DNA of 64,000 nt, taken from the NCBI GenBank assembly GCA_964570275.1, contig CAZMXN010000003.1:33165-97164 (forward strand), written 5' to 3'. The position numbers and the translations under genes were made by a program. Within the stretch, counting starts at the first letter, position 1; every line of letters starts with the position of its first letter. The notes beneath the pieces are model-generated. The model was not told the DNA's origin. It worked only from the letters and a program-made list of their open reading frames with translations, and did not search any database. Shown piece by piece: positions 1-64,000 of the stretch. This stretch comes from an uncultured Candidatus Saccharibacteria bacterium (GTDB lineage Bacteria; Patescibacteriota; Saccharimonadia; Saccharimonadales; CAZMXN01).

Positions 1-2153
1 CGGGGTTGAATCCGGAGCAGCGGCGGGCGGTTGAAACGACCGAAGGCCCGCTGCTGATTCAAGCCGGCGCCGGTTCGGGCAAGACCAAAACGCTGACTCA
101 CCGGATCGCCTATATCATTGCGACTGGCCGGGCAACACCGTATAACATCCTGGCGGTGACTTTCACCAACAAAGCCGCCCGCGAAATGCGCGAACGCGTG
201 GCAGCGCTGCTCGGCGAAAACGCCGAGAACCGCAGTTTTATGCCGTACATGGGCACTTTTCACTCGATTTGCGTGCGCCTGCTGCGCCAGGACGGCGAGC
301 ATATAGCCGTGCCGCGCAACTTCGTGATTTTTGACGAGGGCGACCGGCTGGCGGCCATCAAACAAGTCAGCAAAGAATTGATGATTGACGAAAAAGCCTT
401 CCCGCCGCGCGTCCTCGCCGGACTGATCAGCAGCGCCAAGAATGAGCTGATGGATCACGTCCATTATCAGGGCATGGCCAACAGCCCGGCCGAGCGCGAA
501 GCGGCCAGAGTATTTCCGCTTTATGAGCGGGTTTTAAAAGAGGCCGGCGCGCTGGATTTCGACGACCTGATCGGCAAAGCTGTTACTTTGCTTGAAACCA
601 ATCCGGCCATTCGCGAAAAATGGCAGAGCCAGTTCAAATACATCATGATTGACGAGTATCAGGACACCAACTCGGCCCAGTATAAGCTGGTCAAGCTGCT
701 GACCGGTCCAACCCGCAACATCGCGGTCGTCGGTGATGATTGGCAAAGCATTTACTCATGGCGCGGCGCTGATTTCCGCAATATCCTGAACTTTGAGCGC
801 GATTATCCCGGCTGCACGGTCATCAAGCTCGAGCAAAACTATCGCAGCACCAAAGCCATCCTGGACGCCGCTCATGCCATCATCACCAAGAACCAGCAGC
901 GGTCCGACAAGCAGCTCTGGACCGACACCGGGGGCGGTTTGCCGGTGCAAATGGTTCAGGTCGGCAGCGAGCGGGCCGAGGGCGAAGCCATCATCCGCCG
1001 CATCCGTAACGGAGTTGACTCCGGCTTGCGCCGCTACAATCACTTTGCTGTCCTGTACCGGACCAACGCTCAGAGCCGCTCACTGGAGGAGGCCCTGATC
1101 CGCTACGGCGTGCCGTACCGGATTGTCGGCGGCCAGCGCTTCTATGACCGCAAAGAGATCAAGGACATCATGGCCTATCTGCGCTTTATTTATCAGCCGG
1201 CCGACCGGGTCAGCTTCGAGCGCATCGTCAACGTGCCGACCCGTGGCGTCGGTGCCAAGTCGCTCAGCAATTTCTACGTTTGGCAGCAGGCCGCCGGTTT
1301 GGGGCTGTATGAAGGTTTAGGCCGGGCCTCCGAGTGCGATGCCATTACGCCCCGGGCCCGCAAGGGCTTGACGGATCTGTACCAGCTGGTCGCCGCTTCC
1401 CGGGAATTGCTCGAAACCACGCCGCTGCCGGCTCTGCTCGACTCGCTGATCCGCCGGATTGATTATTACGCCTACCTCAGCGACGGCACGCCGCAAGGCG
1501 AGTCGCGAACCGAGAACGTCCGTGAACTGCTCAGCGTGGCCCGGTCGTATCAGGAGATGGGTCTGGAGGGATTTTTGGAAGAGGTGTCGCTGATCAGCGA
1601 TCTCGATTCGGCTGAGTTTGGCGGCAACGCCGTCACCCTCATGACGCTGCACGCCGCCAAAGGTCTGGAGTTCCCGGTGGTCTTTATGACGGGCATGGAG
1701 GAGTCGATTTTTCCGCACTCGCGCGCGCTGTACGATGCCCACGAAATGGAGGAAGAGCGCCGGCTGTGCTACGTCGGCATGACCCGGGCCCGCGAAGAGC
1801 TGTACATGATTTACGCGTCCGGCCGGATGCTTTACGGCGGCTTGCAGCACAATCCGCCCAGCCGGTTCCTGAGCGAAATCGACAGTGAATTTGAGCAAAG
1901 CAGCGCCGAGTTCAGCGGTAGCGGCGGCTTGCTTGGCTTTGGGTCACCCGGGTTCGACCCGCCTAAATCCGCCCGGCCGACAAGCGACGAGCCCAGGTAC
2001 GCGCCGGACCTTAACGAAGGCGACGGCGTCAAACACCAGGTGTTCGGCGTCGGCACGGTGCTGGAGCTTGACGGTGACAATGCCGTCATCTACTTCAAGG
2101 GCAAAGGCACCAAAAAGCTCAATGTCAGCTTCGCACCGCTGGAAAAACTTTGA
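1..2153 (+). CDS. uvrD: ATP-dependent DNA helicase UvrD/PcrA (5' end probably truncated by the window edge)
   Basis: The translated ORF has Walker A AGAGSGKT and the conserved superfamily-1 helicase motifs (TFTNKAAREM, VDEYQDTN, QNYRST, VLYRTN, GLEFPVV). A C-terminal UvrD/PcrA-type Tudor-like tail is present. The ORF starts at a TTG at nt 6, so the true start probably lies upstream of the window. Confidence 0.9.
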   Translation, partial: GLNPEQRRAVETTEGPLLIQAGAGSGKTKTLTHRIAYIIATGRATPYNILAVTFTNKAAREMRERVAALLGENAENRSFMPYMGTFHSICVRLLRQDGEHIAVPRNFVIFDEGDRLAAIKQVSKELMIDEKAFPPRVLAGLISSAKNELMDHVHYQGMANSPAEREAARVFPLYERVLKEAGALDFDDLIGKAVTLLETNPAIREKWQSQFKYIMIDEYQDTNSAQYKLVKLLTGPTRNIAVVGDDWQSIYSWRGADFRNILNFERDYPGCTVIKLEQNYRSTKAILDAAHAIITKNQQRSDKQLWTDTGGGLPVQMVQVGSERAEGEAIIRRIRNGVDSGLRRYNHFAVLYRTNAQSRSLEEALIRYGVPYRIVGGQRFYDRKEIKDIMAYLRFIYQPADRVSFERIVNVPTRGVGAKSLSNFYVWQQAAGLGLYEGLGRASECDAITPRARKGLTDLYQLVAASRELLETTPLPALLDSLIRRIDYYAYLSDGTPQGESRTENVRELLSVARSYQEMGLEGFLEEVSLISDLDSAEFGGNAVTLMTLHAAKGLEFPVVFMTGMEESIFPHSRALYDAHEMEEERRLCYVGMTRAREELYMIYASGRMLYGGLQHNPPSRFLSEIDSEFEQSSAEFSGSGGLLGFGSPGFDPPKSARPTSDEPRYAPDLNEGDGVKHQVFGVGTVLELDGDNAVIYFKGKGTKKLNVSFAPLEKL

Positions 2154-2238
2154 CCTATGCCTGAGACTAACGGCTGGCGACCTGTAAACCCGGCTCGTTA
2201 CCGGCCGGAACGATCTCTGTTGCTGTACAATAGGGACA

Positions 2239-2703
2239 GTGAAAAAGCTTTGGGTTAAATTCGGCGTGGCGGCGTTTTGGCTGAGTTGGCCGCTGTTATT
2301 CATTTATCTGTTTCGCAGCCGCCGGACCCGCATACTGGTGGTCTCCGGCAACAAGGTGCTGGTACTTAAGAACTGGCTGAGCAATGGCGGTTGGATTTTG
2401 CCGGGCGGGGGATTGCATGGCGGCGAGGAGCCGCGGGCCGGCGCGGCCCGGGAGTTGCTGGAGGAGACCGGCATCAAAATCGTCCCCGAACAGCTTAAGG
2501 AGCTCAACACCGGCCGCTTCACCCACGGCGGTCTGCGGTTTACTTATCACTCTTTCGTCGTTGAGCTGAGTGAATCGCTGCCGCCTAAACCCCAGCGTTT
2601 CGAAGTGGTGCTGGCCACCTGGATGGACTGGCGGGAGTTACTGGCCGACAAGCGAGTCTCGCCGGAAGCCCGCCAGATTCTGGAGAGCTGGTTTGCGGCT
2701 TGA
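2239..2703 (+). CDS. NUDIX hydrolase
   Basis: A Nudix box is present, GGLHGGEEPRAGAARELLEETGI, matching GX5EX7REUXEEXGU. It is preceded by an N-terminal hydrophobic segment. Confidence 0.8.
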   Translation: MKKLWVKFGVAAFWLSWPLLFIYLFRSRRTRILVVSGNKVLVLKNWLSNGGWILPGGGLHGGEEPRAGAARELLEETGIKIVPEQLKELNTGRFTHGGLRFTYHSFVVELSESLPPKPQRFEVVLATWMDWRELLADKRVSPEARQILESWFAA

Positions 2704-2931
2704 GCCCGCTGCTCTGTCATCAAGGTCAAAAATGAAGCGACACGCCCACTTAAACGTTCGACGATGTTATAATAAAGAGTTGTCCGGGAGGCGAAAGCTG
2801 CGATCTCAATACCTAGTAATAACCCGCCTTGGACAGCGAATATATGGCGATATGAACACCAGGCATAATTTTTCGGAATCTCCGCTCAAAAACGGCGGCC
2901 GGCAAGCACTGCTGGCAGGGAGGAGTTTGAT

Positions 2932-4173
2932 ATGAGCGCCAAGGGCCGGCAGGCGTCCAAGCGCAACTTTTTAGATCGGCTAAGGCCCCGGTTTGATTTC
3001 GCCTACCACCCCTTCGTTCTGCCGGTGGTGCTATTTTTTGCCCTGCTCATTTTAAGCAGCATGGCGTTCGTGCACTTGAGCGGCGAGACCATCGGCGCGG
3101 CCGACTCCCGCGTAGTCCGCTTTAGCCTGGACGGTGAAACCCGGTCGCTGCCGACCCGGGCGGCCACGGTCGGCGAGCTGCTGGAGCGCCTGGAAGTGGA
3201 GCTCACCGAACACGACATCGTCGAGCCGGCGCTGGACACACCGATTATCGAAAACGATTTTGTCGTCAACGTCTACAAAGCCAAGCCGGTTACGGTTATT
3301 GACGAGGAGAACAACCGGCGGGTGACACTGTTGTCGGCCCACCCGACACCCCGGCTGATCGCTGAAAACGCCGGGCTGAAGCTCTTCCCGGAGGATCGGG
3401 TCGAAGTGGAGTTGCCGGAAGACAATCTGAAAGAAGGCGTACTGGGTCCGCAAGTGGTGGTGGACCGGGCCGAGACCGTTTACGTCAACCTTTACGGCAA
3501 CCCCATAACGTTCAGAACCCACGCCAAAACGGTCCGGGAAGTGCTTGAGGAGAAAGACATCAAGCCCCTGCCGGACGACACCATTGAGCCGGACCTGGAC
3601 GTGGCGATCGGCCGCAACGCCCGCATCTTTGTCATTCCGGTCGGCAAAGAAATCATCAGCCGCGAAGAAGAAATACCGGCCCCGGTGGAGACGGTCAATG
3701 ATCCTAATCTGCCGATGGGGACAGTCGAGGTCAGGGAAGAAGGCTCGCCCGGCCGCCGGCTGGTCACCCGCATTGTCGATAAGGGTGATCCGGGGGACGT
3801 TTCGCAGACCATTCAGTCGGTTGTGGCCGTCGAGCCGGTCGCCAGAGTGGTGGTGCGCGGCACCAAGGTGGTTTACAGCAACCCGTCGGATAATGTCGAG
3901 TTAGGCCGGCAAATCGCCGCCGACTTAGGCTATTCTGACCAGTTCAGCTGCATCTACAATATATTCCAGCGCGAGTCCAAGTGGAGTCACACGGCTCACA
4001 ACCGCAGCTCCGGCGCTTACGGTATCCCGCAGGCACTGCCCGGCAGCAAGATGGGTCCGGGCTGGCAGCACGACGCGGCTGTCCAGATACGGTGGGGGAT
4101 CAACTACATGGTCAACCGCTACGGCAGCCCCTGCGCCGCCCAGCGCTTCTGGGAAGTCAACCACTGGTACTAA
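2932..4173 (+). CDS. Membrane-anchored cell-wall hydrolase with DUF348 repeats, a G5 domain and a C-terminal Rpf/transglycosylase-like domain (RpfB/YabE-like architecture)
   Basis: There is an N-terminal TM helix. It is followed by repeated DUF348-like segments (VRFSLDGETRSL..., VNVYKAKPVTVIDEENN..., VYVNLYGNPITFRTHAKT...). A G5-like segment (MGTVEVREEGSPGRRLVTRIVDKGD) comes next. The C-terminus reads ESKWSHTAHNRSSGAYGIPQALPGS, resembling the Rpf-type lysozyme-like fold (catalytic Glu followed by a GxYGxxQ motif). Confidence 0.55.
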   Translation: MSAKGRQASKRNFLDRLRPRFDFAYHPFVLPVVLFFALLILSSMAFVHLSGETIGAADSRVVRFSLDGETRSLPTRAATVGELLERLEVELTEHDIVEPALDTPIIENDFVVNVYKAKPVTVIDEENNRRVTLLSAHPTPRLIAENAGLKLFPEDRVEVELPEDNLKEGVLGPQVVVDRAETVYVNLYGNPITFRTHAKTVREVLEEKDIKPLPDDTIEPDLDVAIGRNARIFVIPVGKEIISREEEIPAPVETVNDPNLPMGTVEVREEGSPGRRLVTRIVDKGDPGDVSQTIQSVVAVEPVARVVVRGTKVVYSNPSDNVELGRQIAADLGYSDQFSCIYNIFQRESKWSHTAHNRSSGAYGIPQALPGSKMGPGWQHDAAVQIRWGINYMVNRYGSPCAAQRFWEVNHWY

Positions 4174-4261
4174 ACCCCGAAGCATTAACTGATCCGAATT
4201 ACCGCTTTTAAAGCGAGCTTTTTCGCGTTCCCATCGCCCCGGCTTTTGCTACACTGATTGT

Positions 4262-4684
4262 ATGATTACGCAGTTTGACGGCTATAACTACATCGTGCGG
4301 CTCGACAAAGGCGAGAAGCTGGTTGAGCAACTGACCCGTTTCGTCGTTGACAATCAGCTTACCGGCGGTTGGGTATTGGCCCTGGGCGGCCTCGCTTGGG
4401 CGGAGCTCGGCTTTTATGACCTGTCAGCTCAGCAGTATGAATGGCAGCGGCTGGACGAACTGCTGGAGTTGACCTCGCTGCAGGGCAACATCGCCTGGCA
4501 GGATGGCAAACCGGTACTGCATCTGCACGCTACGGTCAGTGATGCCTCGATGCATGCGCGGGGCGGGCACCTAAGAGAGGCCGAAGTTGCCGGCACGCTG
4601 GAGGTATTCGTTCATGTCTGGAACAAGGGCGAATTGAAGCGCGCCCCGGACGCCGAAGTCGGGTTGAGCACCCTGGATTTATGA
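4262..4684 (+). CDS. PPC (DUF296) domain protein
   Basis: The size (140 aa) and motifs (GGWVLALGGLAWAELGF..., LHLHATVSD, LEVFVHV) match the PPC/DUF296 fold. Its stop overlaps the rsmA start. Confidence 0.55.
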   Translation: MITQFDGYNYIVRLDKGEKLVEQLTRFVVDNQLTGGWVLALGGLAWAELGFYDLSAQQYEWQRLDELLELTSLQGNIAWQDGKPVLHLHATVSDASMHARGGHLREAEVAGTLEVFVHVWNKGELKRAPDAEVGLSTLDL

Positions 4685-5514
4685 GCGAACTGCCTTGGGC
4701 GAAGAAGAGCCTGGGACAGCACTGGCTGGAAGATACGGCCACCCTGGTCGCCATGTGCGAAGCCGCCGAGTTGGGACCTAAGGACACGGTGCTGGAGATC
4801 GGACCGGGCGTCGGCACGCTGACCCGCGAGCTGGTGCAGCGGGCGGACAGAGTTATCGCCGTTGAGTTTGACGAATCGCTGGCAAAAACGCTGCCGCTGA
4901 CTGTGCAGGCAACCAATCTTGAAGTTGTCCACGCCGATATTTTAAGTTTTGACCTCTCAAAGCTGCCGCCGGGCTATAAAGTGGCCGCCAACATCCCCTA
5001 TTATCTGACCAGCAAGTTGCTGCGCCGCCTGAGCGAAGCGGCCAACCCGCCTGAGGTTATGGCGTTGTTGGTCCAAAAAGAGGTCGCTGAGCGGATTGCG
5101 GCGCTGCCCGGTGACCTGTCGCTGCTGGGTGTCAGCGTCCAGTATTTCTACGAAGCGGTGCTTGGGCCGGTGGTGCCGGCAATATTGTTTACGCCGCCGC
5201 CAAAGGTCGATTCCCAAATTGTCAAGCTGACCCGTCATCAAAAGCCGCTCTTCGCTGACGTCAACGAGCAGCTGTTTTTCCGTCTGGTCAAAGCCGGCTT
5301 CAGCGCCCGCCGCAAGAAACTGCGCAGTTCCTTAAGCGGCGGACTCGGCATCAGCAAAAAGGAAGCTGTGGGTCTGTTGGAAAAGGCCTACATCGACCCC
5401 GACCTGCGTGCCCAGGCGCTGTCACTGGAGCAGTGGTACATGCTCTATCAGCAGGCCAGGTTACTGGGCATTTTCGACCCGCCAACCGCGCTGCCAAGTA
5501 TTGACAAAACATAA
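4681..5514 (+). CDS. rsmA: 16S rRNA (adenine1518/1519-N6)-dimethyltransferase RsmA/KsgA
   Basis: The KsgA signature KKSLGQHWL is present, with SAM-binding motif LEIGPGVGTLT and NIPYYLTS (the NxPY catalytic motif). Length is 277 aa. Confidence 0.9.
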   Translation: MSELPWAKKSLGQHWLEDTATLVAMCEAAELGPKDTVLEIGPGVGTLTRELVQRADRVIAVEFDESLAKTLPLTVQATNLEVVHADILSFDLSKLPPGYKVAANIPYYLTSKLLRRLSEAANPPEVMALLVQKEVAERIAALPGDLSLLGVSVQYFYEAVLGPVVPAILFTPPPKVDSQIVKLTRHQKPLFADVNEQLFFRLVKAGFSARRKKLRSSLSGGLGISKKEAVGLLEKAYIDPDLRAQALSLEQWYMLYQQARLLGIFDPPTALPSIDKT

Positions 5515-5614
5515 ACGCTTGTGCTATAGTAATGCTACGCCTCACGAGAGGCGTACAACCGTAATTAACAATTATTTCCGTCACTGTGACATTTGATATT
5601 GGTCAAGTATTACA

Positions 5615-6006
5615 GGGGCTGAAATTATGCTCGACGTTGTACCTTATCGGTTAGATCAGCAGGTCGCTTGTCAGCGTTATAGGCAAAAATTGTAAATGCA
5701 AACGTATTTACTCGCGTAAAGAACGCAGTTGCTAGTGCTTTTGCACTGCCTCAGCTTTCTTTCGCAACAGTTCGAGTTTAATTACTTCGAACCGCGCCTG
5801 ACAGGACATCAGATACTGCCATCGCGCGCCATATCATCTGGTTGCGTCTGGTAACCGATCCGTAGCCGGACTATAGACAAACGGATCAACCTGCAAAACC
5901 TTTTGGCCGTTTCATATGTTTTGCAGTAATTCAAACGACCTAAACCTGTAGACGACTAACCAAGATAAGACTTCGGACGCGGGGGCAGTACCCGCCAGCT
6001 CCACCA
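5615..6006 (+). ncRNA. ssrA: tmRNA (ssrA), about 392 nt
   Basis: The 5' end GGGGCTGAAATTATGCTCGACG and 3' end GGACGCGGGGGCAGTACCCGCCAGCTCCACCA closely match the canonical enterobacterial tmRNA termini as I recall them (GGGGCUGAUUCUGGAUUCGACG ... GGACGCGGGUUCAACUCCCGCCAGCUCCACCA). The 7-bp acceptor stem GGGGCUG/CAGCUCC includes the G3:U wobble that is the alanine identity element, followed by ACCA. An A-rich GGCAAAAATTGTAAAT precedes a candidate resume codon GCA at 5698, resembling the E. coli pre-resume context. Confidence 0.8.
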
Positions 6007-6050
6007 TTCTACTTCGCTAAAGCTTCGTAGAATTTTAGTTCAATATAATG

Positions 6051-6083
6051 TCCTCCATAGCTTCAGCACCGGAGGGCTTTTTT
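6051..6083 (+). terminator. Rho-independent terminator-like hairpin plus T-run downstream of ssrA
   Basis: The sequence is TCCTCC-(14 nt loop)-GGAGGG followed by CTTTTTT. The loop is long, so confidence is moderate. Confidence 0.4.
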
Positions 6084-6108
6084 CTTGGTTTATAGCCTGT
6101 AGACTAGA

Positions 6109-6183
6109 CATTCCAGGGTCGGACCCTGGAAATAGGGAAATTGTGGTGTAATAAGTTTTTGAAGTTGGCTTGTCGGGGTTACA
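6109..6183 (+). repeat. Direct repeat copy A (about 75-85 nt) containing the perfect palindrome CCAGGGTC-G-GACCCTGG
   Basis: CATTCCAGGGTCGGACCCTGGAAATAGGGAAATTGTGGTGTAATAAGTTTTTGAAGTTGGCTTG...TCGGGGTT recurs at 7414-7497 in the same orientation at about 85% identity. Copy A sits 13 nt downstream of the stop of the 6196..6735 gene. Confidence 0.6.
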
Positions 6184-6195
6184 TTGTGTCTTGGG

Positions 6196-6735
6196 TTAAA
6201 AAATCCGCCAGACGGCGAAACTGATGCTCAGGAGGACGACGACCGAGGCGACGATGTTAGCAGCCGGGATGAGGATATCGTCGCCGTTGATTCGCTTTTG
6301 TTCGAGCGACTTGTTGAGCAGCAGGCTGCCGAGCAGGGTTACCAGCACCACCAGGGCAAAAATGGCGAAAATCAAAGCACTATAGCGGTAAATAAACACG
6401 CGGGTTAGCTCAAAATCCTGCAGCCAGGCCAGAAACAGACTCAGTCCGGCGACACCGAGCGTATTAATTGGGACGACTAAAAGCAGTGTCAGGTAAAGTT
6501 TGCGTCTGGCTTCCGGCGAAGTTTCCGGATCGCTGAGGTGCGCCGTGATTATAGAAGCCAGGTCGCCGGACATGGCGCCCAAGACCGGCAAAGCCAATAG
6601 CAGTGGCGTGACTGGCAGCAGATCCTTATGAACATATTGCAACCAGATGCCGCCAATCAGTCCTATCGAAGCGCCAACCACACTGGTGCGGATTGAAGCA
6701 AGCACGCTGCCGTGAGGCATTGGCAGGTGTTTCAC
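6196..6735 (-). CDS. MgtE-like integral membrane domain protein (second of a pair)
   Basis: This is a 179-aa polytopic membrane protein with motif LASIITAHLSDPE, resembling the MgtE TM-domain ASRLSTxLH segment. It overlaps the upstream paralog by 4 nt. Confidence 0.45.
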   Translation of the reverse strand: MKHLPMPHGSVLASIRTSVVGASIGLIGGIWLQYVHKDLLPVTPLLLALPVLGAMSGDLASIITAHLSDPETSPEARRKLYLTLLLVVPINTLGVAGLSLFLAWLQDFELTRVFIYRYSALIFAIFALVVLVTLLGSLLLNKSLEQKRINGDDILIPAANIVASVVVLLSISFAVWRIF

Positions 6736-7370
6736 GACATTACCCGCGATACCAGCACAATGGCCACCAGCGTAAAGGTGTGGAAGATGGTTGTCTCAAT
6801 CGGCGGGGCTACGTCATCGGGGTTGGCCCGGAGTCGGCGGGCCAGGAACATAACGCCTGTCATGAACGGAAAGCCGACCAGACCGGTTATCCCGCCGACG
6901 GCCACAGCCAGGGTTAACGTGCGGAGAAAGCCGGCCTCGAACAGGAACACGCCGATTATACCGGCCAGGCTACCAATGCAGGCGCTGGCGGCGAGCGCTA
7001 CGATCAGAGATTTCAAGACCGCCAGACACACGGCTTTGATTTTTGAACCTTCGATAGTATCAATCTCATGATGCAGGCTGGCCGTTAAGACGGCAGCGCT
7101 GGATGACAGCAGCTCGGCCAGCACCGGATAGAGCAGGAAGGTCGTGCCGACCAGCAGCAGGGCGGATTGATTCTGGCTGATATAGACACCAACGCCCATG
7201 GTAATAACCAGCGTAAATAACTGCCCCAGCATGATCTGTTTGGGGCTGACGTCGTGCAGCCGGCGTTTTTGAGCGTACAGGGTGCGCCAGTACGCGCTCC
7301 AGCTCTCGACATGGCTCAGCGGCACTTTGTCAATGTTAGTAATATCAGTAGTGTCTGTGTTAACCGGCAT
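6732..7370 (-). CDS. MgtE-like integral membrane domain protein (first of a pair)
   Basis: This is a 212-aa polytopic membrane protein with motif AVLTASLHHEID, resembling the MgtE TM domain. Tandem split MgtE-domain pairs are known in some bacteria and archaea. Confidence 0.45.
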   Translation of the reverse strand: MPVNTDTTDITNIDKVPLSHVESWSAYWRTLYAQKRRLHDVSPKQIMLGQLFTLVITMGVGVYISQNQSALLLVGTTFLLYPVLAELLSSSAAVLTASLHHEIDTIEGSKIKAVCLAVLKSLIVALAASACIGSLAGIIGVFLFEAGFLRTLTLAVAVGGITGLVGFPFMTGVMFLARRLRANPDDVAPPIETTIFHTFTLVAIVLVSRVMS

Positions 7371-7413
7371 AAATTTTGTCTTATCATACCACCCCCTCCC
7401 CTCCTACAGAAAC

Positions 7414-7497
7414 CATTCCAGGGTCGGACCCTGGAAATGAGGAAAATGTGGTGTAGTAGGTTTTTGTGGAGGCTTGGCAGGGCGTTGTTCGGGGTTT
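7414..7497 (+). repeat. Direct repeat copy B with the same palindrome CCAGGGTCGGACCCTGG
   Basis: This is a near-identical copy of 6109-6183. It begins 44 nt upstream of the start codon of the 6732..7370 gene, in its promoter region. Confidence 0.6.
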
Positions 7498-7504
7498 ATA
7501 TTTT

Positions 7505-7600
7505 GAGTTGTTGATTTGTTATCTTGCCTGGGGGTGACTATTTGCCTAGGGGCGTATATTTGTCTGGGAGGTATATTTGTCTGGGGTTTGTATTTCGCTT
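7505..7600 (+). repeat. Degenerate short tandem repeats (about 16-19 nt unit, about 5 copies) in a divergent intergenic region
   Basis: The units are TTGCCTGGGGGTGAC, TATTTGCCTAGGGGCG, TATATTTGTCTGGGAGG, TATATTTGTCTGGGGTTTG and TATTTCGCTTAGGGTTTAC. They share the core TATTTGYCTRGGG. Confidence 0.4.
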
Positions 7601-7653
7601 AGGGTTTACTTTTCAGCGGGGGCGGGTCAAAATCAATAGCATTATGCAGGGTA

Positions 7654-8415
7654 ATGTCAAAGAGGGAGCAAATGAGCAGTAAAGGCCGACTTAACCTAAG
7701 TCTTGATTTTCGGTTAATAACTATAATTCTGTTGGTTGTGATCGCGGCCATGCTGGCCCTGTGGCGGCCGTGGTCGGATGGCGGTGTTTCCGACCGCACT
7801 ATTGAGGTTACGGGTGAAGCGACGGTGTCCGCCGTGCCGGACGAGTATGTCTTTTATCCGGTGTATCAGTTCCGGCATGAGGATCAGCAGGCGGCGATTG
7901 ATGAGATGAGCGCCAAAAGCGACGAGCTGGTGGCTGACCTTGAGGAGCTGGGCGTAAGCGAAAACCAGATCAAGACTTCGGCTAACGGCTACGACCGGGG
8001 CGTGACGTTTCCGGAAGCAGACGGCGATACGCGCACTACCTACACGCTGACACTGACCGTTACGGTTAGTGATTCCGAGATGGCGCAGAAGGTTCAGGAC
8101 TATCTGACCGGCACCGGACCGACCGGCGCAGTCTCACCCCAGGCAACATTCAGCGATGACCGGCGCAAAGAGCTGGAGGCGCAGGCCCGGGACGAGGCGA
8201 CCAAAGACGCCCGCGCCAAGGCTGACCAGTCGGCCGCTAATCTTGGCTTTAAAGTCGGCAGCGTTAAGTCGGTAACCGACGGCGCCGGTTTCGGTGGCGT
8301 CCAACCGCTGATCGGCCGGGCCGAAATCGCCAGCGATTCATCGGCTCGCCTTGAGGTACGTCCCGGCGAGCAGGAGCTGAACTACACGGTTACCGTGACT
8401 TACTACGTTCGATAA
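7654..8415 (+). CDS. SIMPL/DUF541 family periplasmic protein (BP26/OMP28-like)
   Basis: There is an N-terminal TM/signal. The segments IEVTGEATVSAVPDEYVF..., TYTLTLTVTV..., ELEAQARDEATKDARAKADQSAANLGFKVGSVKSV and LNYTVTVTYYV match the SIMPL domain pattern. Confidence 0.65.
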   Translation: MSKREQMSSKGRLNLSLDFRLITIILLVVIAAMLALWRPWSDGGVSDRTIEVTGEATVSAVPDEYVFYPVYQFRHEDQQAAIDEMSAKSDELVADLEELGVSENQIKTSANGYDRGVTFPEADGDTRTTYTLTLTVTVSDSEMAQKVQDYLTGTGPTGAVSPQATFSDDRRKELEAQARDEATKDARAKADQSAANLGFKVGSVKSVTDGAGFGGVQPLIGRAEIASDSSARLEVRPGEQELNYTVTVTYYVR

Positions 8416-8616
8416 GCAGCTGATACGGGTCATCCGGCAATGGCGTTTCCTCATAACCGCCCTGCAGGGCGATGTGGCCGGCCGGAATAGTCAGCCGGTT
8501 GGCGGCTTCCTGAGTGGCGGGCGGCCGCGGCCCGGTGTCAAAATCGGGGTTAGTACTTCGAGGTGATTCATCCATAACGCGCTGCTCTACATTCCTAAGT
8601 TATATAATAGCAAGAT

Positions 8617-9795
8617 CTAAAACAGATCAAGCTGGCTGATTTCTGTCGGCAAAAAGCCTTCCGGATGCTTGAAGCCGGCTTCCCATTTGGTGCCTTTCTG
8701 GTAGCCGAGGTCTTTCATGAGCCTGGTTGGGGCGTTTCGTAAGTGCAGCGGCACAGGCAGGTCCGGGTGTTGGCGGGCCGCGGCCTGGGCGCGGTTCATG
8801 GCGTCGGTAACCACCCGCGATTTTTTGCACTTTGCGAGTACGGTGGCGCAGTGAAACAGATTATACTGGCACTCCGGCATGCCGATGCGCTCGACAGCCT
8901 GGAAAGTGGCCACGGCCAGGTTCAGGGCGGGCGAGGCGGCAATGCCGACGTCCTCGCTGGCAAAAATTACCATGCGGCGGGCGATGAATTTGGGATCCTC
9001 GCCGGCTTGCAGCATGCGGGCGAGATAGTACAGAGCCGCATTGGCGTCGGAGCCGCGCAGCGACTTAATAAAAGCGCTGATGACGTTGTAGTGCGTTTCG
9101 CCGCCTTTATCATAGCCGGGGACGCGTTTTTGGGCGGCCGTTTCGATGATCTCTGGTGTGATTTTATCTTGAGTGAGCTGCAGGGCCAGCTCCAGATTGC
9201 CCAGGGCTACCCGGGCGTCACCGCCGGACAGTTCGGCCAGCAGGTCAATGCTTTTAGCCGGCAGGCGCCGGGCGGTAAGTTTCTCGGCTTTGGCAGCGGC
9301 TTTAATTATTTTGATAATATCGGCTTTGCTGAGCGGCTGGAGGACCAGGACGCGCGAGCGGCTGAGCAGGGGGTTAATGACTTCGAAGCTGGGGTTTTCG
9401 GTCGTGGCGCCAATGAGCACAATGGTGCCGTTTTCTACATGAGGCAGGAAAGCATCCTGTTGGGCCTTGTTGAAACGGTGAATTTCGTCGACGAACAGCA
9501 CGGTGGTCATGCCGAGACGCTGGTTTTGCCGGGCATGCTCGATCACCTTAACGACGTCGGCCTTGCCGGCCGTGACGGCACTCAGCTCAATGAAGTCCGC
9601 GCCGGTTTCATTGGCGATAATCCGGGCCAGGGTGGTTTTGCCGCTGCCTGGTGGCCCCCACAAAATCAGACTGGTCGGCTGCTTTTTGGCGATCAGCTCG
9701 CGGATGATCCGCCCGCTTGCCACCAGGTGTTCCTGGCCGACGACGTCGTCAAGAGTTTGCGGCCGCATGCGTTCGGCCAACGGTGTTGCCTGCAT
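8617..9795 (-). CDS. rarA: Replication-associated recombination protein A (RarA/MgsA), AAA+ ATPase
   Basis: MRPQTLDDVVGQEHL precedes Walker A GPPGSGKTTLA, Walker B LFVDEIHRFNK and sensor GATTENP. A C-terminal MgsA helical domain is present. It is short, at 392 aa. Confidence 0.85.
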   Translation of the reverse strand: MQATPLAERMRPQTLDDVVGQEHLVASGRIIRELIAKKQPTSLILWGPPGSGKTTLARIIANETGADFIELSAVTAGKADVVKVIEHARQNQRLGMTTVLFVDEIHRFNKAQQDAFLPHVENGTIVLIGATTENPSFEVINPLLSRSRVLVLQPLSKADIIKIIKAAAKAEKLTARRLPAKSIDLLAELSGGDARVALGNLELALQLTQDKITPEIIETAAQKRVPGYDKGGETHYNVISAFIKSLRGSDANAALYYLARMLQAGEDPKFIARRMVIFASEDVGIAASPALNLAVATFQAVERIGMPECQYNLFHCATVLAKCKKSRVVTDAMNRAQAAARQHPDLPVPLHLRNAPTRLMKDLGYQKGTKWEAGFKHPEGFLPTEISQLDLF

Positions 9796-9856
9796 ACCTC
9801 TAGTATACCCGGTAAGTTGCTTTGGCAGCGGTTTTTAGGCCGGCCGATTATGTCCT

Positions 9857-12800
9857 TTAGACGTCGTTAGTGTCGGCCCGGCGGCGGATAATGTAGGCAA
9901 CTATGCCTACGATACCGACAATCGGTATCCACAAGTACCAGCAGAGTCCCAGGATTTTCGAACAGCTGCCGGAAACCAGATTCTCGGTTACGGCTGCGGC
10001 AATGTCGCTGCCGGTGGTAGCCGCCAGCGGCGTAACGGTTTCGTCATCGGCGGTTGTTAAGCCAAGCGACTCCTCGGCGTTGTTGGTGTCCGGAGTGCCG
10101 CCGGTACCACCGGTGCCGCCATCGGTTGTGCCGCCGGTATCGCCAGTTGACAAACCGTTCACTTCACCTCCGCCCGCTCCACCGGATGGTTCTGCAAAAT
10201 CAACCACCACTTCATCGGTCGAGTTGTTGCCGGCGCTGTCGGTGGTAGTCAGCTGGAAAGTGTAGGCGCCGAATTGATCGACAGTGACCGTCGGATTTGC
10301 GGCTGTGGAATCGCTGAAAGTAGCCGTACCCGGTCCGGCGGTTTGCGCCCAGGCATAGGTCGCGCCGGCGTCGTCGGAACTGCCGTTCAGCGCAGCCGAC
10401 TGACCAGTCACAGATTGGTCAGGTCCGGCCACAGCCGACGGCGGCGTGTTGTCGACAATGAAACTCCAAAGCGCACTCCAGAGGCTGGTATTACCGGCGT
10501 GGTCGATAGCGCGCACCTGCCATGTGTAAGCGCCATCCGGCAAAACAATGTTCGGCAAATTGTTAGCTGCGGTAGTTACAGTCGCTGCCAAATCGCTTCG
10601 AGTGTACTCAAACATGTGTACGTCCGTAGAGCCGTTGGCGTCCCATGTAAAGGTTAAAGGCGATGACGCAGACGCGTTTAGTACGCTACCGTCTGCTGGA
10701 CCTTGGAGAATAGGCGTGTTCGGTGCGATTGAATCGTAGTAGTAGTGAACCGGGGCGCTCCAGTCACTGGCGTTACCGGCAGCATCAACTGCCTGAACCC
10801 TAATAGTTACGCCACCTTGCTCGGCATCTGACGGTACGTGGTTGCGCCATGTAGTAGTGCCTGGAACAGTTCGGTATGGGCCACCTGCGAAGCCGTGTCC
10901 ATCGTCATATATGTACTCTATCCGGTAGTAGTCGATGCCGTTTGTATCGCTGGAAGCTGTCCATTGATTGAGAATCGGTGTGCTTGAGAAGTATTGCTCA
11001 TTTGCAGGCGTGGTTATTGTCGGGGCAGTAGGCGCCGCAGTGTCAACGACCACGTCGTTGTAATGGTACTTCCAGTTGCCGACTGCGTCGAAGGCCTGGA
11101 CTTTAAGACGGTAGAAGCCATCACTCAAGCCGGATACATCAAAATGCCAGTTGGTAGTACCGGATGCAGTACCGCTGTCAATGTTCCCGACATGGGTTCC
11201 GCCTAAAGCACTAATCTCAGTGACTGTGTAATTTACTTTTACCACCGAAGTCTGGTTGTCTGACGCTGTACCTTCAACAGTGAAGCTGCTGCCAGCAAAC
11301 GATTTGTCGGCTGGAGTTACCACCTGAACGGAAGGTTTAGTGTTGTCGGTAAAGAAGTGGTTGTAGATATCGGAACGGCCATTACCAACCACATCCTTAG
11401 TGAATAGCCTTAAGTTATATTGACCGTCATCAAGCGTGCTGGTGTCCAGCGTTATGGTGAGGGTGCCGCTATTAGCGTCGCCGCTATAGCTAATGGTGCC
11501 GGTGCCTGCAATCACGCTGCTGGCTCCGGTTTTGACATTGTAGGTCCAGTTGCCGGCAATGGAATTGTCCGGTCGGCGCATTACTATTTGTTGCTGGCCC
11601 AAGCCCGCACCGTTATCCGATATATCAACTTTAATTTCTACAGTGCCATTAAGGGTGGCGCCGGTTGTCGGTGAAGTAAACTGAGCTGCTTCCGGTGCGG
11701 TAGCATCAACTATCAGCTGCCATGGGGTAGTCCAGGCGCCGAAGCTGCCATCGGCGAACTTGGCCCGCACTTGCCAGTAGTAAACGCCGCCGCCCGTAGC
11801 GGAGGCATCTATCTCCGAGCCATTAACTTCAGTGGTGTAGATGGGTGAAGTCAGTGAACCGTCAGGGTTGAGCGCATTGTTGACTGCTGACTGGTACTGA
11901 TAAGCGACGGCATCGGCGACGTCTGTCCAATCCAGTATGCCGGGGCTGTTGGTCAAGGTGCCGTCGGCGGGGGATAGATGTATCGGCAGGTTGTAGAACA
12001 CTACTCGGCCCAGGCTGGCCAGATCGCCTTTATCGGTAATTTTAAGTTCGGTTTCGTCGCGCTCGCTTTGCGTCATTTCGTTGCCGGTTTTGCCATCGAA
12101 CCTGGCCTCGGCAGCGTTAAGGTTCTTAACCTGATAGTTAATGATGTGCATCAGGTCGTTGCCGGAAAAGCTGGTGTTGCCTAGATCGACCGGCGTATTA
12201 CCAGGACCGACGATGCTGTAACCCGGTGCGCCCAGAGCCTGAACGTTAGGGTCGCTGGTACCGACAATCTCAAGGCCTTTGGTGTTGTTGGTTATATGGT
12301 TGTTGCCGGTGAAAGTAACGTTTGTGATGTTGTGGCCGAAGTTGCCGGAGCTGTTGACGTTGTAGAAGGCTATTCCGGCCCAATCGTTGTTATCGGCCGT
12401 GACGTTGTTGAAAGTGTAGTCGCGCGAGTAATTGTCGCTGGCATCGAACCGGGCGGTTATGGCGAAGCCGTTTTTGCTGTAGTTGCTGGCCGTGACATTG
12501 TTAAGCGTAACTTTCCTGGTGCTGTTGAAATCGAGACCGCCCACTCGCTTCGGCGTGGTGTCAAGCCGGCCTGAGCCGTTAAAGTTCAGGTCGGTCAGAG
12601 TTAGCCGGCTGGCTTTGTAAACCTTGAAGTGGTAGCCGACAGTACTGTCAGCAGCCGGGACGGCCAGGGTCAAATTACTTAAGTCGATGTCATTTAAACC
12701 AGTTATGTCGATGCCGTAGGACTTGGTCCCGTCGGTTTCGATGACGGTGCCGGCTTGACTTTCACCGACCAGCTTGGTGCCGTGTTTGAGAAACTTCAGG

Positions 12801-14152
12801 CTTTCGGTGTAGATGCCGTCAGCGACATGGATAGTGCCGCCCTCAACGATGCGACTCATGGCGTCCTGGACTTTAGTGTAGGGATTCCAGGCGGACCCTT
12901 CGTCGCCAGTATTGCCGTTGGCTGCAGGCTGGACGTAGGTGTCAGACAGAAGTTTGATGCCACCGAACTGATTTTCGACCACGGCATCATTGTTCCGTTC
13001 ACTGATTTGAACAACCTTGCTGTCCGGGTATTCGTTAGTGCTGCCTGGGATAATCGCGATATCCAGCACGTTGCGATCAATCCCGGTGCCCCAGCTGTTG
13101 TTTCTGAAATTGATTACGGTGTCGGATAGGACGACCCAGCCTTTAGTGTGGGCGACATAGTTGTTCCTGATTTGGCCTGTAGCCTTGTCGTTGATGTAGG
13201 CGGGCTGGCGCACATGGACGAAGTCGTTGTTGCGAATGTCGAAGTCTTGAACGGTGCTTATTTCCAAGGCTCTTACAACGCTGCTGTCACCAATATTCCA
13301 TTGGCCGGTAAAGCTGTTGCCTAAGACACTGACATTGTCAGCTTGGACTTGAATCAAGTTATGTGGACCGACGTTGTCAGTTTTCTCAAACGCGATATCG
13401 CGGACTGTCGTGCCGTCGGCGGTAATCCTGAAAACCGGGTTGGTACCTGAGGTCTGGATGGTGGCGCCGCTATAACCGCGAACAGCAAGCTGCTTGTTAA
13501 TAACTATAGTAGAGGTGATAGCGTGGGTGCCGTTTAGGTGTAAGAGATCACCCGGAAAGGCCAGCGCTACCGCGTCAGCTAGCGTGTCGTAATAGAACTG
13601 CTGAGTAGCATTGAAGACCGCGTCGTGTGAAAACGATGGATTGGCAGCTTCCTTGCTGCTGACAGCTAAAATGCCGACCGACCGACGCTGACTGCTGTTG
13701 CCGCTGCTGCGGCCGTAAGTTTGCACGGCGGCCAGGCTTGGTATGTTCATTTGGTCGACCGGATCGGCGGATACACCGTCAAACAATTTAACGGTATCAC
13801 CGCTGTTGTTAAGCCAGTTGCCGCCAGCGTCAACAGCCAGGTAACCGTTGGCATTGATGACTGTACCGGCCGGCAAAACCTTCTCTTGAGTGGTGGCGTT
13901 ATCATCAAATCTTACTATCCAACCTGACACATCAGCGCCGGCTGGTCCGGCCAGCTCGACCCATTCGGTCGTTTCGTTGGAGCTAATCTCGTTAATATAA
14001 ACCGGGCTGCTCGAAAGTGCCGTAGCGGTCGACGCCGCCAAAAACGGGAACGCCGTAAGCAGGCCGCTGACTGACAGCACTAGGCTTATAAGGCCGGCCA
14101 GAAATCGGTGAATTAAGTTACTATTAGCCACCCCGTCAAGTTTGTCGCTCAT
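9857..14152 (-). CDS. Giant cell-surface protein (1431 aa) with a lamin-tail domain, parallel beta-helix repeats, Ig/FN3-like domains, a Gly/Thr-rich stalk and a C-terminal TM anchor
   Basis: There is an N-terminal signal/TM. The LTD-like segment is VYINEISSNETTEWVELAGPAGADVSGWIVRF...GTVINANGYLAVD. Many right-handed beta-helix-like N-x-T/S repeats follow (NVTFTGNNHITNNTKGLEI...). Repeated about 90-aa beta-sandwich segments contain W/Y (WQVRA..., YRLKVQAFDAVGN..., WQVRAIDHAGN...). A GGAGGGEVNGLSTGDTGGTTDGGTGGTGGTPDT low-complexity stalk precedes a C-terminal hydrophobic helix and an RRR tail. Confidence 0.7.
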   Translation of the reverse strand: MSDKLDGVANSNLIHRFLAGLISLVLSVSGLLTAFPFLAASTATALSSSPVYINEISSNETTEWVELAGPAGADVSGWIVRFDDNATTQEKVLPAGTVINANGYLAVDAGGNWLNNSGDTVKLFDGVSADPVDQMNIPSLAAVQTYGRSSGNSSQRRSVGILAVSSKEAANPSFSHDAVFNATQQFYYDTLADAVALAFPGDLLHLNGTHAITSTIVINKQLAVRGYSGATIQTSGTNPVFRITADGTTVRDIAFEKTDNVGPHNLIQVQADNVSVLGNSFTGQWNIGDSSVVRALEISTVQDFDIRNNDFVHVRQPAYINDKATGQIRNNYVAHTKGWVVLSDTVINFRNNSWGTGIDRNVLDIAIIPGSTNEYPDSKVVQISERNNDAVVENQFGGIKLLSDTYVQPAANGNTGDEGSAWNPYTKVQDAMSRIVEGGTIHVADGIYTESLKFLKHGTKLVGESQAGTVIETDGTKSYGIDITGLNDIDLSNLTLAVPAADSTVGYHFKVYKASRLTLTDLNFNGSGRLDTTPKRVGGLDFNSTRKVTLNNVTASNYSKNGFAITARFDASDNYSRDYTFNNVTADNNDWAGIAFYNVNSSGNFGHNITNVTFTGNNHITNNTKGLEIVGTSDPNVQALGAPGYSIVGPGNTPVDLGNTSFSGNDLMHIINYQVKNLNAAEARFDGKTGNEMTQSERDETELKITDKGDLASLGRVVFYNLPIHLSPADGTLTNSPGILDWTDVADAVAYQYQSAVNNALNPDGSLTSPIYTTEVNGSEIDASATGGGVYYWQVRAKFADGSFGAWTTPWQLIVDATAPEAAQFTSPTTGATLNGTVEIKVDISDNGAGLGQQQIVMRRPDNSIAGNWTYNVKTGASSVIAGTGTISYSGDANSGTLTITLDTSTLDDGQYNLRLFTKDVVGNGRSDIYNHFFTDNTKPSVQVVTPADKSFAGSSFTVEGTASDNQTSVVKVNYTVTEISALGGTHVGNIDSGTASGTTNWHFDVSGLSDGFYRLKVQAFDAVGNWKYHYNDVVVDTAAPTAPTITTPANEQYFSSTPILNQWTASSDTNGIDYYRIEYIYDDGHGFAGGPYRTVPGTTTWRNHVPSDAEQGGVTIRVQAVDAAGNASDWSAPVHYYYDSIAPNTPILQGPADGSVLNASASSPLTFTWDANGSTDVHMFEYTRSDLAATVTTAANNLPNIVLPDGAYTWQVRAIDHAGNTSLWSALWSFIVDNTPPSAVAGPDQSVTGQSAALNGSSDDAGATYAWAQTAGPGTATFSDSTAANPTVTVDQFGAYTFQLTTTDSAGNNSTDEVVVDFAEPSGGAGGGEVNGLSTGDTGGTTDGGTGGTGGTPDTNNAEESLGLTTADDETVTPLAATTGSDIAAAVTENLVSGSCSKILGLCWYLWIPIVGIVGIVAYIIRRRADTNDV

Positions 14153-14307
14153 TGCTAACCTCGCCTTTGTTCACTTAGATAAGCTTAGTATAACTAGATA
14201 GTTTGCCATTTAGCAACAAATAGTTGCTGACTTATCGTCAATCGGCCAAAAAAACCTTAGAGGGCAATGTGGGTTTTGGGGAGCGGTTCTTGTAAACTAA
14301 TAAGCGT

Positions 14308-15594
14308 ATGCTTGATAAGACCAAGTCTCTTAAACATCGATTCAGCCCCGGCAAGCGCTATGTCCGGCTGGCTTCCCGGGACGTTGCCGAGGCGCGGCAG
14401 TATATAGATAAGTACTGGGAACATCTCAAGCGGTTTCACCCAAAAGACGACGAAACGCTGCTTGGCCTGCCCAAAGCCTATCTGGTGCCGGCTTACGAGG
14501 AAGGTCACCCGTTTGACTTTAACGAGATGTATTACTGGGACAGCTATTTCATGGTTCAGGGCATGTTAAAAGCCGCCGCCAACGACGATCAGAAGTCGCT
14601 GGTCGTCGGCATCCTGGAGAACTTCGAGAGTCTGATCAGGCGCTTTCGGATAATTCCCAACGCCTCCAGGACATATTTAATGGGCCGGTCGCAGCCGCCG
14701 TTTTTGACCAGCTTGATCTTTGACATTTACGAAGCTTACGGCATGGACAAGGAGTGGCTCAAAAATAAACTGACCGTTGCCCGGACTGAGTACGAAACGG
14801 TTTGGATGGGCACCAGCAAGCCACACTGGCGCCAGGTTTACGAGGGTTTAAGCCGCTACTACGACATCAACATGCTGCACGATCTGGCCGAGGCCGAAAG
14901 CGGTTGGGATATGACACCGCGCTTCGGCCGCAAGGCGCTCGATTATCTTCCGGTCGACTTAAACGCCCTGTTATACAAATACGAAAGTGACTTCGCTCAG
15001 GCGGCTGAGCTGATTGGCGACAACACCGAGGCGCATCACTGGCATGCCCAGGCCGACAGCCGCCGTCACACCATGAATCAGCTGATGTGGGACGATGCCA
15101 GGGGCCTGTACTACGATTATAATTTCGTTAAGGGCAAGCGCGGCACGGTGGCGTCGCTGGCAACTTACTATCCGCTGTGGGCCGGTCTGGTGGACGACAA
15201 ACAGGCCAAAAAACTGGTGAAGAATTTGCGCCGATTCGAGGAAAAAGGCGGTCTGGCGACGACCGAAGCTTCGTCCCGGGACCAGCTCAACCAGCTGGTG
15301 GCTTTTCCGGGACAGTTTCCGACCCAGTGGGCATACCCCAACGGCTGGGCGCCGCTGCACTATGTGGTTATCAAGGGGTTGCAACGCTACGGTTACGACG
15401 CCGACGCCGAGCGGATTGCCCACAAGTGGCTCAAAACCAACCTCGACTGGTTTAACGAGCAGGGGGTATTTCTGGAGAAGTACAACGTCGTTCAGCCAAC
15501 CAAGCCGCCGATGAAGGGCGTGTACCCGTCGCAGACCGGCTTTGGCTGGACCAACGCCGTGTTTGAACGCCTGTGCCAGGACTTCATAGACTAG
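14308..15594 (+). CDS. Trehalase-like glycoside hydrolase (GH37 family signatures)
   Basis: Both trehalase signature motifs are present. Signature 1 appears as FDFNEMYYWDSYF (consensus PGGRFxExYxWDxY). Signature 2 appears as QWAYPNGWAPLHY (consensus QWDxPxGWAPxQ). It is short at 428 aa and has no signal peptide. Confidence 0.65.
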   Translation: MLDKTKSLKHRFSPGKRYVRLASRDVAEARQYIDKYWEHLKRFHPKDDETLLGLPKAYLVPAYEEGHPFDFNEMYYWDSYFMVQGMLKAAANDDQKSLVVGILENFESLIRRFRIIPNASRTYLMGRSQPPFLTSLIFDIYEAYGMDKEWLKNKLTVARTEYETVWMGTSKPHWRQVYEGLSRYYDINMLHDLAEAESGWDMTPRFGRKALDYLPVDLNALLYKYESDFAQAAELIGDNTEAHHWHAQADSRRHTMNQLMWDDARGLYYDYNFVKGKRGTVASLATYYPLWAGLVDDKQAKKLVKNLRRFEEKGGLATTEASSRDQLNQLVAFPGQFPTQWAYPNGWAPLHYVVIKGLQRYGYDADAERIAHKWLKTNLDWFNEQGVFLEKYNVVQPTKPPMKGVYPSQTGFGWTNAVFERLCQDFID

Positions 15595-15627
15595 CCGCTT
15601 GAGCTACGAGATGTTTTAATATTATTT

Positions 15628-16617
15628 ATGAGAGTAGAGACCAAAGTCGACGGGCCGCCGGTGGCGGCGGCAACCGGACCGGCTCAGCCCGAAGCCAGGC
15701 CGGAGCGGTTAGCGGTGATAAGAGGTGACAGGTTGGTTTTGCCGGCCGGGCCTGACATCGAGGCTTATAACCAGCGGGTTCAATCAGCTTACGGTGATGC
15801 AGCGGTCGAAATCAGTGTCGTGCCACCCGATATTCTCCAGATCGGCAAAATTCCCCGTGCGATAGGACGAATAACCTCCAGAAAACTGATCAACCTTGCA
15901 GCCTGCTACCCGGGCCAGACGGTCGGACGGGAAGAAATGATCCGCCACCGGGTTTTTACCAACCGGAATGGAGTGCTGCTGACGAGACACGTCAGGATTG
16001 CCTGCGAAGGGCTTAACCCGGTAGTAATGCCCGACGGGCAGCCGCTGATCGGTGTTACCGGGCTTAAGTCGGATTCGCTGGAAGTACGGCTGGACCCGCG
16101 GGTAGTGCTGGTTGCAACGGCGCCTAGCACTGAGCCGGCCCACACATGGCCGGAACCAACCGAAAGACAAGCCAGTAGTCCTTACGGCCAGAACATAAGC
16201 TACCAGGAATATTTTCAATCGCCGGGAGAGACCACGACGGCCGAGAAGCCGGCCAAGCCGTGGGAAGCCTACGACAAGCTTTACATTACCAGCGCTGCAC
16301 GCTTCATGGAGGAGCTGCAAAGCTTTTACCTGGAAGGCACGGCTATGCCGGTATTTGACCGCCTGCCCAGCAACATCGAAGCCGTCAAGTCGGCTGCCTG
16401 GCAGGCCGCCGGCGTATTCTTTGGCCGTAGCCAGACGATCAAGGATCCGGAAATAGCCCAACGGGTCAATGCATATTTTCGCTATCTCGACGCAGTTGAA
16501 GCTCTAACCAAGCTGAATCAACGGCGGCGACTCAGCCAAACGGCTGCCCGGCCAACCGGCCGCCGGATGATGCCGGTTGACGACTTCATAGAGCGGGTCG
16601 ACAGGGCGCGCGAGTAA
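15628..16617 (+). CDS. Hypothetical protein (329 aa), translationally coupled to a downstream small zinc-ribbon ORF
   Basis: This is a long ORF with coding-like composition but no recognisable motifs. Its stop overlaps the next start codon by 1 nt. A 225-aa antisense ORF is present and is judged a shadow ORF. Confidence 0.35.
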   Translation: MRVETKVDGPPVAAATGPAQPEARPERLAVIRGDRLVLPAGPDIEAYNQRVQSAYGDAAVEISVVPPDILQIGKIPRAIGRITSRKLINLAACYPGQTVGREEMIRHRVFTNRNGVLLTRHVRIACEGLNPVVMPDGQPLIGVTGLKSDSLEVRLDPRVVLVATAPSTEPAHTWPEPTERQASSPYGQNISYQEYFQSPGETTTAEKPAKPWEAYDKLYITSAARFMEELQSFYLEGTAMPVFDRLPSNIEAVKSAAWQAAGVFFGRSQTIKDPEIAQRVNAYFRYLDAVEALTKLNQRRRLSQTAARPTGRRMMPVDDFIERVDRARE

Positions 16618-16805
16618 TGAATGACGGCGAACCGCCGGCTCTGCCTTGCGCCGGCAAGCTGGCGTTTGACACCCGTAACCAAGCCCAGGCCGAGGCCACG
16701 GCAACACACTGGCGGCGCGGCACCAGCCTCAAACCGTACCGCTGCCGGCACTGTGATTTATGGCATCTGTCAAAGCGAATAGCTACTGACAAACTTCCTG
16801 ATTAA
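16617..16805 (+). CDS. Small Cys-containing (zinc-ribbon-like) protein, 62 aa
   Basis: The sequence is ...PYRCRHCDLWHLS plus an upstream Cys. A TAATG stop/start overlap links it to the upstream ORF, and a strong terminator follows. Confidence 0.35.
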   Translation: MNDGEPPALPCAGKLAFDTRNQAQAEATATHWRRGTSLKPYRCRHCDLWHLSKRIATDKLPD

Positions 16806-16858
16806 GGGGTATACTGATAGCCATGAAATTGCTTAGCCGTTATTTTCGTTCATTGACA

Positions 16859-16885
16859 ATGCCCGGCCGGGCATAATTTTTCTTG
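16859..16885 (+). terminator. Rho-independent terminator
   Basis: ATGCCCGGCCGGGCAT is a perfect palindrome (GC-rich stem), followed by AATTTTTCTT. Confidence 0.55.
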
Positions 16886-16930
16886 ATTTAGTAAATTTTA
16901 ACCTCAGACTTTAATAACGGGAGCCAAACA

Positions 16931-18388
16931 ATGAAATTCTACGTAACCACCTCTATTCCGTATGTTAACGGCGAGCCGCACATCGGCTTTGCCATGGAGC
17001 TGCTGTACGCCGACGTTCTGGCCCGTTACGCCCGCCGCGAGAAAGCCGAGGTGATTTTTGCGACCGGGACTGACGAGCATGGCGGCAAAATCGCCGAAAA
17101 AGCCGCCGAGCTTAAGCTGACGCCCAAAGCCTACGTCGATCAGGTCAGCCAGCAATTCCGGGACTTAGGCAAGCTCTTAAATGTCAGCAACGACCGGTTT
17201 ATCCGGACCACCGATACCGCTCATGAGCAGCGCGCCCAGATAATCTGGCGCAATCTCGAAAAAGACATCTACAAGAGCTCGTACAAGGGTCTGTACTGCA
17301 CCGGCTGCGAAGCTTTCGTAACCGAGGCGGCCGCCAAGGACAATAACGGCATCTGCCCGTTGCACAACCGTCCCTACGAGGTGCTGGAAGAAGAAAATTA
17401 CTTCTTCCGCCTCAGTCACTACGCTGACCAGATCCGCGGGGCCATCGAAGCGGGCGATTTCCAGATCATCCCCGAGACCCGCAAAAACGAAATCATGAGC
17501 GTGATTAAAGACGGGCTGGAGGACATCAGCATTTCCCGGCCCAAGGATAAGATCGCCTGGGGCATACCCGTACCCGGTGACGCCGGCCAGGTCATGTATG
17601 TCTGGTTCGAGGCGCTGATGAATTACATCACGGTGCTCGGCTACCCGGAGCACGCTGATTTCAAGAAGTTCTGGCCGGCCGACGTGCAGGTGATCGGCAA
17701 GGATATTCTAAGATTCCACGCCGCGATCTGGCCCGGCATGCTGCTGGCGCTCGGCCTGCCGCTACCTAAAATACTGTTCGTCCACGGCTTCGTTAACGTT
17801 GACGGCCAGAAGATGAGCAAGTCGCTCGGCAATGTCATCAAGCCGGCCGACGTGGTCGCCCGCTACGGCACCGACGCCTTCCGCTACTTCTTCCTGCGCC
17901 ACATTCCGGCCTACGATGACGGTGATTTTACCTGGGATAAGTTCGAAACGGCCTACAACAACGAGCTGGCCAACGAGCTCGGTAACGCCGTCCAGCGCAC
18001 CGCCGCCATGATAATGAAGTACCAGAACGGCATCATCGGCGACATCCCGGAGGCCGGCCACGACATCGGTCAGTTCCGTGAAGCGGTGGAGAGCTGCCGG
18101 TTCGATCGGGCGGTCGAGGAAATCTGGGACCAGATCCGGGGCTTCAATCAGTACGTTGAACGTCAGAAGCCCTGGGAGATCAGCAAGAGCGGCGACACGG
18201 CCCATTTGCGCGAGGTGCTGGCAGCCCAGGTTGGCGACCTGCTGCAAATCGCCGAGTTGCTGGAGCCGTTCCTGCCGGAAACGGCCGCCAGGATTCAGCA
18301 TGTCTTTAAAGAGGGGGTCGTCCGGCCGGTAGAAGGCACCCTGTTCCCGAAAAACGAGTCCGTCAATGATCCTGCTGCTCAGGCATAA
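16931..18388 (+). CDS. metG: Methionine--tRNA ligase (minimal form, 485 aa)
   Basis: A class I HIGH-type motif is seen as PYVNGEPHIGF, with KMSKS. The anticodon-binding helical domain is present. There is no C-terminal EMAP extension. Confidence 0.9.
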   Translation: MKFYVTTSIPYVNGEPHIGFAMELLYADVLARYARREKAEVIFATGTDEHGGKIAEKAAELKLTPKAYVDQVSQQFRDLGKLLNVSNDRFIRTTDTAHEQRAQIIWRNLEKDIYKSSYKGLYCTGCEAFVTEAAAKDNNGICPLHNRPYEVLEEENYFFRLSHYADQIRGAIEAGDFQIIPETRKNEIMSVIKDGLEDISISRPKDKIAWGIPVPGDAGQVMYVWFEALMNYITVLGYPEHADFKKFWPADVQVIGKDILRFHAAIWPGMLLALGLPLPKILFVHGFVNVDGQKMSKSLGNVIKPADVVARYGTDAFRYFFLRHIPAYDDGDFTWDKFETAYNNELANELGNAVQRTAAMIMKYQNGIIGDIPEAGHDIGQFREAVESCRFDRAVEEIWDQIRGFNQYVERQKPWEISKSGDTAHLREVLAAQVGDLLQIAELLEPFLPETAARIQHVFKEGVVRPVEGTLFPKNESVNDPAAQA

Positions 18389-18402
18389 GGGGAGGCAGCC
18401 GG

Positions 18403-19272
18403 ATGCGGTTTGTTGACAGCCACTGCCATATCCATGAAGTCGCGGCCGGTCAGAAAGGCGACGGCTCGGTGGCAGCGGTCTGGCAGCAGGCCGGCCTAAC
18501 CGATGCCGAAGTCCTGATCAAGCGGGCCGGTGAGGCAGGGGTGGACCGGCTGATTTGCGTCGGCACTTCCCTGCCGGACAGCCGGTTGGCGGTCGAGTTC
18601 GCCAAAAGTCGGCCGGAGGTCTGGGCCAGTATCGGCATTCATCCGCATGCCGCCAAAGACTATGTCCCCTTCCCTGACAAATTGCAAAAATTTTGCAATT
18701 TGCTGGAGGAGCGTCAAACCGGCCGGATTGTGGCTGTCGGCGAATGCGGTCTGGACTATTACTACGGTCACTCCCCGCCGTCCGATCAGCAAAAATTATT
18801 GCGGCTTCAAATCGACCTGGCGCTGGAGCATAACCTGCCGCTTATCTTTCATGTCCGGGGAGAGCCGCCCGGTCAGGCCGCTGAGCCGGACAGGGCTTTT
18901 ACCGACTTCTTCAAGCTGCTTGACGAGTACGCGGCGGCCGGCCAGCCGGTGCGCGGGGTGGTCCATAGCTTTACGGCCGGCCGCAAAACTCTGGACGGCG
19001 TGCTGGAGCGGGGACTGTTTGTCGGCCTTAACGGCATCATGACGTTCAGCAAAAATCCGGAACAGCTGGCGGCCGCTCGGGCGGTGCCGACGGAGCGGCT
19101 GCTGCTGGAAACCGACGCCCCGTTCTTGACTCCTAACCCCTTTCGTGGTAAAGTGTGTGAGCCTAAACACTTACGTGTAACGGCGGAGTTTTTGAGCGGT
19201 TTAAGACAGGAGCCGCTGGAGGCGTTAGCGGAGGCCACAACCCTAAGCGCCGAACAACTATTCGCCTTATGA
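18403..19272 (+). CDS. tatD: TatD-family metal-dependent deoxyribonuclease/hydrolase
   Basis: MRFVDSHCHI is the TatD HxH start. It is followed by ...GECGLDYYY and downstream ...ETDAPFLTP, which are TatD signatures. Confidence 0.85.
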   Translation: MRFVDSHCHIHEVAAGQKGDGSVAAVWQQAGLTDAEVLIKRAGEAGVDRLICVGTSLPDSRLAVEFAKSRPEVWASIGIHPHAAKDYVPFPDKLQKFCNLLEERQTGRIVAVGECGLDYYYGHSPPSDQQKLLRLQIDLALEHNLPLIFHVRGEPPGQAAEPDRAFTDFFKLLDEYAAAGQPVRGVVHSFTAGRKTLDGVLERGLFVGLNGIMTFSKNPEQLAAARAVPTERLLLETDAPFLTPNPFRGKVCEPKHLRVTAEFLSGLRQEPLEALAEATTLSAEQLFAL

Positions 19273-19286
19273 TCGGTTAATAAACT

Positions 19287-19652
19287 ATGAGCAACTCTTA
19301 TTTCACCACGCCTGAGCAGGAAACCGCGCCGCGTATCTCGCCGGAGATTTATAATTTGTACGCCGAACGGCTCAATACGGTTAGGCGGGCCGCCGAACTG
19401 GCCGGAGCTACGCCTGAAATAAAGGAGGCACGACGTTTGCAGGCCGAACGGCAGGCCGGCGAAAGCGCTTACCAGCAACTGTCGACAGAGGCTGACGCTA
19501 CACCGGTACCGAATCCAGACGAGGCCGTCACTACTACGATTGACTCCGTGGATGACGCTGTCCAGGCTCTGGCGGACGAGGCTCGAAGCCAAAGCCGGCA
19601 GATTGCTGACGCTCAGGAACGCGTCCGTCAGTCGCTGGAGGGAGTGCTGTAA
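19287..19652 (+). CDS. Hypothetical acidic/helical protein (121 aa)
   Basis: The ORF has coding-like composition. Its stop overlaps the next start (TAATG). Confidence 0.4.
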   Translation: MSNSYFTTPEQETAPRISPEIYNLYAERLNTVRRAAELAGATPEIKEARRLQAERQAGESAYQQLSTEADATPVPNPDEAVTTTIDSVDDAVQALADEARSQSRQIADAQERVRQSLEGVL

Positions 19653-20032
19653 TGCTGCGGCGCTTTCTGAACGGACTTATCAGGCGCCGGGTTGATGAGC
19701 GGCTGGGCGCGCGCCGGGCGGAGCTGTACCGCAATCTTATTCGCAAAGAAGCCAGGATTGGCGGTGAATTGTTCGGACCGGTTGCCCCGGGCGGCCGCCG
19801 CGAATTCTTTTGCCTGGATGAGCACACCTGGATCTGGCACGAGGAATGGCTGGATCAGCGCGGCCAGCGCCAGATCAAAACCACCCGCTATGATGTCCGG
19901 CCGGGCGGTATTCTCAAAGCGCAGGACGGCCAGCACTATCAGCGGATCACGCCGGACGAAGCCATGCACCTTGGCCAGGCCATCGATCTTTACGTTCAGC
20001 GGATTCGCAGCGAGCTGTATTACTTCGTGTAG
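19652..20032 (+). CDS. Hypothetical protein (126 aa)
   Basis: It is translationally coupled to the upstream ORF. No recognisable motif is present. Confidence 0.4.
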   Translation: MLRRFLNGLIRRRVDERLGARRAELYRNLIRKEARIGGELFGPVAPGGRREFFCLDEHTWIWHEEWLDQRGQRQIKTTRYDVRPGGILKAQDGQHYQRITPDEAMHLGQAIDLYVQRIRSELYYFV

Positions 20033-20129
20033 ATATCAAGTATCAAGTATTTAGTATCCGGTATGAAGTATTAAGTATGTGGCTGCAGCCTGTATCCGGG
20101 GGCTGATTAGCCTATACTACCTACTGACT

Positions 20130-21266
20130 ATGAAAGAGATTTATTTAGATTACGCCGCGGCGACGCCAGTGGACCCGGCCGTGCTAAAGGCCATGCGGCC
20201 GTTTTTTGATGACCGGTTTTATAATCCGTCGGCCCTGTACCGGCCGGCGGTTCAGGCAGCCCGGGCGCTGCAAGACGCCCGGGAGCGGGTGGCCCGGTGT
20301 CTGGGTTGTCGGCCGGCCGAGGTCGTCTTTACGGCCGGCGGGACCGAAGCCAACAACCTGGCGATACGCGGCCTGCTGGAACAATTCACGGACAGTCACG
20401 CCGTGGCTACGGTTATCGAGCACGACGCCGTACTGGCGCCGCTGGAGCGGTTTGATCATACGCTGGCACCGGTCAACGACCAGGGGTTAGTTGAGCCGGC
20501 GGCCATCGCAGCGGCCATAACCGACAGGACGGTGCTGATCAGCGTAATGCAGGCCAATAACGAAGTGGGTACCGTTCAGCCGCTTAGGGATATCGCTGCG
20601 CTGATTGAGCAGGTGCGGACGGAGCGGCGGGCTTCGGGCAATGACCGGCCGCTGTATCTGCACACCGACGCCTGTCAGGCAGCGGCCTATCTGGACATCA
20701 ACGTCAGCCGGCTGGGCGTTGACCTCATGACGCTTAATGCCGGCAAGATTTACGGACCCAAACAAAGCGGCGTGCTGTTTGTCAAAGGCGGCATACGGCT
20801 GACCCCGCAGATTCTCGGCGGCGGGCAGGAACGCGGGCTGCGCAGCGGTACCGAAAACCTGGCCGGCAGCGTCGGTTTCGCCACGGCGCTGGAGCTGGTC
20901 CAGGCACGGCGCAAGGAAGAGTCCCGCCGGCTCCTGGAGCTCAGAAACCTGTTTACTGAGCTTATTAAGCGGGAGGTCCCGGACGCGGTTATAAACGGTT
21001 CGCTCAAGCACCGCCTGCCGAATAACGTGCATCTGACCCTGCCCGGCCATGACAACGAGCGGCTGATGTTCGCGCTCGACGAGCAGGGTATTCGCTGCGG
21101 TCTCGGCTCGGCCTGCAGCGCCGCCAATCAGAAAGCGTCGCATGTTTTAGCGGCTCTGGGTCTGAGCGAGGAGACGGCCCGCAGCTCGCTGCGCTTTAGT
21201 CTGGGGCGGGATACTACCGAAGCAGACATCCGTACTACGGTGGCGGCTCTGAAACAGCTCATTTAA
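20130..21266 (+). CDS. Cysteine desulfurase (class V aminotransferase, NifS/IscS-like)
   Basis: MKEIYLDYAATPVD is a typical IscS/NifS start. The PLP-lysine region reads ...MTLNAGKIYGPKQSGVL. The catalytic Cys loop reads ...LGSACSA. The start is refined to the ATG at 20130, within the longer track ORF that begins at 20079. Confidence 0.85.
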   Translation: MKEIYLDYAAATPVDPAVLKAMRPFFDDRFYNPSALYRPAVQAARALQDARERVARCLGCRPAEVVFTAGGTEANNLAIRGLLEQFTDSHAVATVIEHDAVLAPLERFDHTLAPVNDQGLVEPAAIAAAITDRTVLISVMQANNEVGTVQPLRDIAALIEQVRTERRASGNDRPLYLHTDACQAAAYLDINVSRLGVDLMTLNAGKIYGPKQSGVLFVKGGIRLTPQILGGGQERGLRSGTENLAGSVGFATALELVQARRKEESRRLLELRNLFTELIKREVPDAVINGSLKHRLPNNVHLTLPGHDNERLMFALDEQGIRCGLGSACSAANQKASHVLAALGLSEETARSSLRFSLGRDTTEADIRTTVAALKQLI

Positions 21267-21341
21267 AACCGCGTCCGGTGATTGCCCTCTTTAAACCAAA
21301 AGCGCTATACTTGGTAGCAGCAAACAGGCACTGACGCGGTC

Positions 21342-22187
21342 ATGATCCGGAACAAAATCAAACATCACCTGACACCAATGAAAATATGGGCCATAGCCGG
21401 ACTGATAATTCTGGTGGTTATCAGCCGGGCCGGTCTGGTTTTCTCGCAGCCGGTGGCCCAGGGGTACACCTATGACGCCGGTCTGCAGCGGGGCATGATC
21501 GTGTCGCTGGATCCGGACGATACTTCCAGGCTGCTTGCCGCCACCTCAGCCAATCTGGAGCATCTGCACGGCGTGGTGATAGACGCCAACGATTCGCCGG
21601 TGAAATTGACCGCTGAAGGCCGGCAGACTTTCGTAACCATTGCCGGACGCCACGAAGTGCTGGTCAGTGATCAGAACGGCCAGATCAACCCCGGTGACGG
21701 TATTTCCGTATCCAGTCTGGCCGGAATCGGCATGAAAGCCGATCGCAGCCAGGCCATAATTATCGGGAAGGCCGTCAATGGCAGTGAGGGCGGCGGCGAG
21801 CCGTTGGGCCGGACGGAAGTCGATACGCCGGAAGGCCGGCGGACGGTTGCTTTGAGCCGGGTACTGGTTGAGGTGGGCGTGGCCGCCAATCCGAACGGCC
21901 GGCCGGTTCAAAACGACATCACCGACTTTTTCAGTCAGGTCAGCGAAGCCATTGCCCAGAAACCGGTCAGTCCCTGGCGCACTTACGTGGCACTGTTGAT
22001 ACTGATTGGCACGACCGGCATCTCCGGAAGCATACTTTACGCCGGGGTGCGCAGCGCCATAATTTCCATCGGCCGCAACCCCTTGTCCAAAAAATCCATC
22101 GTCCGCAGCCTGGTGCAAGTGGTGCTGACCGGCTTTATCATTTTCATAAGCGGCTTCGGTGCGGTATATTTATTACTAAGATTATGA
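21342..22187 (+). CDS. Hypothetical membrane protein with an N-terminal anchor, an extracytoplasmic domain and a C-terminal ATP-synthase-c-like helical hairpin
   Basis: The C-terminal 70 aa read GTTGISGSILYAGVRSAIISIGRNPLSKKSIVRSLVQVVLTGFIIFISGFGAVYLLL. This resembles an F0 c-subunit hairpin with a Gly-rich TM1 and an RNP loop, but no acidic residue sits at the ion-binding position in TM2. It lies immediately upstream of the atp block. Confidence 0.4.
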   Translation: MIRNKIKHHLTPMKIWAIAGLIILVVISRAGLVFSQPVAQGYTYDAGLQRGMIVSLDPDDTSRLLAATSANLEHLHGVVIDANDSPVKLTAEGRQTFVTIAGRHEVLVSDQNGQINPGDGISVSSLAGIGMKADRSQAIIIGKAVNGSEGGGEPLGRTEVDTPEGRRTVALSRVLVEVGVAANPNGRPVQNDITDFFSQVSEAIAQKPVSPWRTYVALLILIGTTGISGSILYAGVRSAIISIGRNPLSKKSIVRSLVQVVLTGFIIFISGFGAVYLLLRL

Positions 22188-22241
22188 TGATTCGACTGCA
22201 AAGAGGGTTTTAAGAATGAATTCCAGGGTGGGCAACAACTG

Positions 22242-22868
22242 ATGACGGACGGCTGGATACTGATAATTGTTATCGGCGGCCTGCTGGCCGGATTGGCGGC
22301 ATTCATCTGGGTGGCGCTTCGGCTTGGCAAGGGCGGCCGCGGCAGCATCGCCTCGTCGCATGATGATCTGCTGAGTAAGGCGTCGGTCGATGTCGAAAGC
22401 GTGTTTAATAACGAGTTCCGGGAAGAGCTGCGTAACCGCGGCCGGCTGCATTTTGAGAAGATTATCGGCGAAAACGCCATGTTCCTGCAGCAGGACCTGC
22501 GCCTGACGACCTCGCAGCTTAATGACTATATGAAGCAGGAGATCGCCAAGACCCTGCAGGAGGAATTTACCAAATACGAGGAATCGATCGCCGATGCCAA
22601 GCAGATTGCCGTCAGCTCCATCGAGAAGACCCAGGCCGTAATCGAGCAGCACCGGCAGATGCTCAGCGAACAGCTGGAGGAACAGATCACCGCCCAGAAA
22701 GCTCAGGTCATGGAGCATTTTGTCCAGAACATGGCGGAGATCATCAATCACTACATCCTTGATGCCATCGGGACGCAAATTGATCTGACCGATCAGCTGG
22801 AATACATCCTGGCCGAGCTGGAAAAGAATAAGGAAGCTATACTGGAAGACGTCAAGAATGGAGCGTAA
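22242..22868 (+). CDS. atpF: F0F1 ATP synthase subunit b (probable)
   Basis: A single N-terminal TM helix is followed by a long charged amphipathic helix, and the gene sits upstream of delta-alpha-gamma-beta-epsilon. The assignment rests on architecture and synteny. Confidence 0.55.
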   Translation: MTDGWILIIVIGGLLAGLAAFIWVALRLGKGGRGSIASSHDDLLSKASVDVESVFNNEFREELRNRGRLHFEKIIGENAMFLQQDLRLTTSQLNDYMKQEIAKTLQEEFTKYEESIADAKQIAVSSIEKTQAVIEQHRQMLSEQLEEQITAQKAQVMEHFVQNMAEIINHYILDAIGTQIDLTDQLEYILAELEKNKEAILEDVKNGA

Positions 22869-23370
22869 AAAGACCGAGACCAAACAAAAGGACTTCGTGT
22901 TGCCGGTAAGCGTAGTCGGCAGTGCCGAGCTGTCGGGTCTGCTCAGGGAAATGAGTGACCTGGAGGATTTTTTAGTTGAGGCGGCGGTGCGCAAGGCCGG
23001 CTCCAGCGTGGTGCTGCCTAAGACCGGGCGGCTGGCCGAAGTCAGCAAGGAAAACGGCATAAATCTGCTGGACAAAGACCAGCGCCTGGAGCTGACCGCC
23101 AAACTGGAGGAGATGCAGACCAAGGCACCGGTGATACATATAAGTTTTGCGTCGGATCCGCCGCTCAACTTCACCTACAAGCTGGTGCAGTGGTTCCGTA
23201 CCAGGATCCATCCCTACGCTCTGGTGCAGGTGGGCCTGCAGCCGACCATTGCCGCCGGCTGTGTGCTCAGAACGCCGAATAAGTATTTTGATATGAGTTT
23301 GCGGCAGCATTTGAAGTCGGCTTATCCGTCGCTGCTTAAATGGCTTGAGGTTCCCGGTGAGACGAAATAG
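22858..23370 (+). CDS. atpH: F0F1 ATP synthase subunit delta (OSCP-like, divergent)
   Basis: The C-terminal segment VQVGLQPTIAAGCVLRTPNKYFDMSLRQHLKS matches the delta C-terminal pattern (..idpsiiGG..v.igd...D.S.r..L..L). It overlaps atpF by 11 nt and precedes atpA. Confidence 0.55.
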   Translation: MERKKTETKQKDFVLPVSVVGSAELSGLLREMSDLEDFLVEAAVRKAGSSVVLPKTGRLAEVSKENGINLLDKDQRLELTAKLEEMQTKAPVIHISFASDPPLNFTYKLVQWFRTRIHPYALVQVGLQPTIAAGCVLRTPNKYFDMSLRQHLKSAYPSLLKWLEVPGETK

Positions 23371-23427
23371 CTGGCATGTTTTTGGCTGTGACTATGGCCC
23401 GTCGCCTGGCAGCGGGGAGGTGGTCTG

Positions 23428-24866
23428 ATGCCGGCCAAAATCCGCTCCGACAGCCAGCATTTCAAGAAGCTCGTCGAGTCCGGCCGGCCGATCGGCGAAG
23501 TGGTTGCGGTTGACCGCTACCTGGTGCGGGTCCGCGGCCTGCAGCCGGTGTCGGTCCGCGGCCTGGTGATGTTCGAGGACGGCTCCAAGGGCTTCGTTCA
23601 GTATATTGACGAGAATTTCGTATCGATCCTGCATCTGGGCGCGCAGTATTTGTCGGTCGGCATGATCGCTGTCGTGCAGCATGAGGAGCTGGTCTGCAAG
23701 GTTGGCAAGGATTTTATCGGCCGGGTCGTTTCGGTGACCGGCGAGCCGCTGGACGGCAAGGGACCGATTGCCGCCGATGCCGTCTGGCCGGTGTTCCACG
23801 ACGCCCCCAAGCTGTTTGAAAGAGAGCAGCTCAATGATCAGCTGGAGACCGGTGTAACTTCTATCGACGCCCTGTTCCCGATTGTCCGCGGCCAGCGTAT
23901 TGCCATCTTAGGCGACAGCAAGTCCGGCAAAAGCACCCTGGCGACGCAGTTGACCATCAACCAGAAGAACTCCGATCTGGTAGCGGTTTACGTGCTGATC
24001 GCCAAGCGGCGCAGCGACGTTGACACCCTGCTGACCCGCCTGGAGCAAAACGACGCCCTGAAAAACGCCATCGTCGTCGTGTCGACGATGTTCGACTCGC
24101 TGATTATGAGCTATCTGGCGCCGTATGTAGGCTGCGCTCTGGCCGAGTATTTCTGGCAGGCGCTGGACCGGGACGCGGTGATAATTTACGACGATCTGAC
24201 CAGCCACGCCCAGGTTTACCGGGAGGTCTCGCTGCTGGCCGGGGTCAGTCCGGGCCGCGATTCCTATCCGGGTGATATGTTCTACGCGCACTCCAGTCTG
24301 CTGGAGCGGGCCGGCCGGCTGAACCGCAATCACAAGACGCTGACCAGTCTGCCGCTGGTTCTGGCTCACGGCGGCGACATCACGGCGTATCTGCCGACAA
24401 ACATCATGTCCATTACCGACGGGCAGTGGATTCTCGATATGGAAACCTTCCGCAGCGGTTTGCGCCCGGCGCTCAACGTCGGTCTTAGCGTCACTCGTGT
24501 CGGCGGCCGTGGTCACAACGAGCGCCAGCACAAGTTCTCGTCGCTGACGCTGCAGGCTCTGGCGGCTTACCGGCAGGCTCAGGAGTTCTCGCACTTCGGA
24601 TCGGAAATGGCCTTGGCGACCGGCAAGGATTTGCAGCTGGGCCAACGCATCATTGAAATGATGACTCAGGGGCCGGGCGAGTACTTCTCGCTGGTCGCGC
24701 AGCAGATGATGATGGATATCGTGCTCAGTCAGGCCGAGGGCGAGATTGTCGATGTGAAGATGCTCAAAAAGAGCGCCAATGAATACGCCGCCAAAGTCAA
24801 AAACGACGCCGATTACGAAAAAGTCCGCGATGAACTTAAACGCAGTTCGCTGCTGGAGCTGAAGAA

Positions 24867-24870
<4 letters not shown>
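23428..24870 (+). CDS. atpA: F0F1 ATP synthase subunit alpha
   Basis: F1 alpha-type architecture and motifs are present (...[17 protein letters not shown]..., P-loop GDSKSGKST, ...[16 protein letters not shown]..., ...[13 protein letters not shown]). It is followed by gamma and beta. Confidence 0.85.
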
Positions 24871-27024
<2,154 letters not shown>

Positions 27025-27025
<1 letters not shown>

Positions 27026-27324
27026 TGGCTGATCCCAAAGCGTCCGCGCCGGCCGAAGGAGTTCGAACCAAAGACGGCAAACCGGTGATGCACGTTAAGG
27101 TCTACTCGCCGTTTCAAACTTATTTTGATGACGACGCCTACAGCATTACCGGCGCCAACCAGACCGGGCCGTTTGACGTGCTGCCGATGCACCACAACTT
27201 CATGACCCTGCTTATCCCTTGCGATCTGTTAATCCAGGCCCCGGACGGTGAAAAACAAATCAAAATCACCCGCGGCATTATGCACGTCAAGACCGACAAA
27301 GTGGTTGTCTTTCTGGACGTTTAA
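27025..27324 (+). CDS. atpC: F0F1 ATP synthase subunit epsilon
   Basis: This 99-aa ORF is start/stop coupled to atpD. It has an epsilon-like beta-sandwich N-terminus (...VYSPFQTYFDDDAYSITGANQTGPFDVLPMH...). Confidence 0.65.
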
Positions 27325-27325
27325 G

Positions 27326-28378
27326 CTAGTCGATGGCTACAAAATCGAAACTGAATGAGGCGCCGGCCGGCGGCGCGCTGGTGCTGCAGACACTGAAGCT
27401 GCTGGTGTTGCGGTTGATGTAGTAGTTGAGCCCGGCGGCGGCTGAACCGACCGGCGTAATGACGACGTGCGGTGTGCCGGCAAAAGCGTTGGCGAAGCGG
27501 ACGGTGATGAAGCAGCCGGCGCCCGGATTGCTGCCGGTGTTGATGGTGACGGTGCCGGCCGTGTCGGTGCCGCTAACCGAGCTGGTGCCGCCCGAACCCA
27601 GCGCGGAACCGTCCGTTTTGGTCGGCGTCGAACCGCCGGCATCGATATGGCGGTTGATCTGCAGATCGCGGTTGATCTGCAGGGTGTCTATGGTGATTTG
27701 CGGCGCCGAGATGGGGCCGGAGAATGTGCCGCCGCCGGTGACAGTAAGACCGTTTTGCACGGCCAGCGTACCCTCGACCGAGGCATTGCTGGCTACCTGC
27801 AAACTGTTGGCCTGCACCTGATCGAAACTGCTGGTGCCCGAAACGGTGATGCCCGGCAGGGTCATGGTGCCGCCGACCCGGATCGAACCGGCGACGTCCA
27901 GACTGTCCTGGATTAAAACTTTACCGGCGAAAATGGCGTTTGACTCAATGCTGAGGGTGAATTTCGGATCACCGATCACGGCGTCGCTGCCGCGCAGCTC
28001 TTCCAGAGTCTCCTCGGTAAGTTCCTGGGTGATGATTTGAGCTTCCTCCTGCTGGCGGTTGCGCTGGTAGGCGACGATGCTGGCCACGACGGCCAGCAGG
28101 ACCAGGAGACCGAAAATCAGCAGATAGATGTTGAGGTTGCGGAGCAGACCGTGGGCCCGCAGGCTGAACTTGTTAGGCTTTTTTGGTGCCTCGGCCGGCG
28201 GCTGATTGGGATTGTCGGCCGGCGGTGCGGCGACGGCGCCGTCTTCATTGGCGGCTTCGGGCGCCGGGCCGGCGCTGTCGGCCGAATTACTGCCGCTATC
28301 CACCACGGTGCCGGAAGCTTCCAGCGAGTTATCGCCTTCCAGCTGCGGTGCTGCCTGTTTCTCGGGATCATTATCCAT
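27326..28378 (-). CDS. Bitopic membrane protein with a Pro/Ala-rich N-terminus and an extracytoplasmic beta-helix-like repeat domain
   Basis: The TM helix reads IYLLIFGLLVLLAVVASIVAY. The C-terminal region carries repetitive Gly/Thr/Val beta-strand motifs (GSIRVGGTMTLPGITVSGTSSF..., an internal duplication LQINRDLQINR, TVTINTGSNPGAG). Confidence 0.5.
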   Translation of the reverse strand: MDNDPEKQAAPQLEGDNSLEASGTVVDSGSNSADSAGPAPEAANEDGAVAAPPADNPNQPPAEAPKKPNKFSLRAHGLLRNLNIYLLIFGLLVLLAVVASIVAYQRNRQQEEAQIITQELTEETLEELRGSDAVIGDPKFTLSIESNAIFAGKVLIQDSLDVAGSIRVGGTMTLPGITVSGTSSFDQVQANSLQVASNASVEGTLAVQNGLTVTGGGTFSGPISAPQITIDTLQINRDLQINRHIDAGGSTPTKTDGSALGSGGTSSVSGTDTAGTVTINTGSNPGAGCFITVRFANAFAGTPHVVITPVGSAAAGLNYYINRNTSSFSVCSTSAPPAGASFSFDFVAID

Positions 28379-28478
28379 CTTTTTATCTAAAAAGCCCGTT
28401 TCTCGGTAATGCTTACTTCTTTAGGCCTATGTTACCATAAAGCTAAAGCCATCAGCTAACTTGTAAGAAGCAACCAAA

Positions 28479-29150
28479 ATGCGCAAGTACCACTATCAGA
28501 CCAGCCTCCCCAAGCAATGGCGGCGCTGGCGCCGGGTGCATCGGACTTTTTTAATCCTGCTCGGTCTGCTGCTGCTGACGGCCGGGATTTTGTGGTGGTT
28601 TTACGGACATTATCTGCAGGATATTTCGCCTTTGAGTCAGCAAGGTGACCGGGAGCAGACGGTTTACCTGGGGCCGGAGCTTAAAACGGTCGAAGCCGAT
28701 GAGTTTATTTTTAAATCCGTCCACGATTGGGAGCTGGAAGCCGATGAATCGGCGCCGCCGGAAAGGTACGTTTACCGCAGCAGGCGCGACGGACTGGTAA
28801 TCAAGGAACTGACGGTTTACCGCGGCCGCGTGCCGGCCGATTTGGCGGTGACCATGCTGGTGCCGGCTACCACCGACGGCACCAAAATCTCGCCCGGCAA
28901 AGCCTCGCCCCGTTGTCCGGTTTCCGATGAGATCGTGCCAAAGCCGATCCGGCAGACTTACCGGGGGGTGGATTACTGGTGTGATACGGCACCGAGCGGC
29001 CGCGGCATCGGGGTCGCTCAGACCGGCCAGGGCTATGGTTTTCAGTTGTCCGGAGGGACGTTCGGGTTTCTGTATAAAGACTTAAGCGGCATTAACCTGC
29101 CTGATCCGATGGCCTTTTACGAGATTCTTAAAAATTTCGAGGCCAAATAG
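28479..29150 (+). CDS. Membrane-anchored hypothetical protein (223 aa)
   Basis: It has an N-terminal basic region and a TM helix (FLILLGLLLLTAGILWWFYG), followed by an extracytoplasmic domain. It is divergent from the 27326..28378 gene. Confidence 0.45.
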   Translation: MRKYHYQTSLPKQWRRWRRVHRTFLILLGLLLLTAGILWWFYGHYLQDISPLSQQGDREQTVYLGPELKTVEADEFIFKSVHDWELEADESAPPERYVYRSRRDGLVIKELTVYRGRVPADLAVTMLVPATTDGTKISPGKASPRCPVSDEIVPKPIRQTYRGVDYWCDTAPSGRGIGVAQTGQGYGFQLSGGTFGFLYKDLSGINLPDPMAFYEILKNFEAK

Positions 29151-29219
29151 CTTTTCCGGCTGTTTACGCCGCTTGCTGCGGCTCGGACAGGAGGGGTATA
29201 CTGCAGCATAAGAATAATT

Positions 29220-29957
29220 ATGTTGAGCAGAATAAAGACACTGATGCTGGTGGGATTGGTAAGCGGGCTGGTGCTGGCGGCCGGCGGTTCGCTGGTGCTG
29301 GCCCAATCGTCATCCAATAATTACCGGGTTGAGGAGACTTTCTTCGGCACCGGCGGCGAACGCGAAGCCTGTTCGGGCAGTTTTTGCGCCACCCAGTCGG
29401 CCGGCGAACTGACGGTCGGCAATACGGCCGGCGGTGATTTTCAGGCTCAAGCCGGCTTCAATACCACCGATCAGCCGATGCTGGAATTTATCGTGACCGG
29501 CGGCTCGCTCAATCTCGGCACGCTGAGTACCGGCTCAACGGCCACGGGCACCATGACGTTCAGCGTTCGCAATTACTTAAGTAACGGCTATGTCGTAACG
29601 ACAGTCGGCCAACCGCCGACCAACGGACCGGCCCAGATCGACCCCCTGACGTCGCCGACAGCTTCATCGGCCGGCAGTGAGCAGTTCGGCATGAACCTGA
29701 CGGCCAATACCCAGCCGACGACTTTCGGCGCCAACCCGACCCACGCGCCGGACAGCAGCTTCAGTTTCGGCGCGGCGCTGCCCGGCTATAACTCTCCCAA
29801 TCTGTATAAATACGTCGTGGGCGAGTCGGTGGCGGCATCGGATCGCAGCAGCGGCCAGACGATTTTCACGGTGTCCTATATCGTTAACGTCAGTCCGATT
29901 ACCGAAGGCGGAATTTACGAAACCGACCAGGTTTTCGTAGTCACCGGTACCTACTAA
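29220..29957 (+). CDS. Secreted beta-rich surface protein, paralog 1 (SCPU/Csu-pilin-like C-terminal motif)
   Basis: It has a signal peptide. The C-terminus GYNSPNLYKYVVG...TIFTVSYIVNVSPITEGGIYETDQVFVVTGTY is homologous to the C-terminus of the 32744..33784 protein. It ends in an alternating-hydrophobic strand like the SCPU xGxYxDTxTVTVxY motif. Confidence 0.5.
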   Translation: MLSRIKTLMLVGLVSGLVLAAGGSLVLAQSSSNNYRVEETFFGTGGEREACSGSFCATQSAGELTVGNTAGGDFQAQAGFNTTDQPMLEFIVTGGSLNLGTLSTGSTATGTMTFSVRNYLSNGYVVTTVGQPPTNGPAQIDPLTSPTASSAGSEQFGMNLTANTQPTTFGANPTHAPDSSFSFGAALPGYNSPNLYKYVVGESVAASDRSSGQTIFTVSYIVNVSPITEGGIYETDQVFVVTGTY

Positions 29958-30086
29958 TGACGGGCTTTGAGGCCGGGCCTGTGGATAAGTCCGGTAATTT
30001 TTAGTTGCAAATTATAGCGTTAGTGTTAATAATGGAGGTTATTCTAAGTAAATAAAACCAAAATCAAACGACCTAAGGAAAACTTA

Positions 30087-31304
30087 ATGTCAGACTACAC
30101 CCAAGCGGTGACGCAGCGACAGAAACGGCTGATAGTGGCTCTAGTCTATGCCCTGTCAGTAGGTCTGACCGGACTCGGACAGGTTTTCTTTGGGATGAAC
30201 GTCTTTGCCGGCCAGATGACCGAACGCCGGATTACCTTGAGTACTTCGGAGGCCGGCGCCTCCTCAACCTATGCCGTCAGCTTTAAGCCGACGGTCACCA
30301 CCAACATCCTCGGTATAGTGGTTGAACTGTGCGTCGACAGCCCGATTATCGGCGTGGCTTGTGATAAGACCAACGGCGTGACCAACGTACCGGTTACCGG
30401 GCAGGTCACGGTGTCGCATAACTCCGGCAGCGAAGACTTTAACGTGCACACCAACTCGACGGCTGACGGGCTGCTGATTCTGTCCCATGCCACCGGGTTG
30501 ACTTCGGTATCGACTTCGGAGGAAGTGACCTTTTCGTTCACGGCCACCAACCCGCCAACGGCCTGCGGCGGCGCCCCGTCGAATCGCTGTTCGTACTACG
30601 GCCGGCTGTTAACATACTCGGCCGAAGCCGACGCCCAAGGCTATGACGACGAAGCACCGGGCTCGTTTATCGACCAGGGCGGTATCGCGCTTAGCACCGC
30701 CAATCAGCTGACCGTTAACGCCCGGGTGCAGGAAGTCCTGCAGTTCTGTGTCGGCACCGATGACGCCAACACGGCCGGTGACGTCACCGACGACTGCAGC
30801 GATATCACCGGGACGGTGATTGACTTAGGTGTCGTGGATTCCACGCTGATTAATGAATCAGCCAATGATGCCGGCAAGGCCATGGTCAGAACCAATGCCG
30901 TCAACGGCGTGGAGATAGTCTATTATGCCGAACAGGAAAACGGCAGCGGTTCACTCAAAGTGCCGGGTGCGACCTGTGCTCCGCCGTCGCTTACCGACCA
31001 GTGTTTTAACAGCGTTGGTACGACCGAAACGGCCATTACCGCCGGGACTGAGAACTTCGGCATGACCTCTACCGGTGTCAATGTCTCGAACGGCATTACC
31101 ACCAATCTGACGCGTGACACGGATTATGACGCCGATGTCGGCTATGCCTGGGATGACAGCGGTTCAACCGATATCCTGGCCTCCTCGACAACAGTTGTAG
31201 ACGACGAGATGCTGGAGCTTAAGTTCGCGGCTACCGCCAGCCCGACCACCCCGACCGGCGCCTATACCGTCACCGCTACCTTCATCGCCACGGCAACGTT
31301 CTAA
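30087..31304 (+). CDS. Secreted two-domain beta-rich surface protein, paralog 2
   Basis: It has a signal/anchor. Two domains each carry a Cys pair (ELCVDSP...GVAC and LQFCVGTDD...DDCSD). The C-terminus PTGAYTVTATFIATATF is identical to that of paralog 3. The C-terminal half is about 70% identical to paralog 3. Confidence 0.5.
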   Translation: MSDYTQAVTQRQKRLIVALVYALSVGLTGLGQVFFGMNVFAGQMTERRITLSTSEAGASSTYAVSFKPTVTTNILGIVVELCVDSPIIGVACDKTNGVTNVPVTGQVTVSHNSGSEDFNVHTNSTADGLLILSHATGLTSVSTSEEVTFSFTATNPPTACGGAPSNRCSYYGRLLTYSAEADAQGYDDEAPGSFIDQGGIALSTANQLTVNARVQEVLQFCVGTDDANTAGDVTDDCSDITGTVIDLGVVDSTLINESANDAGKAMVRTNAVNGVEIVYYAEQENGSGSLKVPGATCAPPSLTDQCFNSVGTTETAITAGTENFGMTSTGVNVSNGITTNLTRDTDYDADVGYAWDDSGSTDILASSTTVVDDEMLELKFAATASPTTPTGAYTVTATFIATATF

Positions 31305-31470
31305 ACGCGCCAAGCAGCCGGCGAGAAGCTGCCAATAAGCGGCCGCCAACCGAAGATTGAGAACCGGAGACTTCCCCTTGTACAGAGGCAGCCTTGCTTT
31401 TTAAAGCGGTAGCGCTAATAATTGTTTTTGAGACAAGAGCAATTTAAAAGCAAACAGGGAAGTAGGGGAA

Positions 31471-32691
31471 ATGTTCAACGCTGGGGTCAGGAGCCGCCGT
31501 CTAACCGACGCAGCGACTGCATTTATGCTGATAGCGGCGCTGTTGGCACCAGTTTTCTACCCGCGGGCCGCGGCCGCCGAACAGCTGACGACCCGGAGCA
31601 TCACCCTGGGCAGCTCGGTCGCCGGCGCTACGGATGTGACCTACACGGTCACTTTCACCCAGGCGACCTACGGAGCGGCGCTGGAAGGCATCGTGATTGA
31701 TTTCTGCAGCAACAGCCCGATTGCCGGCCTGACCTGCACGACGCCCGCCGGTTTTGACGTTAATGAAAGCGGTTTGGCGGTGTCAGTCACGGGTATGGAC
31801 GGCGGCACGGCCTTTACTAAACACGCCAACACCGATACCAACACCCTGATTCTGACCCGAACCAACGCCACGCTGCAGACCGCCACCAATAACATAACGG
31901 TTACGCTGGGCGCCGGCGGCGGTTCGGACGGCATTACCAACCCGTCAACGGCTTGTGGCGGCACGCCGGCCGACAAGTGTACGTTTTACGCCCGCATCAT
32001 GACCTATGTCGACGACACCGCGGCGGCGGCCTACACCTCGACCAGCCCGGGCAGCTATCAGGATACGGGCAGCGTGGCGCTTAGTACGGCCAATCAGCTG
32101 ACGATTACGGCCCGGGTCCAGGAAGTTCTGCAGTTCTGCGTCGGCACCGAGGACGCTGATTCCAGCAATGACTGCGCTGACATAACCGGTACGATAATCG
32201 ATCTTGGTGTGGTGGACTCATCGCTGGTGGCGGCCTCGGCGGACGGCGCCGGTAAGGCCATGGTCAGAACCAATGCCGTTAACGGCGTGACAATCGGCTA
32301 TTACGCCGAGCAGAATGCCGGCAGCGGCCAGCTTAAAGTCGCCGGGGCCTCCTGCGCCGGCGGGTCATCGACCGACCAGTGCTTTAACAGCGCCGGCACG
32401 ACAGCCCAGGCGATTGTCGCCGGCACGGAAATGTTTGGCATGCGGGCCAATGCCGTCGATACTTCCAACGGCACGACAACCAACCTGGTACGGGACGCCG
32501 TTTATGCCTCGGCCGACTATGCCTGGGACGACTCCGGCTCACTCGATATAATCGCTTCGTCGGCCGGCTCCGGTGTCAAGGTGGTCGACGATGAGCTGGT
32601 CGAGCTGAAGTTCGCCGCCACGGCCGCCACCACTACTCCGACCGGCGCCTATACCGTTACGGCCACTTTCATCGCCACGGCAACGTTCTAA
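31471..32691 (+). CDS. Secreted two-domain beta-rich surface protein, paralog 3
   Basis: It has a signal peptide ending in the Ala-rich AAAE. It shares VQEVLQFCVGTEDAD...IDLGVVDS...AMVRTNAVNGV...FGM...YAWDDSGS...PTGAYTVTATFIATATF with paralog 2. Confidence 0.5.
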   Translation: MFNAGVRSRRLTDAATAFMLIAALLAPVFYPRAAAAEQLTTRSITLGSSVAGATDVTYTVTFTQATYGAALEGIVIDFCSNSPIAGLTCTTPAGFDVNESGLAVSVTGMDGGTAFTKHANTDTNTLILTRTNATLQTATNNITVTLGAGGGSDGITNPSTACGGTPADKCTFYARIMTYVDDTAAAAYTSTSPGSYQDTGSVALSTANQLTITARVQEVLQFCVGTEDADSSNDCADITGTIIDLGVVDSSLVAASADGAGKAMVRTNAVNGVTIGYYAEQNAGSGQLKVAGASCAGGSSTDQCFNSAGTTAQAIVAGTEMFGMRANAVDTSNGTTTNLVRDAVYASADYAWDDSGSLDIIASSAGSGVKVVDDELVELKFAATAATTTPTGAYTVTATFIATATF

Positions 32692-32743
32692 ACCGCCAAT
32701 CCGCCAGGGAGCCAGGCATTAGCGTATAATGGATGTTTAGAAT

Positions 32744-33784
32744 ATGCAGTCGGCAGTACGCAGAAAAATAATGGCCACGATCGGTCTGGTGACCTTACTG
32801 GTCGCGGCAGCGGCCCCGCCGGTTGCCGCCGGTAACCTGGCCAACCGGTCGCTGCGCGTCAGTACATCGGTGCCGGGCGTCGAGGCGTCGCATGAATTCC
32901 GGTTCACTTATCCGGGTACCGACCCGGTCGGATCGGTAGTGTTCGAGTATTGTCAGAACTCACCGCTGTTTGATCTGCCGTGCATTCCGCCGGCTGGCTT
33001 TGACGCTTTAGCCGGTAACCTGGGCGACCAGACCGGCGACACCGGCTTCAGTCTGCATGGCAGCACCACGGCCAACCGGATTGTTATCAGTCGCCCGCCG
33101 GCCGCCACCACCCCGGGGGAATCGCGCTATGTCTTCGCCCAGGTAATCAACCCCTCAACGCCCAGCCAGTCGGTTTACGTGCGGATTTCGACTTACGGCA
33201 GCGACGATGCCACGGGCCTGCCGGTTGATCAGGGCGCCCTGGTCTTCAGCACCGCCGGGGGATTGGGCGTCACGGCTTATGTGCCGCCTTATCTGGTGTT
33301 TTGCGTGGCCGTCAACGTCAGCGTGGACTGCTCGCAAACGGCCGGCAACTATCTGACTCTCGGTACGCTCACTGCCCGGTCGGCGGCGGCGGCTGCCAGC
33401 CAGATGGCGGCTTATACCAATGACGAGACCGGCTACGTCATCTCGGCCCTGGGCACATCCATGACTTCCGGTAATAACTTTATTCCGCCGCTGCTTAACC
33501 CCACTGCCAGCAATCCCGGTACGTCCCAGTTCGGCATCAATTTAAGGGGCAATTCGAATCCGGCCGTCGGCGAAGACCCGGACGGCAGCGGGACCGGCCT
33601 GGCCATGACCGGTTACGACTCGCCGAACCTGTTCAAATTTAACAGCGGCGATATCGTGGCCAGTTCGCTGCTGCCCACCGAATCCAACCGCTACACCGTC
33701 AGTTATCTGGTTAACGTCCCCGAAGGTCAGCCGCCGGGCATCTACACCACCACCCTGACTTACGTGGCCGTCGCCCAGTTTTAA
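32744..33784 (+). CDS. Secreted beta-rich surface protein, paralog 4
   Basis: It has a signal peptide. The segments FEYCQNSP..LPC, YLVFCVAVNVSVDC, QFGINL, GYDSPNLFKF and a C-terminal YTVSYLVNVPEGQPPGIYTTTLTYVAVAQF are homologous to paralogs 1-3. The true start may be the internal Met at about 32771. Confidence 0.5.
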   Translation: MQSAVRRKIMATIGLVTLLVAAAAPPVAAGNLANRSLRVSTSVPGVEASHEFRFTYPGTDPVGSVVFEYCQNSPLFDLPCIPPAGFDALAGNLGDQTGDTGFSLHGSTTANRIVISRPPAATTPGESRYVFAQVINPSTPSQSVYVRISTYGSDDATGLPVDQGALVFSTAGGLGVTAYVPPYLVFCVAVNVSVDCSQTAGNYLTLGTLTARSAAAAASQMAAYTNDETGYVISALGTSMTSGNNFIPPLLNPTASNPGTSQFGINLRGNSNPAVGEDPDGSGTGLAMTGYDSPNLFKFNSGDIVASSLLPTESNRYTVSYLVNVPEGQPPGIYTTTLTYVAVAQF

Positions 33785-33883
33785 ACTTAAGCGTGGCCCG
33801 CAAAAAAATGTTTCGCTTTTATCGGCTTGTTGCTAGAATAACCATCAAGCATCAATTGCAAAATACGGAGGGTTCGCTTTTTT

Positions 33884-34873
33884 ATGAACATGCTTAAGTC
33901 AGTCGGCCGGGCGCTGGGCTATATGCTGCTGCTCGGCTTATTTGTTGGCGGGACGACGGTGCTCGCCCAGGATTCGCAGAATCCCGGCAGCGGCCTGCAG
34001 ATAACCCCTACCCGTCACGAAGTTACCATTGAACCCGGCGCGGCCAGCACCATAACCATCGGGCTTAAGAATGTGTCAGGCGGCGAGGTGGTCGCCCAGG
34101 CCATCGTTAATGATTTTGAGCCGGATGACGATACCGGCGCGCCGCGGATCAATCCGGATGTCAACGCCGAAGGGCCGACCAGCATCAAGCCGTTCCTGCA
34201 GGGCCTCGAAGATGTGCCGCTGGCGGACGACGAGACCAAAGAGGTGACCCTTACTTTGAGCCTGCCGGAAGGCGTGTCGCCGGGGGCCTACTACGGTGTT
34301 ATCCGCTATCAGGCCGTGCCGGTGGAGGCGGGCGGCGAACCCGGTCAGGTCTCCCTGACGGCCAGTGTCGGTTCGATTGTTTTACTGGAAGTGCCGGGCA
34401 ACATCACTAAAAGCATGCGTCTGGATGCGCTCAGAGTCGAGCGTGACGGCGCAGCCAAGTCGCTGTTTTTCCTGGACGCGCCGGACCAGGCGGTTTTGAG
34501 CGTTACCAACACCGGCAACAGCTACATCAAGCCGTTCGGCAAGATCTCGATCAGCAAATCAGGCGACGAAGTTTACAGCTACGAGCTCAACAATGTCGAA
34601 CCGCGCGGTAACGTTCTGCCGGATTCGCTGCGTAATTTCCGCCACAGTGAAGACGAGTTTAAAAAGAAAGTCAGCGGTTTTGGCCGCTACACCATGGTCG
34701 CCAACATCGGTTTTGACGAGGGCAGCGAGGTGCTGACGATCACCGCGAGCTTCTGGGTAATTCCCCTGTGGTTCGTCATCACCGTTCTTGTGGTGCTGGT
34801 GCTCATCGCCGCCGCCGTATTCTACTTGCGCCGCAAGTCGCGGGCCGGCCATCCCCGCCGCGTCCGTCGCTGA
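33884..34873 (+). CDS. Membrane-anchored protein with a PapD/MSP-like (pilus-chaperone-like) N-terminal beta-sandwich, a C-terminal TM helix and a basic tail
   Basis: There is a signal peptide. LQITPTRHEVTIEPGAASTITIGLKNVSGGEVVAQAIVNDFE resembles the PapD_N pattern (v.l..TR.i.......s.tl.v.N.s....l.Q.wv). IKPFLQG..DVPLADDETKEVTLTL...GAYYGVIRYQAVP resembles the pf.vtPPlfrl.pg..q.lRi segment. The C-terminus is WVIPLWFVITVLVVLVLIAAAVFYLRRKSRAGHPRRVRR. The topology also resembles Firmicutes DUF916-type csc-locus proteins. All of this is inference. Confidence 0.45.
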   Translation: MNMLKSVGRALGYMLLLGLFVGGTTVLAQDSQNPGSGLQITPTRHEVTIEPGAASTITIGLKNVSGGEVVAQAIVNDFEPDDDTGAPRINPDVNAEGPTSIKPFLQGLEDVPLADDETKEVTLTLSLPEGVSPGAYYGVIRYQAVPVEAGGEPGQVSLTASVGSIVLLEVPGNITKSMRLDALRVERDGAAKSLFFLDAPDQAVLSVTNTGNSYIKPFGKISISKSGDEVYSYELNNVEPRGNVLPDSLRNFRHSEDEFKKKVSGFGRYTMVANIGFDEGSEVLTITASFWVIPLWFVITVLVVLVLIAAAVFYLRRKSRAGHPRRVRR

Positions 34874-34968
34874 CCGCCTGGCGTGCAAAAGCTGCCCGCC
34901 TTCCTTTACTCTGCTCGCGCTTAAAGCTGTCCCCGTGCTAAGATAAGGATAAGCATTAAACGAGTGAC

Positions 34969-35856
34969 ATGACACTAAGCCTGCATCAAAAAATATTCCT
35001 TAGCGGCGTCCTGATTCTGACCCTGGCTATCTGCGGGCTTTGGCCGGCCCGATCGGCTAGCGCCCAGTCCACCCAGAGCGGCTCAATCGGTATCGAGGGC
35101 ACCGTGCCGGGCGACCCGCCGACCCAGGGCGCGGTGATTTCCTTTCCGACAAACGGCCAGACGTTCAGCCAGACGCCGATCACGGTGAGGGGTATTTGCC
35201 CCGACGGTCTGCTGATCAAATTGTTTAAAAACAACGTGTTCGGCGGCTCGGTCGATTGCGCAAACGGCAGTTTCTCGATTGTGACCGATTTGTTTGACGG
35301 CCAGAACGACCTTGTTGCCAGGGTGTACGACGCTCTGGACCAGGCCGGTCCGGACTCGCCGACGGTGACGGTGACTTTCGATGATCCGCGGACCGTGCCG
35401 GGCCCGCGGGTGTCGCTGTCCAGCAACTACGCTAAACGCGGGGCCGATCCGGGCCAGACCCTGACCTGGCCAATCATCCTAAGCGGCGGCACCGGGCCGT
35501 ATGCTATCAGCGTCGATTGGGGTGACGGCTCCGAAGCCAGCCTGATCAGCCAGCCGTTTCCCGGCAGTTTCGACCTTGAGCATGTCTACGAGGCGGCCGG
35601 TGTTTACAACATCATCATCAAAGCCACCGACGTGGACGGCTTTACGGCTTATCTGCAGGTGGTAGGGGTGGGCAACGGCCCGCTCGGTCAGACCGGTGAT
35701 ACGGCCGATGCCGACGCCCAGACGATTGTCCGGACGGTTATCATCTGGCAGCCGCTGGTGTTGTTTGTCATCCTGCTATTTCTGGCGTTCTGGCTGGGCC
35801 GGCGGCACAGCCTGTACGCCCTGCGCCGTCAGCTGGAAGAGAGCAGCCGGCGATAA
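34969..35856 (+). CDS. PKD-domain surface protein with a C-terminal TM anchor
   Basis: There is a signal peptide. An Ig-like region is followed by the PKD signature ISVDWGDGSEASL...HVYEAAGVYNIIIKATDVDG (the WxxGDG...HxY...GxYxVxLxVxD pattern). The C-terminus has the TM helix LVLFVILLFLAFWLG and a basic tail. Confidence 0.55.
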   Translation: MTLSLHQKIFLSGVLILTLAICGLWPARSASAQSTQSGSIGIEGTVPGDPPTQGAVISFPTNGQTFSQTPITVRGICPDGLLIKLFKNNVFGGSVDCANGSFSIVTDLFDGQNDLVARVYDALDQAGPDSPTVTVTFDDPRTVPGPRVSLSSNYAKRGADPGQTLTWPIILSGGTGPYAISVDWGDGSEASLISQPFPGSFDLEHVYEAAGVYNIIIKATDVDGFTAYLQVVGVGNGPLGQTGDTADADAQTIVRTVIIWQPLVLFVILLFLAFWLGRRHSLYALRRQLEESSRR

Positions 35857-35877
35857 TCTGTTAAAATAGGCTGCGAT

Positions 35878-36972
35878 ATGTCAAAGAAGGTTTACGTCGG
35901 TATGAGCGGCGGGGTGGACTCGTCGGTGACAGCGGCTTTGCTGAAAGAGCAGGGACACAACGTCACGGGCGTGTTCATGAAGAACTGGACGCAGGATCTG
36001 CCCGGTTTCGACTGCCCCTGGAAAGCAGATTATCAGGACGCCAAGCGGGTGGCCGTCCAGCTAGGCATTGATTTTAAGGTTTACGATTTCCAGGATGAGT
36101 ACCGCCGTAAAGTCGTCGATTATATGATTGACGAGTATAAAGCCGGCCGCACGCCCAACCCCGACATCATGTGTAACCAGGAAGTTAAGTTCAAGCTGTT
36201 TCTTGAGACGGCGCTGGAGGACGGCGCCGAATTAATCGCCACCGGGCACTATAGCCGCGTCGCGGTCGGTCCACAGCTGACAGACAACCGACATCAGTTT
36301 CAACTGCTTACTGCCCGGAATACCGATAAGGACCAGTCCTACTTTTTGTATAGGGTGCCGGAGACGGCTCTTCAAAACAGCCTGATGCCAATCGGCGAGT
36401 TTCCGACCAAGGATGAAGTCAGGACGCTGGCCAGAAAATTCAAGCTCTATACGGCCGACAAGAAAGACAGCCAGGGCATCTGTTTTGTCGGCCGGGTGGG
36501 GATTAAGGAGTTTTTGCAGCAGTTTGTCGAGACCGAAGCCGGGCCGATCATTGACCAGCACGGTGCGACGATTGGCCAACACGACGGGGCGATTTTTTAC
36601 ACCATCGGCCAGCGTAAAGGCCTGCACGTCGGCGGCGGCCTGCCATACTACGTCGCCGGCAAGGACATGGACAAAAACATCGTTTATGTAACGACCGATC
36701 TGTCGGACGATAAGCTCTGGCGGCAGGAGCTCAAGCTGACCGATGTTCACTGGATCAACGGGCAGCCGGATCCAAGCCGGAAGTATCAGATACGCACCAG
36801 ATACCGGGCGCCACTGGTAGCGTGTACGCTAGATATAGCGCCTTCAACCGGCAATAATGACCAAACGACGCTACAGGTAGCGTTATCGGAGGCGGTGCGG
36901 GCCATAACGCCCGGCCAGTCGGCGGTGGTTTACGACGGCGAGCGGGTCTTGGGCGGCGGCATCGTCCTGTAG
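35878..36972 (+). CDS. mnmA: tRNA-specific 2-thiouridylase MnmA
   Basis: The PP-loop reads VGMSGGVDSSV. Catalytic Cys are seen at ...MCNQEVKF... and ...DSQGICFVG... Length is 364 aa. Confidence 0.9.
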   Translation: MSKKVYVGMSGGVDSSVTAALLKEQGHNVTGVFMKNWTQDLPGFDCPWKADYQDAKRVAVQLGIDFKVYDFQDEYRRKVVDYMIDEYKAGRTPNPDIMCNQEVKFKLFLETALEDGAELIATGHYSRVAVGPQLTDNRHQFQLLTARNTDKDQSYFLYRVPETALQNSLMPIGEFPTKDEVRTLARKFKLYTADKKDSQGICFVGRVGIKEFLQQFVETEAGPIIDQHGATIGQHDGAIFYTIGQRKGLHVGGGLPYYVAGKDMDKNIVYVTTDLSDDKLWRQELKLTDVHWINGQPDPSRKYQIRTRYRAPLVACTLDIAPSTGNNDQTTLQVALSEAVRAITPGQSAVVYDGERVLGGGIVL

Positions 36973-37048
36973 TTCCTGGTTATAAATGCGCATGGTCATT
37001 GACGGCTGGAGCCAAAGACCAACTCTTCTTCTGCTACAATTAGAGGAT

Positions 37049-38950
37049 ATGACAGCACAGGAGATCAGACAGGCCTATTTGAGTTTCTTTAAAGAGCGCG
37101 GGCACGCCGTGATTCCGCGGGCCCAGCTGGTGCCGCAGGATGACCCGACCACGCTGTTTACCGGCTCCGGCATGCAGCCGCTGATACCGTATTTGCTCGG
37201 CGAGCCGCATCCGGAAGGCACCCGGCTGGTCGACAGCCAGACCTGTTTAAGAGCCCAGGATATCGATGAAGTCGGCGACAACCGCCACACCACGTTTTTT
37301 GAGATGCTCGGCAACTGGAGTTTGGGCGACTACTTCAAGGCCGAACAGCTGCCGTGGTTCTTTGAGTTCCTGACCGAGGTGATCGGGCTGGACCCGAACA
37401 AGCTTTATGTTACCTGCTTTATCGGCGATGAGGCCAGCAGTATCCCTAAAGACACCGAAAGCGCCGCTATCTGGCGGGAACTGTTTAAGTCGAAAGGCGT
37501 TGAAGCCAAGGAGGTTGAGATTGGCCCCGAAGCTGACGGTTACGCCAAGGGCATGCAAGGCGGTCGGATATTCTTCTACGACGCCAGCAAGAACTGGTGG
37601 TGCCGGGCCGGCTCAATCGATGACATGCCGGTCGGCGAGCCGGGCGGTCCGGACAGCGAGGTGTTTTATGAATTCGACCACATCGAGCACGATCCGGATT
37701 ATGGCGCCAACTGTCACCCCAATTGTGACTGCGGCCGCTTTATGGAGATCGGCAATTCAGTGTTCATGGAATATGTCCGCACCGACAGCGGCTTTGACAA
37801 GCTGCCCAAGCGCAACGTCGACTTCGGCGGCGGCCTGGAGCGCATTGCCGCGGCGGCCATCAACAACCCTGACGTCTTTAGGATCAGCCTGCTGGAGCCG
37901 ATCATTGAGGAGCTGGAAAAGCTGTCCGGCAAAAAGTACGACAGCTATACCACCGGGATGCGGGTGATTGCCGATCACTTGCGCGGCGCGGTCTTCCTGG
38001 CCGTCGACGGCGTCAGCCCGAGCAACAAGGAGCAGGGTTACGTGATGCGCCGGCTGATGCGCCGGGCGATCCGCTTCGCTTTCGAACTGGGCGTGGAACA
38101 GAACTTCATGGAACGGATCGTGCCGGTCATTGCCGACATCTATCAGGCCGATTTTCCGGAAGTAGCCGACAAGCGCAAAGAGGTGGTGTCAATTCTTATC
38201 AAAGAGGAAAAAGCCTTCCGCCAGACGTTGCGCAAGGGGCTGAGGGAATTCGAGCGCCTGTTTGGCGCCGGCGACCAAAAGTCGAAAGCCAGAAGTCACG
38301 GCGAAGCCATTTTCCAGCTGTATGACACCTACGGCTTTCCGGTCGAGCTCAGTACCGAGGAAGCTTTCAAGCAGGGAATTGAACTGGAAGACAACTGGCG
38401 GCAGGAGTTCGAAGCCAAAATGGCCGAGCAGCGGCAGCGCAGCCAAACCGCCGCTAAAGGAACTTTCAAGGGCGGCCTTGGCGGGCACTCCGACATGCAC
38501 AAGAAATACCACACCGCCACGCATCTGATGTATCGGGCGCTGCGCGAAGTCCTGGGCGACCATGTGGTCCAGCGCGGCAGCAACATCACCGATGAACGGC
38601 TGCGCTTTGATTTCAGCCATCCCGAAAAAATGACACCCGACCAAATCAAACAGGTCGAGGATATTGTCAATGAGCGTATCGGGATGGATCTTAAGGTGTC
38701 GTTTGAGGAGTTGCCAACCGACGAAGCCCTGGCCCGCGGCGCCTACGGCGCGTTTGGCGACAAGTACGGTGACACCGTCAAGGTTTACTCGATGAAGGAT
38801 GACAAGGGGCGGGCTTACAGCTTTGAGATTTGCGGCGGCCCCCATGTTGAGCACACCGGCGAACTCGGTCAGGACGGTAAGCGGCTTAAAATCACCAAAG
38901 AAGAAAGCTCGTCAGCCGGCGTACGGCGAATCAAGGCGGTGCTGCGCTAG
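37049..38950 (+). CDS. alaS: Alanine--tRNA ligase (short form lacking the C-Ala domain, about 633 aa)
   Basis: Class II AlaRS motifs are present (FFKERGHAVIP, MLGNWSLGDYFK, FMEIGNSVFMEY). The editing-domain H-x-x-x-H region reads HTATHLMYRAL, with ...ICGGPHV. The start is refined to the ATG at 37049, which has a GAGGA Shine-Dalgarno. The track ORF starts at 36986. Confidence 0.85.
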   Translation: MTAQEIRQAYLSFFKERGHAVIPRAQLVPQDDPTTLFTGSGMQPLIPYLLGEPHPEGTRLVDSQTCLRAQDIDEVGDNRHTTFFEMLGNWSLGDYFKAEQLPWFFEFLTEVIGLDPNKLYVTCFIGDEASSIPKDTESAAIWRELFKSKGVEAKEVEIGPEADGYAKGMQGGRIFFYDASKNWWCRAGSIDDMPVGEPGGPDSEVFYEFDHIEHDPDYGANCHPNCDCGRFMEIGNSVFMEYVRTDSGFDKLPKRNVDFGGGLERIAAAAINNPDVFRISLLEPIIEELEKLSGKKYDSYTTGMRVIADHLRGAVFLAVDGVSPSNKEQGYVMRRLMRRAIRFAFELGVEQNFMERIVPVIADIYQADFPEVADKRKEVVSILIKEEKAFRQTLRKGLREFERLFGAGDQKSKARSHGEAIFQLYDTYGFPVELSTEEAFKQGIELEDNWRQEFEAKMAEQRQRSQTAAKGTFKGGLGGHSDMHKKYHTATHLMYRALREVLGDHVVQRGSNITDERLRFDFSHPEKMTPDQIKQVEDIVNERIGMDLKVSFEELPTDEALARGAYGAFGDKYGDTVKVYSMKDDKGRAYSFEICGGPHVEHTGELGQDGKRLKITKEESSSAGVRRIKAVLR

Positions 38951-39006
38951 AAAAACCGCGTGGCCGCCCCCGCTATAGCATTACCGGTAACATGATATAA
39001 TGCAGG

Positions 39007-40329
39007 GTGACAATGCTAGGCAAAATTAAACACCGGGTCAGCGGTCTATCGGCCGCCAAAAACAAAAAATCCGCCGAGCGCTACGTAGTGGCGCTGGACA
39101 TCGGTACGGAGTTTGTCAAGGCGCTGATCGGCCGGGTGATCGACACGCCGGACAATCGCAAATCACAGCTCAGTATCGAAATTATTGGCGTGGGCCGGGC
39201 CCGTCAGCAACTTTCCGACATGCAGGCCGGCGCCATCGCCGATATTGCCGGCGTGGTGACGAATTGCGATAAGGCTCTGGCCGAGGCCGAGACTCAGGCC
39301 GGCGTCAGCGCCAAGTCGGCGGTGATCGGTATTGCCGGCGAACTGGTCAAGGGTACGACTTTAAGCGTGCGCTGCACCCGGAAAGATCCCAAAAAGCCGC
39401 TTGACGTCGAGGAAATCGAACAGATTATCGGTCTGGTTCAAGCAAGAGCGCTGAAAAAGGCCAAAGCCAGCCTGGCCTGGGAGCTGGGCGGTAAGGATGT
39501 CGAGGTGCAGCTGGTCAACAGTGCGCTGGTCGGTATTCAGATTGACGGCTACGAAGTGACCAATCCGGTCGGCTTCCAGGGGCGGGATGTCACCGTCCAG
39601 TTGTACACGGCGTTCGCGCCATTGATTCATATCGGCGCGCTGGAGAGAACGGCTACTGAACTCGATCTTGATCTGCTGGCCGTGGCGGCCGAACCGTTCG
39701 CCGTGGCCCGGTCGATTGTCGGCGACGACCCCAATGCCACGATGAGCGCGATTCTGATGGACGTCGGCGGCGGCACGACCGACATCGCCGTTGTCAACGA
39801 CGGCGGCGTCCAGGGCACCAAGATGTTCGGCATCGGCGGCCGGGCTTATACCCGATCGGTCGAGCGGCAGCTTAACGTCAGCTTCGAAGCGGCCGAGCAG
39901 CTCAAGCTGGAACTGGCTGACAACAAAGTGCCCCGCAGCAAAGTGCCGGCCGTTGAAAAGGCTCTTAGTAAGACACTGGATGTCTGGGTGAGCGGTGTCG
40001 AGCTGGCGCTCGGCGAATTCACCAATCTCGAACATCTGCCGCACCGGGTGCTGTTGTGCGGCGGCGGCGCCAGTCTGGACCTGCTGACCGATTCACTGGC
40101 GGAAAACGACTGGTACCGGGCCCTGCCGTTTACGCGCAAGCCGGCTATCCAGCTCATCCAGCCGGAGCAGGTTGTCGGTATCATTGACAAAACCGGAACG
40201 CTCATTGATCATACATTCATAACCGCAATGGGCTTGCTTAGAGTCGGTCTCGATACCTTGCAGCAGGATGATACTTCCCGCGAAGGCCGCAACTTCAAGG
40301 AGCGCATCGACAGGATATTACGGGTATGA
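39007..40329 (+). CDS. ftsA: Cell division protein FtsA (actin-like ATPase)
   Basis: Phosphate-1 reads VVALDIGTEFVKALIG. The motifs MDVGGGTTDIAVV and LCGGGASL are present. The length of 440 aa fits FtsA rather than MreB. Confidence 0.75.
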   Translation: MTMLGKIKHRVSGLSAAKNKKSAERYVVALDIGTEFVKALIGRVIDTPDNRKSQLSIEIIGVGRARQQLSDMQAGAIADIAGVVTNCDKALAEAETQAGVSAKSAVIGIAGELVKGTTLSVRCTRKDPKKPLDVEEIEQIIGLVQARALKKAKASLAWELGGKDVEVQLVNSALVGIQIDGYEVTNPVGFQGRDVTVQLYTAFAPLIHIGALERTATELDLDLLAVAAEPFAVARSIVGDDPNATMSAILMDVGGGTTDIAVVNDGGVQGTKMFGIGGRAYTRSVERQLNVSFEAAEQLKLELADNKVPRSKVPAVEKALSKTLDVWVSGVELALGEFTNLEHLPHRVLLCGGGASLDLLTDSLAENDWYRALPFTRKPAIQLIQPEQVVGIIDKTGTLIDHTFITAMGLLRVGLDTLQQDDTSREGRNFKERIDRILRV

Positions 40330-42026
40330 ACAAAGACACGATTTATATAGATATCGATGACGAGATAACCAGCATCATCGACAAGGTGCAGGCTTCCAAA
40401 GAGAAGATTGTGGCGCTGGTACTGCCAAAGCGGGCCACTATGCTGCAATCCATCGTCAACATGAAACTGCTGAAGCGGTCGGCCGACACGGCTAAGAAGA
40501 AAGTGGTTCTCATTACCAGTGAGCACAGTCTGTTGCCGCTGGCCGGCGCCGTTGGGCTGCACACCGCCCGTACGCTGCAGAGCAAGCCGGCGATTCCGCC
40601 CGCGCCGGATACGGCCGGGATGGCCGCCGACCAGGCAATTACCGCCGCCGAGCTGCCACCGGCCGAGCCGGATCTGGACAAATCCAAACCCGTCGGCGAG
40701 CTGGCCGCCGGTACCGCGGCCGCCGCCGAGCTGCCGCCGGAAGAAACCATCGAAGTCGATAACCGGCCGGCCGACAAAACGACGGCTGCCGCCGCCACCG
40801 GCGCCAAAAAAGCAAAAAAGAAATTCAAAATTCCCGATTTTAAGAAATTCCGCACCCGTTTGATACTGGCCATTACCGCAGTGATTCTGCTGATTGCCGG
40901 TTGGGTGTGGGGCTTTATTATCGCGCCGCGGGCCGATATCGTCGTGACAACTGACACGACTTCGCACGATGTTAACTTCGAGTTCACGGCCTCTACCGGG
41001 GCTGAGGAGGCCGACCTGGAAAACCTGGTGGCCCGGGCCAAGTTGCTGGAGATTGAGAAATCGGAGATCGGCAAGGCACCGGCGACCGGCGAGAAGGACG
41101 TGGGCGAGAAAGCCAGCGGTGAAGTTACTCTGGAGCTGGTCAATTGCAGCTCTTCGCAAGTGAGTATTCCGGCCGGCACGGCAATTACGACCGGCAATCT
41201 GTCCTACGTAACCGAGGCGTCGGTAACTCTGCAGAGCATCGAGATAGGCGGTCAATGTCGTAACGAGGACTTTCCTAACATCTCTACCGAAACGGTTGAA
41301 GTCACGGCCGCCAAAGCCGGCGACCAATACAACGTAGCCAGCGGCCGGACGTTCAGCGTCGCCGGTTACTCATCAGTCAGCGGCACTAACGCCGCGGCCA
41401 TGACCGGCGGTACCAGTAAAATCGTCAAAGTGGTTTCCGAAGATGATGTCGCCGCGGCCCAGGCCAGGATTGCCGAAGCGGTCGGCAATGTTAATCAGGA
41501 ACTGCGTGACCAACTGCAGCAGGATGGCTACAAGCCGCTGCCGGAAACGGAAACCAGCAGTAAGCCGGATGTCAGCGTCAGCCCGGCGGTCGGCGAAGAA
41601 GCCAGCGAGGTAACGGTCACTTCCGTCGTGGTGTACAGCATGTACGGCCTGAGCGAGGAAGATGCCAACAAGCTGATCGAGGAAACCATCAAAGAAGACA
41701 TCGACACCGAAAAGCAATCCCTGCTTGATACCGGCCTGGGCGACGCCGTCATTCGGGTCACCGAGCGGCCCTCGGACGACGTACTTAATATCAGTCTGCA
41801 GACGCTGGCTTACGCCGGTCCCGAATTTGACTTAGAGGCGCTAAGGCAGGAGTTTGCCGGCCAAAAGCGCAGCGAAATCGAATCGTCCCTAACGGCCCGG
41901 CCGGGCGTGATAGATGTCAGCATCGATTACAGCCCGTTCTGGGTCTATTCGACGCCCAGGAGCGCCAAGAAAATCCACCTCACCATTAAGCCTGCCCAAG
42001 AGGCCAATGACCAAAACACCGAATAA
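40326..42026 (+). CDS. Bitopic membrane protein of unknown function (566 aa), translationally coupled to ftsA
   Basis: It has a cytoplasmic N-terminal domain of about 90 aa, a Pro/Ala-rich linker, one TM helix (LILAITAVILLIAGWVWGFIIA) and a large extracytoplasmic domain. It occupies the position usually taken by ftsZ or ftsQ-like genes. Confidence 0.45.
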   Translation: MNKDTIYIDIDDEITSIIDKVQASKEKIVALVLPKRATMLQSIVNMKLLKRSADTAKKKVVLITSEHSLLPLAGAVGLHTARTLQSKPAIPPAPDTAGMAADQAITAAELPPAEPDLDKSKPVGELAAGTAAAAELPPEETIEVDNRPADKTTAAAATGAKKAKKKFKIPDFKKFRTRLILAITAVILLIAGWVWGFIIAPRADIVVTTDTTSHDVNFEFTASTGAEEADLENLVARAKLLEIEKSEIGKAPATGEKDVGEKASGEVTLELVNCSSSQVSIPAGTAITTGNLSYVTEASVTLQSIEIGGQCRNEDFPNISTETVEVTAAKAGDQYNVASGRTFSVAGYSSVSGTNAAAMTGGTSKIVKVVSEDDVAAAQARIAEAVGNVNQELRDQLQQDGYKPLPETETSSKPDVSVSPAVGEEASEVTVTSVVVYSMYGLSEEDANKLIEETIKEDIDTEKQSLLDTGLGDAVIRVTERPSDDVLNISLQTLAYAGPEFDLEALRQEFAGQKRSEIESSLTARPGVIDVSIDYSPFWVYSTPRSAKKIHLTIKPAQEANDQNTE

Positions 42027-42435
42027 AACCGGAACCGTTCTGGCGCTCGACATCGGCGAAAAGCGGATCGGTGTCGCGCTTGCCAGCCTGGCGGCCCGGC
42101 TGCCCGAACCCTTGACCACTCTGACCAACGACGCGGTCGTGCTGGAAAAAATCGCCGAACTGGCCGACCGGCATCAGACCGACATGATCGTTGCCGGCCT
42201 GCCGCGCAGCCTGGAAGGCACCGAAACCGCCCAAACCCGGTCGGTGAGGGAGTTTGTCGGCCGGCTGGAAGACCGCCTGGGTCGCAGTGTATACTTAATG
42301 GACGAAGCCGGCACTTCCGCAGAGGCCGAAGCCGGACTTCGGGCCCGGCGCAAACCATACACCAAAGCAGACATTGACGCCCGGGCAGCCGCAATAATTC
42401 TGCAGGATTTCCTGAATTCGCTTAGTAAGCTATGA
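42007..42435 (+). CDS. ruvX: Holliday junction resolvase-like protein RuvX/YqgF
   Basis: GTVLALDIGEKRIGVALAS is the YqgF N-terminal RNase-H-like motif, followed by ...DMIVAGLP...EGTET.... The start is refined to the ATG at 42007. The track ORF starts at 41914. Confidence 0.8.
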   Translation: MTKTPNKTGTVLALDIGEKRIGVALASLAARLPEPLTTLTNDAVVLEKIAELADRHQTDMIVAGLPRSLEGTETAQTRSVREFVGRLEDRLGRSVYLMDEAGTSAEAEAGLRARRKPYTKADIDARAAAIILQDFLNSLSKL

Positions 42436-43487
42436 CGTACAACATTGATTCACGACCTAAACGCAATTGGCGCCGCTGGCTTTTGATCGGCTCGCTGCTG
42501 CTGGTGCTGGTTCTGGCCGGCGCGGCGTTTTTGGTGCGGCAAAGTTATCTGGACAACCTTGATCCGGTCAGCCGCAGTGAGCAGGTCCAATTGGTTACCG
42601 TGCCCACCGGCAGCACGGTGAATGAAATCGCCAGGGACCTGCGCGACCGGAACCTGATTAAGAGCCAGTGGGCGTTTGAGTGGTATATCCGCTCTCAAGA
42701 GGTCAGCGGCCTGATCAAGGCCGGCACCTATGCCCTTAAGCCCTCCCAAAGCATTCCGGAAATCGTCGAAGTTCTGACCCAGGGGCAGATCGCTACCGAC
42801 CTGGTGACTATTCTGCCGGGCAAGCGGATTGACGAAATCCGCCAGACGCTGATCAATTACGGTTTCGACCCAACGGAAGTGGACGAAGCGCTGGACCCGA
42901 GCCGGTATGAGGGGCATCCGGCCCTGACCGACAAGCCGCGTCAGGCCAACCTGGAAGGCTATATCTATCCGGAAAGCTTTCAGAAAACGGCCGAGACCCA
43001 TCCGTCAGATATCATCGCCGCTTCGCTCGACGAGATGCAGAAGCGACTGACACCGGAAATCCGGGCCGGTATAGTCCGGCAGGGCCTCACCGTTCATGAG
43101 GGTGTGATTCTGGCTTCGATTATCGAGCGCGAAGTCAGGACGCCGGAGGAGCGCCGGCAGGCGGCGCAGGTGTTTCTCCGGCGGCTCAAAGAGGGTATCA
43201 AGCTGGAATCCGATGCCACGGCCAGCTACGGGGCCGTGTTGGCGGGTGAAGAGCCAAGCCTGAGCTATGATTCCGCCTACAACACCTATCTGCACACCGG
43301 TTTGCCGCCGACGCCCATCAGCAACTCCACCGAAGTTTCCATTGAAGCGGTGGCTGATCCGGCCAAAACCGATTATCTGTACTTCGTCTGCCTGCTTACC
43401 AATGACGAGCGGGTAACTTACTTCTCCCGCACTCTGGAAGAGCACGAGGCCCGGTTTGCCGACCGCCGCGGCGACCTCTGTGAATAG
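42432..43487 (+). CDS. mltG: Endolytic murein transglycosylase MltG (YceG family)
   Basis: An N-terminal TM is followed by the YceG-like domain (...VPTGSTVNEIARDL..., ...GYIYPESF..., ...LASIIEREV..., ...YNTYLHTGLPPTPISN...). Confidence 0.8.
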   Translation: MTYNIDSRPKRNWRRWLLIGSLLLVLVLAGAAFLVRQSYLDNLDPVSRSEQVQLVTVPTGSTVNEIARDLRDRNLIKSQWAFEWYIRSQEVSGLIKAGTYALKPSQSIPEIVEVLTQGQIATDLVTILPGKRIDEIRQTLINYGFDPTEVDEALDPSRYEGHPALTDKPRQANLEGYIYPESFQKTAETHPSDIIAASLDEMQKRLTPEIRAGIVRQGLTVHEGVILASIIEREVRTPEERRQAAQVFLRRLKEGIKLESDATASYGAVLAGEEPSLSYDSAYNTYLHTGLPPTPISNSTEVSIEAVADPAKTDYLYFVCLLTNDERVTYFSRTLEEHEARFADRRGDLCE

Positions 43488-43654
43488 CTGTAAGTATTAC
43501 CATTCTACCCCTGTTAATTAAGCTTCGTAACAGGGGTAAAAGATCCCTCCAAAGCTTGATTTTTGGCGCCTGCCTGTGCTAACATTGGCCTGCAACGGTT
43601 TTTGGTGCCACAGGTAAGCTAACAGGGGCGCGAAAGACAGTTGCGTTTGCAAGG

Positions 43655-44869
43655 TTGGCCCTCGTTAGAGGCCCGCCGGTGCAAACGAGTGTTTATGGTG
43701 TAATCCACCAGGAGCTTTCTATTCGTACTTCAACACAGGCGTTAAGCCGACAAATAACCTCACATCTTAATCCGTTCAGCCGGAAGTCACTGCTCCGGCA
43801 GCTGGTCCGTCGGCTCTTTGGCCGGTCCAGGAAGCGTACCGTCCGCTACGGTATTTTCATTACCCAGGCGCTGGCCTTAATCGCCGTTGTCGGCGTTGTT
43901 TTATACGGGTCGGAAATCGGCGGCCAGAACCTTAAGCAGAATGCCCTGATGGCCACCACGCCGGAGACGGTCGCCGCCAATCCGCTGGACCAGTTATCTT
44001 CGGCCGATGTCGCCGAGCAATTGGCCCGCCTGGGCAATTTCGAAGAGCGCATTGCCGTGATCAACCATGCCGACACCGTTAATTCGCAGCTTAACCGGGG
44101 CGTCGCCGATGAACTTATTGTGACCAAGCCGCAAGTCGTGGCCACCGAAACCCTGTCCAATAAAGACATCAAAACCTACGTTGTCAAAAACGGCGATTCG
44201 CTGGCCGATCTGGCCGCCCGGTTTGGCGTCACCAGCGATTCGATCCGCTGGTCCAATGGCCTGTCCGGCAGCTATTTGCGGCCGGGCACCAAGCTGTACA
44301 TCAGCCCCATCAGCAACGGCGTAGTTTATAAAGTCAAATCCGGTGATACCGTAAAGGCGCTGGCTGAACGCTTCCGGTCCAGCGAAGAAAAGATCATTAC
44401 TTTCAATGACGCCGAGATCGCCGGGCTGAAAGCCGGCGACCGCATCGTTATTCCTGACGGCTCTTTGCCGGCCCCGTCGGCACCGTCGTACACCGGGCTG
44501 GCCAGCAACCTGGGCACCCGCGGCCGCTTACTCACTTACGGCGGCAACGGCTACGATTACGGCTGGTGTACCTGGCACGTGGCTAACCGCCGGTCTCAGA
44601 TCGGCCGGCCGATCCCCAACCACCTGGGCAACGCGATCAGCTGGTACAACATTGCCCGCAATGCCGGTTTACCGGTCGGCGGTGAGCCGAAAGTTGGCGC
44701 CGTCTTGTGGCACGCCAATATCGGCGGTCTGGGGCACGTAGCGTTTGTCGAAAGCCGGAATGACGACGGTTCCTTCGAGGTGTCTGATATGAATTACCCT
44801 TACTGGGGACGCGTCACGACCAGAACAATTACGCCGGACGAGTTCGGGAACTACCGCTTCATTTACTAA
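43655..44869 (+). CDS. Peptidoglycan hydrolase with two LysM domains and a C-terminal CHAP domain
   Basis: The LysM-like segments are YVVKNGDSLADLAARFGVTSDSIRWSNGL and YKVKSGDTVKALAERFRSSEEKIITFND. The CHAP segment is ...GWCTWHVANRR...GHVAFVESRNDDGSFEVSDMNY (Cys/His catalytic residues). The start codon is uncertain because the track ORF may begin upstream of the true start. Confidence 0.7.
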   Translation: MALVRGPPVQTSVYGVIHQELSIRTSTQALSRQITSHLNPFSRKSLLRQLVRRLFGRSRKRTVRYGIFITQALALIAVVGVVLYGSEIGGQNLKQNALMATTPETVAANPLDQLSSADVAEQLARLGNFEERIAVINHADTVNSQLNRGVADELIVTKPQVVATETLSNKDIKTYVVKNGDSLADLAARFGVTSDSIRWSNGLSGSYLRPGTKLYISPISNGVVYKVKSGDTVKALAERFRSSEEKIITFNDAEIAGLKAGDRIVIPDGSLPAPSAPSYTGLASNLGTRGRLLTYGGNGYDYGWCTWHVANRRSQIGRPIPNHLGNAISWYNIARNAGLPVGGEPKVGAVLWHANIGGLGHVAFVESRNDDGSFEVSDMNYPYWGRVTTRTITPDEFGNYRFIY

Positions 44870-44921
44870 TCGACATTTTTACTAGACCCTAACCCCTATA
44901 ACCTGTACCCTTATAAACGTA

Positions 44922-46193
44922 ATGTTTGTAGACAAAGTTGAAGTTTTGATTGCGGCCGGCAAGGGCGGCGACGGTGCCGTCAGTTTCCGGCATGAGAAAT
45001 TTATCGCCCGGGGCGGCCCCGACGGTGGTGATGGCGGCAAAGGCGGCGACGTTGTCGTGTATGCCAGCAACAACCAGAACACGCTGGCCAAGTTTCGCTA
45101 TCAGAAGCAGCTGCAGGCCGAGGACGGCCGGCCCGGCTTCAAGCGGCGCAAGCGCGGTAAAAGCGGCCAGGATTTGCGGGTGCCGGTGCCGGTGGGCACG
45201 GTTATTACTGACGAAAACGGCCAGGTCCTGGCCGATTTGACCGAAGAAGGCCAGGCAGCCGTGGTCGCTCATGGCGGCAAGGGCGGTTTCGGTAACGCTC
45301 ACTTTGTCTCCAGCACCCGTCAGGCGCCGCGGGTGGCCGAAAAGGGTGAAGAGGGCGAAGCGCTCAAGGCGGTTTTTGAGATGAAGCTGATTGCCGACGT
45401 CGGCCTGGTCGGGCTGCCGAATGCCGGTAAGTCGACGCTGCTGGCGCGTATCAGCAACGCCCGGCCTGAAATCGCCAACTATCCGTTCACGACGCTGACG
45501 CCCAACTTGGGCATGGTGGATATTGATAAGAAAACTACCCTGTTGTTTGCCGACATTCCCGGCCTGATTGCCGGAGCCAGCGAAGGCAAGGGTCTGGGCG
45601 ACGAATTCCTGCGCCACATCGAGCGCACCAGCGTGCTGGTTCATCTGATCGACGCCTATCAGGACGATGTCGCCTCCGCCTACGCCACCATCCAGCAGGA
45701 GCTTAAGAATTACCGGGTTGATCTCAGTTCCCGGCCGCAGCTGCTGGCCCTGAACAAGACCGACGGATTGGACGCTGATATTCTGGATCTGCAGAAACAA
45801 AAACTGCTGGCCGTTGTGCCCGACAAGACACCGGTGTTTGCGATTTCGGCCCAGAGCGGCCACGGGGTTAAAGAGCTGCTCTACGCCGTTAAAACCGCCG
45901 TGGCCGATTACCGGAAACGGGAAGCGGCGGCGCGGGAAGAAAGTAAAGAGCTACCGGTCCTGCGGCTAAAGGACGAGCAGGCCTGGCAGGTTAAGGCCCC
46001 GGGAGACGGCGTCTTTGTGGTCAGCGGCCAGAAAATCGAGCGGTTCGCGGCCCGGACTGATTTTTCCAATCCGCACGGGGTTCAGCGATTGCGGGACATT
46101 ATGCGCAAAATGGGCATCATGCATGAGCTGGCCCGCCAGGGCATCGAGCCCGGCGACAAAGTTCGCATCAAAGACCACACCATCGAATACTAG
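44922..46193 (+). CDS. obg: GTPase Obg/CgtA
   Basis: MFVDKVEV...GKGGDGAVSFRHEKF is the Obg fold with Gly-rich repeats. G1 is GLPNAGKST, G3 is DIPG and G4 is NKTD. A C-terminal OCT-like domain is present. Confidence 0.9.
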   Translation: MFVDKVEVLIAAGKGGDGAVSFRHEKFIARGGPDGGDGGKGGDVVVYASNNQNTLAKFRYQKQLQAEDGRPGFKRRKRGKSGQDLRVPVPVGTVITDENGQVLADLTEEGQAAVVAHGGKGGFGNAHFVSSTRQAPRVAEKGEEGEALKAVFEMKLIADVGLVGLPNAGKSTLLARISNARPEIANYPFTTLTPNLGMVDIDKKTTLLFADIPGLIAGASEGKGLGDEFLRHIERTSVLVHLIDAYQDDVASAYATIQQELKNYRVDLSSRPQLLALNKTDGLDADILDLQKQKLLAVVPDKTPVFAISAQSGHGVKELLYAVKTAVADYRKREAAAREESKELPVLRLKDEQAWQVKAPGDGVFVVSGQKIERFAARTDFSNPHGVQRLRDIMRKMGIMHELARQGIEPGDKVRIKDHTIEY

Positions 46194-46255
46194 GCTCTGA
46201 TACTTGATTGACAAATATTGACAAGTATGATACAATAAGAAGATAGGCCAATATT

Positions 46256-46744
46256 ATGTCCGAATTTACGCTTAACACGGATTCATCCGACTTCATGCCG
46301 CGCAGCAGTCACGCCAATTTCGAAGAGGACACTCCGGCTGACTATGGCCGGCCGCTTCTGCCGCTGGTGCAGTACAAGCCGGTAAGTTGTGGCAACTGTA
46401 TCGGGGCCTGCTGCCGCCAGGGCCTGACCCTGTCTTTAAGTCAGGAGGAGGCTGACTTCTTAGAGGGCTCGGGTACAGAGATGGTTGAGTATCCGGGTTC
46501 ACTAGCGCATAAGATTGCGGTGCGGCTGGGCGCGCACCGGCTGTACACCCTGCAAACCGACTGCGGAAATCTCGAAATTAATTTGGATAGCGGCCAGGCA
46601 CTTTGCGCCGCTTATGAGGATTCGCGCCGTCCGGAGATATGTGCTAAGTTTGAGGCCGGTTCGGCGGCCTGTCGGATTATTCGGGTGGCTAAGGGTGTTG
46701 ATAGTCCGGCTGAGCTTGCCCGCTACGATGCAGCCACCAGCTAA
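46256..46744 (+). CDS. YkgJ-family (UPF0153) Cys-rich putative Fe-S/zinc cluster protein
   Basis: The motif is CGNCIGACC plus a downstream CxxxxC...C. Length is 162 aa. Confidence 0.5.
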   Translation: MSEFTLNTDSSDFMPRSSHANFEEDTPADYGRPLLPLVQYKPVSCGNCIGACCRQGLTLSLSQEEADFLEGSGTEMVEYPGSLAHKIAVRLGAHRLYTLQTDCGNLEINLDSGQALCAAYEDSRRPEICAKFEAGSAACRIIRVAKGVDSPAELARYDAATS

Positions 46745-48236
46745 AGGGTTTGTGCAGGGCCAGTTTTTCGCTTACCATTACTGCTTAGTGGTAAGTTTTT
46801 ATTTTTACGATCTGGAAACCAGCGGCTTCAACCCCCGGGATGCCCGGATTATGCAGTTTGCCGGCCAGCGGACCGATATGGAGCTTAAGCCCGTCGGCGA
46901 ACCGCACAATTTCTTAATCAAAATGACCGATGACGTTGTGCCTGATCCGGACGCCGTGCTGGTTACCGGCATCACCCCGCAGGCCACGCTGACCGACGGG
47001 CTGACCGAAGCCGAATTTTTGAAGATTTTTTACGAGGAAATCGCTACTGCCGGCACCATCTTCGTCGGCTTTAACAGTATCCGGTTTGACGACGAGTTCA
47101 TGCGCTTTTTGCATTACCGCAATTTTTACGACCCCTACGCCTGGCAGTGGCAGGACGGCCGCAGCCGTTGGGATTTGCTGGATGTCGTCAGGATGACGCG
47201 GGCGCTTAGGCCCGAGGGCATCAAATGGCCGGTGGACAGTGAGGGCAAGCCCAGCAACCGGCTGGAGCTGCTGACCTCGCTCAATAAACTGGAGCATTCG
47301 AGCGCGCACGATGCGCTAAGCGATGTTAAGGCCAGTATTGCCGTTGCCCGGCTGATCCGAAATAAGCAGACTAAACTGTTCGACTATCTTCTCGGTATGC
47401 GTGACAAGCAGAAGATCGCCGAACTGGTGAATGCCAATCAGCCGTTTGTGTACAGCTCGGGCAAGTACCCGGCCGAGTACGAGAAGACGACCGTGGCAAT
47501 GACCTTAGGTAACCACCCCAGGAAACAAGGCGTCCTGGTCTTCGACTTGCGGCACGATCCGGCCGACTACATCAACTTACCGCCGGAGCAGCTGGTTGAA
47601 TTATGGCGCTACAACCCGGACCGCGAAGCGCCGCGGCTGCCGGTCAAAACCCTGCAGTTTAACCGCTGTCCGGCCATCGCGCCGCTGGGCGTGCTTGATA
47701 AAGCCAGCCTGGACCGGCTTCATCTGGATCTCAAAATCATTGAAAAACACCGCCGAAAACTGGCTGGTGCCGGGAAATTCAGCGGGAATCTGCTAAAGGC
47801 CATAGAACTACTGAACCGGGACCAGCAAAGCAGTATGTGGAGCAAGGAAACCGAAGTTGACGGGCAGTTGTATGACGGCTTTGTGCCGGACCGCGATAAG
47901 CCGACGATGAGTGCCATCCGGGCGGCCGCGCCGGATGAGCTGGCCGGTATCGGCGAAGCTCTGCTGGACCCGCGGCTTAAGACGCTGCTGCCGCTGTATA
48001 AAGCCCGGAACTTCCCGAAGAGCTTGACCAATGAGGAGCGGCAGACCTGGGAAGCCTTTAGGACGAATCGCCTGCTGGCAGGCAAAGAAAAAAGCCGGCT
48101 GGCGGGTTATTTTAAGCGGCTGCAGGAGCTGGCGGCCCGGCCGGATCTGTCTGACGATAAGCGCTACCTGCTGGAAGAATTGCAGTTGTACGGACAATTG
48201 ATTATGCCGGAGGCAGATGAGTCGGGCGGTTTTTAA
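46728..48236 (+). CDS. sbcB: Exodeoxyribonuclease I (SbcB)
   Basis: FYFYDLETSGFNPRDARIMQFAGQR is the DEDDh exonuclease Exo I motif. ...HSSAHDALSDVKA is Exo III. SH3-like and C-terminal helical domains are present. The start is uncertain: the ATG at 46728 overlaps the previous gene by 17 nt, and an in-frame GTG at 46788 is an alternative. The long track ORF beginning at 46515 is rejected. Confidence 0.75.
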   Translation: MQPPAKGFVQGQFFAYHYCLVVSFYFYDLETSGFNPRDARIMQFAGQRTDMELKPVGEPHNFLIKMTDDVVPDPDAVLVTGITPQATLTDGLTEAEFLKIFYEEIATAGTIFVGFNSIRFDDEFMRFLHYRNFYDPYAWQWQDGRSRWDLLDVVRMTRALRPEGIKWPVDSEGKPSNRLELLTSLNKLEHSSAHDALSDVKASIAVARLIRNKQTKLFDYLLGMRDKQKIAELVNANQPFVYSSGKYPAEYEKTTVAMTLGNHPRKQGVLVFDLRHDPADYINLPPEQLVELWRYNPDREAPRLPVKTLQFNRCPAIAPLGVLDKASLDRLHLDLKIIEKHRRKLAGAGKFSGNLLKAIELLNRDQQSSMWSKETEVDGQLYDGFVPDRDKPTMSAIRAAAPDELAGIGEALLDPRLKTLLPLYKARNFPKSLTNEERQTWEAFRTNRLLAGKEKSRLAGYFKRLQELAARPDLSDDKRYLLEELQLYGQLIMPEADESGGF

Positions 48237-48245
48237 GCCGGGTTT

Positions 48246-48416
48246 TTAAAGCGCCAGATCAAGATCGGTTAGAGCGCGGGACTGGGCCTTGTGCCGCTTA
48301 AATATCCGGTGAACCTGGACTATGCCAACCAGACCGGCAGCCAGCAGCACCACCGTATTAAAATCCAATTGATAATTAAGTCCGGGCACTTCGCCCAGGA
48401 CTATGAATTCCAGCAT
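48246..48416 (-). CDS. Possible small hydrophobic protein (56 aa), not in the ORF track
   Basis: The minus-strand ORF encodes MLEFIVLGEVPGLNYQLDFNTVVLLAAGLVGIVQVHRIFKRHKAQSRALTDLDLAL. It has one predicted TM segment and sits in the sbcB/PGPGW intergenic region. Confidence 0.2.
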   Translation of the reverse strand: MLEFIVLGEVPGLNYQLDFNTVVLLAAGLVGIVQVHRIFKRHKAQSRALTDLDLAL

Positions 48417-48516
48417 CGCATCACCCTTTAATTAATTACATGATAAACGAAGCTGGTTTATATGTCAAAAATATTGTTTACTCTAATGCTTATTGATGCT
48501 TTTTTGGCGGCAGGAA

Positions 48517-48945
48517 TCAGCGGCGTACCCAGGCACGGAATTGTTTGGTCAGGCGCTTGAGGCGCTGGCGGTTGGACATAAAGATAAAGAGAGCCAGCAG
48601 GCTCAGGCTGAGTGCCAGTGAGCGCAGGAAATACTTCTCGGCTTTGGTGGCGAGCAGGTAAGCGCCTGCCAGCAGGGCAACGGTCAGCACGTCGTACAGG
48701 CCCTTGACCAGCCGGTTATCCTGCGGAAAGAGTTTACGGAAAAAAGTCAGGCCGTGTTCTTTGACGAGGTTCTGCCAGCGCCGGGCCCATTCGTGGTTAA
48801 CGGCCAGCAGGCTTAAGCCGAGAAGGAAAAGCGGGATACCGCCGGGGCCGGGCAGCCAGCCGGTCAGGCCGGACAGGATGATTAAAAGCACGCCCAGGAT
48901 ATCGGTTCCAAGCCGCCGGATTAATTCTTTCGTACGCCTTAACAT
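48517..48945 (-). CDS. PGPGW-family small transmembrane protein
   Basis: The PGPGW-family signature appears as WLPGPGGIPLFLLGLSLLAVNHEWARRW. There are two TM helices and the length is 142 aa. Confidence 0.5.
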   Translation of the reverse strand: MLRRTKELIRRLGTDILGVLLIILSGLTGWLPGPGGIPLFLLGLSLLAVNHEWARRWQNLVKEHGLTFFRKLFPQDNRLVKGLYDVLTVALLAGAYLLATKAEKYFLRSLALSLSLLALFIFMSNRQRLKRLTKQFRAWVRR

Positions 48946-49051
48946 TATGCGGTTAATTATACCGGTCCAACGGTTGTTTAGAAAACAATAGCGTTTTTTG
49001 GTGGCTGGCTGTTACACTACGGTTAATGATCTAAGATGAGGAGACAAAAAC

Positions 49052-49996
49052 GTGGCAAACGGCGGCTATCGGGGTAGTTTACTAAAAATGCATAAACCCC
49101 CGGGCGACAAGCCGAGACGCAGCGGCGCCAGCTTCGAAGGCCAGCCGGCCCCGGCGCCTAAGCGACAAATGGGCATGTGGATCGGGCGGATGATTTCCGC
49201 GGCGGTGCCGGAATTTGCCAATCTGGAAAGGTACGTGCGGGAAACGGCCGAGGCTAACGCCGCCTGGCCGGTAGAGGCTGACAGAATGGCCGAAATCCTG
49301 GCCCGGCCCCGAACCGAAACACGCGGCAATTATTACATTGAACCCCGGCAGTTTACCGCCGAATACCTGTCCGGTTCGCTTGGCAGCCTGATCGTAGAGA
49401 GAGAATGCAGTGACTCGAGAGGGAATCTGATCAAGCCGAATGTAGTGAAAAGAAGACTCAGGTCAATATCCGGCCAATACGCCCAGCATATTAAAAAACG
49501 GGGCTTTGACCGCAACCGGCAGGCGCTGGATCAAAGCGGCTTGCTGGTTATACCGGCTGGCGGCGAAAGCCCCTCGCCCGATATGGACCCGGCCACCGCC
49601 CGGCTGCGGATGCACGGCGGTATCTTCGAGGTCAGCCCCAAGCTCCGGCCGTTCGGTGAGGGTAACCGGTTTGGTTTCCGTTTGAGCGGGGTGGCGGTTG
49701 ACTTTCTGCGCCAGGACCGCGATAACGCCGTGGATTTCTTTCTGGACAAGTTGGGTATCAGGCAGCTTGACACCGATCTGGAAGAAATGGTTCATGATAC
49801 CAGCCCGGCTGACATTGAAGTTTTCTACAATGGCATAGACGCTTCCAATCCATATGAGATACAATATCCGCAGTCGAAAGAAGATGGTGCTGGTGGGGTT
49901 TTCCCCGGGAACATGACATTTTTAGACCCGGTAATGAAAGTGGTAGACATTCCAGATGGCGACAGAACAAATAGAGATTTTCTATCGGGTCAGTGA
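49052..49996 (+). CDS. Hypothetical protein (314 aa), first gene of an overlapping two-gene module
   Basis: There is no recognisable motif. The gene has patchy lower-GC segments. Its 3' end overlaps the next ORF by 41 nt in a different frame. Confidence 0.4.
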   Translation: MANGGYRGSLLKMHKPPGDKPRRSGASFEGQPAPAPKRQMGMWIGRMISAAVPEFANLERYVRETAEANAAWPVEADRMAEILARPRTETRGNYYIEPRQFTAEYLSGSLGSLIVERECSDSRGNLIKPNVVKRRLRSISGQYAQHIKKRGFDRNRQALDQSGLLVIPAGGESPSPDMDPATARLRMHGGIFEVSPKLRPFGEGNRFGFRLSGVAVDFLRQDRDNAVDFFLDKLGIRQLDTDLEEMVHDTSPADIEVFYNGIDASNPYEIQYPQSKEDGAGGVFPGNMTFLDPVMKVVDIPDGDRTNRDFLSGQ

Positions 49997-50681
49997 CCCC
50001 GGCGCGGGTGAGTTTCTTGGTATTCTGAATAATCACGTCGAGCGCGAGTTGCCGCGGGTGTCCGTAGGTTCAACGACTGAGATTGGCGTGGCGCTGGACG
50101 AAGAGGGCCGAACCGTCGTAGTGGAAAGGGAGCGGTCGATAGGCCGGACGGCTTTGATGCCGACAGATGCCGACGGCCGCTTCAAAATACATCTGGCGCT
50201 GGTCTCTTCCAGCCGGGAACGGGGGCTGATGCGGGCTTATTCGAACATGACTACTTACCGCCAAAAGCGGGCCCGCGGGGGTGTGGAGCCGGAACCCCTG
50301 GTGCCCTGGGGTATCAAGGGTTTAAAATCCTATCTGGCCGAGAACTACCCGATCAGGGCGCTGACGTTTTCCGATTTCAGGCTGGGCAGTTCAAAACACC
50401 TGGACCGGCCGGTCCTGCTTGAGCTCGATCCGTCGGCCGAATCAACAGAAGCTTTCATTGAGGCTCAGACTGTGGTCATGAGCGCTTTGGCTAAACTGTG
50501 TCACCCTAAAAGAGGCGATATGATCAGAGCAAATTCGTTCTGCAGGCTCGGTACTTTAAATGCCAGAAATACGCCCGAAACAACTCTAAAAGCCTTCGAA
50601 AGCAGGATGCGGTTCTGGCTGGCGGACGAACCGCAGACTTGGGCGGTTAGCGAACCGGAGGTTAGGCACCAGGTCAGCTAG
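49956..50681 (+). CDS. Hypothetical protein (241 aa), second gene of the overlapping module
   Basis: There is no recognisable motif. It begins inside the 3' end of the upstream ORF, in the +1 frame. AT-richer stretches occur near its start and end. Confidence 0.4.
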
Positions 50682-50722
50682 CCGACTGGAATCTTTATCT
50701 GTTTTCGTGTATAATTGTTCGC

Positions 50723-53536
50723 TTGATGAACGAGTTTATTTCCGTTAAAGGTGCCCGGGAACACAACCTGAAAGACATCGACGTGGAGATTCCGCGCGGT
50801 AAATTGGTGGTGATTACCGGGTTGTCCGGGTCCGGTAAATCCAGCCTGGCGTTTGATACGATTTATGCCGAAGGCCAGCGCCGCTATGTCGAGTCGCTCA
50901 GCTCCTATGCCCGGCAGTTCCTGGGGCTGATGGAAAAGCCGGATGTTGATCAGATTGACGGGCTGAGCCCGGCCATCAGCATTGATCAGAAATCGACCAG
51001 TCGAAATCCGCGCAGTACGGTGGCAACTGTGACAGAAATCTATGACTATCTGCGCCTGCTGTTCGCCCGGATCGGCGTGCCGCATTGCCCGGTCTGCGGC
51101 CGGGCGGTTGAGCGGCAGACTACCCAGGCCATCGTCGATCAGGTAGCCGAATACCCGGCGGGCGCCCGGCTGATGATACTGGCGCCGGTTGTTATCGACA
51201 AAAAAGGTGCGTTCGAGCACATCCCGGAGCAGTTTCAGCGGGCCGGCTTCGCCCGGGCCCGGGTCGATGGCGTGGTCTATGCCCTGGATGAGTTCCCGGA
51301 GCTAGATAAAAACTACAAACACTCCATTGAAATTGTCGCCGACCGGCTGGTGAATGACGAAGCCTCCCGCGGCCGGCTGGCCCAGAGTGTCGAGCAGGCG
51401 CTGGATCTGGCCGACGGCAAGCTCAAGGTCTGGAACGCCGACGACGACAGCGAGCGGTCGTTCAGCCTGATGTATGCCTGTATCGATCATCCCGACGTGG
51501 CCATTCCCGAGCTGGAGCCGCGGACATTCAGCTTTAACAGCCCGCACGGCGCCTGCCCGGTGTGTACCGGGCTTGGTTCGCGTCTGGAGGTTGATCCGGA
51601 GCTGGTAATTCCGAACGGCCGGCTGACCATCGCCGAAGGCGCTATCCGGCCTTTCAACCGCTTCAACGCCGACGCCTGGTACACTAAGAAAATGCAGGCC
51701 GTGGCCGAGCGTTACGGCTTCTCGCTGCATGTGCCGACCGGTGAGCTGAAGGATGTTGATCTGGAGCGCATCCTGTACGGTACCGGCAATGAAACGTATC
51801 GGATCAAACTCGGTCCGGGCCGCTCGTTTGCCACCACCTACGAAGGGGTCATTCCCAACCTGGAGCGCCGCCACAAGGAGACCGAGAGCGATTTTATGCG
51901 CCGTGACATCGAGCGGTTTATGCAGGAGCGGCCGTGTCACGCCTGCAAGGGCCGCCGCCTCCGGCCGGAGGTTCTGGCCGTGACAGTCGCCGACCGTTCG
52001 ATCATGGATATTTGCGAACTGTCAATCGACGAAGCCAACAAGCTGTTTGGCAGCATCAAGCTGAGCGAAAAAGAGAGTCAGATCGCCAAACAGATTTTCA
52101 AAGAAATCTGCGCCCGGTTGAAGTTTATGCAGGACGTCGGCTTGAATTATCTGAGCCTGGCCCGCAGCGCCGCCACACTGTCCGGCGGTGAAGCTCAGCG
52201 TATCCGCCTGGCCACGCAGATCGGTTCCGGCCTCCAGGGCGTGCTGTATGTTCTGGACGAGCCGTCGATCGGTTTGCACCAGCGCGACAACGAGCGGCTG
52301 ATCAACACGCTAAAACACCTGCGCGACTTAGGCAATACGGTCATGGTGGTCGAGCACGACGAGGACACCATCCGCACGGCCGATTATCTGCTGGATATCG
52401 GACCCGGTGCCGGCGTGCACGGCGGCGAGATCGTTGCCCGGGGCACTCCGGAAGAGGTCGCCAGGGTTGAAGACAGTATCACCGGCCAGTTCCTGCGCGG
52501 CCGGCGTCAAATTGCCGTCCCGAAAAAGCGCCGTTCCGGCAACGGCAAATCGCTGCTCATAAAAGGCGCCCGCGAAAATAACCTTCAGAGCATTGACGTT
52601 GAAATACCGCTGGGCAAAATGGTGGTGGTCAGCGGCGTGTCCGGATCCGGCAAGTCCAGTTTGATCAACGATATTCTGGCCAAAGAGCTGTCGGCCCGGC
52701 TGATGCGCGCCAACATGGTGCCCGGCCGGCATGACGACATCGAAGGCATCGACAATCTTGACAAGGCGATAATCATTGACCAGTCACCGATCGGCCGGAC
52801 GCCGCGGTCCAACCCGGCGACTTACACCGGCCTGTTCACGCCGATCCGCGAACTTTTCGCCAGCATGCCGGAAGCCAAGCTGCGCGGTTATTCGGCCGGC
52901 CGGTTCAGTTTCAACGTCCGCGGCGGCCGCTGTGAAAACTGCGCCGGCGACGGTATTATCAAAATCGAGATGCACTTTCTGCCGGACGTTTACGTGCCGT
53001 GCGAAGTCTGTCACGGCAAGCGCTATAACCGCGAAGCGCTGGAAATCCACTACAAAGGCAGGACCATCAGCGACGTGCTGGCAATGACCTGTGAAAGCGC
53101 GCTGGAGTTCTTCGGCAATATCCCGGCCATCGCCCGCAAGCTGCAAACCCTGGTTGACGTTGGTCTGGGCTATATCACCCTGGGACAGCCGGCAACCACG
53201 CTGTCTGGCGGTGAAGCCCAGCGCATCAAGCTGGCTACCGAACTGTCGCGGCGCTCGACCGGCCGGACATTGTACATCCTGGACGAGCCGACGACCGGTC
53301 TGCACATTGCCGACGTCGATAAGCTGCTCGGCGTGCTGCACGCCCTGGTCGACACCGGCAACAGCATGGTGATTATTGAGCACAATCTGGACGTTATAAA
53401 ATCGGCCGACCATGTGATTGACATGGGTCCGGAGGGCGGCAGCGGTGGCGGCAAAGTCATCGCTACCGGTTCGCCGGAGCAAATCGCTAAAAACGCCAAC
53501 TCCTACACCGGCCGGTTCTTAAAGAAAATCATCTAA
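50723..53536 (+). CDS. uvrA: Excinuclease ABC subunit A (UvrA)
   Basis: There are two ABC ATPase modules: [12 protein letters not shown]...[12 protein letters not shown]...[12 protein letters not shown] and [12 protein letters not shown]...[12 protein letters not shown]...[12 protein letters not shown]. Zinc-finger Cys clusters ([20 protein letters not shown]...CEVCHGKR) are present. Length is 937 aa. Confidence 0.95.
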
Positions 53537-53538
53537 TC

Positions 53539-53775
53539 ATGAAATCACCGGAGGCGGCCGACAACCGGGCACTGGTCAGCGTTTTGCTGGCCGAGGCTGA
53601 GAACCTGGCCGGCATTGTCATTAGTGGTGAAGAGCCCTGCTATCCGGAGCCGGACCAATGGGACTACGCCGACATGCTGGAGGTCTGCCTGAGCGAGGTG
53701 AGTCAGCTGATCGGACCGGTTGCCACGGCCGAGTTCTGGGACCGGCTGGTTGATAAACTGGAGCCTAAAAGCTAA
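53539..53775 (+). CDS. Small acidic hypothetical protein (78 aa)
   Basis: It is tightly linked to uvrA, 2 nt after its stop. Composition is coding-like and no motif is present. Confidence 0.35.
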   Translation: MKSPEAADNRALVSVLLAEAENLAGIVISGEEPCYPEPDQWDYADMLEVCLSEVSQLIGPVATAEFWDRLVDKLEPKS

Positions 53776-54458
53776 TCCACCCGTTTGTTGAGGAAGACGT
53801 TTCTCAGCCCGAAGCGCAGCTTTTTCAGCAGAATCCGCCGGTTGTCTGCGTCGCGCAGGATGTGCGCTGTCGAGCCGACGATGCTGAGCAGTACGATACC
53901 TAAGATGACCGGCGTGATATATTCTTCGACCCACGGAACTTTGCTGCCGAACCAATAACCGGCCAGCGTGACGCCGCCGCCCCACAGGAAGCCGCCGAAA
54001 ACATTGAAGAACATGAACCGGCCGCGGGGCATTTTGCCGATGCCGGCGACCATTGGTGCGAAGGTGCGGACGATGGGTATGAACCGGGCCAGGATGATGG
54101 TTTTACCGCCATGGGCTTTATAAAAACTCTCGGCTTTTTCGATGTGCTCGTGCTTGAACAGGATACTGTCCTTGCGGCGGAAAATCCGCGGGCCGGCTCT
54201 ACGGCCGATACTGTAGCCGACGTTGTCGCCGACAATCGCCGCCGTAATGACGATAAACAGCAGCCAGCCAAGCGGCAGCGTGCCTTGCGAGGCCAGGATG
54301 CCGGCACCGAATAGCAGCGTGTCGCCCGGCAAAAAGAACCCGATCAGCAGGCCGGATTCGGCGAAGACCGTAGCGCCGATGGCAATGAGACCGCCGCCTA
54401 AGATCGCTTTGTCGATGCTTATCATGCCGCTTAATCTTACCGCGGCACTACGCTTCAA
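53772..54458 (-). CDS. DedA/SNARE-associated (VTT-domain) membrane protein
   Basis: The DedA family motif is LIGFFLPGDTLLFGAGILASQG, followed by ...GRFIPIVRTFAPMVAGIGKM.... Length is 228 aa with multiple TM segments. Confidence 0.8.
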   Translation of the reverse strand: MKRSAAVRLSGMISIDKAILGGGLIAIGATVFAESGLLIGFFLPGDTLLFGAGILASQGTLPLGWLLFIVITAAIVGDNVGYSIGRRAGPRIFRRKDSILFKHEHIEKAESFYKAHGGKTIILARFIPIVRTFAPMVAGIGKMPRGRFMFFNVFGGFLWGGGVTLAGYWFGSKVPWVEEYITPVILGIVLLSIVGSTAHILRDADNRRILLKKLRFGLRNVFLNKRVD

Positions 54459-54522
54459 GTCCAGCTTCCCCGGAAAACATGGTACAATATGGGTCTATAA
54501 ACGACATTTGGAGGTATTGCTT

Positions 54523-55218
54523 GTGAGTAACGATTCGGTTGTGGTGGCCTTAAAGGAGCGCGATGTTTTGGGTAAAGCGGTGCGCGGCTTGCGCCGTCAG
54601 GGCGTGGTTCCGGCCGTCATTCATGACCACGGCAAGCCGTCGATTCACGTCATGGCGCCTTACTCGGAGCTGATTAAAGCTTACGAAGCGGCCGGCAAAC
54701 ACCAGCCGGTTGAGCTGAAGGTCGGCAATAAAAAGCACCTGGCTATGATCAAGGACGTCGACTTTGAGCCGACCAAACGCCAGCTGCGCCATGTCGTTTT
54801 TAACGCCATCAACCAAGATGAGAAAGTGGAAACCGATATCGCCATCGTGCTGGCAGAAGCCGAGATCCCGGCTGAAAAGGCCGGCCTGATGGTGCTGACC
54901 CAGCTCACCGAAGTGGCCGTGGAGGCCCTGCCGAATGATTTGCCGGAAGAATTCGTGGTCGATCCCAGCGGCCTGACGGAAGTCGGCGACAAGCTGACCG
55001 TGGCCGATTTAAAGGTGCCCGAGGGCGTGACGGTACTGACCGAACCGGAACAGACCATTGCTTATGTGGAGATGCCGAAAGACCAGATAGCCGAAGCTGA
55101 CGCTGCCGCCGCCGACCTGGCGGCCGATGCGGCCAAGGACGGCGTGGACGTCGAGGCGACAGAAGAAAAGCAGCCATCAGCCGAAGACGAAGCGACCGAA
55201 GCGAAGGAAGAAGAGTAG
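54523..55218 (+). CDS. rplY: 50S ribosomal protein L25 (general stress protein Ctc form)
   Basis: VVVALKERDVLGKAVRGLRRQGVVPAVIHDHGKPSIHVMAP is the L25/Ctc N-terminal beta-barrel. A Ctc-type acidic C-terminal extension is present. The start is assigned to the GTG at 54523, 7 nt after a GGAGG. The track ORF extends upstream to 54223. Confidence 0.8.
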   Translation: MSNDSVVVALKERDVLGKAVRGLRRQGVVPAVIHDHGKPSIHVMAPYSELIKAYEAAGKHQPVELKVGNKKHLAMIKDVDFEPTKRQLRHVVFNAINQDEKVETDIAIVLAEAEIPAEKAGLMVLTQLTEVAVEALPNDLPEEFVVDPSGLTEVGDKLTVADLKVPEGVTVLTEPEQTIAYVEMPKDQIAEADAAAADLAADAAKDGVDVEATEEKQPSAEDEATEAKEEE

Positions 55219-55279
55219 GCACTCCTGCTGGAGATTTTTGTGGCTGCTCCTTGCGCCTTGTCCGGAGCGTGCCAGCTGC

Positions 55280-57064
55280 CTATTCTTCCAAAAATCCGCC
55301 GGATTGGCGTTGCCAGAGTTTGGCGTAAACGCCGCCGGCCCGGGTTAGTTCGCGGTGGCTGCCCTGTTCGACGATTTTGCCATTGTCCATAACCAGGATG
55401 CGGTCCATTTTCTGGATGGTGCTAAGCCGATGGGCGATGACGATAGCGGTGCGGCCTTCCATTAACTTCCAAAGCGCATCCTGAATCAAGGTTTCACTTT
55501 CTGAATCAAGCGCGCTGGTCGCTTCATCGAGCACCAGAATCGGCGCATTCTTGAGCATGGCCCGGGCGATGGCGACACGCTGACGCTGGCCGCCGGACAG
55601 TTTGATCCCGCGCTCGCCGACAATCGTATCGTAGCCATCGGGCAAGCCCTCAATAAACTCGGCGGCGTTGGCCTGACGGGCGACGGCCCGGACTTCCCGG
55701 TCAGTCGCGTCAACGATGCTGTAGCCGATGTTTTCGGCAATTGAGCGATGAAACAGCAACGGCTCCTGTGGTACGTAAGCAATAGAGCTTCTTAAGTCAC
55801 TCTGTGCCAGCGAGGCGATATTCTGGCCGTCAATCAGGATGGCGCCGCTGTCCAGATCGGAGAAACGCAGCAGCAAACGGGTCAGCGTGGTTTTGCCGGA
55901 GCCGGAGTGCCCGACCAGACCGACTTTCTCACCGGGTTTGATGCGCAGATCCAGGTTCTTAAAAATTGCTTCGGTGGCGTCTTTGTGCTTGAAGCTGACG
56001 CCTGCAAAACGAATGTCGCCGCGGCTGATTCTGAGCGCCTCGGGTCTGGCCGGATCCTTAATTTCAATCGGCTGGCTGAGTATTCTTACCATATCATTGG
56101 CGTCGCCAATGGCGCGGTTATAGCCGCGCAAAGCCTGGTTGCTGAAATTAAACAGCTGGTTGACGATGACTGCCGTGTAGTTGAATATCAGGAAAACCGT
56201 AGCCAGATTGGCACCAAAACTCACCACACTGATAACCGCGAGCGCCAGCGATGCGGCCGAGATGGTACCGCTGGCGCCGCTGAAATACAGCATTTGCTTC
56301 TGGTGGGCGCGCATGACTTTCTTAAGTTCGTGGTGGGTCCGGCTGGTGACAGCGCGGAACGCCTGTCTTTCGCGGGCTTCGGCGGCGAAGCTCTTAATGG
56401 TCATGGCGTTAGTTATGGCGTCAGCCAGGTAGCCGGTCTGGGCACTCTCGATGGCAGCGTGCCGGCTGCCGGCTTGCCGCACCGGTGCCGAGGCCTTGAA
56501 CGAAACGTAGACATAGGCGATTGACAAAACAATCAGCCCGACTACGAACCAGGGCGCCCGCGGCCACAAAATTACCGAAGTAATAACTATGCCCAAAACC
56601 AGAGGAACTGTGCCGAAGAAAGTGATATCGGCAATGCGCACGTAAGAGCTGAGCAGCTTGGTGGTTTGTGAAACCAGCGAGCCGGAAAAATTATCGGCAA
56701 AGAAGTCAGCGCCGCGGCTCATTAAGTGGTTAAAGACTTTACGGGCCAGGTCGCGCTGGACCCGGCCTTCAAGCGTCCAGACGAAAACATCAACCAGCCG
56801 CCAGAAAACCAGCCCGCCGGTAAGGGTCAGCGCGGCGTAGACAATAATTTCCGGACCGAAGCTCTGCCAGGGTTCGCCGGGCACATAATCACCGGCGCTC
56901 AGGCGCTCCAGAACTCTGGCCAACACCAAAGGGGGCAGGAAAGTGTTAACCAGCACGGTCAGCGGCAAAACCAGGAATGCCCCGATCAGAGGAATCGGGT
57001 AGGCTTTGGCCTGTCGCCAGTAAAAGGCGAAGATCTGCTTGGCGTTTTGCGGTTTGGTCTTCAT
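55280..57064 (-). CDS. ABC transporter, fused permease/ATP-binding exporter (MsbA/type I exporter-like)
   Basis: Six TM helices are followed by an NBD. Walker A is GHSGSGKTT. The ABC signature is LSGGQRQRVAIARA. Walker B is ILVLDEATSALD. The H-loop is AHRLST. Confidence 0.85.
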   Translation of the reverse strand: MKTKPQNAKQIFAFYWRQAKAYPIPLIGAFLVLPLTVLVNTFLPPLVLARVLERLSAGDYVPGEPWQSFGPEIIVYAALTLTGGLVFWRLVDVFVWTLEGRVQRDLARKVFNHLMSRGADFFADNFSGSLVSQTTKLLSSYVRIADITFFGTVPLVLGIVITSVILWPRAPWFVVGLIVLSIAYVYVSFKASAPVRQAGSRHAAIESAQTGYLADAITNAMTIKSFAAEARERQAFRAVTSRTHHELKKVMRAHQKQMLYFSGASGTISAASLALAVISVVSFGANLATVFLIFNYTAVIVNQLFNFSNQALRGYNRAIGDANDMVRILSQPIEIKDPARPEALRISRGDIRFAGVSFKHKDATEAIFKNLDLRIKPGEKVGLVGHSGSGKTTLTRLLLRFSDLDSGAILIDGQNIASLAQSDLRSSIAYVPQEPLLFHRSIAENIGYSIVDATDREVRAVARQANAAEFIEGLPDGYDTIVGERGIKLSGGQRQRVAIARAMLKNAPILVLDEATSALDSESETLIQDALWKLMEGRTAIVIAHRLSTIQKMDRILVMDNGKIVEQGSHRELTRAGGVYAKLWQRQSGGFLEE

Positions 57065-57217
57065 TAGGACAGCGGTCTCCGTTGGCCGCGTTCGATCGGG
57101 TTATTAATTATTTTTTAGGGTGTTGGTTTTACTGGCTAACGAGCTGTCGGGTAATAGCCAGCCATACCTTTTAGCGAGGTGATCTCTCTCATTTTTGCCG
57201 GCCTTTCCCTTAGATTT

Positions 57218-57282
57218 GTGATAATTGCAACAATTATATCACTGTTGTCAAACGCTGACCAGTTTCTGTTAGAATATAGTCG
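57218..57282 (+). promoter_or_regulatory. Operator-like inverted repeat plus sigma70-like promoter upstream of trhO
   Basis: The IR is GTGATAATTG-CAA-CAATTATATCAC at 57218-57242. It is immediately followed by TTGTCA, a 19-nt spacer, then TAGAAT (or TATAGT), ending at the ATG at 57283. It lies in the divergent region shared with the ABC exporter. Confidence 0.3.
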
Positions 57283-58176
57283 ATGCAAAAAATTATCCTG
57301 TATTACAAGTTTGTGCCGGTGAAGGACCCGGAGATGACCAGACTCTGGCAATTGGAGCTTTGTAAAAATCTTGGCTTAAAGGGCCGGATTATTGTTAGTC
57401 GGCACGGCATTAACGGTACGCTTGGCGGACCGCTTAAAGCCCTGCGCGCTTACAAAAGCGCCATGAACCAGACCGCCGTGTTCAAAGGTATAAATTATAA
57501 GTGGAGCGACGGCGGCGCGGACGATTTTCCCAAACTAAGTGTCAAGGTCCGGCCGGAAATCGTCACCTTTAAGGCGGCTGATGAGCTGCAGGTTGACGAG
57601 ACCGGCGTGGTAGGCGGCGGCAAGCATCTGAAGCCCGAGGAAGTCCACCGCCTGCTTAAGGAGCGCGGCGATGAAGTGGTCTTTTTTGACGGACGGAACA
57701 AGTATGAGGCCGAGATCGGCAAGTTCAAGGACGCTGTCGTGCCGGACATTGAAACGTCACGGGATTTTATAGAAGAAATTGAAGACCCGAAATATGATGC
57801 CATCAAGGACAAGCCGATCGTCACCTACTGCACCGGCGGTATTCGCTGCGAAATCCTCAGCGCGCTCATGATAAAGCGCGGTTTCAAGGAGGTTTATCAG
57901 ATCGACGGCGGCATTGTAAAGTACGGCGAAAAATTCGGTGACGACGGGATGTGGGAAGGCAAGCTGCACGTCTTTGACGGCCGGATGAAAGTGCAGTTCA
58001 GCGACCAGGCCCGGGACATCGGCCGCTGTACCCACTGCGAAGGTTCAACCAGTAATTACTTAAATTGCGCCAACGCGCAGTGCAATAAGCTGGTGCTGGT
58101 TTGTGAGAGTTGTGCCGGGCGCGATTTCTGCCAGGCCTGCGTGACTGCCCGACCGGCCGCTTCCGCTGCCGCCTAA
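57283..58176 (+). CDS. trhO: Rhodanese-domain tRNA uridine(34) hydroxylase TrhO (YceA/UPF0176)
   Basis: MQKIILYYKFVPV is the YceA N-terminus. The rhodanese active-site loop YCTGGIRCE is present, along with the VFDGRMKV motif. The C-terminal Cys cluster CTHCEGS...CANAQC...CESCAG resembles that of E. coli YceA. Confidence 0.75.
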   Translation: MQKIILYYKFVPVKDPEMTRLWQLELCKNLGLKGRIIVSRHGINGTLGGPLKALRAYKSAMNQTAVFKGINYKWSDGGADDFPKLSVKVRPEIVTFKAADELQVDETGVVGGGKHLKPEEVHRLLKERGDEVVFFDGRNKYEAEIGKFKDAVVPDIETSRDFIEEIEDPKYDAIKDKPIVTYCTGGIRCEILSALMIKRGFKEVYQIDGGIVKYGEKFGDDGMWEGKLHVFDGRMKVQFSDQARDIGRCTHCEGSTSNYLNCANAQCNKLVLVCESCAGRDFCQACVTARPAASAAA

Positions 58177-58274
58177 GCGTGGGGGGCGCGACCAGCACGG
58201 TTTGTGGCGCCCGCTGCTTATGCCTGCGGCCGGTGTTCTTCCACTTAGCCGACAGTACAGATACAATTAGGGGT

Positions 58275-58817
58275 ATGAAGAAACTGAAACGCGCGGCTGA
58301 CACGCCCGACTATGTGCCGGACTACATGGCGAAGTCCCTGCTCGACGTGGATTTTGAAGCGCTTCGGGCGGCCGGGATCAAGTACGTGGCTTTTGACGCC
58401 GACTCTACGCTGGTGCACTTTCGCGGCCGGGTGTTGTCGGCTGAAACGAAGCTGTTTTTAAGGTCAAAACGCGGGCTTTTCTCGGGCTGGTGTATAGCCA
58501 GCAACCGGCTGACCAACGATCTGGTGCCGCTGGCCGAGAGCATGGACGCCCAGGTTATCCGGGCCAGTTTGTGGACGCGCAAACCGGGCCGCCGGTTTTT
58601 CGCGAAAGTCCTACAGTACCTCGGCGGCAAGCCGGCCGAAACAGCTATGATTGGCGACAAGCTGATTGCCGATATGTGGGGCGGCAAGCGGGCCGGCCTG
58701 GTGACGGTCTGGGTCGAAAAGATCGGACCGGACAGCCCGTGGGACAGATTGCTGGGGGTTAGGCGGCGCGAGAAGCGGCTGATGAGACGGCACGCTTTAG
58801 GCGAGGAGCAGGTATGA
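58275..58817 (+). CDS. HAD-superfamily phosphatase (YqeG/subfamily IIIA-like)
   Basis: VAFDADSTLV is HAD motif I (DxD). The MIGDKLIADMWGGKRAG segment fits motif IV. The start is refined to the ATG at 58275, within the longer track ORF that begins at 58110. Confidence 0.6.
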   Translation: MKKLKRAADTPDYVPDYMAKSLLDVDFEALRAAGIKYVAFDADSTLVHFRGRVLSAETKLFLRSKRGLFSGWCIASNRLTNDLVPLAESMDAQVIRASLWTRKPGRRFFAKVLQYLGGKPAETAMIGDKLIADMWGGKRAGLVTVWVEKIGPDSPWDRLLGVRRREKRLMRRHALGEEQV

Positions 58818-60514
58818 ACAGCCGGCTAAAAGCCAAGCTGGACGATCTGCCCAAAGCTCCGGGCGTTTATTTTCACAAAAACGCTAAAGGCGAGATCATT
58901 TATGTCGGCAAGGCCGCGGTGCTCCGTAACCGGGTCAGGCAATACTTTCAGCAGTCGCGGACGCGCGATCCGAAAACCGAAGCCTTAGTGAGCGAAATTG
59001 CCGACACTGACTGGATGGTGGTCGACAGCGAAATCGAAGCCCTGTTTTTAGAGGCCGAAATGATCCGCCGCTACATGCCGCGTTACAACATCCTGCTGCG
59101 TGATGACAAATCAATGACCTACATCCGGATTGATTACGACAGCGATTTCCCGACGGTCACGACTACCCGCCGCCCGCTGGATGATGGCGCCCGCTATTTC
59201 GGCCCGTACTTAAGCGCCCGCAGCGTTCGACAGGCCTTAAGGTTGCTGCGGCGAATTTTCCCGTTCTCGACCCGGCGTACGCCCGGCCAGAAACGGGCCA
59301 CCCTGCACTATCACCTCGGTCTGGACCCGGGTCTGGAAGAGGGCAAAACCAGCCTGGAAGACTACCGGGCCAACTTGCGCAAGCTCATGTCCATCATTGA
59401 AGGCAAGCGAAAAACCATCGAGAAAGATCTGGAGCGCGACATGAAGCGTTTAGCTAAAAACGCCCGGTTCGAGGAGGCGGCCCGGGCCCGCAACCAGCTT
59501 TTTGCCCTCCGCCGGCTCGATAATCAGGTGATCTTCAGCGACAAGGAGTTTCAGGACATCAGCAAGGACCATGCCCTAAATGAACTGGCCGAACTGCTGG
59601 GGCTTTATGAGGAAACGGCGGACAAACCCAGGCGGCGGCTGCTAAGACGGATCGAAGGCTACGATATCAGCCATATGCAGGGAACCGACGTCGTGGCCAG
59701 CATGGTGGTGTTTACCAACGGCGTCAGCAACAAGGGCGAGTACCGCAAATTCAAAACCAAAATCAACAAAAACGACGATTTCTATAACATGCACGAAACG
59801 ATTACGCGCCGGCTCAGCGACCGCAACCGGCAAAAGTGGGGCCTGCCGGACCTAGTGCTGATTGACGGCGGCAAGGGTCAGCTCGACGCGGCAATCCGGG
59901 CGCGTGATGAGGCCGGTCTGACGACGATTCCGTTTATCGGGCTGGCCAAGCGGGAAGAACAGGTGGTGATACGGAAGGGGACAGGTAGCAGACAACAGAT
60001 AACAGATAACAAGGAACAGACAACAGGTAACAGGCAACAAATAACAGATAACAGGGAGCAAAGAGCCATCAGCCAGGTTCCAAGTACTAAGATCCAAGAT
60101 CCAAGAACTAATAACCAGGAACTAAGCACTAACAAGCCGGGCAGCAGCGTCCAGCTTGATTTGGAGGTCTTGCGCCGGCTGGGCGGCTTCGCCCAGGAAA
60201 CGGGCGATTTTATCCTCTTGAATCTGCCTAAGTCGACCAACCTGGTCAAGTTATTGCAGCGCATCCGCGACGAATCGCATCGTTTCGCCGTCAGCTATCA
60301 CTCGGTCCTAAAAGCCAGGCGCCAGACTGCCAGCCTGCTGGATGAGGTGCCGACGATCGGGCCGGCCACCAAGAAGAAACTGCTTAAAACGTTCGGTTCG
60401 GTTAAGGGCGTGATCCAGGCCCGTGACTGGGAGCTGGAGAAAACCATCGGTGCCAAGAAAGCAGTCATTCTGCGCCAGTACCTGCGGGCTTATAAAAAGC
60501 GTACCGACGGCTAG
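58814..60514 (+). CDS. uvrC: Excinuclease ABC subunit C (UvrC) with an internal low-complexity insertion
   Basis: The GIY-YIG domain reads GVYFHKNAKGEIIYVGKAAVLRNRV...EALFLEAEMIRRYMPRYNI. The UvrBC interaction region, an RNase H-like endonuclease domain and a C-terminal (HhH)2 are present. A Q/N/T-rich insertion of about 50 aa lies at about aa 395-450. Confidence 0.85.
   Translation: MNSRLKAKLDDLPKAPGVYFHKNAKGEIIYVGKAAVLRNRVRQYFQQSRTRDPKTEALVSEIADTDWMVVDSEIEALFLEAEMIRRYMPRYNILLRDDKSMTYIRIDYDSDFPTVTTTRRPLDDGARYFGPYLSARSVRQALRLLRRIFPFSTRRTPGQKRATLHYHLGLDPGLEEGKTSLEDYRANLRKLMSIIEGKRKTIEKDLERDMKRLAKNARFEEAARARNQLFALRRLDNQVIFSDKEFQDISKDHALNELAELLGLYEETADKPRRRLLRRIEGYDISHMQGTDVVASMVVFTNGVSNKGEYRKFKTKINKNDDFYNMHETITRRLSDRNRQKWGLPDLVLIDGGKGQLDAAIRARDEAGLTTIPFIGLAKREEQVVIRKGTGSRQQITDNKEQTTGNRQQITDNREQRAISQVPSTKIQDPRTNNQELSTNKPGSSVQLDLEVLRRLGGFAQETGDFILLNLPKSTNLVKLLQRIRDESHRFAVSYHSVLKARRQTASLLDEVPTIGPATKKKLLKTFGSVKGVIQARDWELEKTIGAKKAVILRQYLRAYKKRTDG
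59990..60140 (+). repeat. Degenerate tandem repeat DNA (AACAGATAACAGG-type units) inside uvrC
   Basis: The sequence is CAGACAACAGATAACAGATAACAAGGAACAGACAACAGGTAACAGGCAACAAATAACAGATAACAGGGAGC ... followed by GATCCAAGATCCAAGAAC. It encodes RQQITDNKEQTTGNRQQITDNREQ... and is AT-richer than its flanks. Confidence 0.5.
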
Positions 60515-60547
60515 ATCGTTCAATCGGCTGCTATACTAAACGCCAGC

Positions 60548-61771
60548 ATGAACAAGTTGTTTGACGCCGAATTCTTTGCCGGTAACCGCCGCCGGTTACG
60601 GGCAGAACACCCCGGAACGCCGCTGGTCGTGACGGCCAGCGGTTTGCTGCAGCGAACCAACGACACCGCTTTTCCGTTCCGGCAGGACAGTAATTTCTGG
60701 TATCTGACCGGCATAGCCGAGCCGGACATTATCCTGGTGATTGACGAGGCCGGTGACTACCTGATTGTGCCGCCGCGCGACGAGACGCGAAAGATTTTCG
60801 AGGGGGATATCGACCGGCGCGCCATGTCTGAAACGTCCGGTATAGCTGAGATTTTTGATTATGAAGCCGGCTGGCAGAGACTGATCGCCAGCCTTAAGCA
60901 GACCGGCCGGGCGGCGACGACCCTGCCGCCGCCGGCCTATGTGGACAGCCACGGGCTTTACACCAACCCGGCCCGCGTCCGGCTGGTCTCCCGGCTGCAC
61001 GCCGGCGTGGCTGGCCTGAAGCTGGACGATATCGGGCCGAAGCTGGCCGGGCTGCGACAAGTTAAGCAGCCTCCGGAAATCGCCGCCATCAAGCAGGCCA
61101 TTTCGATCACCGAAGCCGGCCTAACAGAGATTAAATCCCGGCTTGGTGATTATAAATTTGAGTATGAAATCGAAGCTGACTTGAGCAGGTTGTTCCGGCT
61201 AAGCGGCGCCGGCGGCCATGCCTACCGGCCGATTATCGCCGCCGGAAAGAGCGCCTGCACGCTCCATTACGAGGCCAATGACCGCCAGCTGGTTGACGGA
61301 TCGCAGCTGCTGCTTGATGTCGGCGCCGAGGTCAGCAACTATGCCGCCGATCTGACCCGGACCTGGGCGGTCGGTCAGCCGGATAAGCGACTCCGGGCAG
61401 TGCACCAGGCGGTTGTTAGCGTGCAGGAGCAGGTGATCGCCGCTCTAAAACCGGGACTAACGCCAAAAGCAGTCGAGGAGCTGGCCACCACCGCTACGCT
61501 TGAACAGCTGCGCCGGCTCGAGCTGGTGGGCCCAGGCGACAAATCGGCGGCGCGCCGGTATTTCCCTCATGCCGTTTCCCACTTCCTGGGGCTTGATACC
61601 CATGATGTCGGGGATTATCGCCAGCCGCTGGCGGCCGGTATGGTGCTGACGGTCGAACCCGGCATCTATATTCGCGAAGAAGGCCTTGGCGTTCGTATCG
61701 AAGACAATGTAGTCATTACCAAAACCGGCTGCGAGGTACTGTCGGCCGGCTTGTCGCGGAGCCTGGAGTAG
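60548..61771 (+). CDS. pepP: Xaa-Pro aminopeptidase (M24B family)
   Basis: There is an N-terminal creatinase-like domain. The M24 metal-binding motifs are ...DVGAEVSNYAADLTRTW..., HAVSHFLGLDTHD and ...VEPGIY...RIEDNVVIT. Confidence 0.85.
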   Translation: MNKLFDAEFFAGNRRRLRAEHPGTPLVVTASGLLQRTNDTAFPFRQDSNFWYLTGIAEPDIILVIDEAGDYLIVPPRDETRKIFEGDIDRRAMSETSGIAEIFDYEAGWQRLIASLKQTGRAATTLPPPAYVDSHGLYTNPARVRLVSRLHAGVAGLKLDDIGPKLAGLRQVKQPPEIAAIKQAISITEAGLTEIKSRLGDYKFEYEIEADLSRLFRLSGAGGHAYRPIIAAGKSACTLHYEANDRQLVDGSQLLLDVGAEVSNYAADLTRTWAVGQPDKRLRAVHQAVVSVQEQVIAALKPGLTPKAVEELATTATLEQLRRLELVGPGDKSAARRYFPHAVSHFLGLDTHDVGDYRQPLAAGMVLTVEPGIYIREEGLGVRIEDNVVITKTGCEVLSAGLSRSLE

Positions 61772-61791
61772 CCTACAATAAGGTTAAGATT

Positions 61792-62154
61792 ATGAAGAGA
61801 CCGTTAACCCGTTTTTTGGTGCGCTGGTTTGTTTGCAGCCTGGGGCTGTGGGTGGCCGCCGGCCTGCTGGACGACCGGATCACCTACGACAGCCGCATCG
61901 GTGTGATCATCGTCGCCGGTTTGGTGCTGGCCATCATCAACACCATCATCAAGCCGATCATTGTGATCCTGTCGCTGCCGGCAATTTTATTCAGTCTCGG
62001 CCTGTTTATGATAGTCATTAACGGTCTGATGGTGCTGCTGGCCAGCAAACTGTATTCGTCCCTGGAGGTCGAGAGCTTCGGGACCGCCATGCTTGCCGGT
62101 GTGGTGATAGGCTTGGTAAACTATCTGGTAACCACTATTTTAGAGGAAAGATAG
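61792..62154 (+). CDS. Phage_holin_4_2/DUF360-family small membrane protein
   Basis: This is a 120-aa protein with three or four TM helices. Its pattern (...LVRWFVCSLGLWVAAGLL...VIIVAGLVLAIINTIIKPIIVILSLPAILFSLGLFMIVINGLMVLLAS...FGTAMLAGVVIGLVN) is typical of the DUF360 family. Confidence 0.55.
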   Translation: MKRPLTRFLVRWFVCSLGLWVAAGLLDDRITYDSRIGVIIVAGLVLAIINTIIKPIIVILSLPAILFSLGLFMIVINGLMVLLASKLYSSLEVESFGTAMLAGVVIGLVNYLVTTILEER

Positions 62155-62171
62155 TTTTTGGTTAAAACGAT

Positions 62172-62384
62172 ATGAGCATACTTAATTACATCAGCATCGG
62201 TTCAATGATTCTGCTGATTCTGCTGATTCTGGTCCAGACCCGGGGAGCGTCTCTGGGAGCTGGTCTGGGCGGCGGCGGCGAGGTCAACACCGTGCGGCGT
62301 GGTTCGGACAAATCCCTGCATCAGCTCACCATCATCACCGCCATTGTCTTCGCGGCGTCGATTCTGCTGAGCATCATGGCCTGA
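62172..62384 (+). CDS. secG: Preprotein translocase subunit SecG
   Basis: This 70-aa protein has two TM helices flanking the Gly-rich loop LVQTRGASLGAGLGGGGE, which is SecG-like. Confidence 0.65.
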   Translation: MSILNYISIGSMILLILLILVQTRGASLGAGLGGGGEVNTVRRGSDKSLHQLTIITAIVFAASILLSIMA

Positions 62385-62491
62385 GCCAGGGAAACTTAAC
62401 GTATTTTGGATGACGGATAAGGTAGTGGCATCAAGTATAGCTAGCGACAACAATTCACACCTAAGCTGCACCTCGTCTGCCTGGAGCAAAG

Positions 62492-64000
62492 ATGATAGAT
62501 AGAGCCACCAAGCTGCGGATCCGCCGCGTCTTCCGCCGCCGTAAACGGCAGGTCGAGGACATGGGTATTCAGGCCGAGGAGAACCTGGAGCGGCATTTTA
62601 TCCGGCGCCTGGGCCGGCTGGGCGGCGTGTGGCGGTTTATGCTGAGCTGGGTTCTGCTGGTGTCCATCCTGATTGTGGGAGTGCTGGTTCAGACCAGGGC
62701 GCTGGGACAGTATTATCTGGAACTGCAGCCGGCGGACGGCGGGACGTTTACCGAGGGCATCATCGGCACTTACTCCAACGCCAATCCGCTGTACGCTTCC
62801 GGCCCGGTAGACAGCGCCGTGTCAAGGCTGGTCTTTGCCGGTCTGCTGAAGTATGACGAGCAGAACCAGTTGGTCGGCGATTTGGCGGAAAGCTGGTCGA
62901 TCAATGACGACGAAACCACCTATACGGTCAGGCTGCGCGAGGGGCTTAAGTGGCATGACGGCCAGCCGCTAACGGCCGAAGACGTCGTGTTCACTTATGC
63001 GACAATCCAGAATCCGGACGCCAAATCACCGCTGTTTAGCAGCTGGCAGGGGATTAAAGTGGCCGCCGTTGACGAGCGCACCATAACGTTCACCCTGCCC
63101 AATTCGCTGGCGCCGTTTCCGCACTCGCTGACCAATGGCATCGTGCCCAAACATGTTTTGGGTGGTGTGCCGCTGGAGCAGCTGCGCTCGGTGCGGTTTA
63201 ACACCGTCGAGCTGGTCGGGGCCGGTCCGTTCCGGCTGCGCACCGTCGAAGTTGTGGGTACGACGCCGGAGGACCGCGAGGAACGTATCGGCCTGGTGCC
63301 GTTTACGGATTATCATTTCAGCCCGTCGACGCTTAACCGGTTCGTGATCCGGACGTTTCGTGACGAAACCCGGTTGATCAGGGATTTCGAGGAACAGGAA
63401 GTCCAGGCCATGGCCGGTTTGTCCAGCGTTCCCGACGAACTGATTGACGACACTTCGCTTCAGGAGCACAACATTCCGCTGACCGGCGGAGTGATGGCCT
63501 TTTTCCGCACCAGTCACGAGATTCTGGGCGACGTCAGAGTTCGCCGGGCGCTGGTTAGAGCGGCCGACGTGCCGGCCATTGCCGGCAGCATTGGCCATCC
63601 GGTGGCAGCATTAAACGGCCCGTTGCTCAAAGAACACATTGGCTATAATCCGGATCTGGTGCAGCTGGCGCACAGCCAGAAAGAAGCCAATAAGCTGCTG
63701 GATGAAGCCGGCTGGGTTCGTGACCCCGAGTCGGGGCTGCGCTCCAAGGATGGCAAGCCGCTCAAGTTTCAGGTGATTTCACAGGCCACCGGCGAGTACA
63801 ATCATGTGACCCGGTTGCTGCGCGAACAGTGGCGGGCTGTAGGGGTTGAGGCGGATGTCCGGCTCCAGCCGGAGAGCGAACTGCAAAACAACCTGGCCTT
63901 TCACAATTACGACGTGCTGGTTTACGGGGTCGCGCTGGGCAAGGATCCGGACTCGTTTGTCTACTGGCACAGTTCGCAGGCGTCGGTCAATGCTCAGAAT
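62492..64000 (+). CDS. ABC transporter substrate-binding protein, family 5 (Opp/Dpp-type), 3' partial at the window end
   Basis: An N-terminal basic region plus TM anchor is followed by family-5 SBP motifs (...GGTFTEGIIGTYSNANP..., LVFAGLLKYDE, LAESWSINDDETTYTVRLREGLKWHDGQPLTAEDVVFTY). The ORF runs off the window without a stop and is not listed in the ORF track. Confidence 0.7.
   Translation, partial: MIDRATKLRIRRVFRRRKRQVEDMGIQAEENLERHFIRRLGRLGGVWRFMLSWVLLVSILIVGVLVQTRALGQYYLELQPADGGTFTEGIIGTYSNANPLYASGPVDSAVSRLVFAGLLKYDEQNQLVGDLAESWSINDDETTYTVRLREGLKWHDGQPLTAEDVVFTYATIQNPDAKSPLFSSWQGIKVAAVDERTITFTLPNSLAPFPHSLTNGIVPKHVLGGVPLEQLRSVRFNTVELVGAGPFRLRTVEVVGTTPEDREERIGLVPFTDYHFSPSTLNRFVIRTFRDETRLIRDFEEQEVQAMAGLSSVPDELIDDTSLQEHNIPLTGGVMAFFRTSHEILGDVRVRRALVRAADVPAIAGSIGHPVAALNGPLLKEHIGYNPDLVQLAHSQKEANKLLDEAGWVRDPESGLRSKDGKPLKFQVISQATGEYNHVTRLLREQWRAVGVEADVRLQPESELQNNLAFHNYDVLVYGVALGKDPDSFVYWHSSQASVNAQN

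Follow-up and report, generated by a model that had tools for sequence, protein, structure and literature searches.

REP and REPIN sequences and the RAYT (TnpA-REP) transposase have been described in E. coli and Pseudomonas (PMC3479197; PMC3116915; PMC5581495). It has been reported that E. coli REP requires a 5' GTAG at the foot of an imperfect hairpin (PMC3479197), and that copy numbers range from 57 to 140 in RAYT groups 2 and 3 and from 12 to 14 in groups 1 and 4 (PMC5581495). We found no description in the literature of a REP/RAYT system in Saccharibacteria (CPR/Patescibacteria). Comparable features occur in IS200/IS605 and its transposase-less derivatives (palindrome-associated transposable elements). 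Rickettsia palindromic elements, of about 100-150 bp, insert in frame without destroying protein-coding genes, and are not known to have a link to a Y1 transposase. The genes for tmRNA, for their part, are known integration sites.

Here we examined two direct repeats that lie beside ssrA in a 64-kb stretch of DNA (called the window, meaning the whole stretch analysed). The feature is of an ordinary kind, REP/RAYT, in a little-studied phylum. We think it likely that each of the two repeats is a solo 5' terminal module from a REP-RAYT unit of Saccharibacteria, and that the two membrane-protein genes between them are an ordinary resident operon, cation-transporter-like, which happens to sit between two such units.

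Two direct repeats around a gene pair downstream of ssrA

A preliminary description of this DNA had reported two direct repeats immediately downstream of ssrA. Both the repeats and their location proved correct (Table 1); the tmRNA was identified by Rfam, was missed by ARAGORN run over the window, and was the only RNA family found in the Rfam scan of the window. An ungapped comparison of 6109-6161 with 7414-7466 gave 91% identity over 53 nt, and over the full coordinates of copies A and B 65 of the 73 ungapped columns match (89%), with 13 gap columns that are mostly one indel, absent from copy A. The palindrome at the head of each copy is real and perfect, as had been said, but longer than the 17 nt first given to it: it spans 21 nt in a 10-1-10 arrangement, TTCCAGGGTC-G-GACCCTGGAA. 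As single-stranded DNA, the palindrome of copy A forms a 9-bp stem with a 3-nt loop. Chance predicts 0.17 occurrences per window of the 17-mer with up to three mismatches, and no shuffle reached the observed count; for the family consensus, TTNCARGGNNNNNCCYTGNAA, with at most one mismatch, 0.04 per window are expected, and these statistics exclude a chance repeat. Only these two copies of the palindrome are present in the 64 kb, since we took as chance both a site at 46417 (three mismatches) and one at 43647 (two mismatches to the degenerate consensus, without palindromy).

Table 1. Features at and around the two repeats (window coordinates)
Feature	Position	Strand	Basis or remark
tmRNA (ssrA), neighbour, not part of the element	5615..6006	+	Rfam RF00023, 69.2 bits, E = 7e-25, full length
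Spacer, tmRNA to copy A	6007..6108	+	sequence; strain-variable
Copy A, probable solo REP/RAYT 5'-end unit	6109..6183	+	repeat and alignment to transposase upstream regions
REP palindrome, copy A	6111-6131	+	sequence
Downstream gene of pair, 179-aa membrane protein	6196..6735	-	ORF; 174 aa as called in relatives
Upstream gene of pair, 212-aa membrane protein	6732..7370	-	weak similarity to MgtE transmembrane domain
Copy B, probable solo REP/RAYT 5'-end unit	7414..7497	+	repeat and transposase leader alignment
REP palindrome, copy B	7416-7436	+	sequence
Tandem array, about 7 degenerate 17-18-nt units (GGGG.GTATATTTGTCT)	7487..7625	+	repeat search, TRF, by eye
SIMPL/YggE-family gene, right neighbour	7654..8415	+	PF04402, 105 bits; called publicly as 247 aa, hence a start at 7672

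A gap of 102 nt separates the tmRNA from copy A, and 12 nt lie between the end of copy A and the stop of the 179-aa gene. On the other side, copy B lies upstream of the 212-aa gene, 43 nt from its start. A terminator-like hairpin with a T-run was seen by eye in the spacer at about 6052-6084. The region of copy B also holds a consensus promoter match, TTGGCA-17-TATATT, at 7474-7502. In the tandem array that follows, TRF detects 7524-7586 (period 18, 3.6 copies) and the other units were seen by eye; the array already starts within the last part of copy B, and copy A has at its right end a stretch similar to one unit. The neighbours of the bracketed segment are KsgA, tmRNA, SIMPL and MgsA; the segment itself holds the two membrane-protein genes only, and the earlier remark that no integrase is present was borne out.

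The name MgtE-like that was given to the gene pair is a weak one. The 212-aa protein reaches 23.9 bits against PF01769, below the cut-off of 27.6 and short of membership in the MgtE family, and the 179-aa protein has no match in Pfam; neither matches NCBIfam, and a sequence search of PDB chains with the 212-aa protein and with its family profile gave nothing significant. The two proteins are distant paralogues with the common motif N-(P/G)-D-D...P, and the 179-aa gene is paired with the 212-aa gene in every relative that carries it. Homologues of the 212-aa protein form only 10 clusters in 5.8 billion proteins, three of them with a precomputed PF01769 match and one named 'cation transporter-like permease' by JGI. 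At two loci (L049 and L050) the pair lies directly 3' of a gene of the cation diffusion facilitator (CDF) family (Pfam Cation_efflux/ZT_dimer). The precomputed PF01769 matches and these CDF neighbours lend the MgtE-type transporter reading indirect support.

A Y1 transposase family beside the palindrome

With the central base left free, the exact palindrome was found at 30 public loci, 13 in genome representatives and 17 in metagenomes, where about one would be expected by chance as estimated from pattern length and collection size. The alternative that the preliminary description had offered, a dispersed REP/MITE-like family, was therefore essentially right: the 30 loci are unrelated, and the palindrome is tied to a RAYT-like gene. 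The hundreds of sites by which that description would have recognised a generic element are not seen, however, the exact 21-mer being present at only 1 to 5 places per representative genome. Exact copies number five at four places in MAG ELA178, four in MAG co105_5, three within 14 kb of L029 and two in the window, and variants with one mismatch also occur. The genomes that bear the palindrome span 38-57% GC with an identical 21-nt sequence.

All-against-all BLAST of the ORFs near the palindrome loci gave one widely recurrent family, at seven loci, and this is the only gene that recurs beside the palindrome. It encodes a Y1/HUH transposase of about 205 aa that scores 30-40 bits against Pfam Y1_Tnp (cut-off 23) at these related loci, not in the window; its sole NCBIfam match, REP_Tyr_transpos, reaches 39-45 bits, below the cut-off of 80. 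The motifs YH..NRG, MPNH[FY]H and SRYIHLN are invariant in the family alignment; homologues of the transposase number about 7,900. A fold search of the AF2 model (pLDDT 90.6) against the PDB returned as its best match 4er8, the E. coli RAYT with a REP hairpin (E = 5e-7), followed by weaker matches to the IS608 and ISDra2 TnpA structures; judged by this model, the transposase is best matched as RAYT-like. In sequence searches of the PDB, a single transposase sequence was uninformative and a profile gave a marginal match to ISDra2 TnpA (E = 0.06).

Palindromes of the 10-1-10 type stand on both flanks of the transposase gene in all eight complete loci (L004, L006, L029, L039, L041, L043, L047 and L048; a ninth, L017, is cut by a contig end). 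One lies upstream, 22-30 nt before the transposase start, and the second downstream. The arms are lineage-specific: besides that of the window (TTCCAGGGTC) we found TTCCAAGGAC, TTCCAAGGAG, TTGCAAGGAG and TTACAGGGTG. Pairing between the arms is kept in 99.2% of cells, with double (compensatory) changes in 5 of 10 pairs, and the covariation score is 0.458 as against 0.147 after shuffling, a value as high being reached in none of 500 shuffles. This covariation is equally compatible with a hairpin in single-stranded DNA and with a symmetric site to which a dimeric protein binds as double-stranded DNA. Among 22 palindrome flanks, T occupies position -1 in 13 and A position +1 in 18, and there is no GTAG. 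At L047 and L048 the transposase gene sits at one and the same place, between ruvA and ruvC, a synteny that would be consistent with vertical inheritance; the transposase genes examined look fixed in place. The searchable signature of the system is TTnCArGGnn-n-nnCCyTGnAA on both sides of a Y1 transposase of about 205 aa.

As in known REP/RAYT systems, a short palindrome on both flanks of a Y1/HUH transposase gene also lies scattered between other genes of that genome, though in few copies, changes in the palindrome go with changes in the transposase from lineage to lineage, and the modelled fold is closest to E. coli TnpA-REP; inverted doublets (L002/L027, L003, L021) recall REPINs. The Saccharibacteria arms are perfect and have no bulge, whereas E. 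coli REP is imperfect and bulged, and the conserved 5' GTAG of the latter is absent. Further differences are the few copies per genome in place of tens to hundreds, a number far short of RAYT groups 2 and 3 and nearer to groups 1 and 4 (PMC5581495); an extra C-terminal region in the protein, which falls below the NCBIfam RAYT cut-off; copies that also lie in frame inside genes; and, in the window, a dispersed unit that adds a promoter-like box and the first transposase codons to the hairpin. IS200/IS605 shares with these loci the Y1 HUH transposase, subterminal hairpins at both ends, and an intact unit of about 700 nt (palindromes 701 nt apart at L029) whose left end lies upstream of the transposase gene. 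Its ends, however, are two unlike imperfect hairpins and not one perfect palindrome on both flanks, its elements are multi-copy whereas the Saccharibacteria genes examined appear fixed, and its TnpA proteins are the weaker fold matches.

Origin of the repeats and competing readings

In the window, what follows each palindrome can be aligned to the transposase genes over their promoter-like stretch and initial codons, and a near-identical unit is found in a uvrC gene of another genome; for these reasons we regard the repeats as probable solo 5'-end units. In copy B the -10-like box is TGTAGTAG (about 7452-7459), and transposase codons 1-12 have left a remnant (GCTTGGCAGGGCGTTGTTCGGGGTTTATATT, compared with ATGCCTGGCAGGAACGTTAATAAAATTTATCTT in L006); the alignment of this copy to L006 has z = 5.6, with 0 of 1000 shuffles as good (z = 3.0 to L029). 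In copy A the extended -10-like box is TGTAATAA (about 6147-6154), and the first transposase codons survive in decayed form, shortened by a deletion of about 11 nt relative to copy B. This copy aligns to the upstream region of the L029 transposase with z = 3.2, and 19 of the 20 positions of its core, TTGTGGTGTAATAAGTTTTT, are the same in L022. The uvrC gene, on a 40%-GC contig, holds in frame a unit with the core of the window repeats, and no transposase homologue was detectable at that locus. Against this reading, copy A aligns to transposase leaders more weakly than copy B (z = 1.7 to 3.2), both copies stop at almost one point within the start of the transposase gene, and palindrome copies are few compared with classical REPs. 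The perfect arms, the missing GTAG, the NCBIfam score and the ambiguity of the arm covariation weigh against it too. No transposase gene was found in the window (best tblastn E = 0.078). That some of the transposase body might survive beyond copy B was considered and rejected, the tblastn match there having only E = 0.79 and lying within the tandem-repeat region.

The proposed module comprises the 21-nt perfect, hairpin-forming palindrome as REP, an extended -10-like box, TGTARTAD, some 15-20 nt further on, and the start of the Y1/HUH (RAYT-like) transposase gene, 12 or so codons long. Neither copy, nor the window as a whole, has the body of that gene. An intact locus combines the transposase of about 205 aa, with its HUH and catalytic-Tyr motifs, and the same palindrome on both flanks. 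By analogy with E. coli TnpA-REP and IS200/IS605, the enzyme would recognise the palindrome as a single-stranded hairpin and cut and rejoin the DNA beside it, and this could seed copies elsewhere, be it between convergent genes, upstream of genes or in frame inside genes; copies A and B may have originated in this way. What the data show is the identity of the repeat, its tie to the transposase family, the covarying arms and the lack of repeats around the gene pair in other lineages; that a transposase acts in trans is what we infer for this organism. The retained promoter-like box, if active, would in copy A read antisense into the gene pair and in copy B face the SIMPL gene. The transposase of this unit appears to be domesticated, and the unit is widespread in Saccharibacteria.

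Perfect 10-1-10 symmetry is also typical of operators, and the palindromes could be bound by a dimeric double-strand binder, whether the transposase or another protein, with copy B acting on divergent promoters and copy A as a second operator for looping. Copy B does lie where the gene pair and the SIMPL gene start in opposite directions, beside -35 regions; the palindrome is just upstream of a -10-like box in every transposase locus, where it could serve autoregulation; and both the few copies per genome and the arm covariation would suit a symmetric site. Copy A, however, lies between two convergent 3' ends, elsewhere the palindrome separates converging genes (L010, L012) or falls within coding sequence (L001, L004, L008, L022), the adjacent genes are functionally unrelated, and what recurs near the sites is the Y1 transposase alone and no regulator gene. 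We therefore consider an operator unlikely overall, although at copy B one may act locally. The GGTC-N-GACC core of the palindrome resembles a GntR/FadR-type operator, and this candidate was dropped as no regulator gene recurs beside the sites. An SOS/LexA box was considered as copies adjoin uvrA, uvrD and uvrC in other genomes, and was rejected because those copies lie downstream of or inside the uvr genes and the uvrA, uvrC and uvrD regions of the window have none. A DNA-uptake sequence was likewise set aside, the half-site alone not being over-represented in the window.

A bolder reading, to which we attach a low probability, is that the module of about 65-85 nt is itself mobile, carrying its promoter and being spread in Saccharibacteria by the RAYT-like enzyme, including in frame into uvrC, and that two modules could capture and move a resident operon. 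High-GC contigs of Gaiellales-like Actinobacteria have identical palindrome arms beside a transposase that is only about 30% identical; if this reading were true, they would point to REP/RAYT exchange between Saccharibacteria and the phylum to which their hosts belong.

The preliminary description had favoured a mobile or integrated cassette with an att-like duplication. A REP-bounded cargo is a separate possibility, in which the two direct units would act as IS200/IS605-type ends and the 1.3-kb pair would be excised or moved by a RAYT-like transposase in trans or by homologous recombination. The two window palindromes indeed have the same orientation (central G), as do those around the L029 transposase, 701 nt apart; L033, L036 and the window differ in where the pair lies with respect to the tmRNA and in the way it faces; and the pair is patchy, forming 10 clusters where SIMPL, its neighbour, forms 963. 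In the sole close relative found (L045/L046; 96-99% nucleotide identity), the spacer is an unrelated 68 nt with a different hairpin. Homology is lost directly behind the tmRNA CCA and is regained at the left edge of the copy A palindrome or 1 nt ahead of it; the tandem array is kept. That close strain has the same filled layout, however, and in five other lineages neither a flanking repeat nor a palindrome lies within 10 kb of the pair. The two units are both of the 5'-end type and lack a 3'-end partner, no second copy of the pair is known, and the divergence of about 10% and the indel between copies A and B indicate no recent duplication or transposition. With no duplicate of the tmRNA 3' end either, the cassette claim was not upheld, and movement of the pair as cargo appears quite improbable. 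As to an empty site, the next relatives have about 60% protein identity and are rearranged; among SIMPL homologues the nearest non-self one has 63% identity, and a single context that was inspected proved unrelated.

If the repeats are set down as generic hairpins, that is, as terminators or mRNA-stabilising stems, the stable stem is accounted for, as are the several copies at gene 3' ends and a scan that flagged the minus strand of copy B as terminator-like. Most copies lack a T-run, however, and the pair has a terminator-like hairpin of its own, at 6219-6204 in the 179-aa gene, before copy A. Exact conservation over 21 nt across the GC range given above and co-variation with an adjacent transposase are unlike a generic hairpin, and we hold this explanation to be very unlikely.

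Least probable, and already refuted as far as the present data go, is a classical island inserted at the 3' end of the tmRNA gene, for which the repeats would be attL and attR: it would suit the general use of tmRNA genes for integration, the position beside ssrA, the direct repeats around a small gene set, the strain-variable spacer and a duplication of about 85 nt in a relative (L033) that begins with the 3' 19 nt of the tmRNA and looks like an integration scar, but the window repeats start well beyond the tmRNA and share no sequence with its 3' end, the window has neither an integrase nor a second copy of that 19-nt end at up to three mismatches, the repeat family occurs at many non-ssrA sites and is homologous to transposase upstream regions at unrelated places, and the exact palindrome is absent from 2.9 million viral contigs, for which reason a phage att site was also rejected.

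The reading as solo REP/RAYT units removes a false lead, there being in all likelihood neither an ssrA island nor a mobile MgtE cassette here. Saccharibacteria, whose genomes are very small and repeat-poor, gain a defined REP/RAYT-type system with an easily searched signature, which can be used in annotation and in explaining local rearrangements and strain polymorphisms beside such sites. The loci also form a compact natural set of co-varying hairpin/enzyme pairs for the study of how HUH transposases read DNA.

The in-frame pieces measure 21 nt (7 codons) or about 63 nt, and in another uvrC a bare 21-nt palindrome copy aligns as a 7-aa insertion. Rickettsia palindromic elements resemble them in being inserted in frame into coding genes, and differ in being longer and in belonging to other bacteria. 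That such copies lie in frame within uvrC, and even within the transposase gene, is a small curiosity that deserves mention.

A diverged direct repeat with a dispersed palindrome

The two minus-strand membrane-protein genes downstream of ssrA (the pair) lie between two direct repeats, copy A and copy B, in a window of ~57% GC. These repeats, proposed in a preliminary description, are real: 6109-6161 and 7414-7466 align ungapped at 91% identity, and over the full extents of the copies 65 of 73 ungapped columns match, with 13 gap columns that mostly belong to one indel. Both copies begin with a perfect palindrome, TTCCAGGGTC-G-GACCCTGGAA, which is 21 nt long rather than the 17 nt first described and which folds, as single-stranded DNA, into a 9-bp stem with a 3-nt loop. 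We found no further copies in the 64 kb, where 0.04 to 0.17 such matches are expected per window by chance. The copies have diverged by ~10% and by an indel, and a second strain (L045/L046, 96-99% nucleotide identity) carries both; therefore the duplication is old. The neighboring tmRNA gene was missed by ARAGORN although matched by Rfam, and its T-loop region, GCGGGGGCAGTACCCGC, deviates from the usual GGTTCGAATCC type.

Features of the window and arrangement of the pair in other public loci (identity in brackets)
Locus	Feature	Position	Strand	Remarks
Window	KsgA	4681-5514	+	
Window	tmRNA gene (ssrA)	5615-6006	+	Rfam RF00023, 69.2 bits
Window	Copy A	6109-6183		
Window	Membrane-protein gene, 179 aa	6196-6735	-	no Pfam match
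Window	Membrane-protein gene, 212 aa	6732-7370	-	overlaps the 179-aa gene
Window	Copy B	7414-7497		
Window	Degenerate tandem units	7487-7625		~7 units of 17-18 nt, GGGG.GTATATTTGTCT; upstream of SIMPL gene
Window	SIMPL-family gene	7654-8415	+	
L033-L035 (61%)	Gene order			KsgA(+), DEAD helicase(-), pair(+), MarR(+), tmRNA(+)
L036 (57%)	Gene order, window orientation			KsgA, 263-aa gene, tmRNA, ~8 kb, pair(-), 97-aa gene, 253-aa gene on opposite strand
L049 (44-47%)	Region of the pair	9057-11199		directly after cation-diffusion-facilitator gene, same direction
L050 (44-47%)	Region of the pair	9540-11190		directly after cation-diffusion-facilitator gene, same direction

Copies of the palindrome in other genomes, which the preliminary description had suggested looking for, were found at 30 loci. 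Exact matches, with the central base left free, numbered 13 among the genome representatives of GTDB and 17 among JGI metagenomes, with none in IMG/VR viral contigs; we estimate that ~1 match would arise by chance, given the length of the pattern and the size of the collections. The sequences around the palindrome are unrelated from one locus to the next, and thus what is conserved is the palindrome. Most matches fall in Saccharibacteria-like contigs of 37-55% GC, where the central base is C or G; on contigs of 65-74% GC (L013, titled Gaiellales, L014, L016-L018, L020 and L021), which form another group, the same 10-nt arms surround an A or T. In L017, from this high-GC group, the palindrome adjoins a Y1 transposase whose identity to the Saccharibacteria proteins is only 27-33%, and within Saccharibacteria transposases ~50% identical already differ in their arms. 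The identical arms might reflect a transfer between the epibiont and its host phylum, or else a constraint common to both. A DNA-uptake sequence is argued against by the half-site alone, which is not enriched in the window.

A transposase family of REP-associated type and its probable solo modules

All-against-all BLAST of the ORFs near palindrome loci revealed one widely recurrent family, present at 7 loci, that matches Pfam Y1_Tnp (IS200-like) above threshold and whose sole NCBIfam match, under the cut-off, is 'REP-associated tyrosine transposase' (RAYT). The family has 7,886 matches in Saccharibacteria at E < 1e-5, mostly of 203-208 aa; some database entries are already named RayT by IMG. 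The motifs YH..NRG, MPNH[FY]H (HUH motif) and SRYIHLN (catalytic Tyr) are invariant. An AlphaFold2 model (pLDDT 90.6) is closest in fold, among PDB entries, to 4er8 (E = 5e-7, TM 0.65 on target), in which the E. coli REP-associated tyrosine transposase is bound to a REP hairpin; the TnpA proteins of IS608 and ISDra2 come next at ~6e-5. Among the papers listed by a literature search, none describes RAYTs or REPs in Saccharibacteria, judging by title and abstract.

Eight complete transposase loci, taken from different lineages, were examined (L004, L006, L029, L039, L041, L043, L047 and L048). Every one of them has a 21-nt palindrome of 10-1-10 design that ends 22-30 nt before the start codon, and a second palindrome shortly 3' of the stop. 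The arms vary by lineage (TTCCAGGGTC, TTCCAAGGAC, TTCCAAGGAG, TTGCAAGGAG, TTACAGGGTG) with complementarity kept: for 13 distinct palindromes taken together, bases pair in 99.2% of cells, both sides have changed in 5 of 10 pairs, and the covariation score is 0.458 versus 0.147 for shuffles (0/500 as high). Such co-variation would fit a hairpin or a symmetric double-strand site alike and cannot tell them apart. Between palindrome and gene, every locus has a TGTARTAD box that looks like an extended -10 element; its position, 6-9 nt before the start codon, suggests a leaderless mRNA. Furthermore, in two different Saccharibacteria genomes (L047 and L048, ~9342-11155) the transposase with both palindromes sits between ruvA and ruvC, suggesting a fixed, domesticated gene, and a fixed, vertically inherited gene is what is expected of RAYTs (PMC5581495). 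Inverted palindrome doublets in L002/L027, L003 and L021 are similar to REPINs. The system resembles REP/RAYT in transposase fold and in having palindromes on both sides of the gene; the palindrome is dispersed as well, but at low copy number. Further differences are that the Saccharibacteria stems are perfect and lack GTAG at their flanks, and that some insertions lie in frame within genes.

When the window copies were oriented by their central G, the 50-60 nt after each palindrome aligned with the stretch that follows the 5' palindrome in the transposase genes of L006/L024 and L029, and the TGTAATAA / TGTAGTAG box is part of the match. For copy B the alignment extends over the decayed first twelve codons (GCTTGGCAGGGCGTT...GGGGTTTATATT versus ATGCCTGGCAGGAACGTT...AAAATTTATCTT; as protein, LGRALFGVYI versus PGRNVNKIYL). 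Against shuffled controls, local alignment of copy B to L006 gave z = 5.6 (0/1000 shuffles as high); against L029, copies B and A gave z = 3.0 and 3.2. Since the repeats align to the transposase leader and first codons and the whole window contains no transposase body (tblastn, best E = 0.078), both are, judging from sequence, solo 5'-end modules of a REP-RAYT unit (palindrome, promoter-like box and first transposase codons). These comparisons establish what the repeats are, their relatives and their link to a transposase family, and the REP-like alternative in the preliminary description was essentially correct, the palindrome being dispersed and tied to RAYT-like proteins. Copy B contains a consensus promoter match, TTGGCA-17-TATATT, at 7474-7502; of the predicted -10-like boxes, that of copy A faces the pair in antisense direction and that of copy B faces the SIMPL gene. 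The tandem array upstream of SIMPL begins within the right end of copy B, is kept in the second strain, and may have arisen by amplification of part of the transposase-start remnant.

Palindromes inside genes and a possible mechanism

The 21-nt palindrome contains no stop codon in any frame, and several copies lie inside genes. Solo modules also occur outside the window: in L022, a Saccharibacteria contig of 40% GC, a variant palindrome followed by TTGTGGTGTAATATGTTTTT (10870-10921; 19/20 positions as in copy A) is in frame within uvrC (9752-11248) and encodes IANPKKHITPQKPILQGPSLQ; transposase proteins gave no tblastn match in that locus. A bare palindrome in L001 (1368-1388) aligns as a 7-aa insertion, FQGRTLE, in uvrC; in L004 (945-965, equal to L019 1033-1053 and L030 329-349) an in-frame palindrome changes a conserved KKGREYP of a transposase gene to FQGRTLE; and in L008 (468-488) it joins acetyltransferase-like and hydrolase-like halves, as identified by eye, of one long ORF. 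The window's own uvrC (58814-60514) has, at the variable site that holds the REP unit in L022, a long low-complexity insertion of 14-nt tandem repeats (QQITDNKEQTTGNRQQITDNREQ...; 59981-60060), in which no REP remnant was detected.

By analogy with TnpA-REP (PMC3479197) and with IS200/IS605 enzymes, the transposase would recognize the palindrome as a single-stranded hairpin and would cut and rejoin DNA beside it, thereby spreading copies. One possibility is that use of a pseudo-end within the gene start would detach modules carrying the promoter-like box and first codons.

The gene pair and the tmRNA junction

The preliminary description suggested that the pair and its repeats could be an MgtE-like mobile cassette with att-like ends, integrated at ssrA. 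The MgtE-like assignment is weak, with 23.9 bits for the 212-aa protein against PF01769, below the threshold of 27.6, and no Pfam family matched by the 179-aa protein. The two are distant paralogues with a common N-(P/G)-DD...P motif; significant matches to PDB sequences were found neither for the 212-aa protein nor with its family profile. Only 10 homologue clusters of the 212-aa protein occur in 5.8 billion proteins, and the two genes always stay together. In L049 and L050, where no tmRNA lies near the pair, the cation-diffusion-facilitator neighbor is the best available hint of a metal-ion transport role. The 253-aa gene of L036, equal in length to the window's SIMPL gene, is its putative counterpart.

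The mobile reading itself is not supported, as the tmRNA 3' end is not duplicated in the window, which also lacks an integrase, and the pair occurs elsewhere without repeats. No flanking direct repeat or family palindrome surrounds it in L033-L036, L049 or L050, and therefore the repeats are not part of the pair, whose independence from them is thereby established. L045/L046, of the same species from other samples, have the same layout with both units, a filled site; the next relatives are at ~60% protein identity, and the one SIMPL context examined was unrelated, so that relatives offered no empty site for comparison.

Within this clade ssrA does seem to act as a hot spot, though in a different way from that suggested for the window. 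In L033 (12702-12790 and 12902-12990; also L034 and L035), 19 nt of the tmRNA 3' end and ~65 nt of downstream sequence form an ~85-nt direct repeat, the second copy lying ~200 nt beyond the first and in front of a GIY-YIG gene; this is likely the scar of an element integrated at ssrA. In addition, the stretch from the tmRNA CCA to the copy A palindrome (6007-6108) is 102 nt in the window versus a non-homologous 68 nt in L045/L046. The L045/L046 version contains another terminator hairpin and additional half-site fragments, TTTCCAG ATTCCAGG. Similarity between the strains is lost directly behind the tmRNA and returns either at the edge of the palindrome or 1 nt ahead of it; the flanks on both sides are near-identical. 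The tmRNA/REP junction is thus a site of sequence replacement, in which the gene pair is not involved.

Elsewhere, L045 carries between its G5-domain and PCC-domain genes an extra gene (4659-5270), absent from the window (4176/4215), for a 203-aa protein of secreted or membrane type by eye. Within the window, adjacent ~405-aa genes at 30087-31304 and 31471-32691 form a tandem pair of paralogues that share stretches of 82-84% nucleotide identity.

What the first reader, a model, noticed from the sequence alone, without database searches (positions are those of the whole stretch)
29220..35856. Candidate chaperone-assisted (usher-less) surface fibre locus: four SCPU/Csu-pilin-like paralogs, a membrane-anchored PapD-like protein and a PKD-domain anchor
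Four tandem signal-peptide proteins (245, 405, 406 and 346 aa) are clearly homologous to one another. They share Cys-pair beta-strand motifs (LQFCVGT...C, YLVFCVAVNVSVDC), FGM/FGIN motifs and C-termini (GAYTVTATFIATATF / GIYTTTLTYVAVAQF / YETDQVFVVTGTY). These resemble the SCPU/Csu pilin pattern (Cys-containing N-terminal strand, xGxYxDTxTVTVxY C-terminus). Immediately downstream is a 329-aa protein. Its N-terminal domain matches the PapD_N/MSP-like chaperone pattern (LQITPTRHEVTI...TITIGLKNVSGGEVVAQAIV; IKPF...DVPLADDETKEVTLTL...YQAVP). It is tethered by a C-terminal TM helix and basic tail rather than being soluble. A PKD-domain C-terminally anchored protein follows. No usher-sized beta-barrel gene is present, consistent with a single-membrane envelope. 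The arrangement is analogous to, but not recognisably homologous with, Firmicutes csc/WxL loci (DUF916 anchored protein plus secreted partners). Taken together, this may be a previously undescribed donor-strand/chaperone-type pilus or sheath assembly adapted to a monoderm (possibly CPR-like) cell. Two more envelope proteins of unknown function (27326..28378, 28479..29150) lie immediately upstream and may belong to it.
Basis: partly seen in the sequence, partly recalled or inferred. Interest (0 to 1): 0.85.

Follow-up and report, generated by a model that had tools for sequence, protein, structure and literature searches.

The report
Pam pilus operon of a Saccharibacterium

Summary
All six ORFs exist exactly as described, and the four secreted proteins are true paralogs. 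The locus is an ortholog of the Pam pilus operon of Ca. Mycosynbacter amalyticus (bioRxiv 10.64898/2026.03.03.709456).

- **A (29220-29957):** scores above NCBIfam's equivalog cutoff for the tip pilin PamT.
- **F (34969-35856):** scores above the equivalog cutoff for the anchor PamR.
- **A and D:** pass the Pam pilin C-terminal domain model.
- **B and C:** full-length relatives of D, with a sandwich NTD, a conserved linker and a CTD.
- **Synteny:** the order atpAGDC – U1 – PamT – 0-4 major pilins (1-2 in 44 of 51) – D – E – F – mnmA recurs in dozens of Saccharimonadia MAGs.

- The pilins are not SCPU/Csu members by sequence.
- F is PamR, with only a weak PKD signal.

Pilin-to-WxL-domain homology was tested and not detected. 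Verdict: a new member of a known kind, with a modest added insight.

The parts
29220..29957 (+). PamT-type tip pilin (A, 245 aa; mature ~22 kDa). It has only the pilin C-terminal domain, preceded by a short region of three 'S-x-NY-x-[AV]' repeats. It has no donor linker.
   Evidence: NCBIfam NF058579 CPR_pilus_PamT equivalog, 314.6 bits (cutoff 240), and NF058581, 163 bits. It aligns only to the CTD of D and B.
30087..31304 (+). Major-type two-domain Pam pilin B (405 aa; mature ~37 kDa): N-terminal beta-sandwich, linker, C-terminal acceptor domain, and four Cys pairs.
   Evidence: 54% identical to C, and 27% identical to D over the full length. NF058581 scores 29 bits, below the cutoff. hhalign to the D family gives E 5e-43. 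The AF2 model has pLDDT 87, with the NTD at 45-203, a low-confidence unstructured linker at 204-217, and the CTD at 218-405.
30678..30755 (+). Putative donor-strand linker plus first CTD strand of B (aa 198-223, GGIALSTANQLTVNARVQEVLQFCVG).
   Evidence: This is the most conserved stretch of the 48-member family: windows 212-223 at 3.95 bits and 198-209 at 3.58 bits, against a mean of 2.63. In the monomer model the linker part (aa 204-217) is unpaired, with pLDDT about 66-75; aa 198-203 and 218-223 are modelled as strands. The preprint shows that the linker is the donated strand in PamA/PamB.
31471..32691 (+). Second major-type Pam pilin C (406 aa), a tandem paralog of B. Its equivalent linker lies at aa 200-225 (nt 32068-32145).
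   Evidence: The copy number of this pilin type ranges from 0 to 4 among 51 related loci.
32744..33784 (+). D-type two-domain pilin (346 aa; mature ~33 kDa). It is PamE-like by position (last pilin before the chaperone), with its linker at aa 164-189 (nt 33233-33310).
   Evidence: NF058581 scores 165 bits (cutoff 55). It is present once in nearly all related loci, immediately upstream of the chaperone. The PamE assignment is inferred from gene order in the preprint and was not tested by direct alignment.
33884..34873 (+). Membrane-anchored PapD-like/WxLIP-like chaperone (E, 329 aa; PamC/PamD-type): signal peptide, two Ig-like domains, a C-terminal TM helix (aa ~293-317, nt 34760-34834) and a basic tail.
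34280..34393 (+). F1-loop-G1 hairpin of chaperone domain 1 (aa 133-170, PGAYYGVIRYQAVPV...VSLTASVGSIVLLEV), the candidate strand that complements the pilin groove.
   Evidence: It is among the most conserved segments of the family, together with the N-terminal strand at aa 35-46. The loop at 147-160 has lower pLDDT. There is a weak resemblance to the CfaB F strand plus donor strand (E 0.017). The role is inferred by analogy with PapD G1 and with the WxLIP hairpin.
34969..35856 (+). PamR terminator/anchor (F, 295 aa): signal peptide, a conserved N-terminal strand (aa ~37-51, nt 35077-35121), two Ig/FnIII/PKD-like domains, and a C-terminal TM (aa ~257-277, nt 35737-35799).
   Evidence: NCBIfam NF058578 CPR_pilus_PamR equivalog, 392.5 bits (cutoff 300). 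The conserved mature N-terminus is 'sGSvGxeGt..pPP'. PKD similarity is weak.
27326..28378 (-). Conserved divergent neighbour U1 (350 aa): disordered N-terminus, one TM, then a beta-helix-like repeat region and a C-terminal Cys-pair domain. It is probably the 'tail fibre-like protein' of the preprint's neighbourhood analysis. Its membership in the system is unproven.
   Evidence: Present in 49 of 51 complete loci between atpC and PamT. It has a weak bactofilin-like hit below cutoff. See the preprint text.
28479..29150 (+). U2 (223 aa), an N-terminally anchored protein of unknown function. It is poorly conserved and probably not a core component.
   Evidence: Detectable in only 19 of 51 loci, at 21-32% identity. 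No family hits were found.

Best explanation
The region is a core pam (CPR Pam pilus) operon of an uncultured Saccharimonadia bacterium.

**Proposed mechanism (by homology to the M. amalyticus system)**
1. All six products are exported by Sec.
2. The two-domain pilins (B, C, D) have a C-terminal Ig-like domain with an open groove. In the filament, that groove is filled by the conserved inter-domain linker strand of the neighbouring subunit. This is donor-strand exchange, with the donor being internal rather than an N-terminal extension.
3. Before polymerisation, the groove is capped by a strand of the membrane-tethered two-lobed chaperone E. The F1-G1 hairpin of its domain 1 is the likely cap.
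4. Because E sits in the cytoplasmic membrane of a cell without an outer membrane, no usher is needed.
5. PamT (A) has an acceptor domain but no donor linker, so it nucleates the distal tip.
6. B/C-type subunits form the shaft, and D (PamE-like) is the proximal adaptor.
7. PamR (F) inserts its conserved N-terminal strand into the last pilin. This terminates growth and anchors the fibre through its C-terminal TM helix.
8. The fibre probably mediates contact with the host bacterium of this episymbiont.

**What is shown here**
- Gene content and paralogy.
- Family membership of A, D and F.
- The predicted folds of B and E.
- Conservation of the linker and of the chaperone strands.
- Conserved synteny.

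**What is inferred**
- Filament formation by these particular proteins.
- The order of subunits.
- Which chaperone strand is donated.
- The biological role.
For: - **Family models:** NCBIfam equivalog hits above cutoff for PamT (A) and PamR (F), and the Pam pilin C-domain model for A and D.
- **Published system:** the preprint describes the same gene set, with cryo-EM evidence of donor-strand exchange through the linker. It also reports TM-anchored PapD/FimC-like chaperones, no usher, and ATP synthase plus a tail-fibre-like neighbour.
- **Paralogy:**
- **B model:** NTD, an unstructured low-confidence linker, and a CTD. The linker and the C-terminal strand are the most conserved parts.
- **F:** conserved N-terminal strand.
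- **Synteny:** conserved in 51 complete loci of Saccharimonadia MAGs, with the order atpAGDC-U1-PamT-pilins-D-E-F-mnmA-alaS-ftsA.
- **Excluded features:** no LPxTG, type IV prepilin or WxL motifs. No second chaperone or extra pilin in the 64-kb window.
Against: - I could not align the window proteins directly with the M. amalyticus PamA/B/C/D/E sequences. They are not in the PDB copy and were not retrievable.
- B and C score below the NF058581 cutoff, at 29 and 26 bits.
- No complex prediction could be run, so donor-strand complementation is not shown for these proteins.
- Fold searches with B return only generic Ig-like sandwiches, with no CU pilin.
- This operon has one chaperone and lacks the PamB-PamC module of M. 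amalyticus.
- The chaperone role of PamC/D rests on predictions in the preprint too, not on experiment.
Confidence: 0.85

Rival explanations
1. The locus encodes a non-filamentous cell-surface complex of the WxL/Csc type. In this reading the anchored protein E (a WxLIP homolog) holds secreted partner proteins on the cell wall as an adhesin complex, rather than assembling a polymeric pilus.
For: E's family is homologous to WxLIP domain 1, and its best structural match is WxLIP 9i1y. The architecture SP-Ig-Ig-TM is identical. The one-domain versus multi-domain partner pattern (PamT vs B/C/D) parallels small versus large WxL proteins.
Against: The partners have no WxL domain. PF13731 is never hit, hhalign gives Prob <=1.3%, and there are no WxL motifs and no LPXTG protein. 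A, D and F pass models built for the Pam pilus, whose PamA/PamB subunits were solved as filaments by cryo-EM.
Confidence: 0.08
2. It is a bona fide classical chaperone-usher system (SCPU/Csu-type archaic pili) whose usher lies elsewhere in the genome.
Against: There is no sequence-level match of E to PapD_N or FimC, or of the pilins to Fim pilins. E is membrane-anchored. The conserved synteny in 51 loci never includes an usher-sized gene. CPR/Saccharibacteria lack an outer membrane (preprint). The conserved candidate donor strand is internal, not an N-terminal extension.
Confidence: 0.02
3. The proteins are unrelated secreted Ig-like adhesins or glycan-binding proteins that merely share beta-sandwich folds, and E is an anchored lectin or peptidoglycan-binding protein with no assembly role.
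For: B's fold searches return only generic Ig-like, cohesin and adhesin sandwiches. DUF916 was named a peptidoglycan-binding domain on the basis of docking predictions.
Against: The operon order is strictly conserved. The inter-domain linker and the chaperone edge strands show the highest conservation. There are equivalog-level matches to PamT and PamR, and cryo-EM filaments exist for homologous pilins.
Confidence: 0.05

Closest known systems
Pam pilus system of Candidatus Mycosynbacter amalyticus (PamT, PamA, PamB, PamE, PamC, PamD, PamR; bioRxiv 10.64898/2026.03.03.709456; NCBIfam NF058578/NF058579/NF058581)
   Same: - The same protein families (A = PamT and F = PamR at equivalog level; A and D carry the Pam pilin C domain).
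- Two-domain pilins with a conserved linker.
- A TM-anchored two-lobed chaperone, and no usher.
- The same neighbourhood (ATP synthase and a conserved TM/beta-helix protein).
- The same phylum-level lineage (Saccharimonadia).
   Different: - This operon has a single chaperone, and no separate PamB-PamC module within 64 kb.
- It has two tandem ~37-kDa shaft-type pilins with four Cys pairs each. The reported values are 55.3 kDa for PamA (two pairs) and 38.7 kDa for PamB (three pairs).
- The one-to-one naming of B, C, D and E against PamA/B/E/C/D was not tested by direct alignment.
Classical chaperone-usher pili of Gram-negative bacteria (Pap/Fim, CFA/I, archaic Csu/SCPU)
   Same: - The mechanism proposed for Pam: Ig-like subunits with an open groove, completed first by a chaperone strand and then by a neighbouring subunit's strand. 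This is donor-strand exchange, shown by cryo-EM for PamA/PamB only and inferred here.
- A tip subunit that lacks a donor strand.
   Different: - No usher and no outer membrane.
- The chaperone is membrane-anchored.
- The donor strand is an internal linker between two domains.
- The subunits have an extra N-terminal sandwich domain.
- No sequence-level homology is detectable.
WxL/Csc surface-protein clusters of Firmicutes (WxLIP = DUF916 + DUF3324 + TM; small and large WxL proteins; LPXTG protein)
   Same: - The anchored component is homologous. Pfam PF06030 is hit in 34 of 44 E homologs (best 39.5 bits; cutoff 27.3).
- tblastn of a CPR homolog to Enterococcus WxLIP gives E 6e-7.
- hhalign gives Prob 92-97%.
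- The SP-Ig-Ig-TM architecture is identical.
- The genes are clustered with secreted one-domain and multi-domain partners.
- For WxLIP, AlphaFold predicts insertion of a beta-hairpin strand into the partner (PMC10599100).
   Different: - The partners are not WxL-domain proteins by any sequence test here.
- Domain 2 shows no sequence similarity to DUF3324.
- There is no LPXTG protein.
- The Pam partners PamA and PamB form filaments (cryo-EM, M. amalyticus), whereas WxL proteins are described as peptidoglycan-bound surface proteins.

Membership tests
CPR Pam pilus system | PamT tip pilin (NCBIfam NF058579 equivalog, cutoff 240 bits) | tested here: met
   A scores 314.6 bits over residues 9-245, covering the whole model.
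CPR Pam pilus system | PamR RbmA-like terminator/anchor with a C-terminal TM (NF058578 equivalog, cutoff 300 bits) | tested here: met
   F scores 392.5 bits. It has a TM at aa ~257-277 and a conserved N-terminal strand.
CPR Pam pilus system | Pam pilin C-terminal domain (NF058581, cutoff 55 bits) in the pilins | tested here: met
   A scores 163 bits and D scores 165 bits.
CPR Pam pilus system | The shaft pilins B and C belong to the same pilin family | tested here: inconclusive
   NF058581 gives only 29.4 and 25.6 bits, below the cutoff. However, they show full-length homology to the D family (hhalign Prob 100%, E 5e-43). No direct comparison with PamA/PamB sequences was possible.
CPR Pam pilus system | [quoted passage not shown] | tested here: met
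   The AF2 model of B shows two beta domains, with an unpaired, lower-confidence linker at 204-217. The linker is the most conserved segment.
CPR Pam pilus system | PapD/FimC-like chaperone carrying a C-terminal TM helix | tested here: met
CPR Pam pilus system | [quoted passage not shown] | tested here: met
   atpAGDC and U1 lie upstream both in the window and in related loci (U1 in 49 of 51). No usher-sized gene occurs in the operon.
CPR Pam pilus system | Subunits polymerise by donor-strand exchange into a filament | not testable with these tools
   This needs multimer prediction or cryo-EM. It is shown only for M. amalyticus PamA/PamB.
Classical chaperone-usher pili | Chaperone matches PapD_N/PapD_C sequence families | tested here: not met
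   There is no PF00345 hit for E or for any of its 44 family members. hhalign against FimC gives Prob 0.1%.
Classical chaperone-usher pili | Pilins match the Fimbrial (PF00419) or SCPU (PF05229) families | tested here: not met
   No window pilin gives a hit. Only 1 of 64 (Fimbrial, E 0.0031) and 2 of 64 (SCPU, E 0.033) D-type homologs do so. hhalign against FimA/I/F/G gives Prob 0.9%.
Classical chaperone-usher pili | Outer-membrane usher gene in the cluster | tested here: not met
   None is present in the operon or in the conserved flanks of 51 loci.
Firmicutes WxL/Csc cluster | WxLIP N-terminal domain (PF06030 DUF916/WxLIP_PGBD, cutoff 27.3 bits) | tested here: inconclusive
   The window's E alone scores only 11.7 bits, E 0.26. 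Its family is clearly related. 34 of 44 members hit at E<0.01, and of the ten scanned individually six are above the cutoff, up to 39.5 bits. tblastn gives 6e-7. hhalign for domain 1 gives Prob 92-94%.
Firmicutes WxL/Csc cluster | WxLIP second domain (DUF3324) by sequence | tested here: not met
   There is no Pfam hit. hhalign of domain 2 gives Prob 0.1%. Only structural co-linearity with 9i1y is seen (187 residues aligned).
Firmicutes WxL/Csc cluster | Partner proteins carry a WxL domain (PF13731; dual WxL motifs) | tested here: not met
   PF13731 was not among the families reported for the three pilin-family alignments (159 members, including A-D). hhalign gives Prob <=1.3%. No WxL motif occurs in A-F.
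Sortase-dependent Gram-positive pili / type IV pili | LPXTG sorting signal, or a class III prepilin signal | tested here: not met
   No LPxTG motif and no G[FM]TLxE-type motif is present in A-F.

The most novel reading that the evidence does not exclude
The Pam pili of CPR bacteria and the WxL/Csc surface-protein clusters of Firmicutes may be two branches of one ancient, monoderm-specific, usher-less 'anchored-chaperone' assembly system.

The anchored components (PamC/D and WxLIP) are homologous. That part is supported here for domain 1 and for the overall architecture. The further, unproven step is that their clients (Pam pilin C-domains and WxL domains) are also related acceptor domains completed in trans by a donated strand.

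If so, Firmicutes WxL proteins would be handled, and perhaps polymerised, by donor-strand complementation.
Probability: 0.2. Interest if true: 0.7.

Novelty: new member of a known kind. Interest (0 to 1): 0.35.

Why it matters
The Pam pilus is a recently recognised assembly route for surface fibres. It uses donor-strand exchange without an usher, in bacteria with a single membrane. It is probably how many Saccharibacteria reach their host cells.

This window adds one more orthologous operon. It shows the common 'core' layout: PamT, usually one or two shaft pilins (here two), a PamE-like pilin, one chaperone, and PamR.

The useful new point is that the anchored chaperone is a sequence-detectable relative of the WxL-interacting protein (DUF916/WxLIP) of enterococci, lactobacilli and Listeria. 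Neither the Pam preprint nor the one WxLIP paper I text-searched (Hassan et al. 2023) makes that connection. It offers a testable hypothesis for what WxLIP does, namely acting as a chaperone by strand complementation, and for where the Pam machinery came from.

Tried and rejected
- **PDB sequence searches.** Searches with B, the B-family profile, F, the E-family profile, P0104 and U1 found no PamA/PamB entry and nothing significant.
- **AFDB libraries.** These were unavailable. A structural test of Pam CTD against WxL domains could therefore not be made.
- **hhalign against Fim proteins.** The E family against FimC, and the D family against FimA/I/F/G, were negative.
- **Pilin CTD = WxL domain hypothesis.**
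  - It was motivated by motif resemblance: 'R..NG[YV]x[IV]' vs 'DxRGxxAGWxL', and 'YTTTLTYVA' vs 'YSTTLTWEL'.
  - It was tested with three WxL alignments and three pilin families. All gave Prob <=1.3%, with no PF13731 hits.
  - It is rejected at sequence level and left open at structure level.
- **hhalign with the TM helix removed.** Only domain 1 of E is sequence-related to WxLIP. The 266-column alignment is partly carried by the TM segment and co-linearity.
- **PHROGs scan of U1, U2, A, D, E, F.** Nothing was found.
- **Promoter and terminator scan of 27000-36200.** Counts were no higher than in shuffled sequence.
- **Inverted repeats around the chaperone gene.** The search, prompted by its inversion in two MAGs, found nothing convincing.
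- **Direct mapping to the M. amalyticus accessions.** This could not be done. The single genome-contig scan returned only the best 80 of 299 loci, and that genome was not among them.

Full report
**Observation**

The four secreted proteins are genuine paralogs.
- B and C are 54% identical over their full length (E 1e-119).
- Each is 27% identical to D over the full length (E about 1e-16).
- A matches only the C-terminal 152 residues of D (37.5% identity, E 9e-20).

I built family alignments from the protein database and from 80 related loci, then compared them by hhalign.
- D family vs B/C family: Prob 100%, E 5e-43, 344 columns.
- A family vs the C-terminal domain of the B/C family: Prob 95.8%, E 7e-9.

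These are the invariant Cys pairs, the FG[MI]N motif and the GxYTxTxT[FY] C-terminus. All six proteins begin with a signal-peptide-like segment. E and F also end in a TM helix with a basic tail.

**What it is**

Pfam finds nothing above threshold in any of the eight proteins. NCBIfam (release 20, June 2026) identifies the locus.
- A passes the equivalog model 'CPR-type pilus protein PamT' (314.6 bits; cutoff 240).
- F passes 'pilus system RbmA-like protein PamR' (392.5 bits; cutoff 300).
- A and D pass the domain model 'Pam pilus system pilin subunit' (163 and 165 bits; cutoff 55).
- B and C score 29 and 26 bits, below the cutoff.

These models derive from a 2026 preprint (bioRxiv 10.64898/2026.03.03.709456). 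Its main points are these.
- Cryo-EM of filaments from Ca. Mycosynbacter amalyticus identified two pilins, PamA and PamB.
- Each subunit's linker fills the groove of its neighbour, which is donor-strand exchange.
- The operon also encodes a third two-domain pilin (PamE) and a single-domain tip pilin without a linker (PamT).
- It encodes two PapD/FimC-like chaperones that carry a C-terminal TM helix (PamC, PamD).
- It encodes an RbmA-like anchored terminator (PamR).
- There is no usher.

**Evidence gathered here for the individual parts**

- Chaperone-usher chaperones aligned over 129-185 residues: CfaA 11.8, YadV 10.9, SafB 10.6, CsuC 10.5, FimC 10.5, EcpB 9.9, PapD 9.6.

The most conserved segments of the family are the first strand (aa 35-46), the F1 strand (133-144) and the G1 strand (156-167). 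A lower-confidence loop lies between the last two. These are the edge strands that cap subunits in CU chaperones. That this hairpin is the donor is my inference.

*B, a shaft pilin.* An AF2 model from 48 sequences has pLDDT 87 and pTM 0.60. It has an N-terminal sandwich (45-203) and a C-terminal beta domain (218-405). The linker at 204-217 is left unpaired, with pLDDT about 66-75. The linker with the first CTD strand (aa 198-223), and the last strand (387-398), are the most conserved parts of the family. This matches the preprint's statement about PamA/PamB.

Fold searches with this model find only generic Ig-like sandwiches and no CU pilin. The PamA/PamB structures are not in the PDB copy.

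*F, the anchor.* Its family has a conserved mature N-terminus, 'SGSvGxEGt..pPP'. This fits the extra N-terminal strand that the preprint proposes inserts into the last pilin. Its second domain has only weak PKD-like signals.

**Conservation**

One scan of GTDB species representatives with the E-family profile found 299 loci. The 80 retrieved are almost all labelled Saccharibacteria or Saccharimonadales MAGs, apart from unclassified 'bacterium' records and single records labelled Babeliales and Parcubacteria.

The order atpA-G-D-C, U1 (opposite strand), [U2], PamT, B/C-type pilins, D-type pilin, E, F, mnmA, alaS, ftsA is kept throughout. Among the 51 loci that span A to F:
- the number of B/C-type genes is 0 (2 loci), 1 (22), 2 (22), 3 (4) or 4 (1);
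- U1 is present in 49;
- U2 is detectable in 19.

Profiles of the chaperone and pilin families find no further copy elsewhere in the 64-kb window. This genome's operon therefore has one chaperone and lacks the PamB-PamC module of M. amalyticus.

The assignment D = PamE-like and E = PamD-like rests on gene order only. The preprint's accession order is PamT, PamA, PamE, PamD, PamR. I could not obtain the reference sequences.

1. *The pilins are not SCPU/Csu or Fimbrial family members by sequence.* None of the window pilins hits those models. Only 3 of 64 D-type homologs do so faintly. hhalign against FimA/I/F/G is negative. E has no sequence match to PapD_N or FimC. The relation to chaperone-usher pili is one of fold and mechanism.

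2. *The statement that the locus is 'not recognisably homologous' to csc/WxL loci does not hold for E.*
   - 34 of 44 E homologs hit Pfam PF06030 (WxLIP_PGBD = DUF916) at E<0.01. Of the ten scanned individually, six are above the gathering score, up to 39.5 bits. The window's own E scores only 11.7 bits.
   - tblastn of a CPR homolog against plasmids returns nine Enterococcus 'DUF916 and DUF3324 domain-containing' genes. The best has E 6e-7 and 34.6% identity over 121 aa.
   - hhalign of the E family against six Enterococcus WxLIPs gives Prob 96.8%, E 3e-10.
   - After removing the TM helix, hhalign gives Prob 92-94% (E 1e-7 to 5e-7). This is confined to domain 1; domain 2 is not detectable. 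Negative controls give Prob <=2%.

   The Pam preprint never mentions WxL or DUF916. The WxLIP paper never mentions chaperones, pili or CPR. No paper in the library holds 'WxLIP' together with 'PapD' or 'chaperone'. The WxLIP paper does report that AlphaFold predicts insertion of a DUF916 beta-hairpin strand into the WxL domain. That is mechanistically what a chaperone would do.

3. *I tested whether the clients are also related (Pam pilin C-domain vs WxL domain).* The motifs look alike, and PamT vs two-domain pilins parallels small vs large WxL proteins. The result was negative. There are no PF13731 hits, hhalign gives Prob <=1.3% against three WxL alignments, and there are no WxL motifs. A structure-based test could not be run.

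**Mechanism and confidence**

I put about 0.85 on this being a functional Pam pilus operon that works as the preprint proposes. The steps are Sec export, capping of pilin grooves by the anchored chaperone, and nucleation by PamT. Elongation follows by linker-strand exchange of B/C, then D. PamR terminates the fibre and anchors it.

Shown here are family membership, folds, conservation patterns and synteny. Polymerisation, subunit order and the host-contact role are inferred by homology.

The rivals are much less likely.
- A WxL-like non-filamentous surface complex: 0.08.
- Unrelated Ig-like adhesins: 0.05.
- A classical CU system with a distant usher: 0.02.

**Novelty and interest**

The system is already described and already has curated HMMs. 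This locus is a new member of a known kind, in an uncultured Saccharimonadia genome. Its chaperone is at most 55% identical to any retrieved species representative, and identical proteins occur on Logan and NCBI metagenome contigs.

The added value is the chaperone-WxLIP homology, which suggests a shared origin with the Firmicutes WxL clusters. I score overall interest at 0.35. For the broader 'one monoderm anchored-chaperone superfamily including the clients' reading, I estimate probability about 0.2 and interest about 0.7 if true.

Noticed in passing
L026:8987-12030 and L050 (same region, around 8760-12115): In two different Saccharimonadia MAGs the chaperone gene alone is inverted in place between the D-type pilin and PamR genes. 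In L026 the ORFs are F 8987-9901 (-), E 10007-10981 (+) and D 10984-12030 (-). No convincing flanking inverted repeats were found, so it is unclear whether this is a real rearrangement, a switch or an assembly artefact.
   Followed up: partly
L022 ~16510, L041 ~15015, L064 ~11637, L083 ~13485 (also L039 ~8045, L082 ~8883): Several related genomes carry a second, divergent PamR-like gene (28-35% identity to F) between alaS and ftsA, outside the pam operon.
   Followed up: no
window 30087-32691 and related loci: The number of tandem B/C-type shaft pilin genes varies from 0 to 4 among 51 complete loci. This window has two copies at 54% identity, which suggests ongoing duplication and diversification of the exposed shaft subunit.
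   Followed up: partly
window 34280-34393 (E aa 131-174): The F1-loop-G1 region of the chaperone family weakly aligns (E 0.017, not significant) with the CfaB F strand plus the donated strand 'ITVTASVDPVI' in the donor-strand-complemented CFA/I fusion proteins 3f85/3f84.
   Followed up: no
window 29304-29490 (A aa 29-90): PamT-family proteins have a conserved N-terminal region with three short 'S-x-N-Y-x-[AV]' repeats ahead of the acceptor domain (consensus). It may be the tip's binding surface or a self-capping element.
   Followed up: no
window 9857-14152 (-): A 1431-aa protein with bacterial Ig-like, PKD-like and Y_Y_Y domains, which is another large putative surface protein about 15 kb upstream of the pam operon.
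   Followed up: no
window 27326-28378 (-): U1 has a Pro/Ala-rich disordered N-terminus, one TM, and a repeat region that weakly resembles bactofilin beta-helix (23.6 bits, below the cutoff; PDB 6ria E 0.7). It is almost always adjacent to the pam operon (49 of 51 loci) but transcribed divergently.
   Followed up: partly
window 43655-44869 (+): A secreted LysM + CHAP peptidoglycan hydrolase is encoded downstream, among cell-division and housekeeping genes (YceG, Obg). It may be relevant to an epibiotic lifestyle.
   Followed up: no

Follow-up and report, generated by a model that had tools for sequence, protein, structure and literature searches.

A gene pair of Saccharibacteria with a predicted 2H phosphoesterase fold: a probable enzyme gene and a histidine-less partner, with the active site replaced in one genome

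Two overlapping genes, ORF1 and ORF2, lie between sbcB and uvrA in an uncultured Candidatus Saccharibacteria bacterium. On balance, we favor the reading that they encode a translationally coupled 2H enzyme and pseudo-2H partner, and that the pair is catalytically dead in this genome. The window, by which we mean the whole stretch of 64,000 nucleotides analyzed here (GCA_964570275.1 CAZMXN010000003.1:33165-97164), contains the following features, with positions counted from its first nucleotide.

49039-49043, plus strand: Shine-Dalgarno AGGAG, 8 nt 5' of the ORF1 GTG, read from the sequence
49052-49996, plus strand: ORF1, 314 aa, GTG start
49355-49372, plus strand: degenerate proximal 2H motif, ORF1 residues 102-107, TAEYLS (T102/E104/S107) compared with HxTxx[F/Y]
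49811-49828, plus strand: degenerate distal 2H motif, ORF1 residues 254-259, DIEVFY (D254/E256/Y259) compared with Hx[T/S]xx[R/K]
49956-49996, plus strand: overlap of ORF1 and ORF2, 41 nt; ORF2 is read in the +1 frame with respect to ORF1
49956-50681, plus strand: ORF2, 241 aa, ATG start

The initial annotation had described two ORFs of these lengths that overlap by 41 nt in different frames, carry no recognizable motifs, and are flanked by sbcB, a small PGPGW membrane protein, and uvrA. The ORF calls and the Pfam matches agreed with this description. The gene on the 5' flank encodes exonuclease I (sbcB; Pfam RNase_T and Exonuc_X-T_C). The PGPGW membrane protein is encoded on the minus strand between sbcB and ORF1; its Pfam match scored 26 bits, above the cutoff of 23.3. 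The gene on the 3' flank is uvrA (937 aa), and the UvrA Pfam domains were found in its 83%-identical orthologue. ORF1 and ORF2 had no matches in Pfam, NCBIfam, or PADLOC, and a promoter scan found no consensus promoter 5' of ORF1. Their homologues, described below, likewise gave no significant match when all of them were compared with Pfam, NCBIfam, PADLOC, and PHROGs.

The window has a GC content of 57.4% and contains long spurious ORFs, one of which extends over 324 aa antisense to obg. Because a GC-rich window yields such ORFs, the coding potential of the pair was tested. A codon model was built from 24 genes of the window that had been identified with confidence, and all six frames were scored. 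The called frames were the highest of the six, with +0.19 bits per codon for ORF1 and +0.07 for ORF2, and the other five frames were at -0.06 or lower. The codon signal changed frame at approximately 49900-49950. Housekeeping genes scored above the pair (+0.35 to +0.55), and genes without a Pfam match scored similarly to it.

Patchy low GC had also been claimed for the two genes, and a comparison of GC and codon usage had been proposed. The claim was only weakly supported. The GC3 of ORF1 and ORF2 was 0.62-0.64 compared with 0.70-0.78 in their neighbors, the codon score was lower as well, and a first GC dip at the ORF1/ORF2 junction (approximately 49721-50040, minimum 0.465) was among the lowest ~3% of 200-nt windows. 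However, the GC content of the module (0.566) was close to the window mean (0.574) and to that of sbcB (0.565), and the second dip, at 0.505, was among the lowest ~9.5% of 200-nt windows and unremarkable. The lower GC3 fits a weakly expressed gene that lags behind the shift of the genome to high GC. The remaining low-GC stretches, judged by their position, also seem to lie mostly at gene junctions.

Homologues were collected with HMMER by searching 1.84 billion cluster representatives exhaustively, with ORF1 and ORF2 concatenated as the query. The ORF1 family had ten homologous representatives of 296-311 aa (E 3e-20 to 3e-5; 22-32% identity), and the ORF2 family had four homologues of 239-241 aa (E 4e-18 to 1e-9; about 30% identity). 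Near-identical strain copies were the sole matches of a word-indexed protein search. Two repeat proteins of ~1050 aa, P0021 and P0023, were rejected as spurious, as their matches were short low-complexity or repeat segments.

In the alignment of the ORF1 family, we found a proximal motif, LH[IV]Txx[YF], and a distal motif, H[AV][TS][LV][IL][RK], which are of the forms HxTxx[F/Y] and Hx[T/S]xx[R/K], respectively. The His of each motif was present in 10 of the 11 representatives. Among the ten His-bearing homologues, the distal Thr/Ser was present in nine and the proximal Thr in seven, with the proximal Thr/Ser missing in the other three. Both motifs fall on predicted beta-strands, at residues 102-106 and 254-260. 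This 2H signature is seen in the family alignment independently of the structure models.

The AF2 model of ORF1, built from the family alignment, had a pLDDT of 75 and a pTM of 0.69, and residues 1-33 were predicted to be disordered. In a Foldseek search of the PDB, the better matches were mostly 2H structures (Usb1, Atu0111, ASCC1, AKAP18, CPDase, LigT, and VP3 PDE), although weak (E 0.26-6), and unrelated structures were mixed in further down the list. Weak matches in BFVD were DUF1868, phage G gp240, and Acb1. Taken as a whole, the fold match of ORF1 was below significance (best E 0.07-0.26; TM 0.26-0.43).

The AF2 model of ORF2 had a pLDDT of 80 and a pTM of 0.75; it was built from a 5-sequence alignment, and only two of the five models were confident. 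Among the 17 top Foldseek matches in the PDB, 16 were named 2H phosphodiesterase structures, with probabilities of 0.60-1.00 and a best E of 9.7e-4. Usb1, AKAP18, a poxvirus cGAMP PDE, the phage BCSR5 PDE, and CPDase were matched at a probability of 0.94-1.00, and the top match was Usb1 5v1m (E 9.7e-4, probability 1.0). B. subtilis YjcG was a weaker match. The 10-sequence alignment of the ORF2 family, which included the window protein, had no conserved His column. Its conserved positions were LxxYY, P, R, A, KxxL, WGxxG, LxF, FxxAQ, and PxxxxVG, and its N-terminus was conserved as Met-x-x-x-x-L-x-x-YY. With this predicted fold and no conserved His, the ORF2 family is best regarded as one of 2H-fold pseudo-enzymes.

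A structure search together with PADLOC models had been suggested in the initial annotation as a check. The structure search gave 2H matches, clear for ORF2 and weak for ORF1, and PADLOC had no match to either protein. Sequence-profile methods (Pfam 2H clan, PDB profile searches, in which all matches were at chance level, and hhalign) found no significant 2H link for either family, and ORF2 had no Pfam 2H-clan match. The best profile result was Pfam LigT_PEase, matched by one of the 11 ORF1-family members at E = 0.22. When the ORF1 family was aligned by hhalign with two canonical Saccharibacteria 2H proteins, exactly the LHxT motif was selected, at a non-significant E of 0.044. The pair is grouped with the 2H superfamily by the predicted fold and the ORF1-family motifs, while the sequence-profile tests fail and the active-site test fails for the window copy. 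A 2H fold for both proteins is probable. Paralogy of ORF1 and ORF2 cannot be claimed; hhalign gave no significant relation between the two families, nor between either of them and the L005 ORF or the canonical 2H proteins of Saccharibacteria, and a string common to ORF1 and ORF2, "IE[VI]FY", was attributed to chance by BLASTP.

It has been reported that the H43A, T45A, H125A, and R130A mutants of E. coli ThpR, whose motifs are 43-HxTxxF-48 and 125-HxTxxR-130, are inert (PMC4201822). The window ORF1 was the sole representative of its family without either His. The equivalents of ThpR His43, Thr45, His125, and Arg130 in this protein are T, E, D, and Y, respectively. Two sister-strain assemblies differ from it in ORF1 only elsewhere, at residues 112, 167, and 225, and the motif substitutions are therefore common to both of them. 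As all of the residues equivalent to the key residues of ThpR are replaced, the pair in this genome is predicted to lack 2H catalysis; it may retain binding only, or it may be under relaxed constraint.

Since both His motifs are lost in this lineage only, the pair could instead be decaying in this genome, with selection relaxed after the catalytic loss of ORF1 and the genes, although still intact, moving toward pseudogenes. We consider this unlikely. The window ORF1 is the most divergent member of its family (28-30% identity to the other ORF1s, compared with 31-41% among those), yet it retains the family motifs FGxGNxFG, [ED]R, and LDP; ORF2 retains WGxxG and LxF and is not a divergence outlier. 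Four of the seven substitutions that separate the sister strain in ORF1 and ORF2 are non-synonymous, compared with 1 of 15 in uvrA and 1 of 14 in obg, but seven substitutions are too few for dN/dS. The ORF1 stop of the relatives with a 20-nt overlap is gone, and GC3 and codon score are below those of the neighbors; however, both frames are open over a total of 555 codons, and the AF2 models are confident.

We next consider what a coupled 2H enzyme and pseudo-2H partner might do. In most lineages, the ~300-aa protein would act on RNA ends or nucleotides, cleaving a phosphodiester that is cyclic or of the 2',5'/3',5' type, most likely as a 2',3'-cyclic phosphodiesterase. Its ~240-aa counterpart, with the same predicted fold and no catalytic residues, would be a non-catalytic partner for binding or regulation. 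The ORF2 product would be made in step with that of ORF1 by termination-reinitiation, and the two would probably form a heteromeric pair. What the analysis shows directly is that the genes are real, how the two are arranged, their synteny and distribution, where the motifs are present or absent, and the predicted folds. Substrate, heterodimer, coupling, and loss of activity are all putative here, and the specific mechanism of a cyclic phosphodiesterase with a partner is offered tentatively, as a possibility below even odds.

The family might alternatively degrade nucleotide second messengers (2-5A-like molecules or cyclic oligonucleotides) in conflict or signaling, rather than heal RNA ends. 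Foldseek matches to the penguinpox cGAMP PDE, the Burkholderia phage BCSR5 phosphodiesterase, the rotavirus VP3 PDE, and Acb1 are consistent with such a role, but they are no better than those to Usb1, AKAP18, and CPDase. Moreover, the extended motifs of the ORF1 family are of the ThpR type, and matches to phage, plasmid, PHROG, and PADLOC entries as well as a defense-island neighborhood were all absent. We consider this role quite unlikely.

From its position, a functional link of the pair to the flanking repair genes is possible. The neighborhood is identical with or without the pair, and in the four genomes with a readable spacer, a TATAAT box that appears to be uvrA's own lies 3' of ORF2. 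When genomes are small and stable, conserved synteny is no proof that the pair works with uvrA or sbcB. A more specific proposal is a Saccharibacteria-specific heterodimer of 2H enzyme and pseudo-enzyme that would process damaged nucleic-acid ends (e.g., 2',3'-cyclic or 3'-phosphate) together with ExoI/UvrA. The T-x-E/D-x-E form in the window would then be repurposed, either non-catalytic or differently catalytic, and not decaying. This proposal is speculative, and we regard it as improbable.

Judging from the relatives of its sbcB, the window comes from Saccharibacteria/Saccharimonadia (TM7, CPR). We compared the locus with those of other Saccharibacteria. The neighbors obg, sbcB, uvrA, dedA, and rplY were found in all genomes examined. 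The order obg - sbcB - PGPGW(-) - uvrA - dedA(-) was kept in 16 species-representative loci that do not contain the pair, and the HMMs of both families had no matches in these 16 loci. In eight of them, the PGPGW gene lies ~65-130 nt from uvrA with nothing between. Compared with those genomes, the intergenic region between the divergent PGPGW and uvrA genes is longer by ~1.7 kb in the window. These results support the earlier reading of the two genes as a genuine module, and one that many relatives lack.

The context of the pair was recovered in nine other Saccharibacteria lineages. The order sbcB - (small ORF) - PGPGW(-) - ORF1 - ORF2 - uvrA was found in all nine as far as the contigs reach, with PGPGW not called in L021/L022, L029, and L030. 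Across lineages, the ORF1 and ORF2 copies were 22-41% identical, compared with 54-61% for sbcB and 80-94% for uvrA. The GC content of the module followed that of each host genome, over a range of 0.44-0.57, with 0.44-0.50 in low-GC relatives and 0.56 here. In an NJ tree of sbcB, the module-bearing genomes formed two groups among module-less ones, although the internal branches were short and not robust. Pairwise identities of sbcB, ORF1, and ORF2 were all close to saturation, and vertical descent cannot be told from horizontal descent by them.

The initial annotation had proposed that the pair is a horizontally acquired accessory or defense-type module inserted into a housekeeping neighborhood. 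The absence of the pair from 16 related genomes, its patchy distribution on the sbcB tree, and a GC3 below that of the neighbors would fit such an origin. However, the pair occupies the same site in 10 lineages with copies only 22-41% identical, and its GC is ameliorated to each host, which argues against a recent acquisition. No tRNAs, flanking direct repeats, or Rfam matches were found around the module, and no integrase or other mobile-element signature. Searches of 2.9 million viral contigs, 50,697 phage records, and PHROGs returned no relatives, and neither did tblastn against phages and plasmids. PADLOC and PHROGs had no match to the window proteins or to any family member, and the neighborhood is not that of a defense island. 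A horizontally acquired or defense module is therefore very unlikely. Most simply, the two genes can be read as an accessory pair that is old, evolves fast, and is restricted to Saccharibacteria, with mostly vertical inheritance and repeated loss. The pair was probably lost in many lineages, and recombination at the locus from Saccharibacteria to Saccharibacteria is possible.

The two-gene architecture is itself conserved. ORF1 and ORF2 were adjacent, on the same strand, and overlapping in all nine other lineages. The overlaps were 20, 20, 20, 11, 8, 23, 14, 11, and 26 nt in L019, L020, L021/L022, L023-L025, L026, L027, L028, L029, and L030, respectively. Every overlap, including the 41 nt of the window, equals 2 mod 3, which argues that the +1 frame relation is ancestral. 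In L019, L020, and L022, the ORF1 stop is a TGA within CTTGA(G/A), which forms Leu-Glu codons of ORF2. Its counterpart in the window is ATAGAG (Ile-Glu), so that the window ORF1 extends 7 codons further. Judging from these codons, the 41-nt overlap is derived from the 20-nt overlap of the three relatives by loss of the ORF1 stop. No Shine-Dalgarno was present before the ORF2 ATG in any of the five junction sequences read, whereas one precedes ORF1; uvrA is also preceded by one in L023 and L026. From this difference between ORF2 and ORF1, we infer that ORF2 is translated via termination-reinitiation coupling.

As another explanation, the initial annotation had offered a single gene that a frameshift breaks in two, be it a pseudogene, a sequencing error, or a programmed shift; a programmed +1 shift would yield a fusion protein. 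A fused ORF in related genomes would have been the mark of a split gene. The constant +1 relation of ORF2 to ORF1 and the lack of a Shine-Dalgarno at the ORF2 ATG would fit this explanation, but it can practically be dismissed, because no fused ORF was found, all orthologues have two ORFs that overlap by 8-41 nt, and the homologues are all separate proteins of ~300 or ~240 aa, the latter with its own conserved ATG and N-terminus. The ORF1 stop itself falls at differing places within ORF2, over the same 8-41 nt, leaving no conserved shift site, and the 314 + 241 layout is common to three independent assemblies of the species (the window and two Logan assemblies). To our knowledge, the GCT TGA stop context is not a known +1 slippery site of the prfB type. 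With separate homologues, a shared overlap relation, and an explained 41-nt overlap, the split-gene, sequencing-error, and programmed-frameshift readings are therefore refuted. We hold the evolutionary and architectural account of the pair as a whole with high confidence.

In our literature search, no paper was found that links 2H phosphoesterases with Saccharibacteria. What is new here would be two undescribed families of predicted 2H fold, forming an obligate gene pair of enzyme and pseudo-enzyme restricted to Saccharibacteria. This suggests a probable fold and chemistry for two ORFan families of Saccharibacteria (CPR) that lie outside curated libraries. The recurring architecture, in which a His-bearing 2H protein is coupled to a His-less partner of the same predicted fold, provides a testable hypothesis for CPR "dark matter". 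The window copy may serve as a natural active-site knockout that can be compared with intact homologues. As a system, the pair is not new in kind, and with no evidence for defense or mobility its significance is modest.

Several known 2H systems can be compared with the pair. ASCC1 has a 2H phosphodiesterase domain and acts within the ASCC-ALKBH3 alkylation-damage complex in the nucleic-acid damage response (PMC11214414). Its structures 8tuk and 8tly were among the ORF1 matches, and the pair sits between sbcB and uvrA. However, ASCC1 is eukaryotic and has a KH domain, and for the pair a repair link would derive from gene neighborhood alone. The viral and phage 2H PDEs, such as the poxvirus cGAMP PDE 9bkq, the phage BCSR5 PDE 9q2y, and Acb1, resemble the pair in predicted fold, with probabilities of 0.97-1.0 for ORF2; Acb1 and phage G gp240 were among the weak ORF1 matches. 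Unlike these, the pair is chromosomal, syntenic, and lineage-restricted.

Usb1, the central domain of AKAP18 (AKAP7), and plant CPDase were the best structural matches of ORF2 (5v1m, 5jj2, 2vfk, and 1jh6) and also appeared at the top of the ORF1 list. In contrast to them, the ORF2 family has no conserved His, with an identity of 8-12% and a TM of 0.4-0.6, and its context is neither U6 snRNA processing nor PKA anchoring. ThpR/LigT, the bacterial RNA 2',3'-cyclic phosphodiesterase (E. coli ThpR, PDB 5ldm/5ldq), shares the HxTxx[F/Y] and Hx[T/S]xx[R/K] motifs with the ORF1 family, and LigT structures were among the ORF1 fold matches. ThpR/LigT is ~176 aa, whereas proteins of the ORF1 family are ~300 aa long, with an N-terminal tail that is predicted to be disordered and a long helix inserted at residues 129-161. 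The ORF1 family also differs in giving no significant profile match and, in the window copy, in the replacement of all four key residues. It differs further from ThpR/LigT in that it is always paired with a second gene of predicted 2H fold.

Two relatives that carry the module (L030 and L022) have an additional gene, for a canonical 2H protein of 192 aa. The gene lies between obg and sbcB, just 3' of obg, and its product has the motifs LHVTV and PHFSL. The obg-sbcB interval of the window is without this gene, and a Cys-rich ORF stands in its place, overlapping the sbcB start by 17 nt. No Pfam match was found for the Cys-rich ORF.

L030:5039-5617, + strand, canonical 192-aa 2H protein
L022:5559-6134, + strand, canonical 192-aa 2H protein
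Window 46256-46744, Cys-rich 162-aa ORF

Another ORF was observed in L005, a Saccharibacterium without the module, directly 5' of uvrA (L005:9161).

L005:8336-9091, + strand, 251-aa ORF

This ORF is distinct from the module genes. Its match to Pfam 2_5_RNA_ligase2 (PF13563) had E = 0.002 and fell below the cutoff. It contains 'PHISIGR' and 'PSAESAEA', the counterpart of the latter in ORF2 being 'PSAESTEA'. Comparison using hhalign showed no significant relation to either the ORF1 family or the ORF2 family. P0021, a protein of 1044 aa encoded outside the window, has six tandem repeats of ~55 aa each (...DPDEKRLGxWIxxQM...) and looks helicase-like by eye. The repeats matched ORF1 residues 36-89 (KRQMGMWIGRMI...) weakly, with an E of 1.5e-5 summed over the repeats. 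The match was judged spurious.

We compared sbcB between the window and the sister strain L001. Thirteen of the 24 differences were packed into 70 nt (window 47543-47612), and 11 changes across the gene were non-synonymous. A recombination tract is one possible reading of the cluster, a hypervariable patch another. Just 3' of sbcB lies a conserved small ORF.

Window 48246-48416, - strand, 56-aa ORF (MLEFIVLGEVPG...)

It looks like a small membrane protein. With tblastn, its N-terminal motif, ML[EN]FIVLGxxPGT, was picked up in nearly every Saccharibacteria locus examined, whether the module was present or absent.

Several long ORFs of the window were noted.

9857-14152, - strand, 1431-aa ORF with atypical codon-position GC (0.53/0.47/0.62)
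44889-45863, 51302-51940 and 52784-53482, all - strand, antisense ORFs of 212-324 aa inside obg and uvrA

The low codon score of the 1431-aa ORF (+0.20) resembles that of the module, and the ORF may represent a further gene of the fast-evolving, lineage-specific kind. For the antisense ORFs, the sense frames score much higher, so the antisense ORFs were rejected as high-GC artefacts. Gene status in the window cannot rest on ORF length alone.

In L026, a module-bearing relative, uvrA was called as three consecutive genes of 521, 165 and 274 aa (L026:11698-14510, ENA contig), which probably reflects assembly frameshift errors or a pseudogenised uvrA. In the window, a perfect TATAAT box precedes the uvrA start (50723/50726).

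Window 50710-50715, TATAAT box

At a distance of just 7-10 nt from the start codon, this box suggests that the uvrA mRNA is leaderless in the window genome. The box is retained in the relatives ([TGC]TATAAT), where a spacer of about 30-45 nt, longer than that of the window, separates it from the uvrA start. In L026 and L023, another module-bearing relative, this spacer contains a Shine-Dalgarno sequence.
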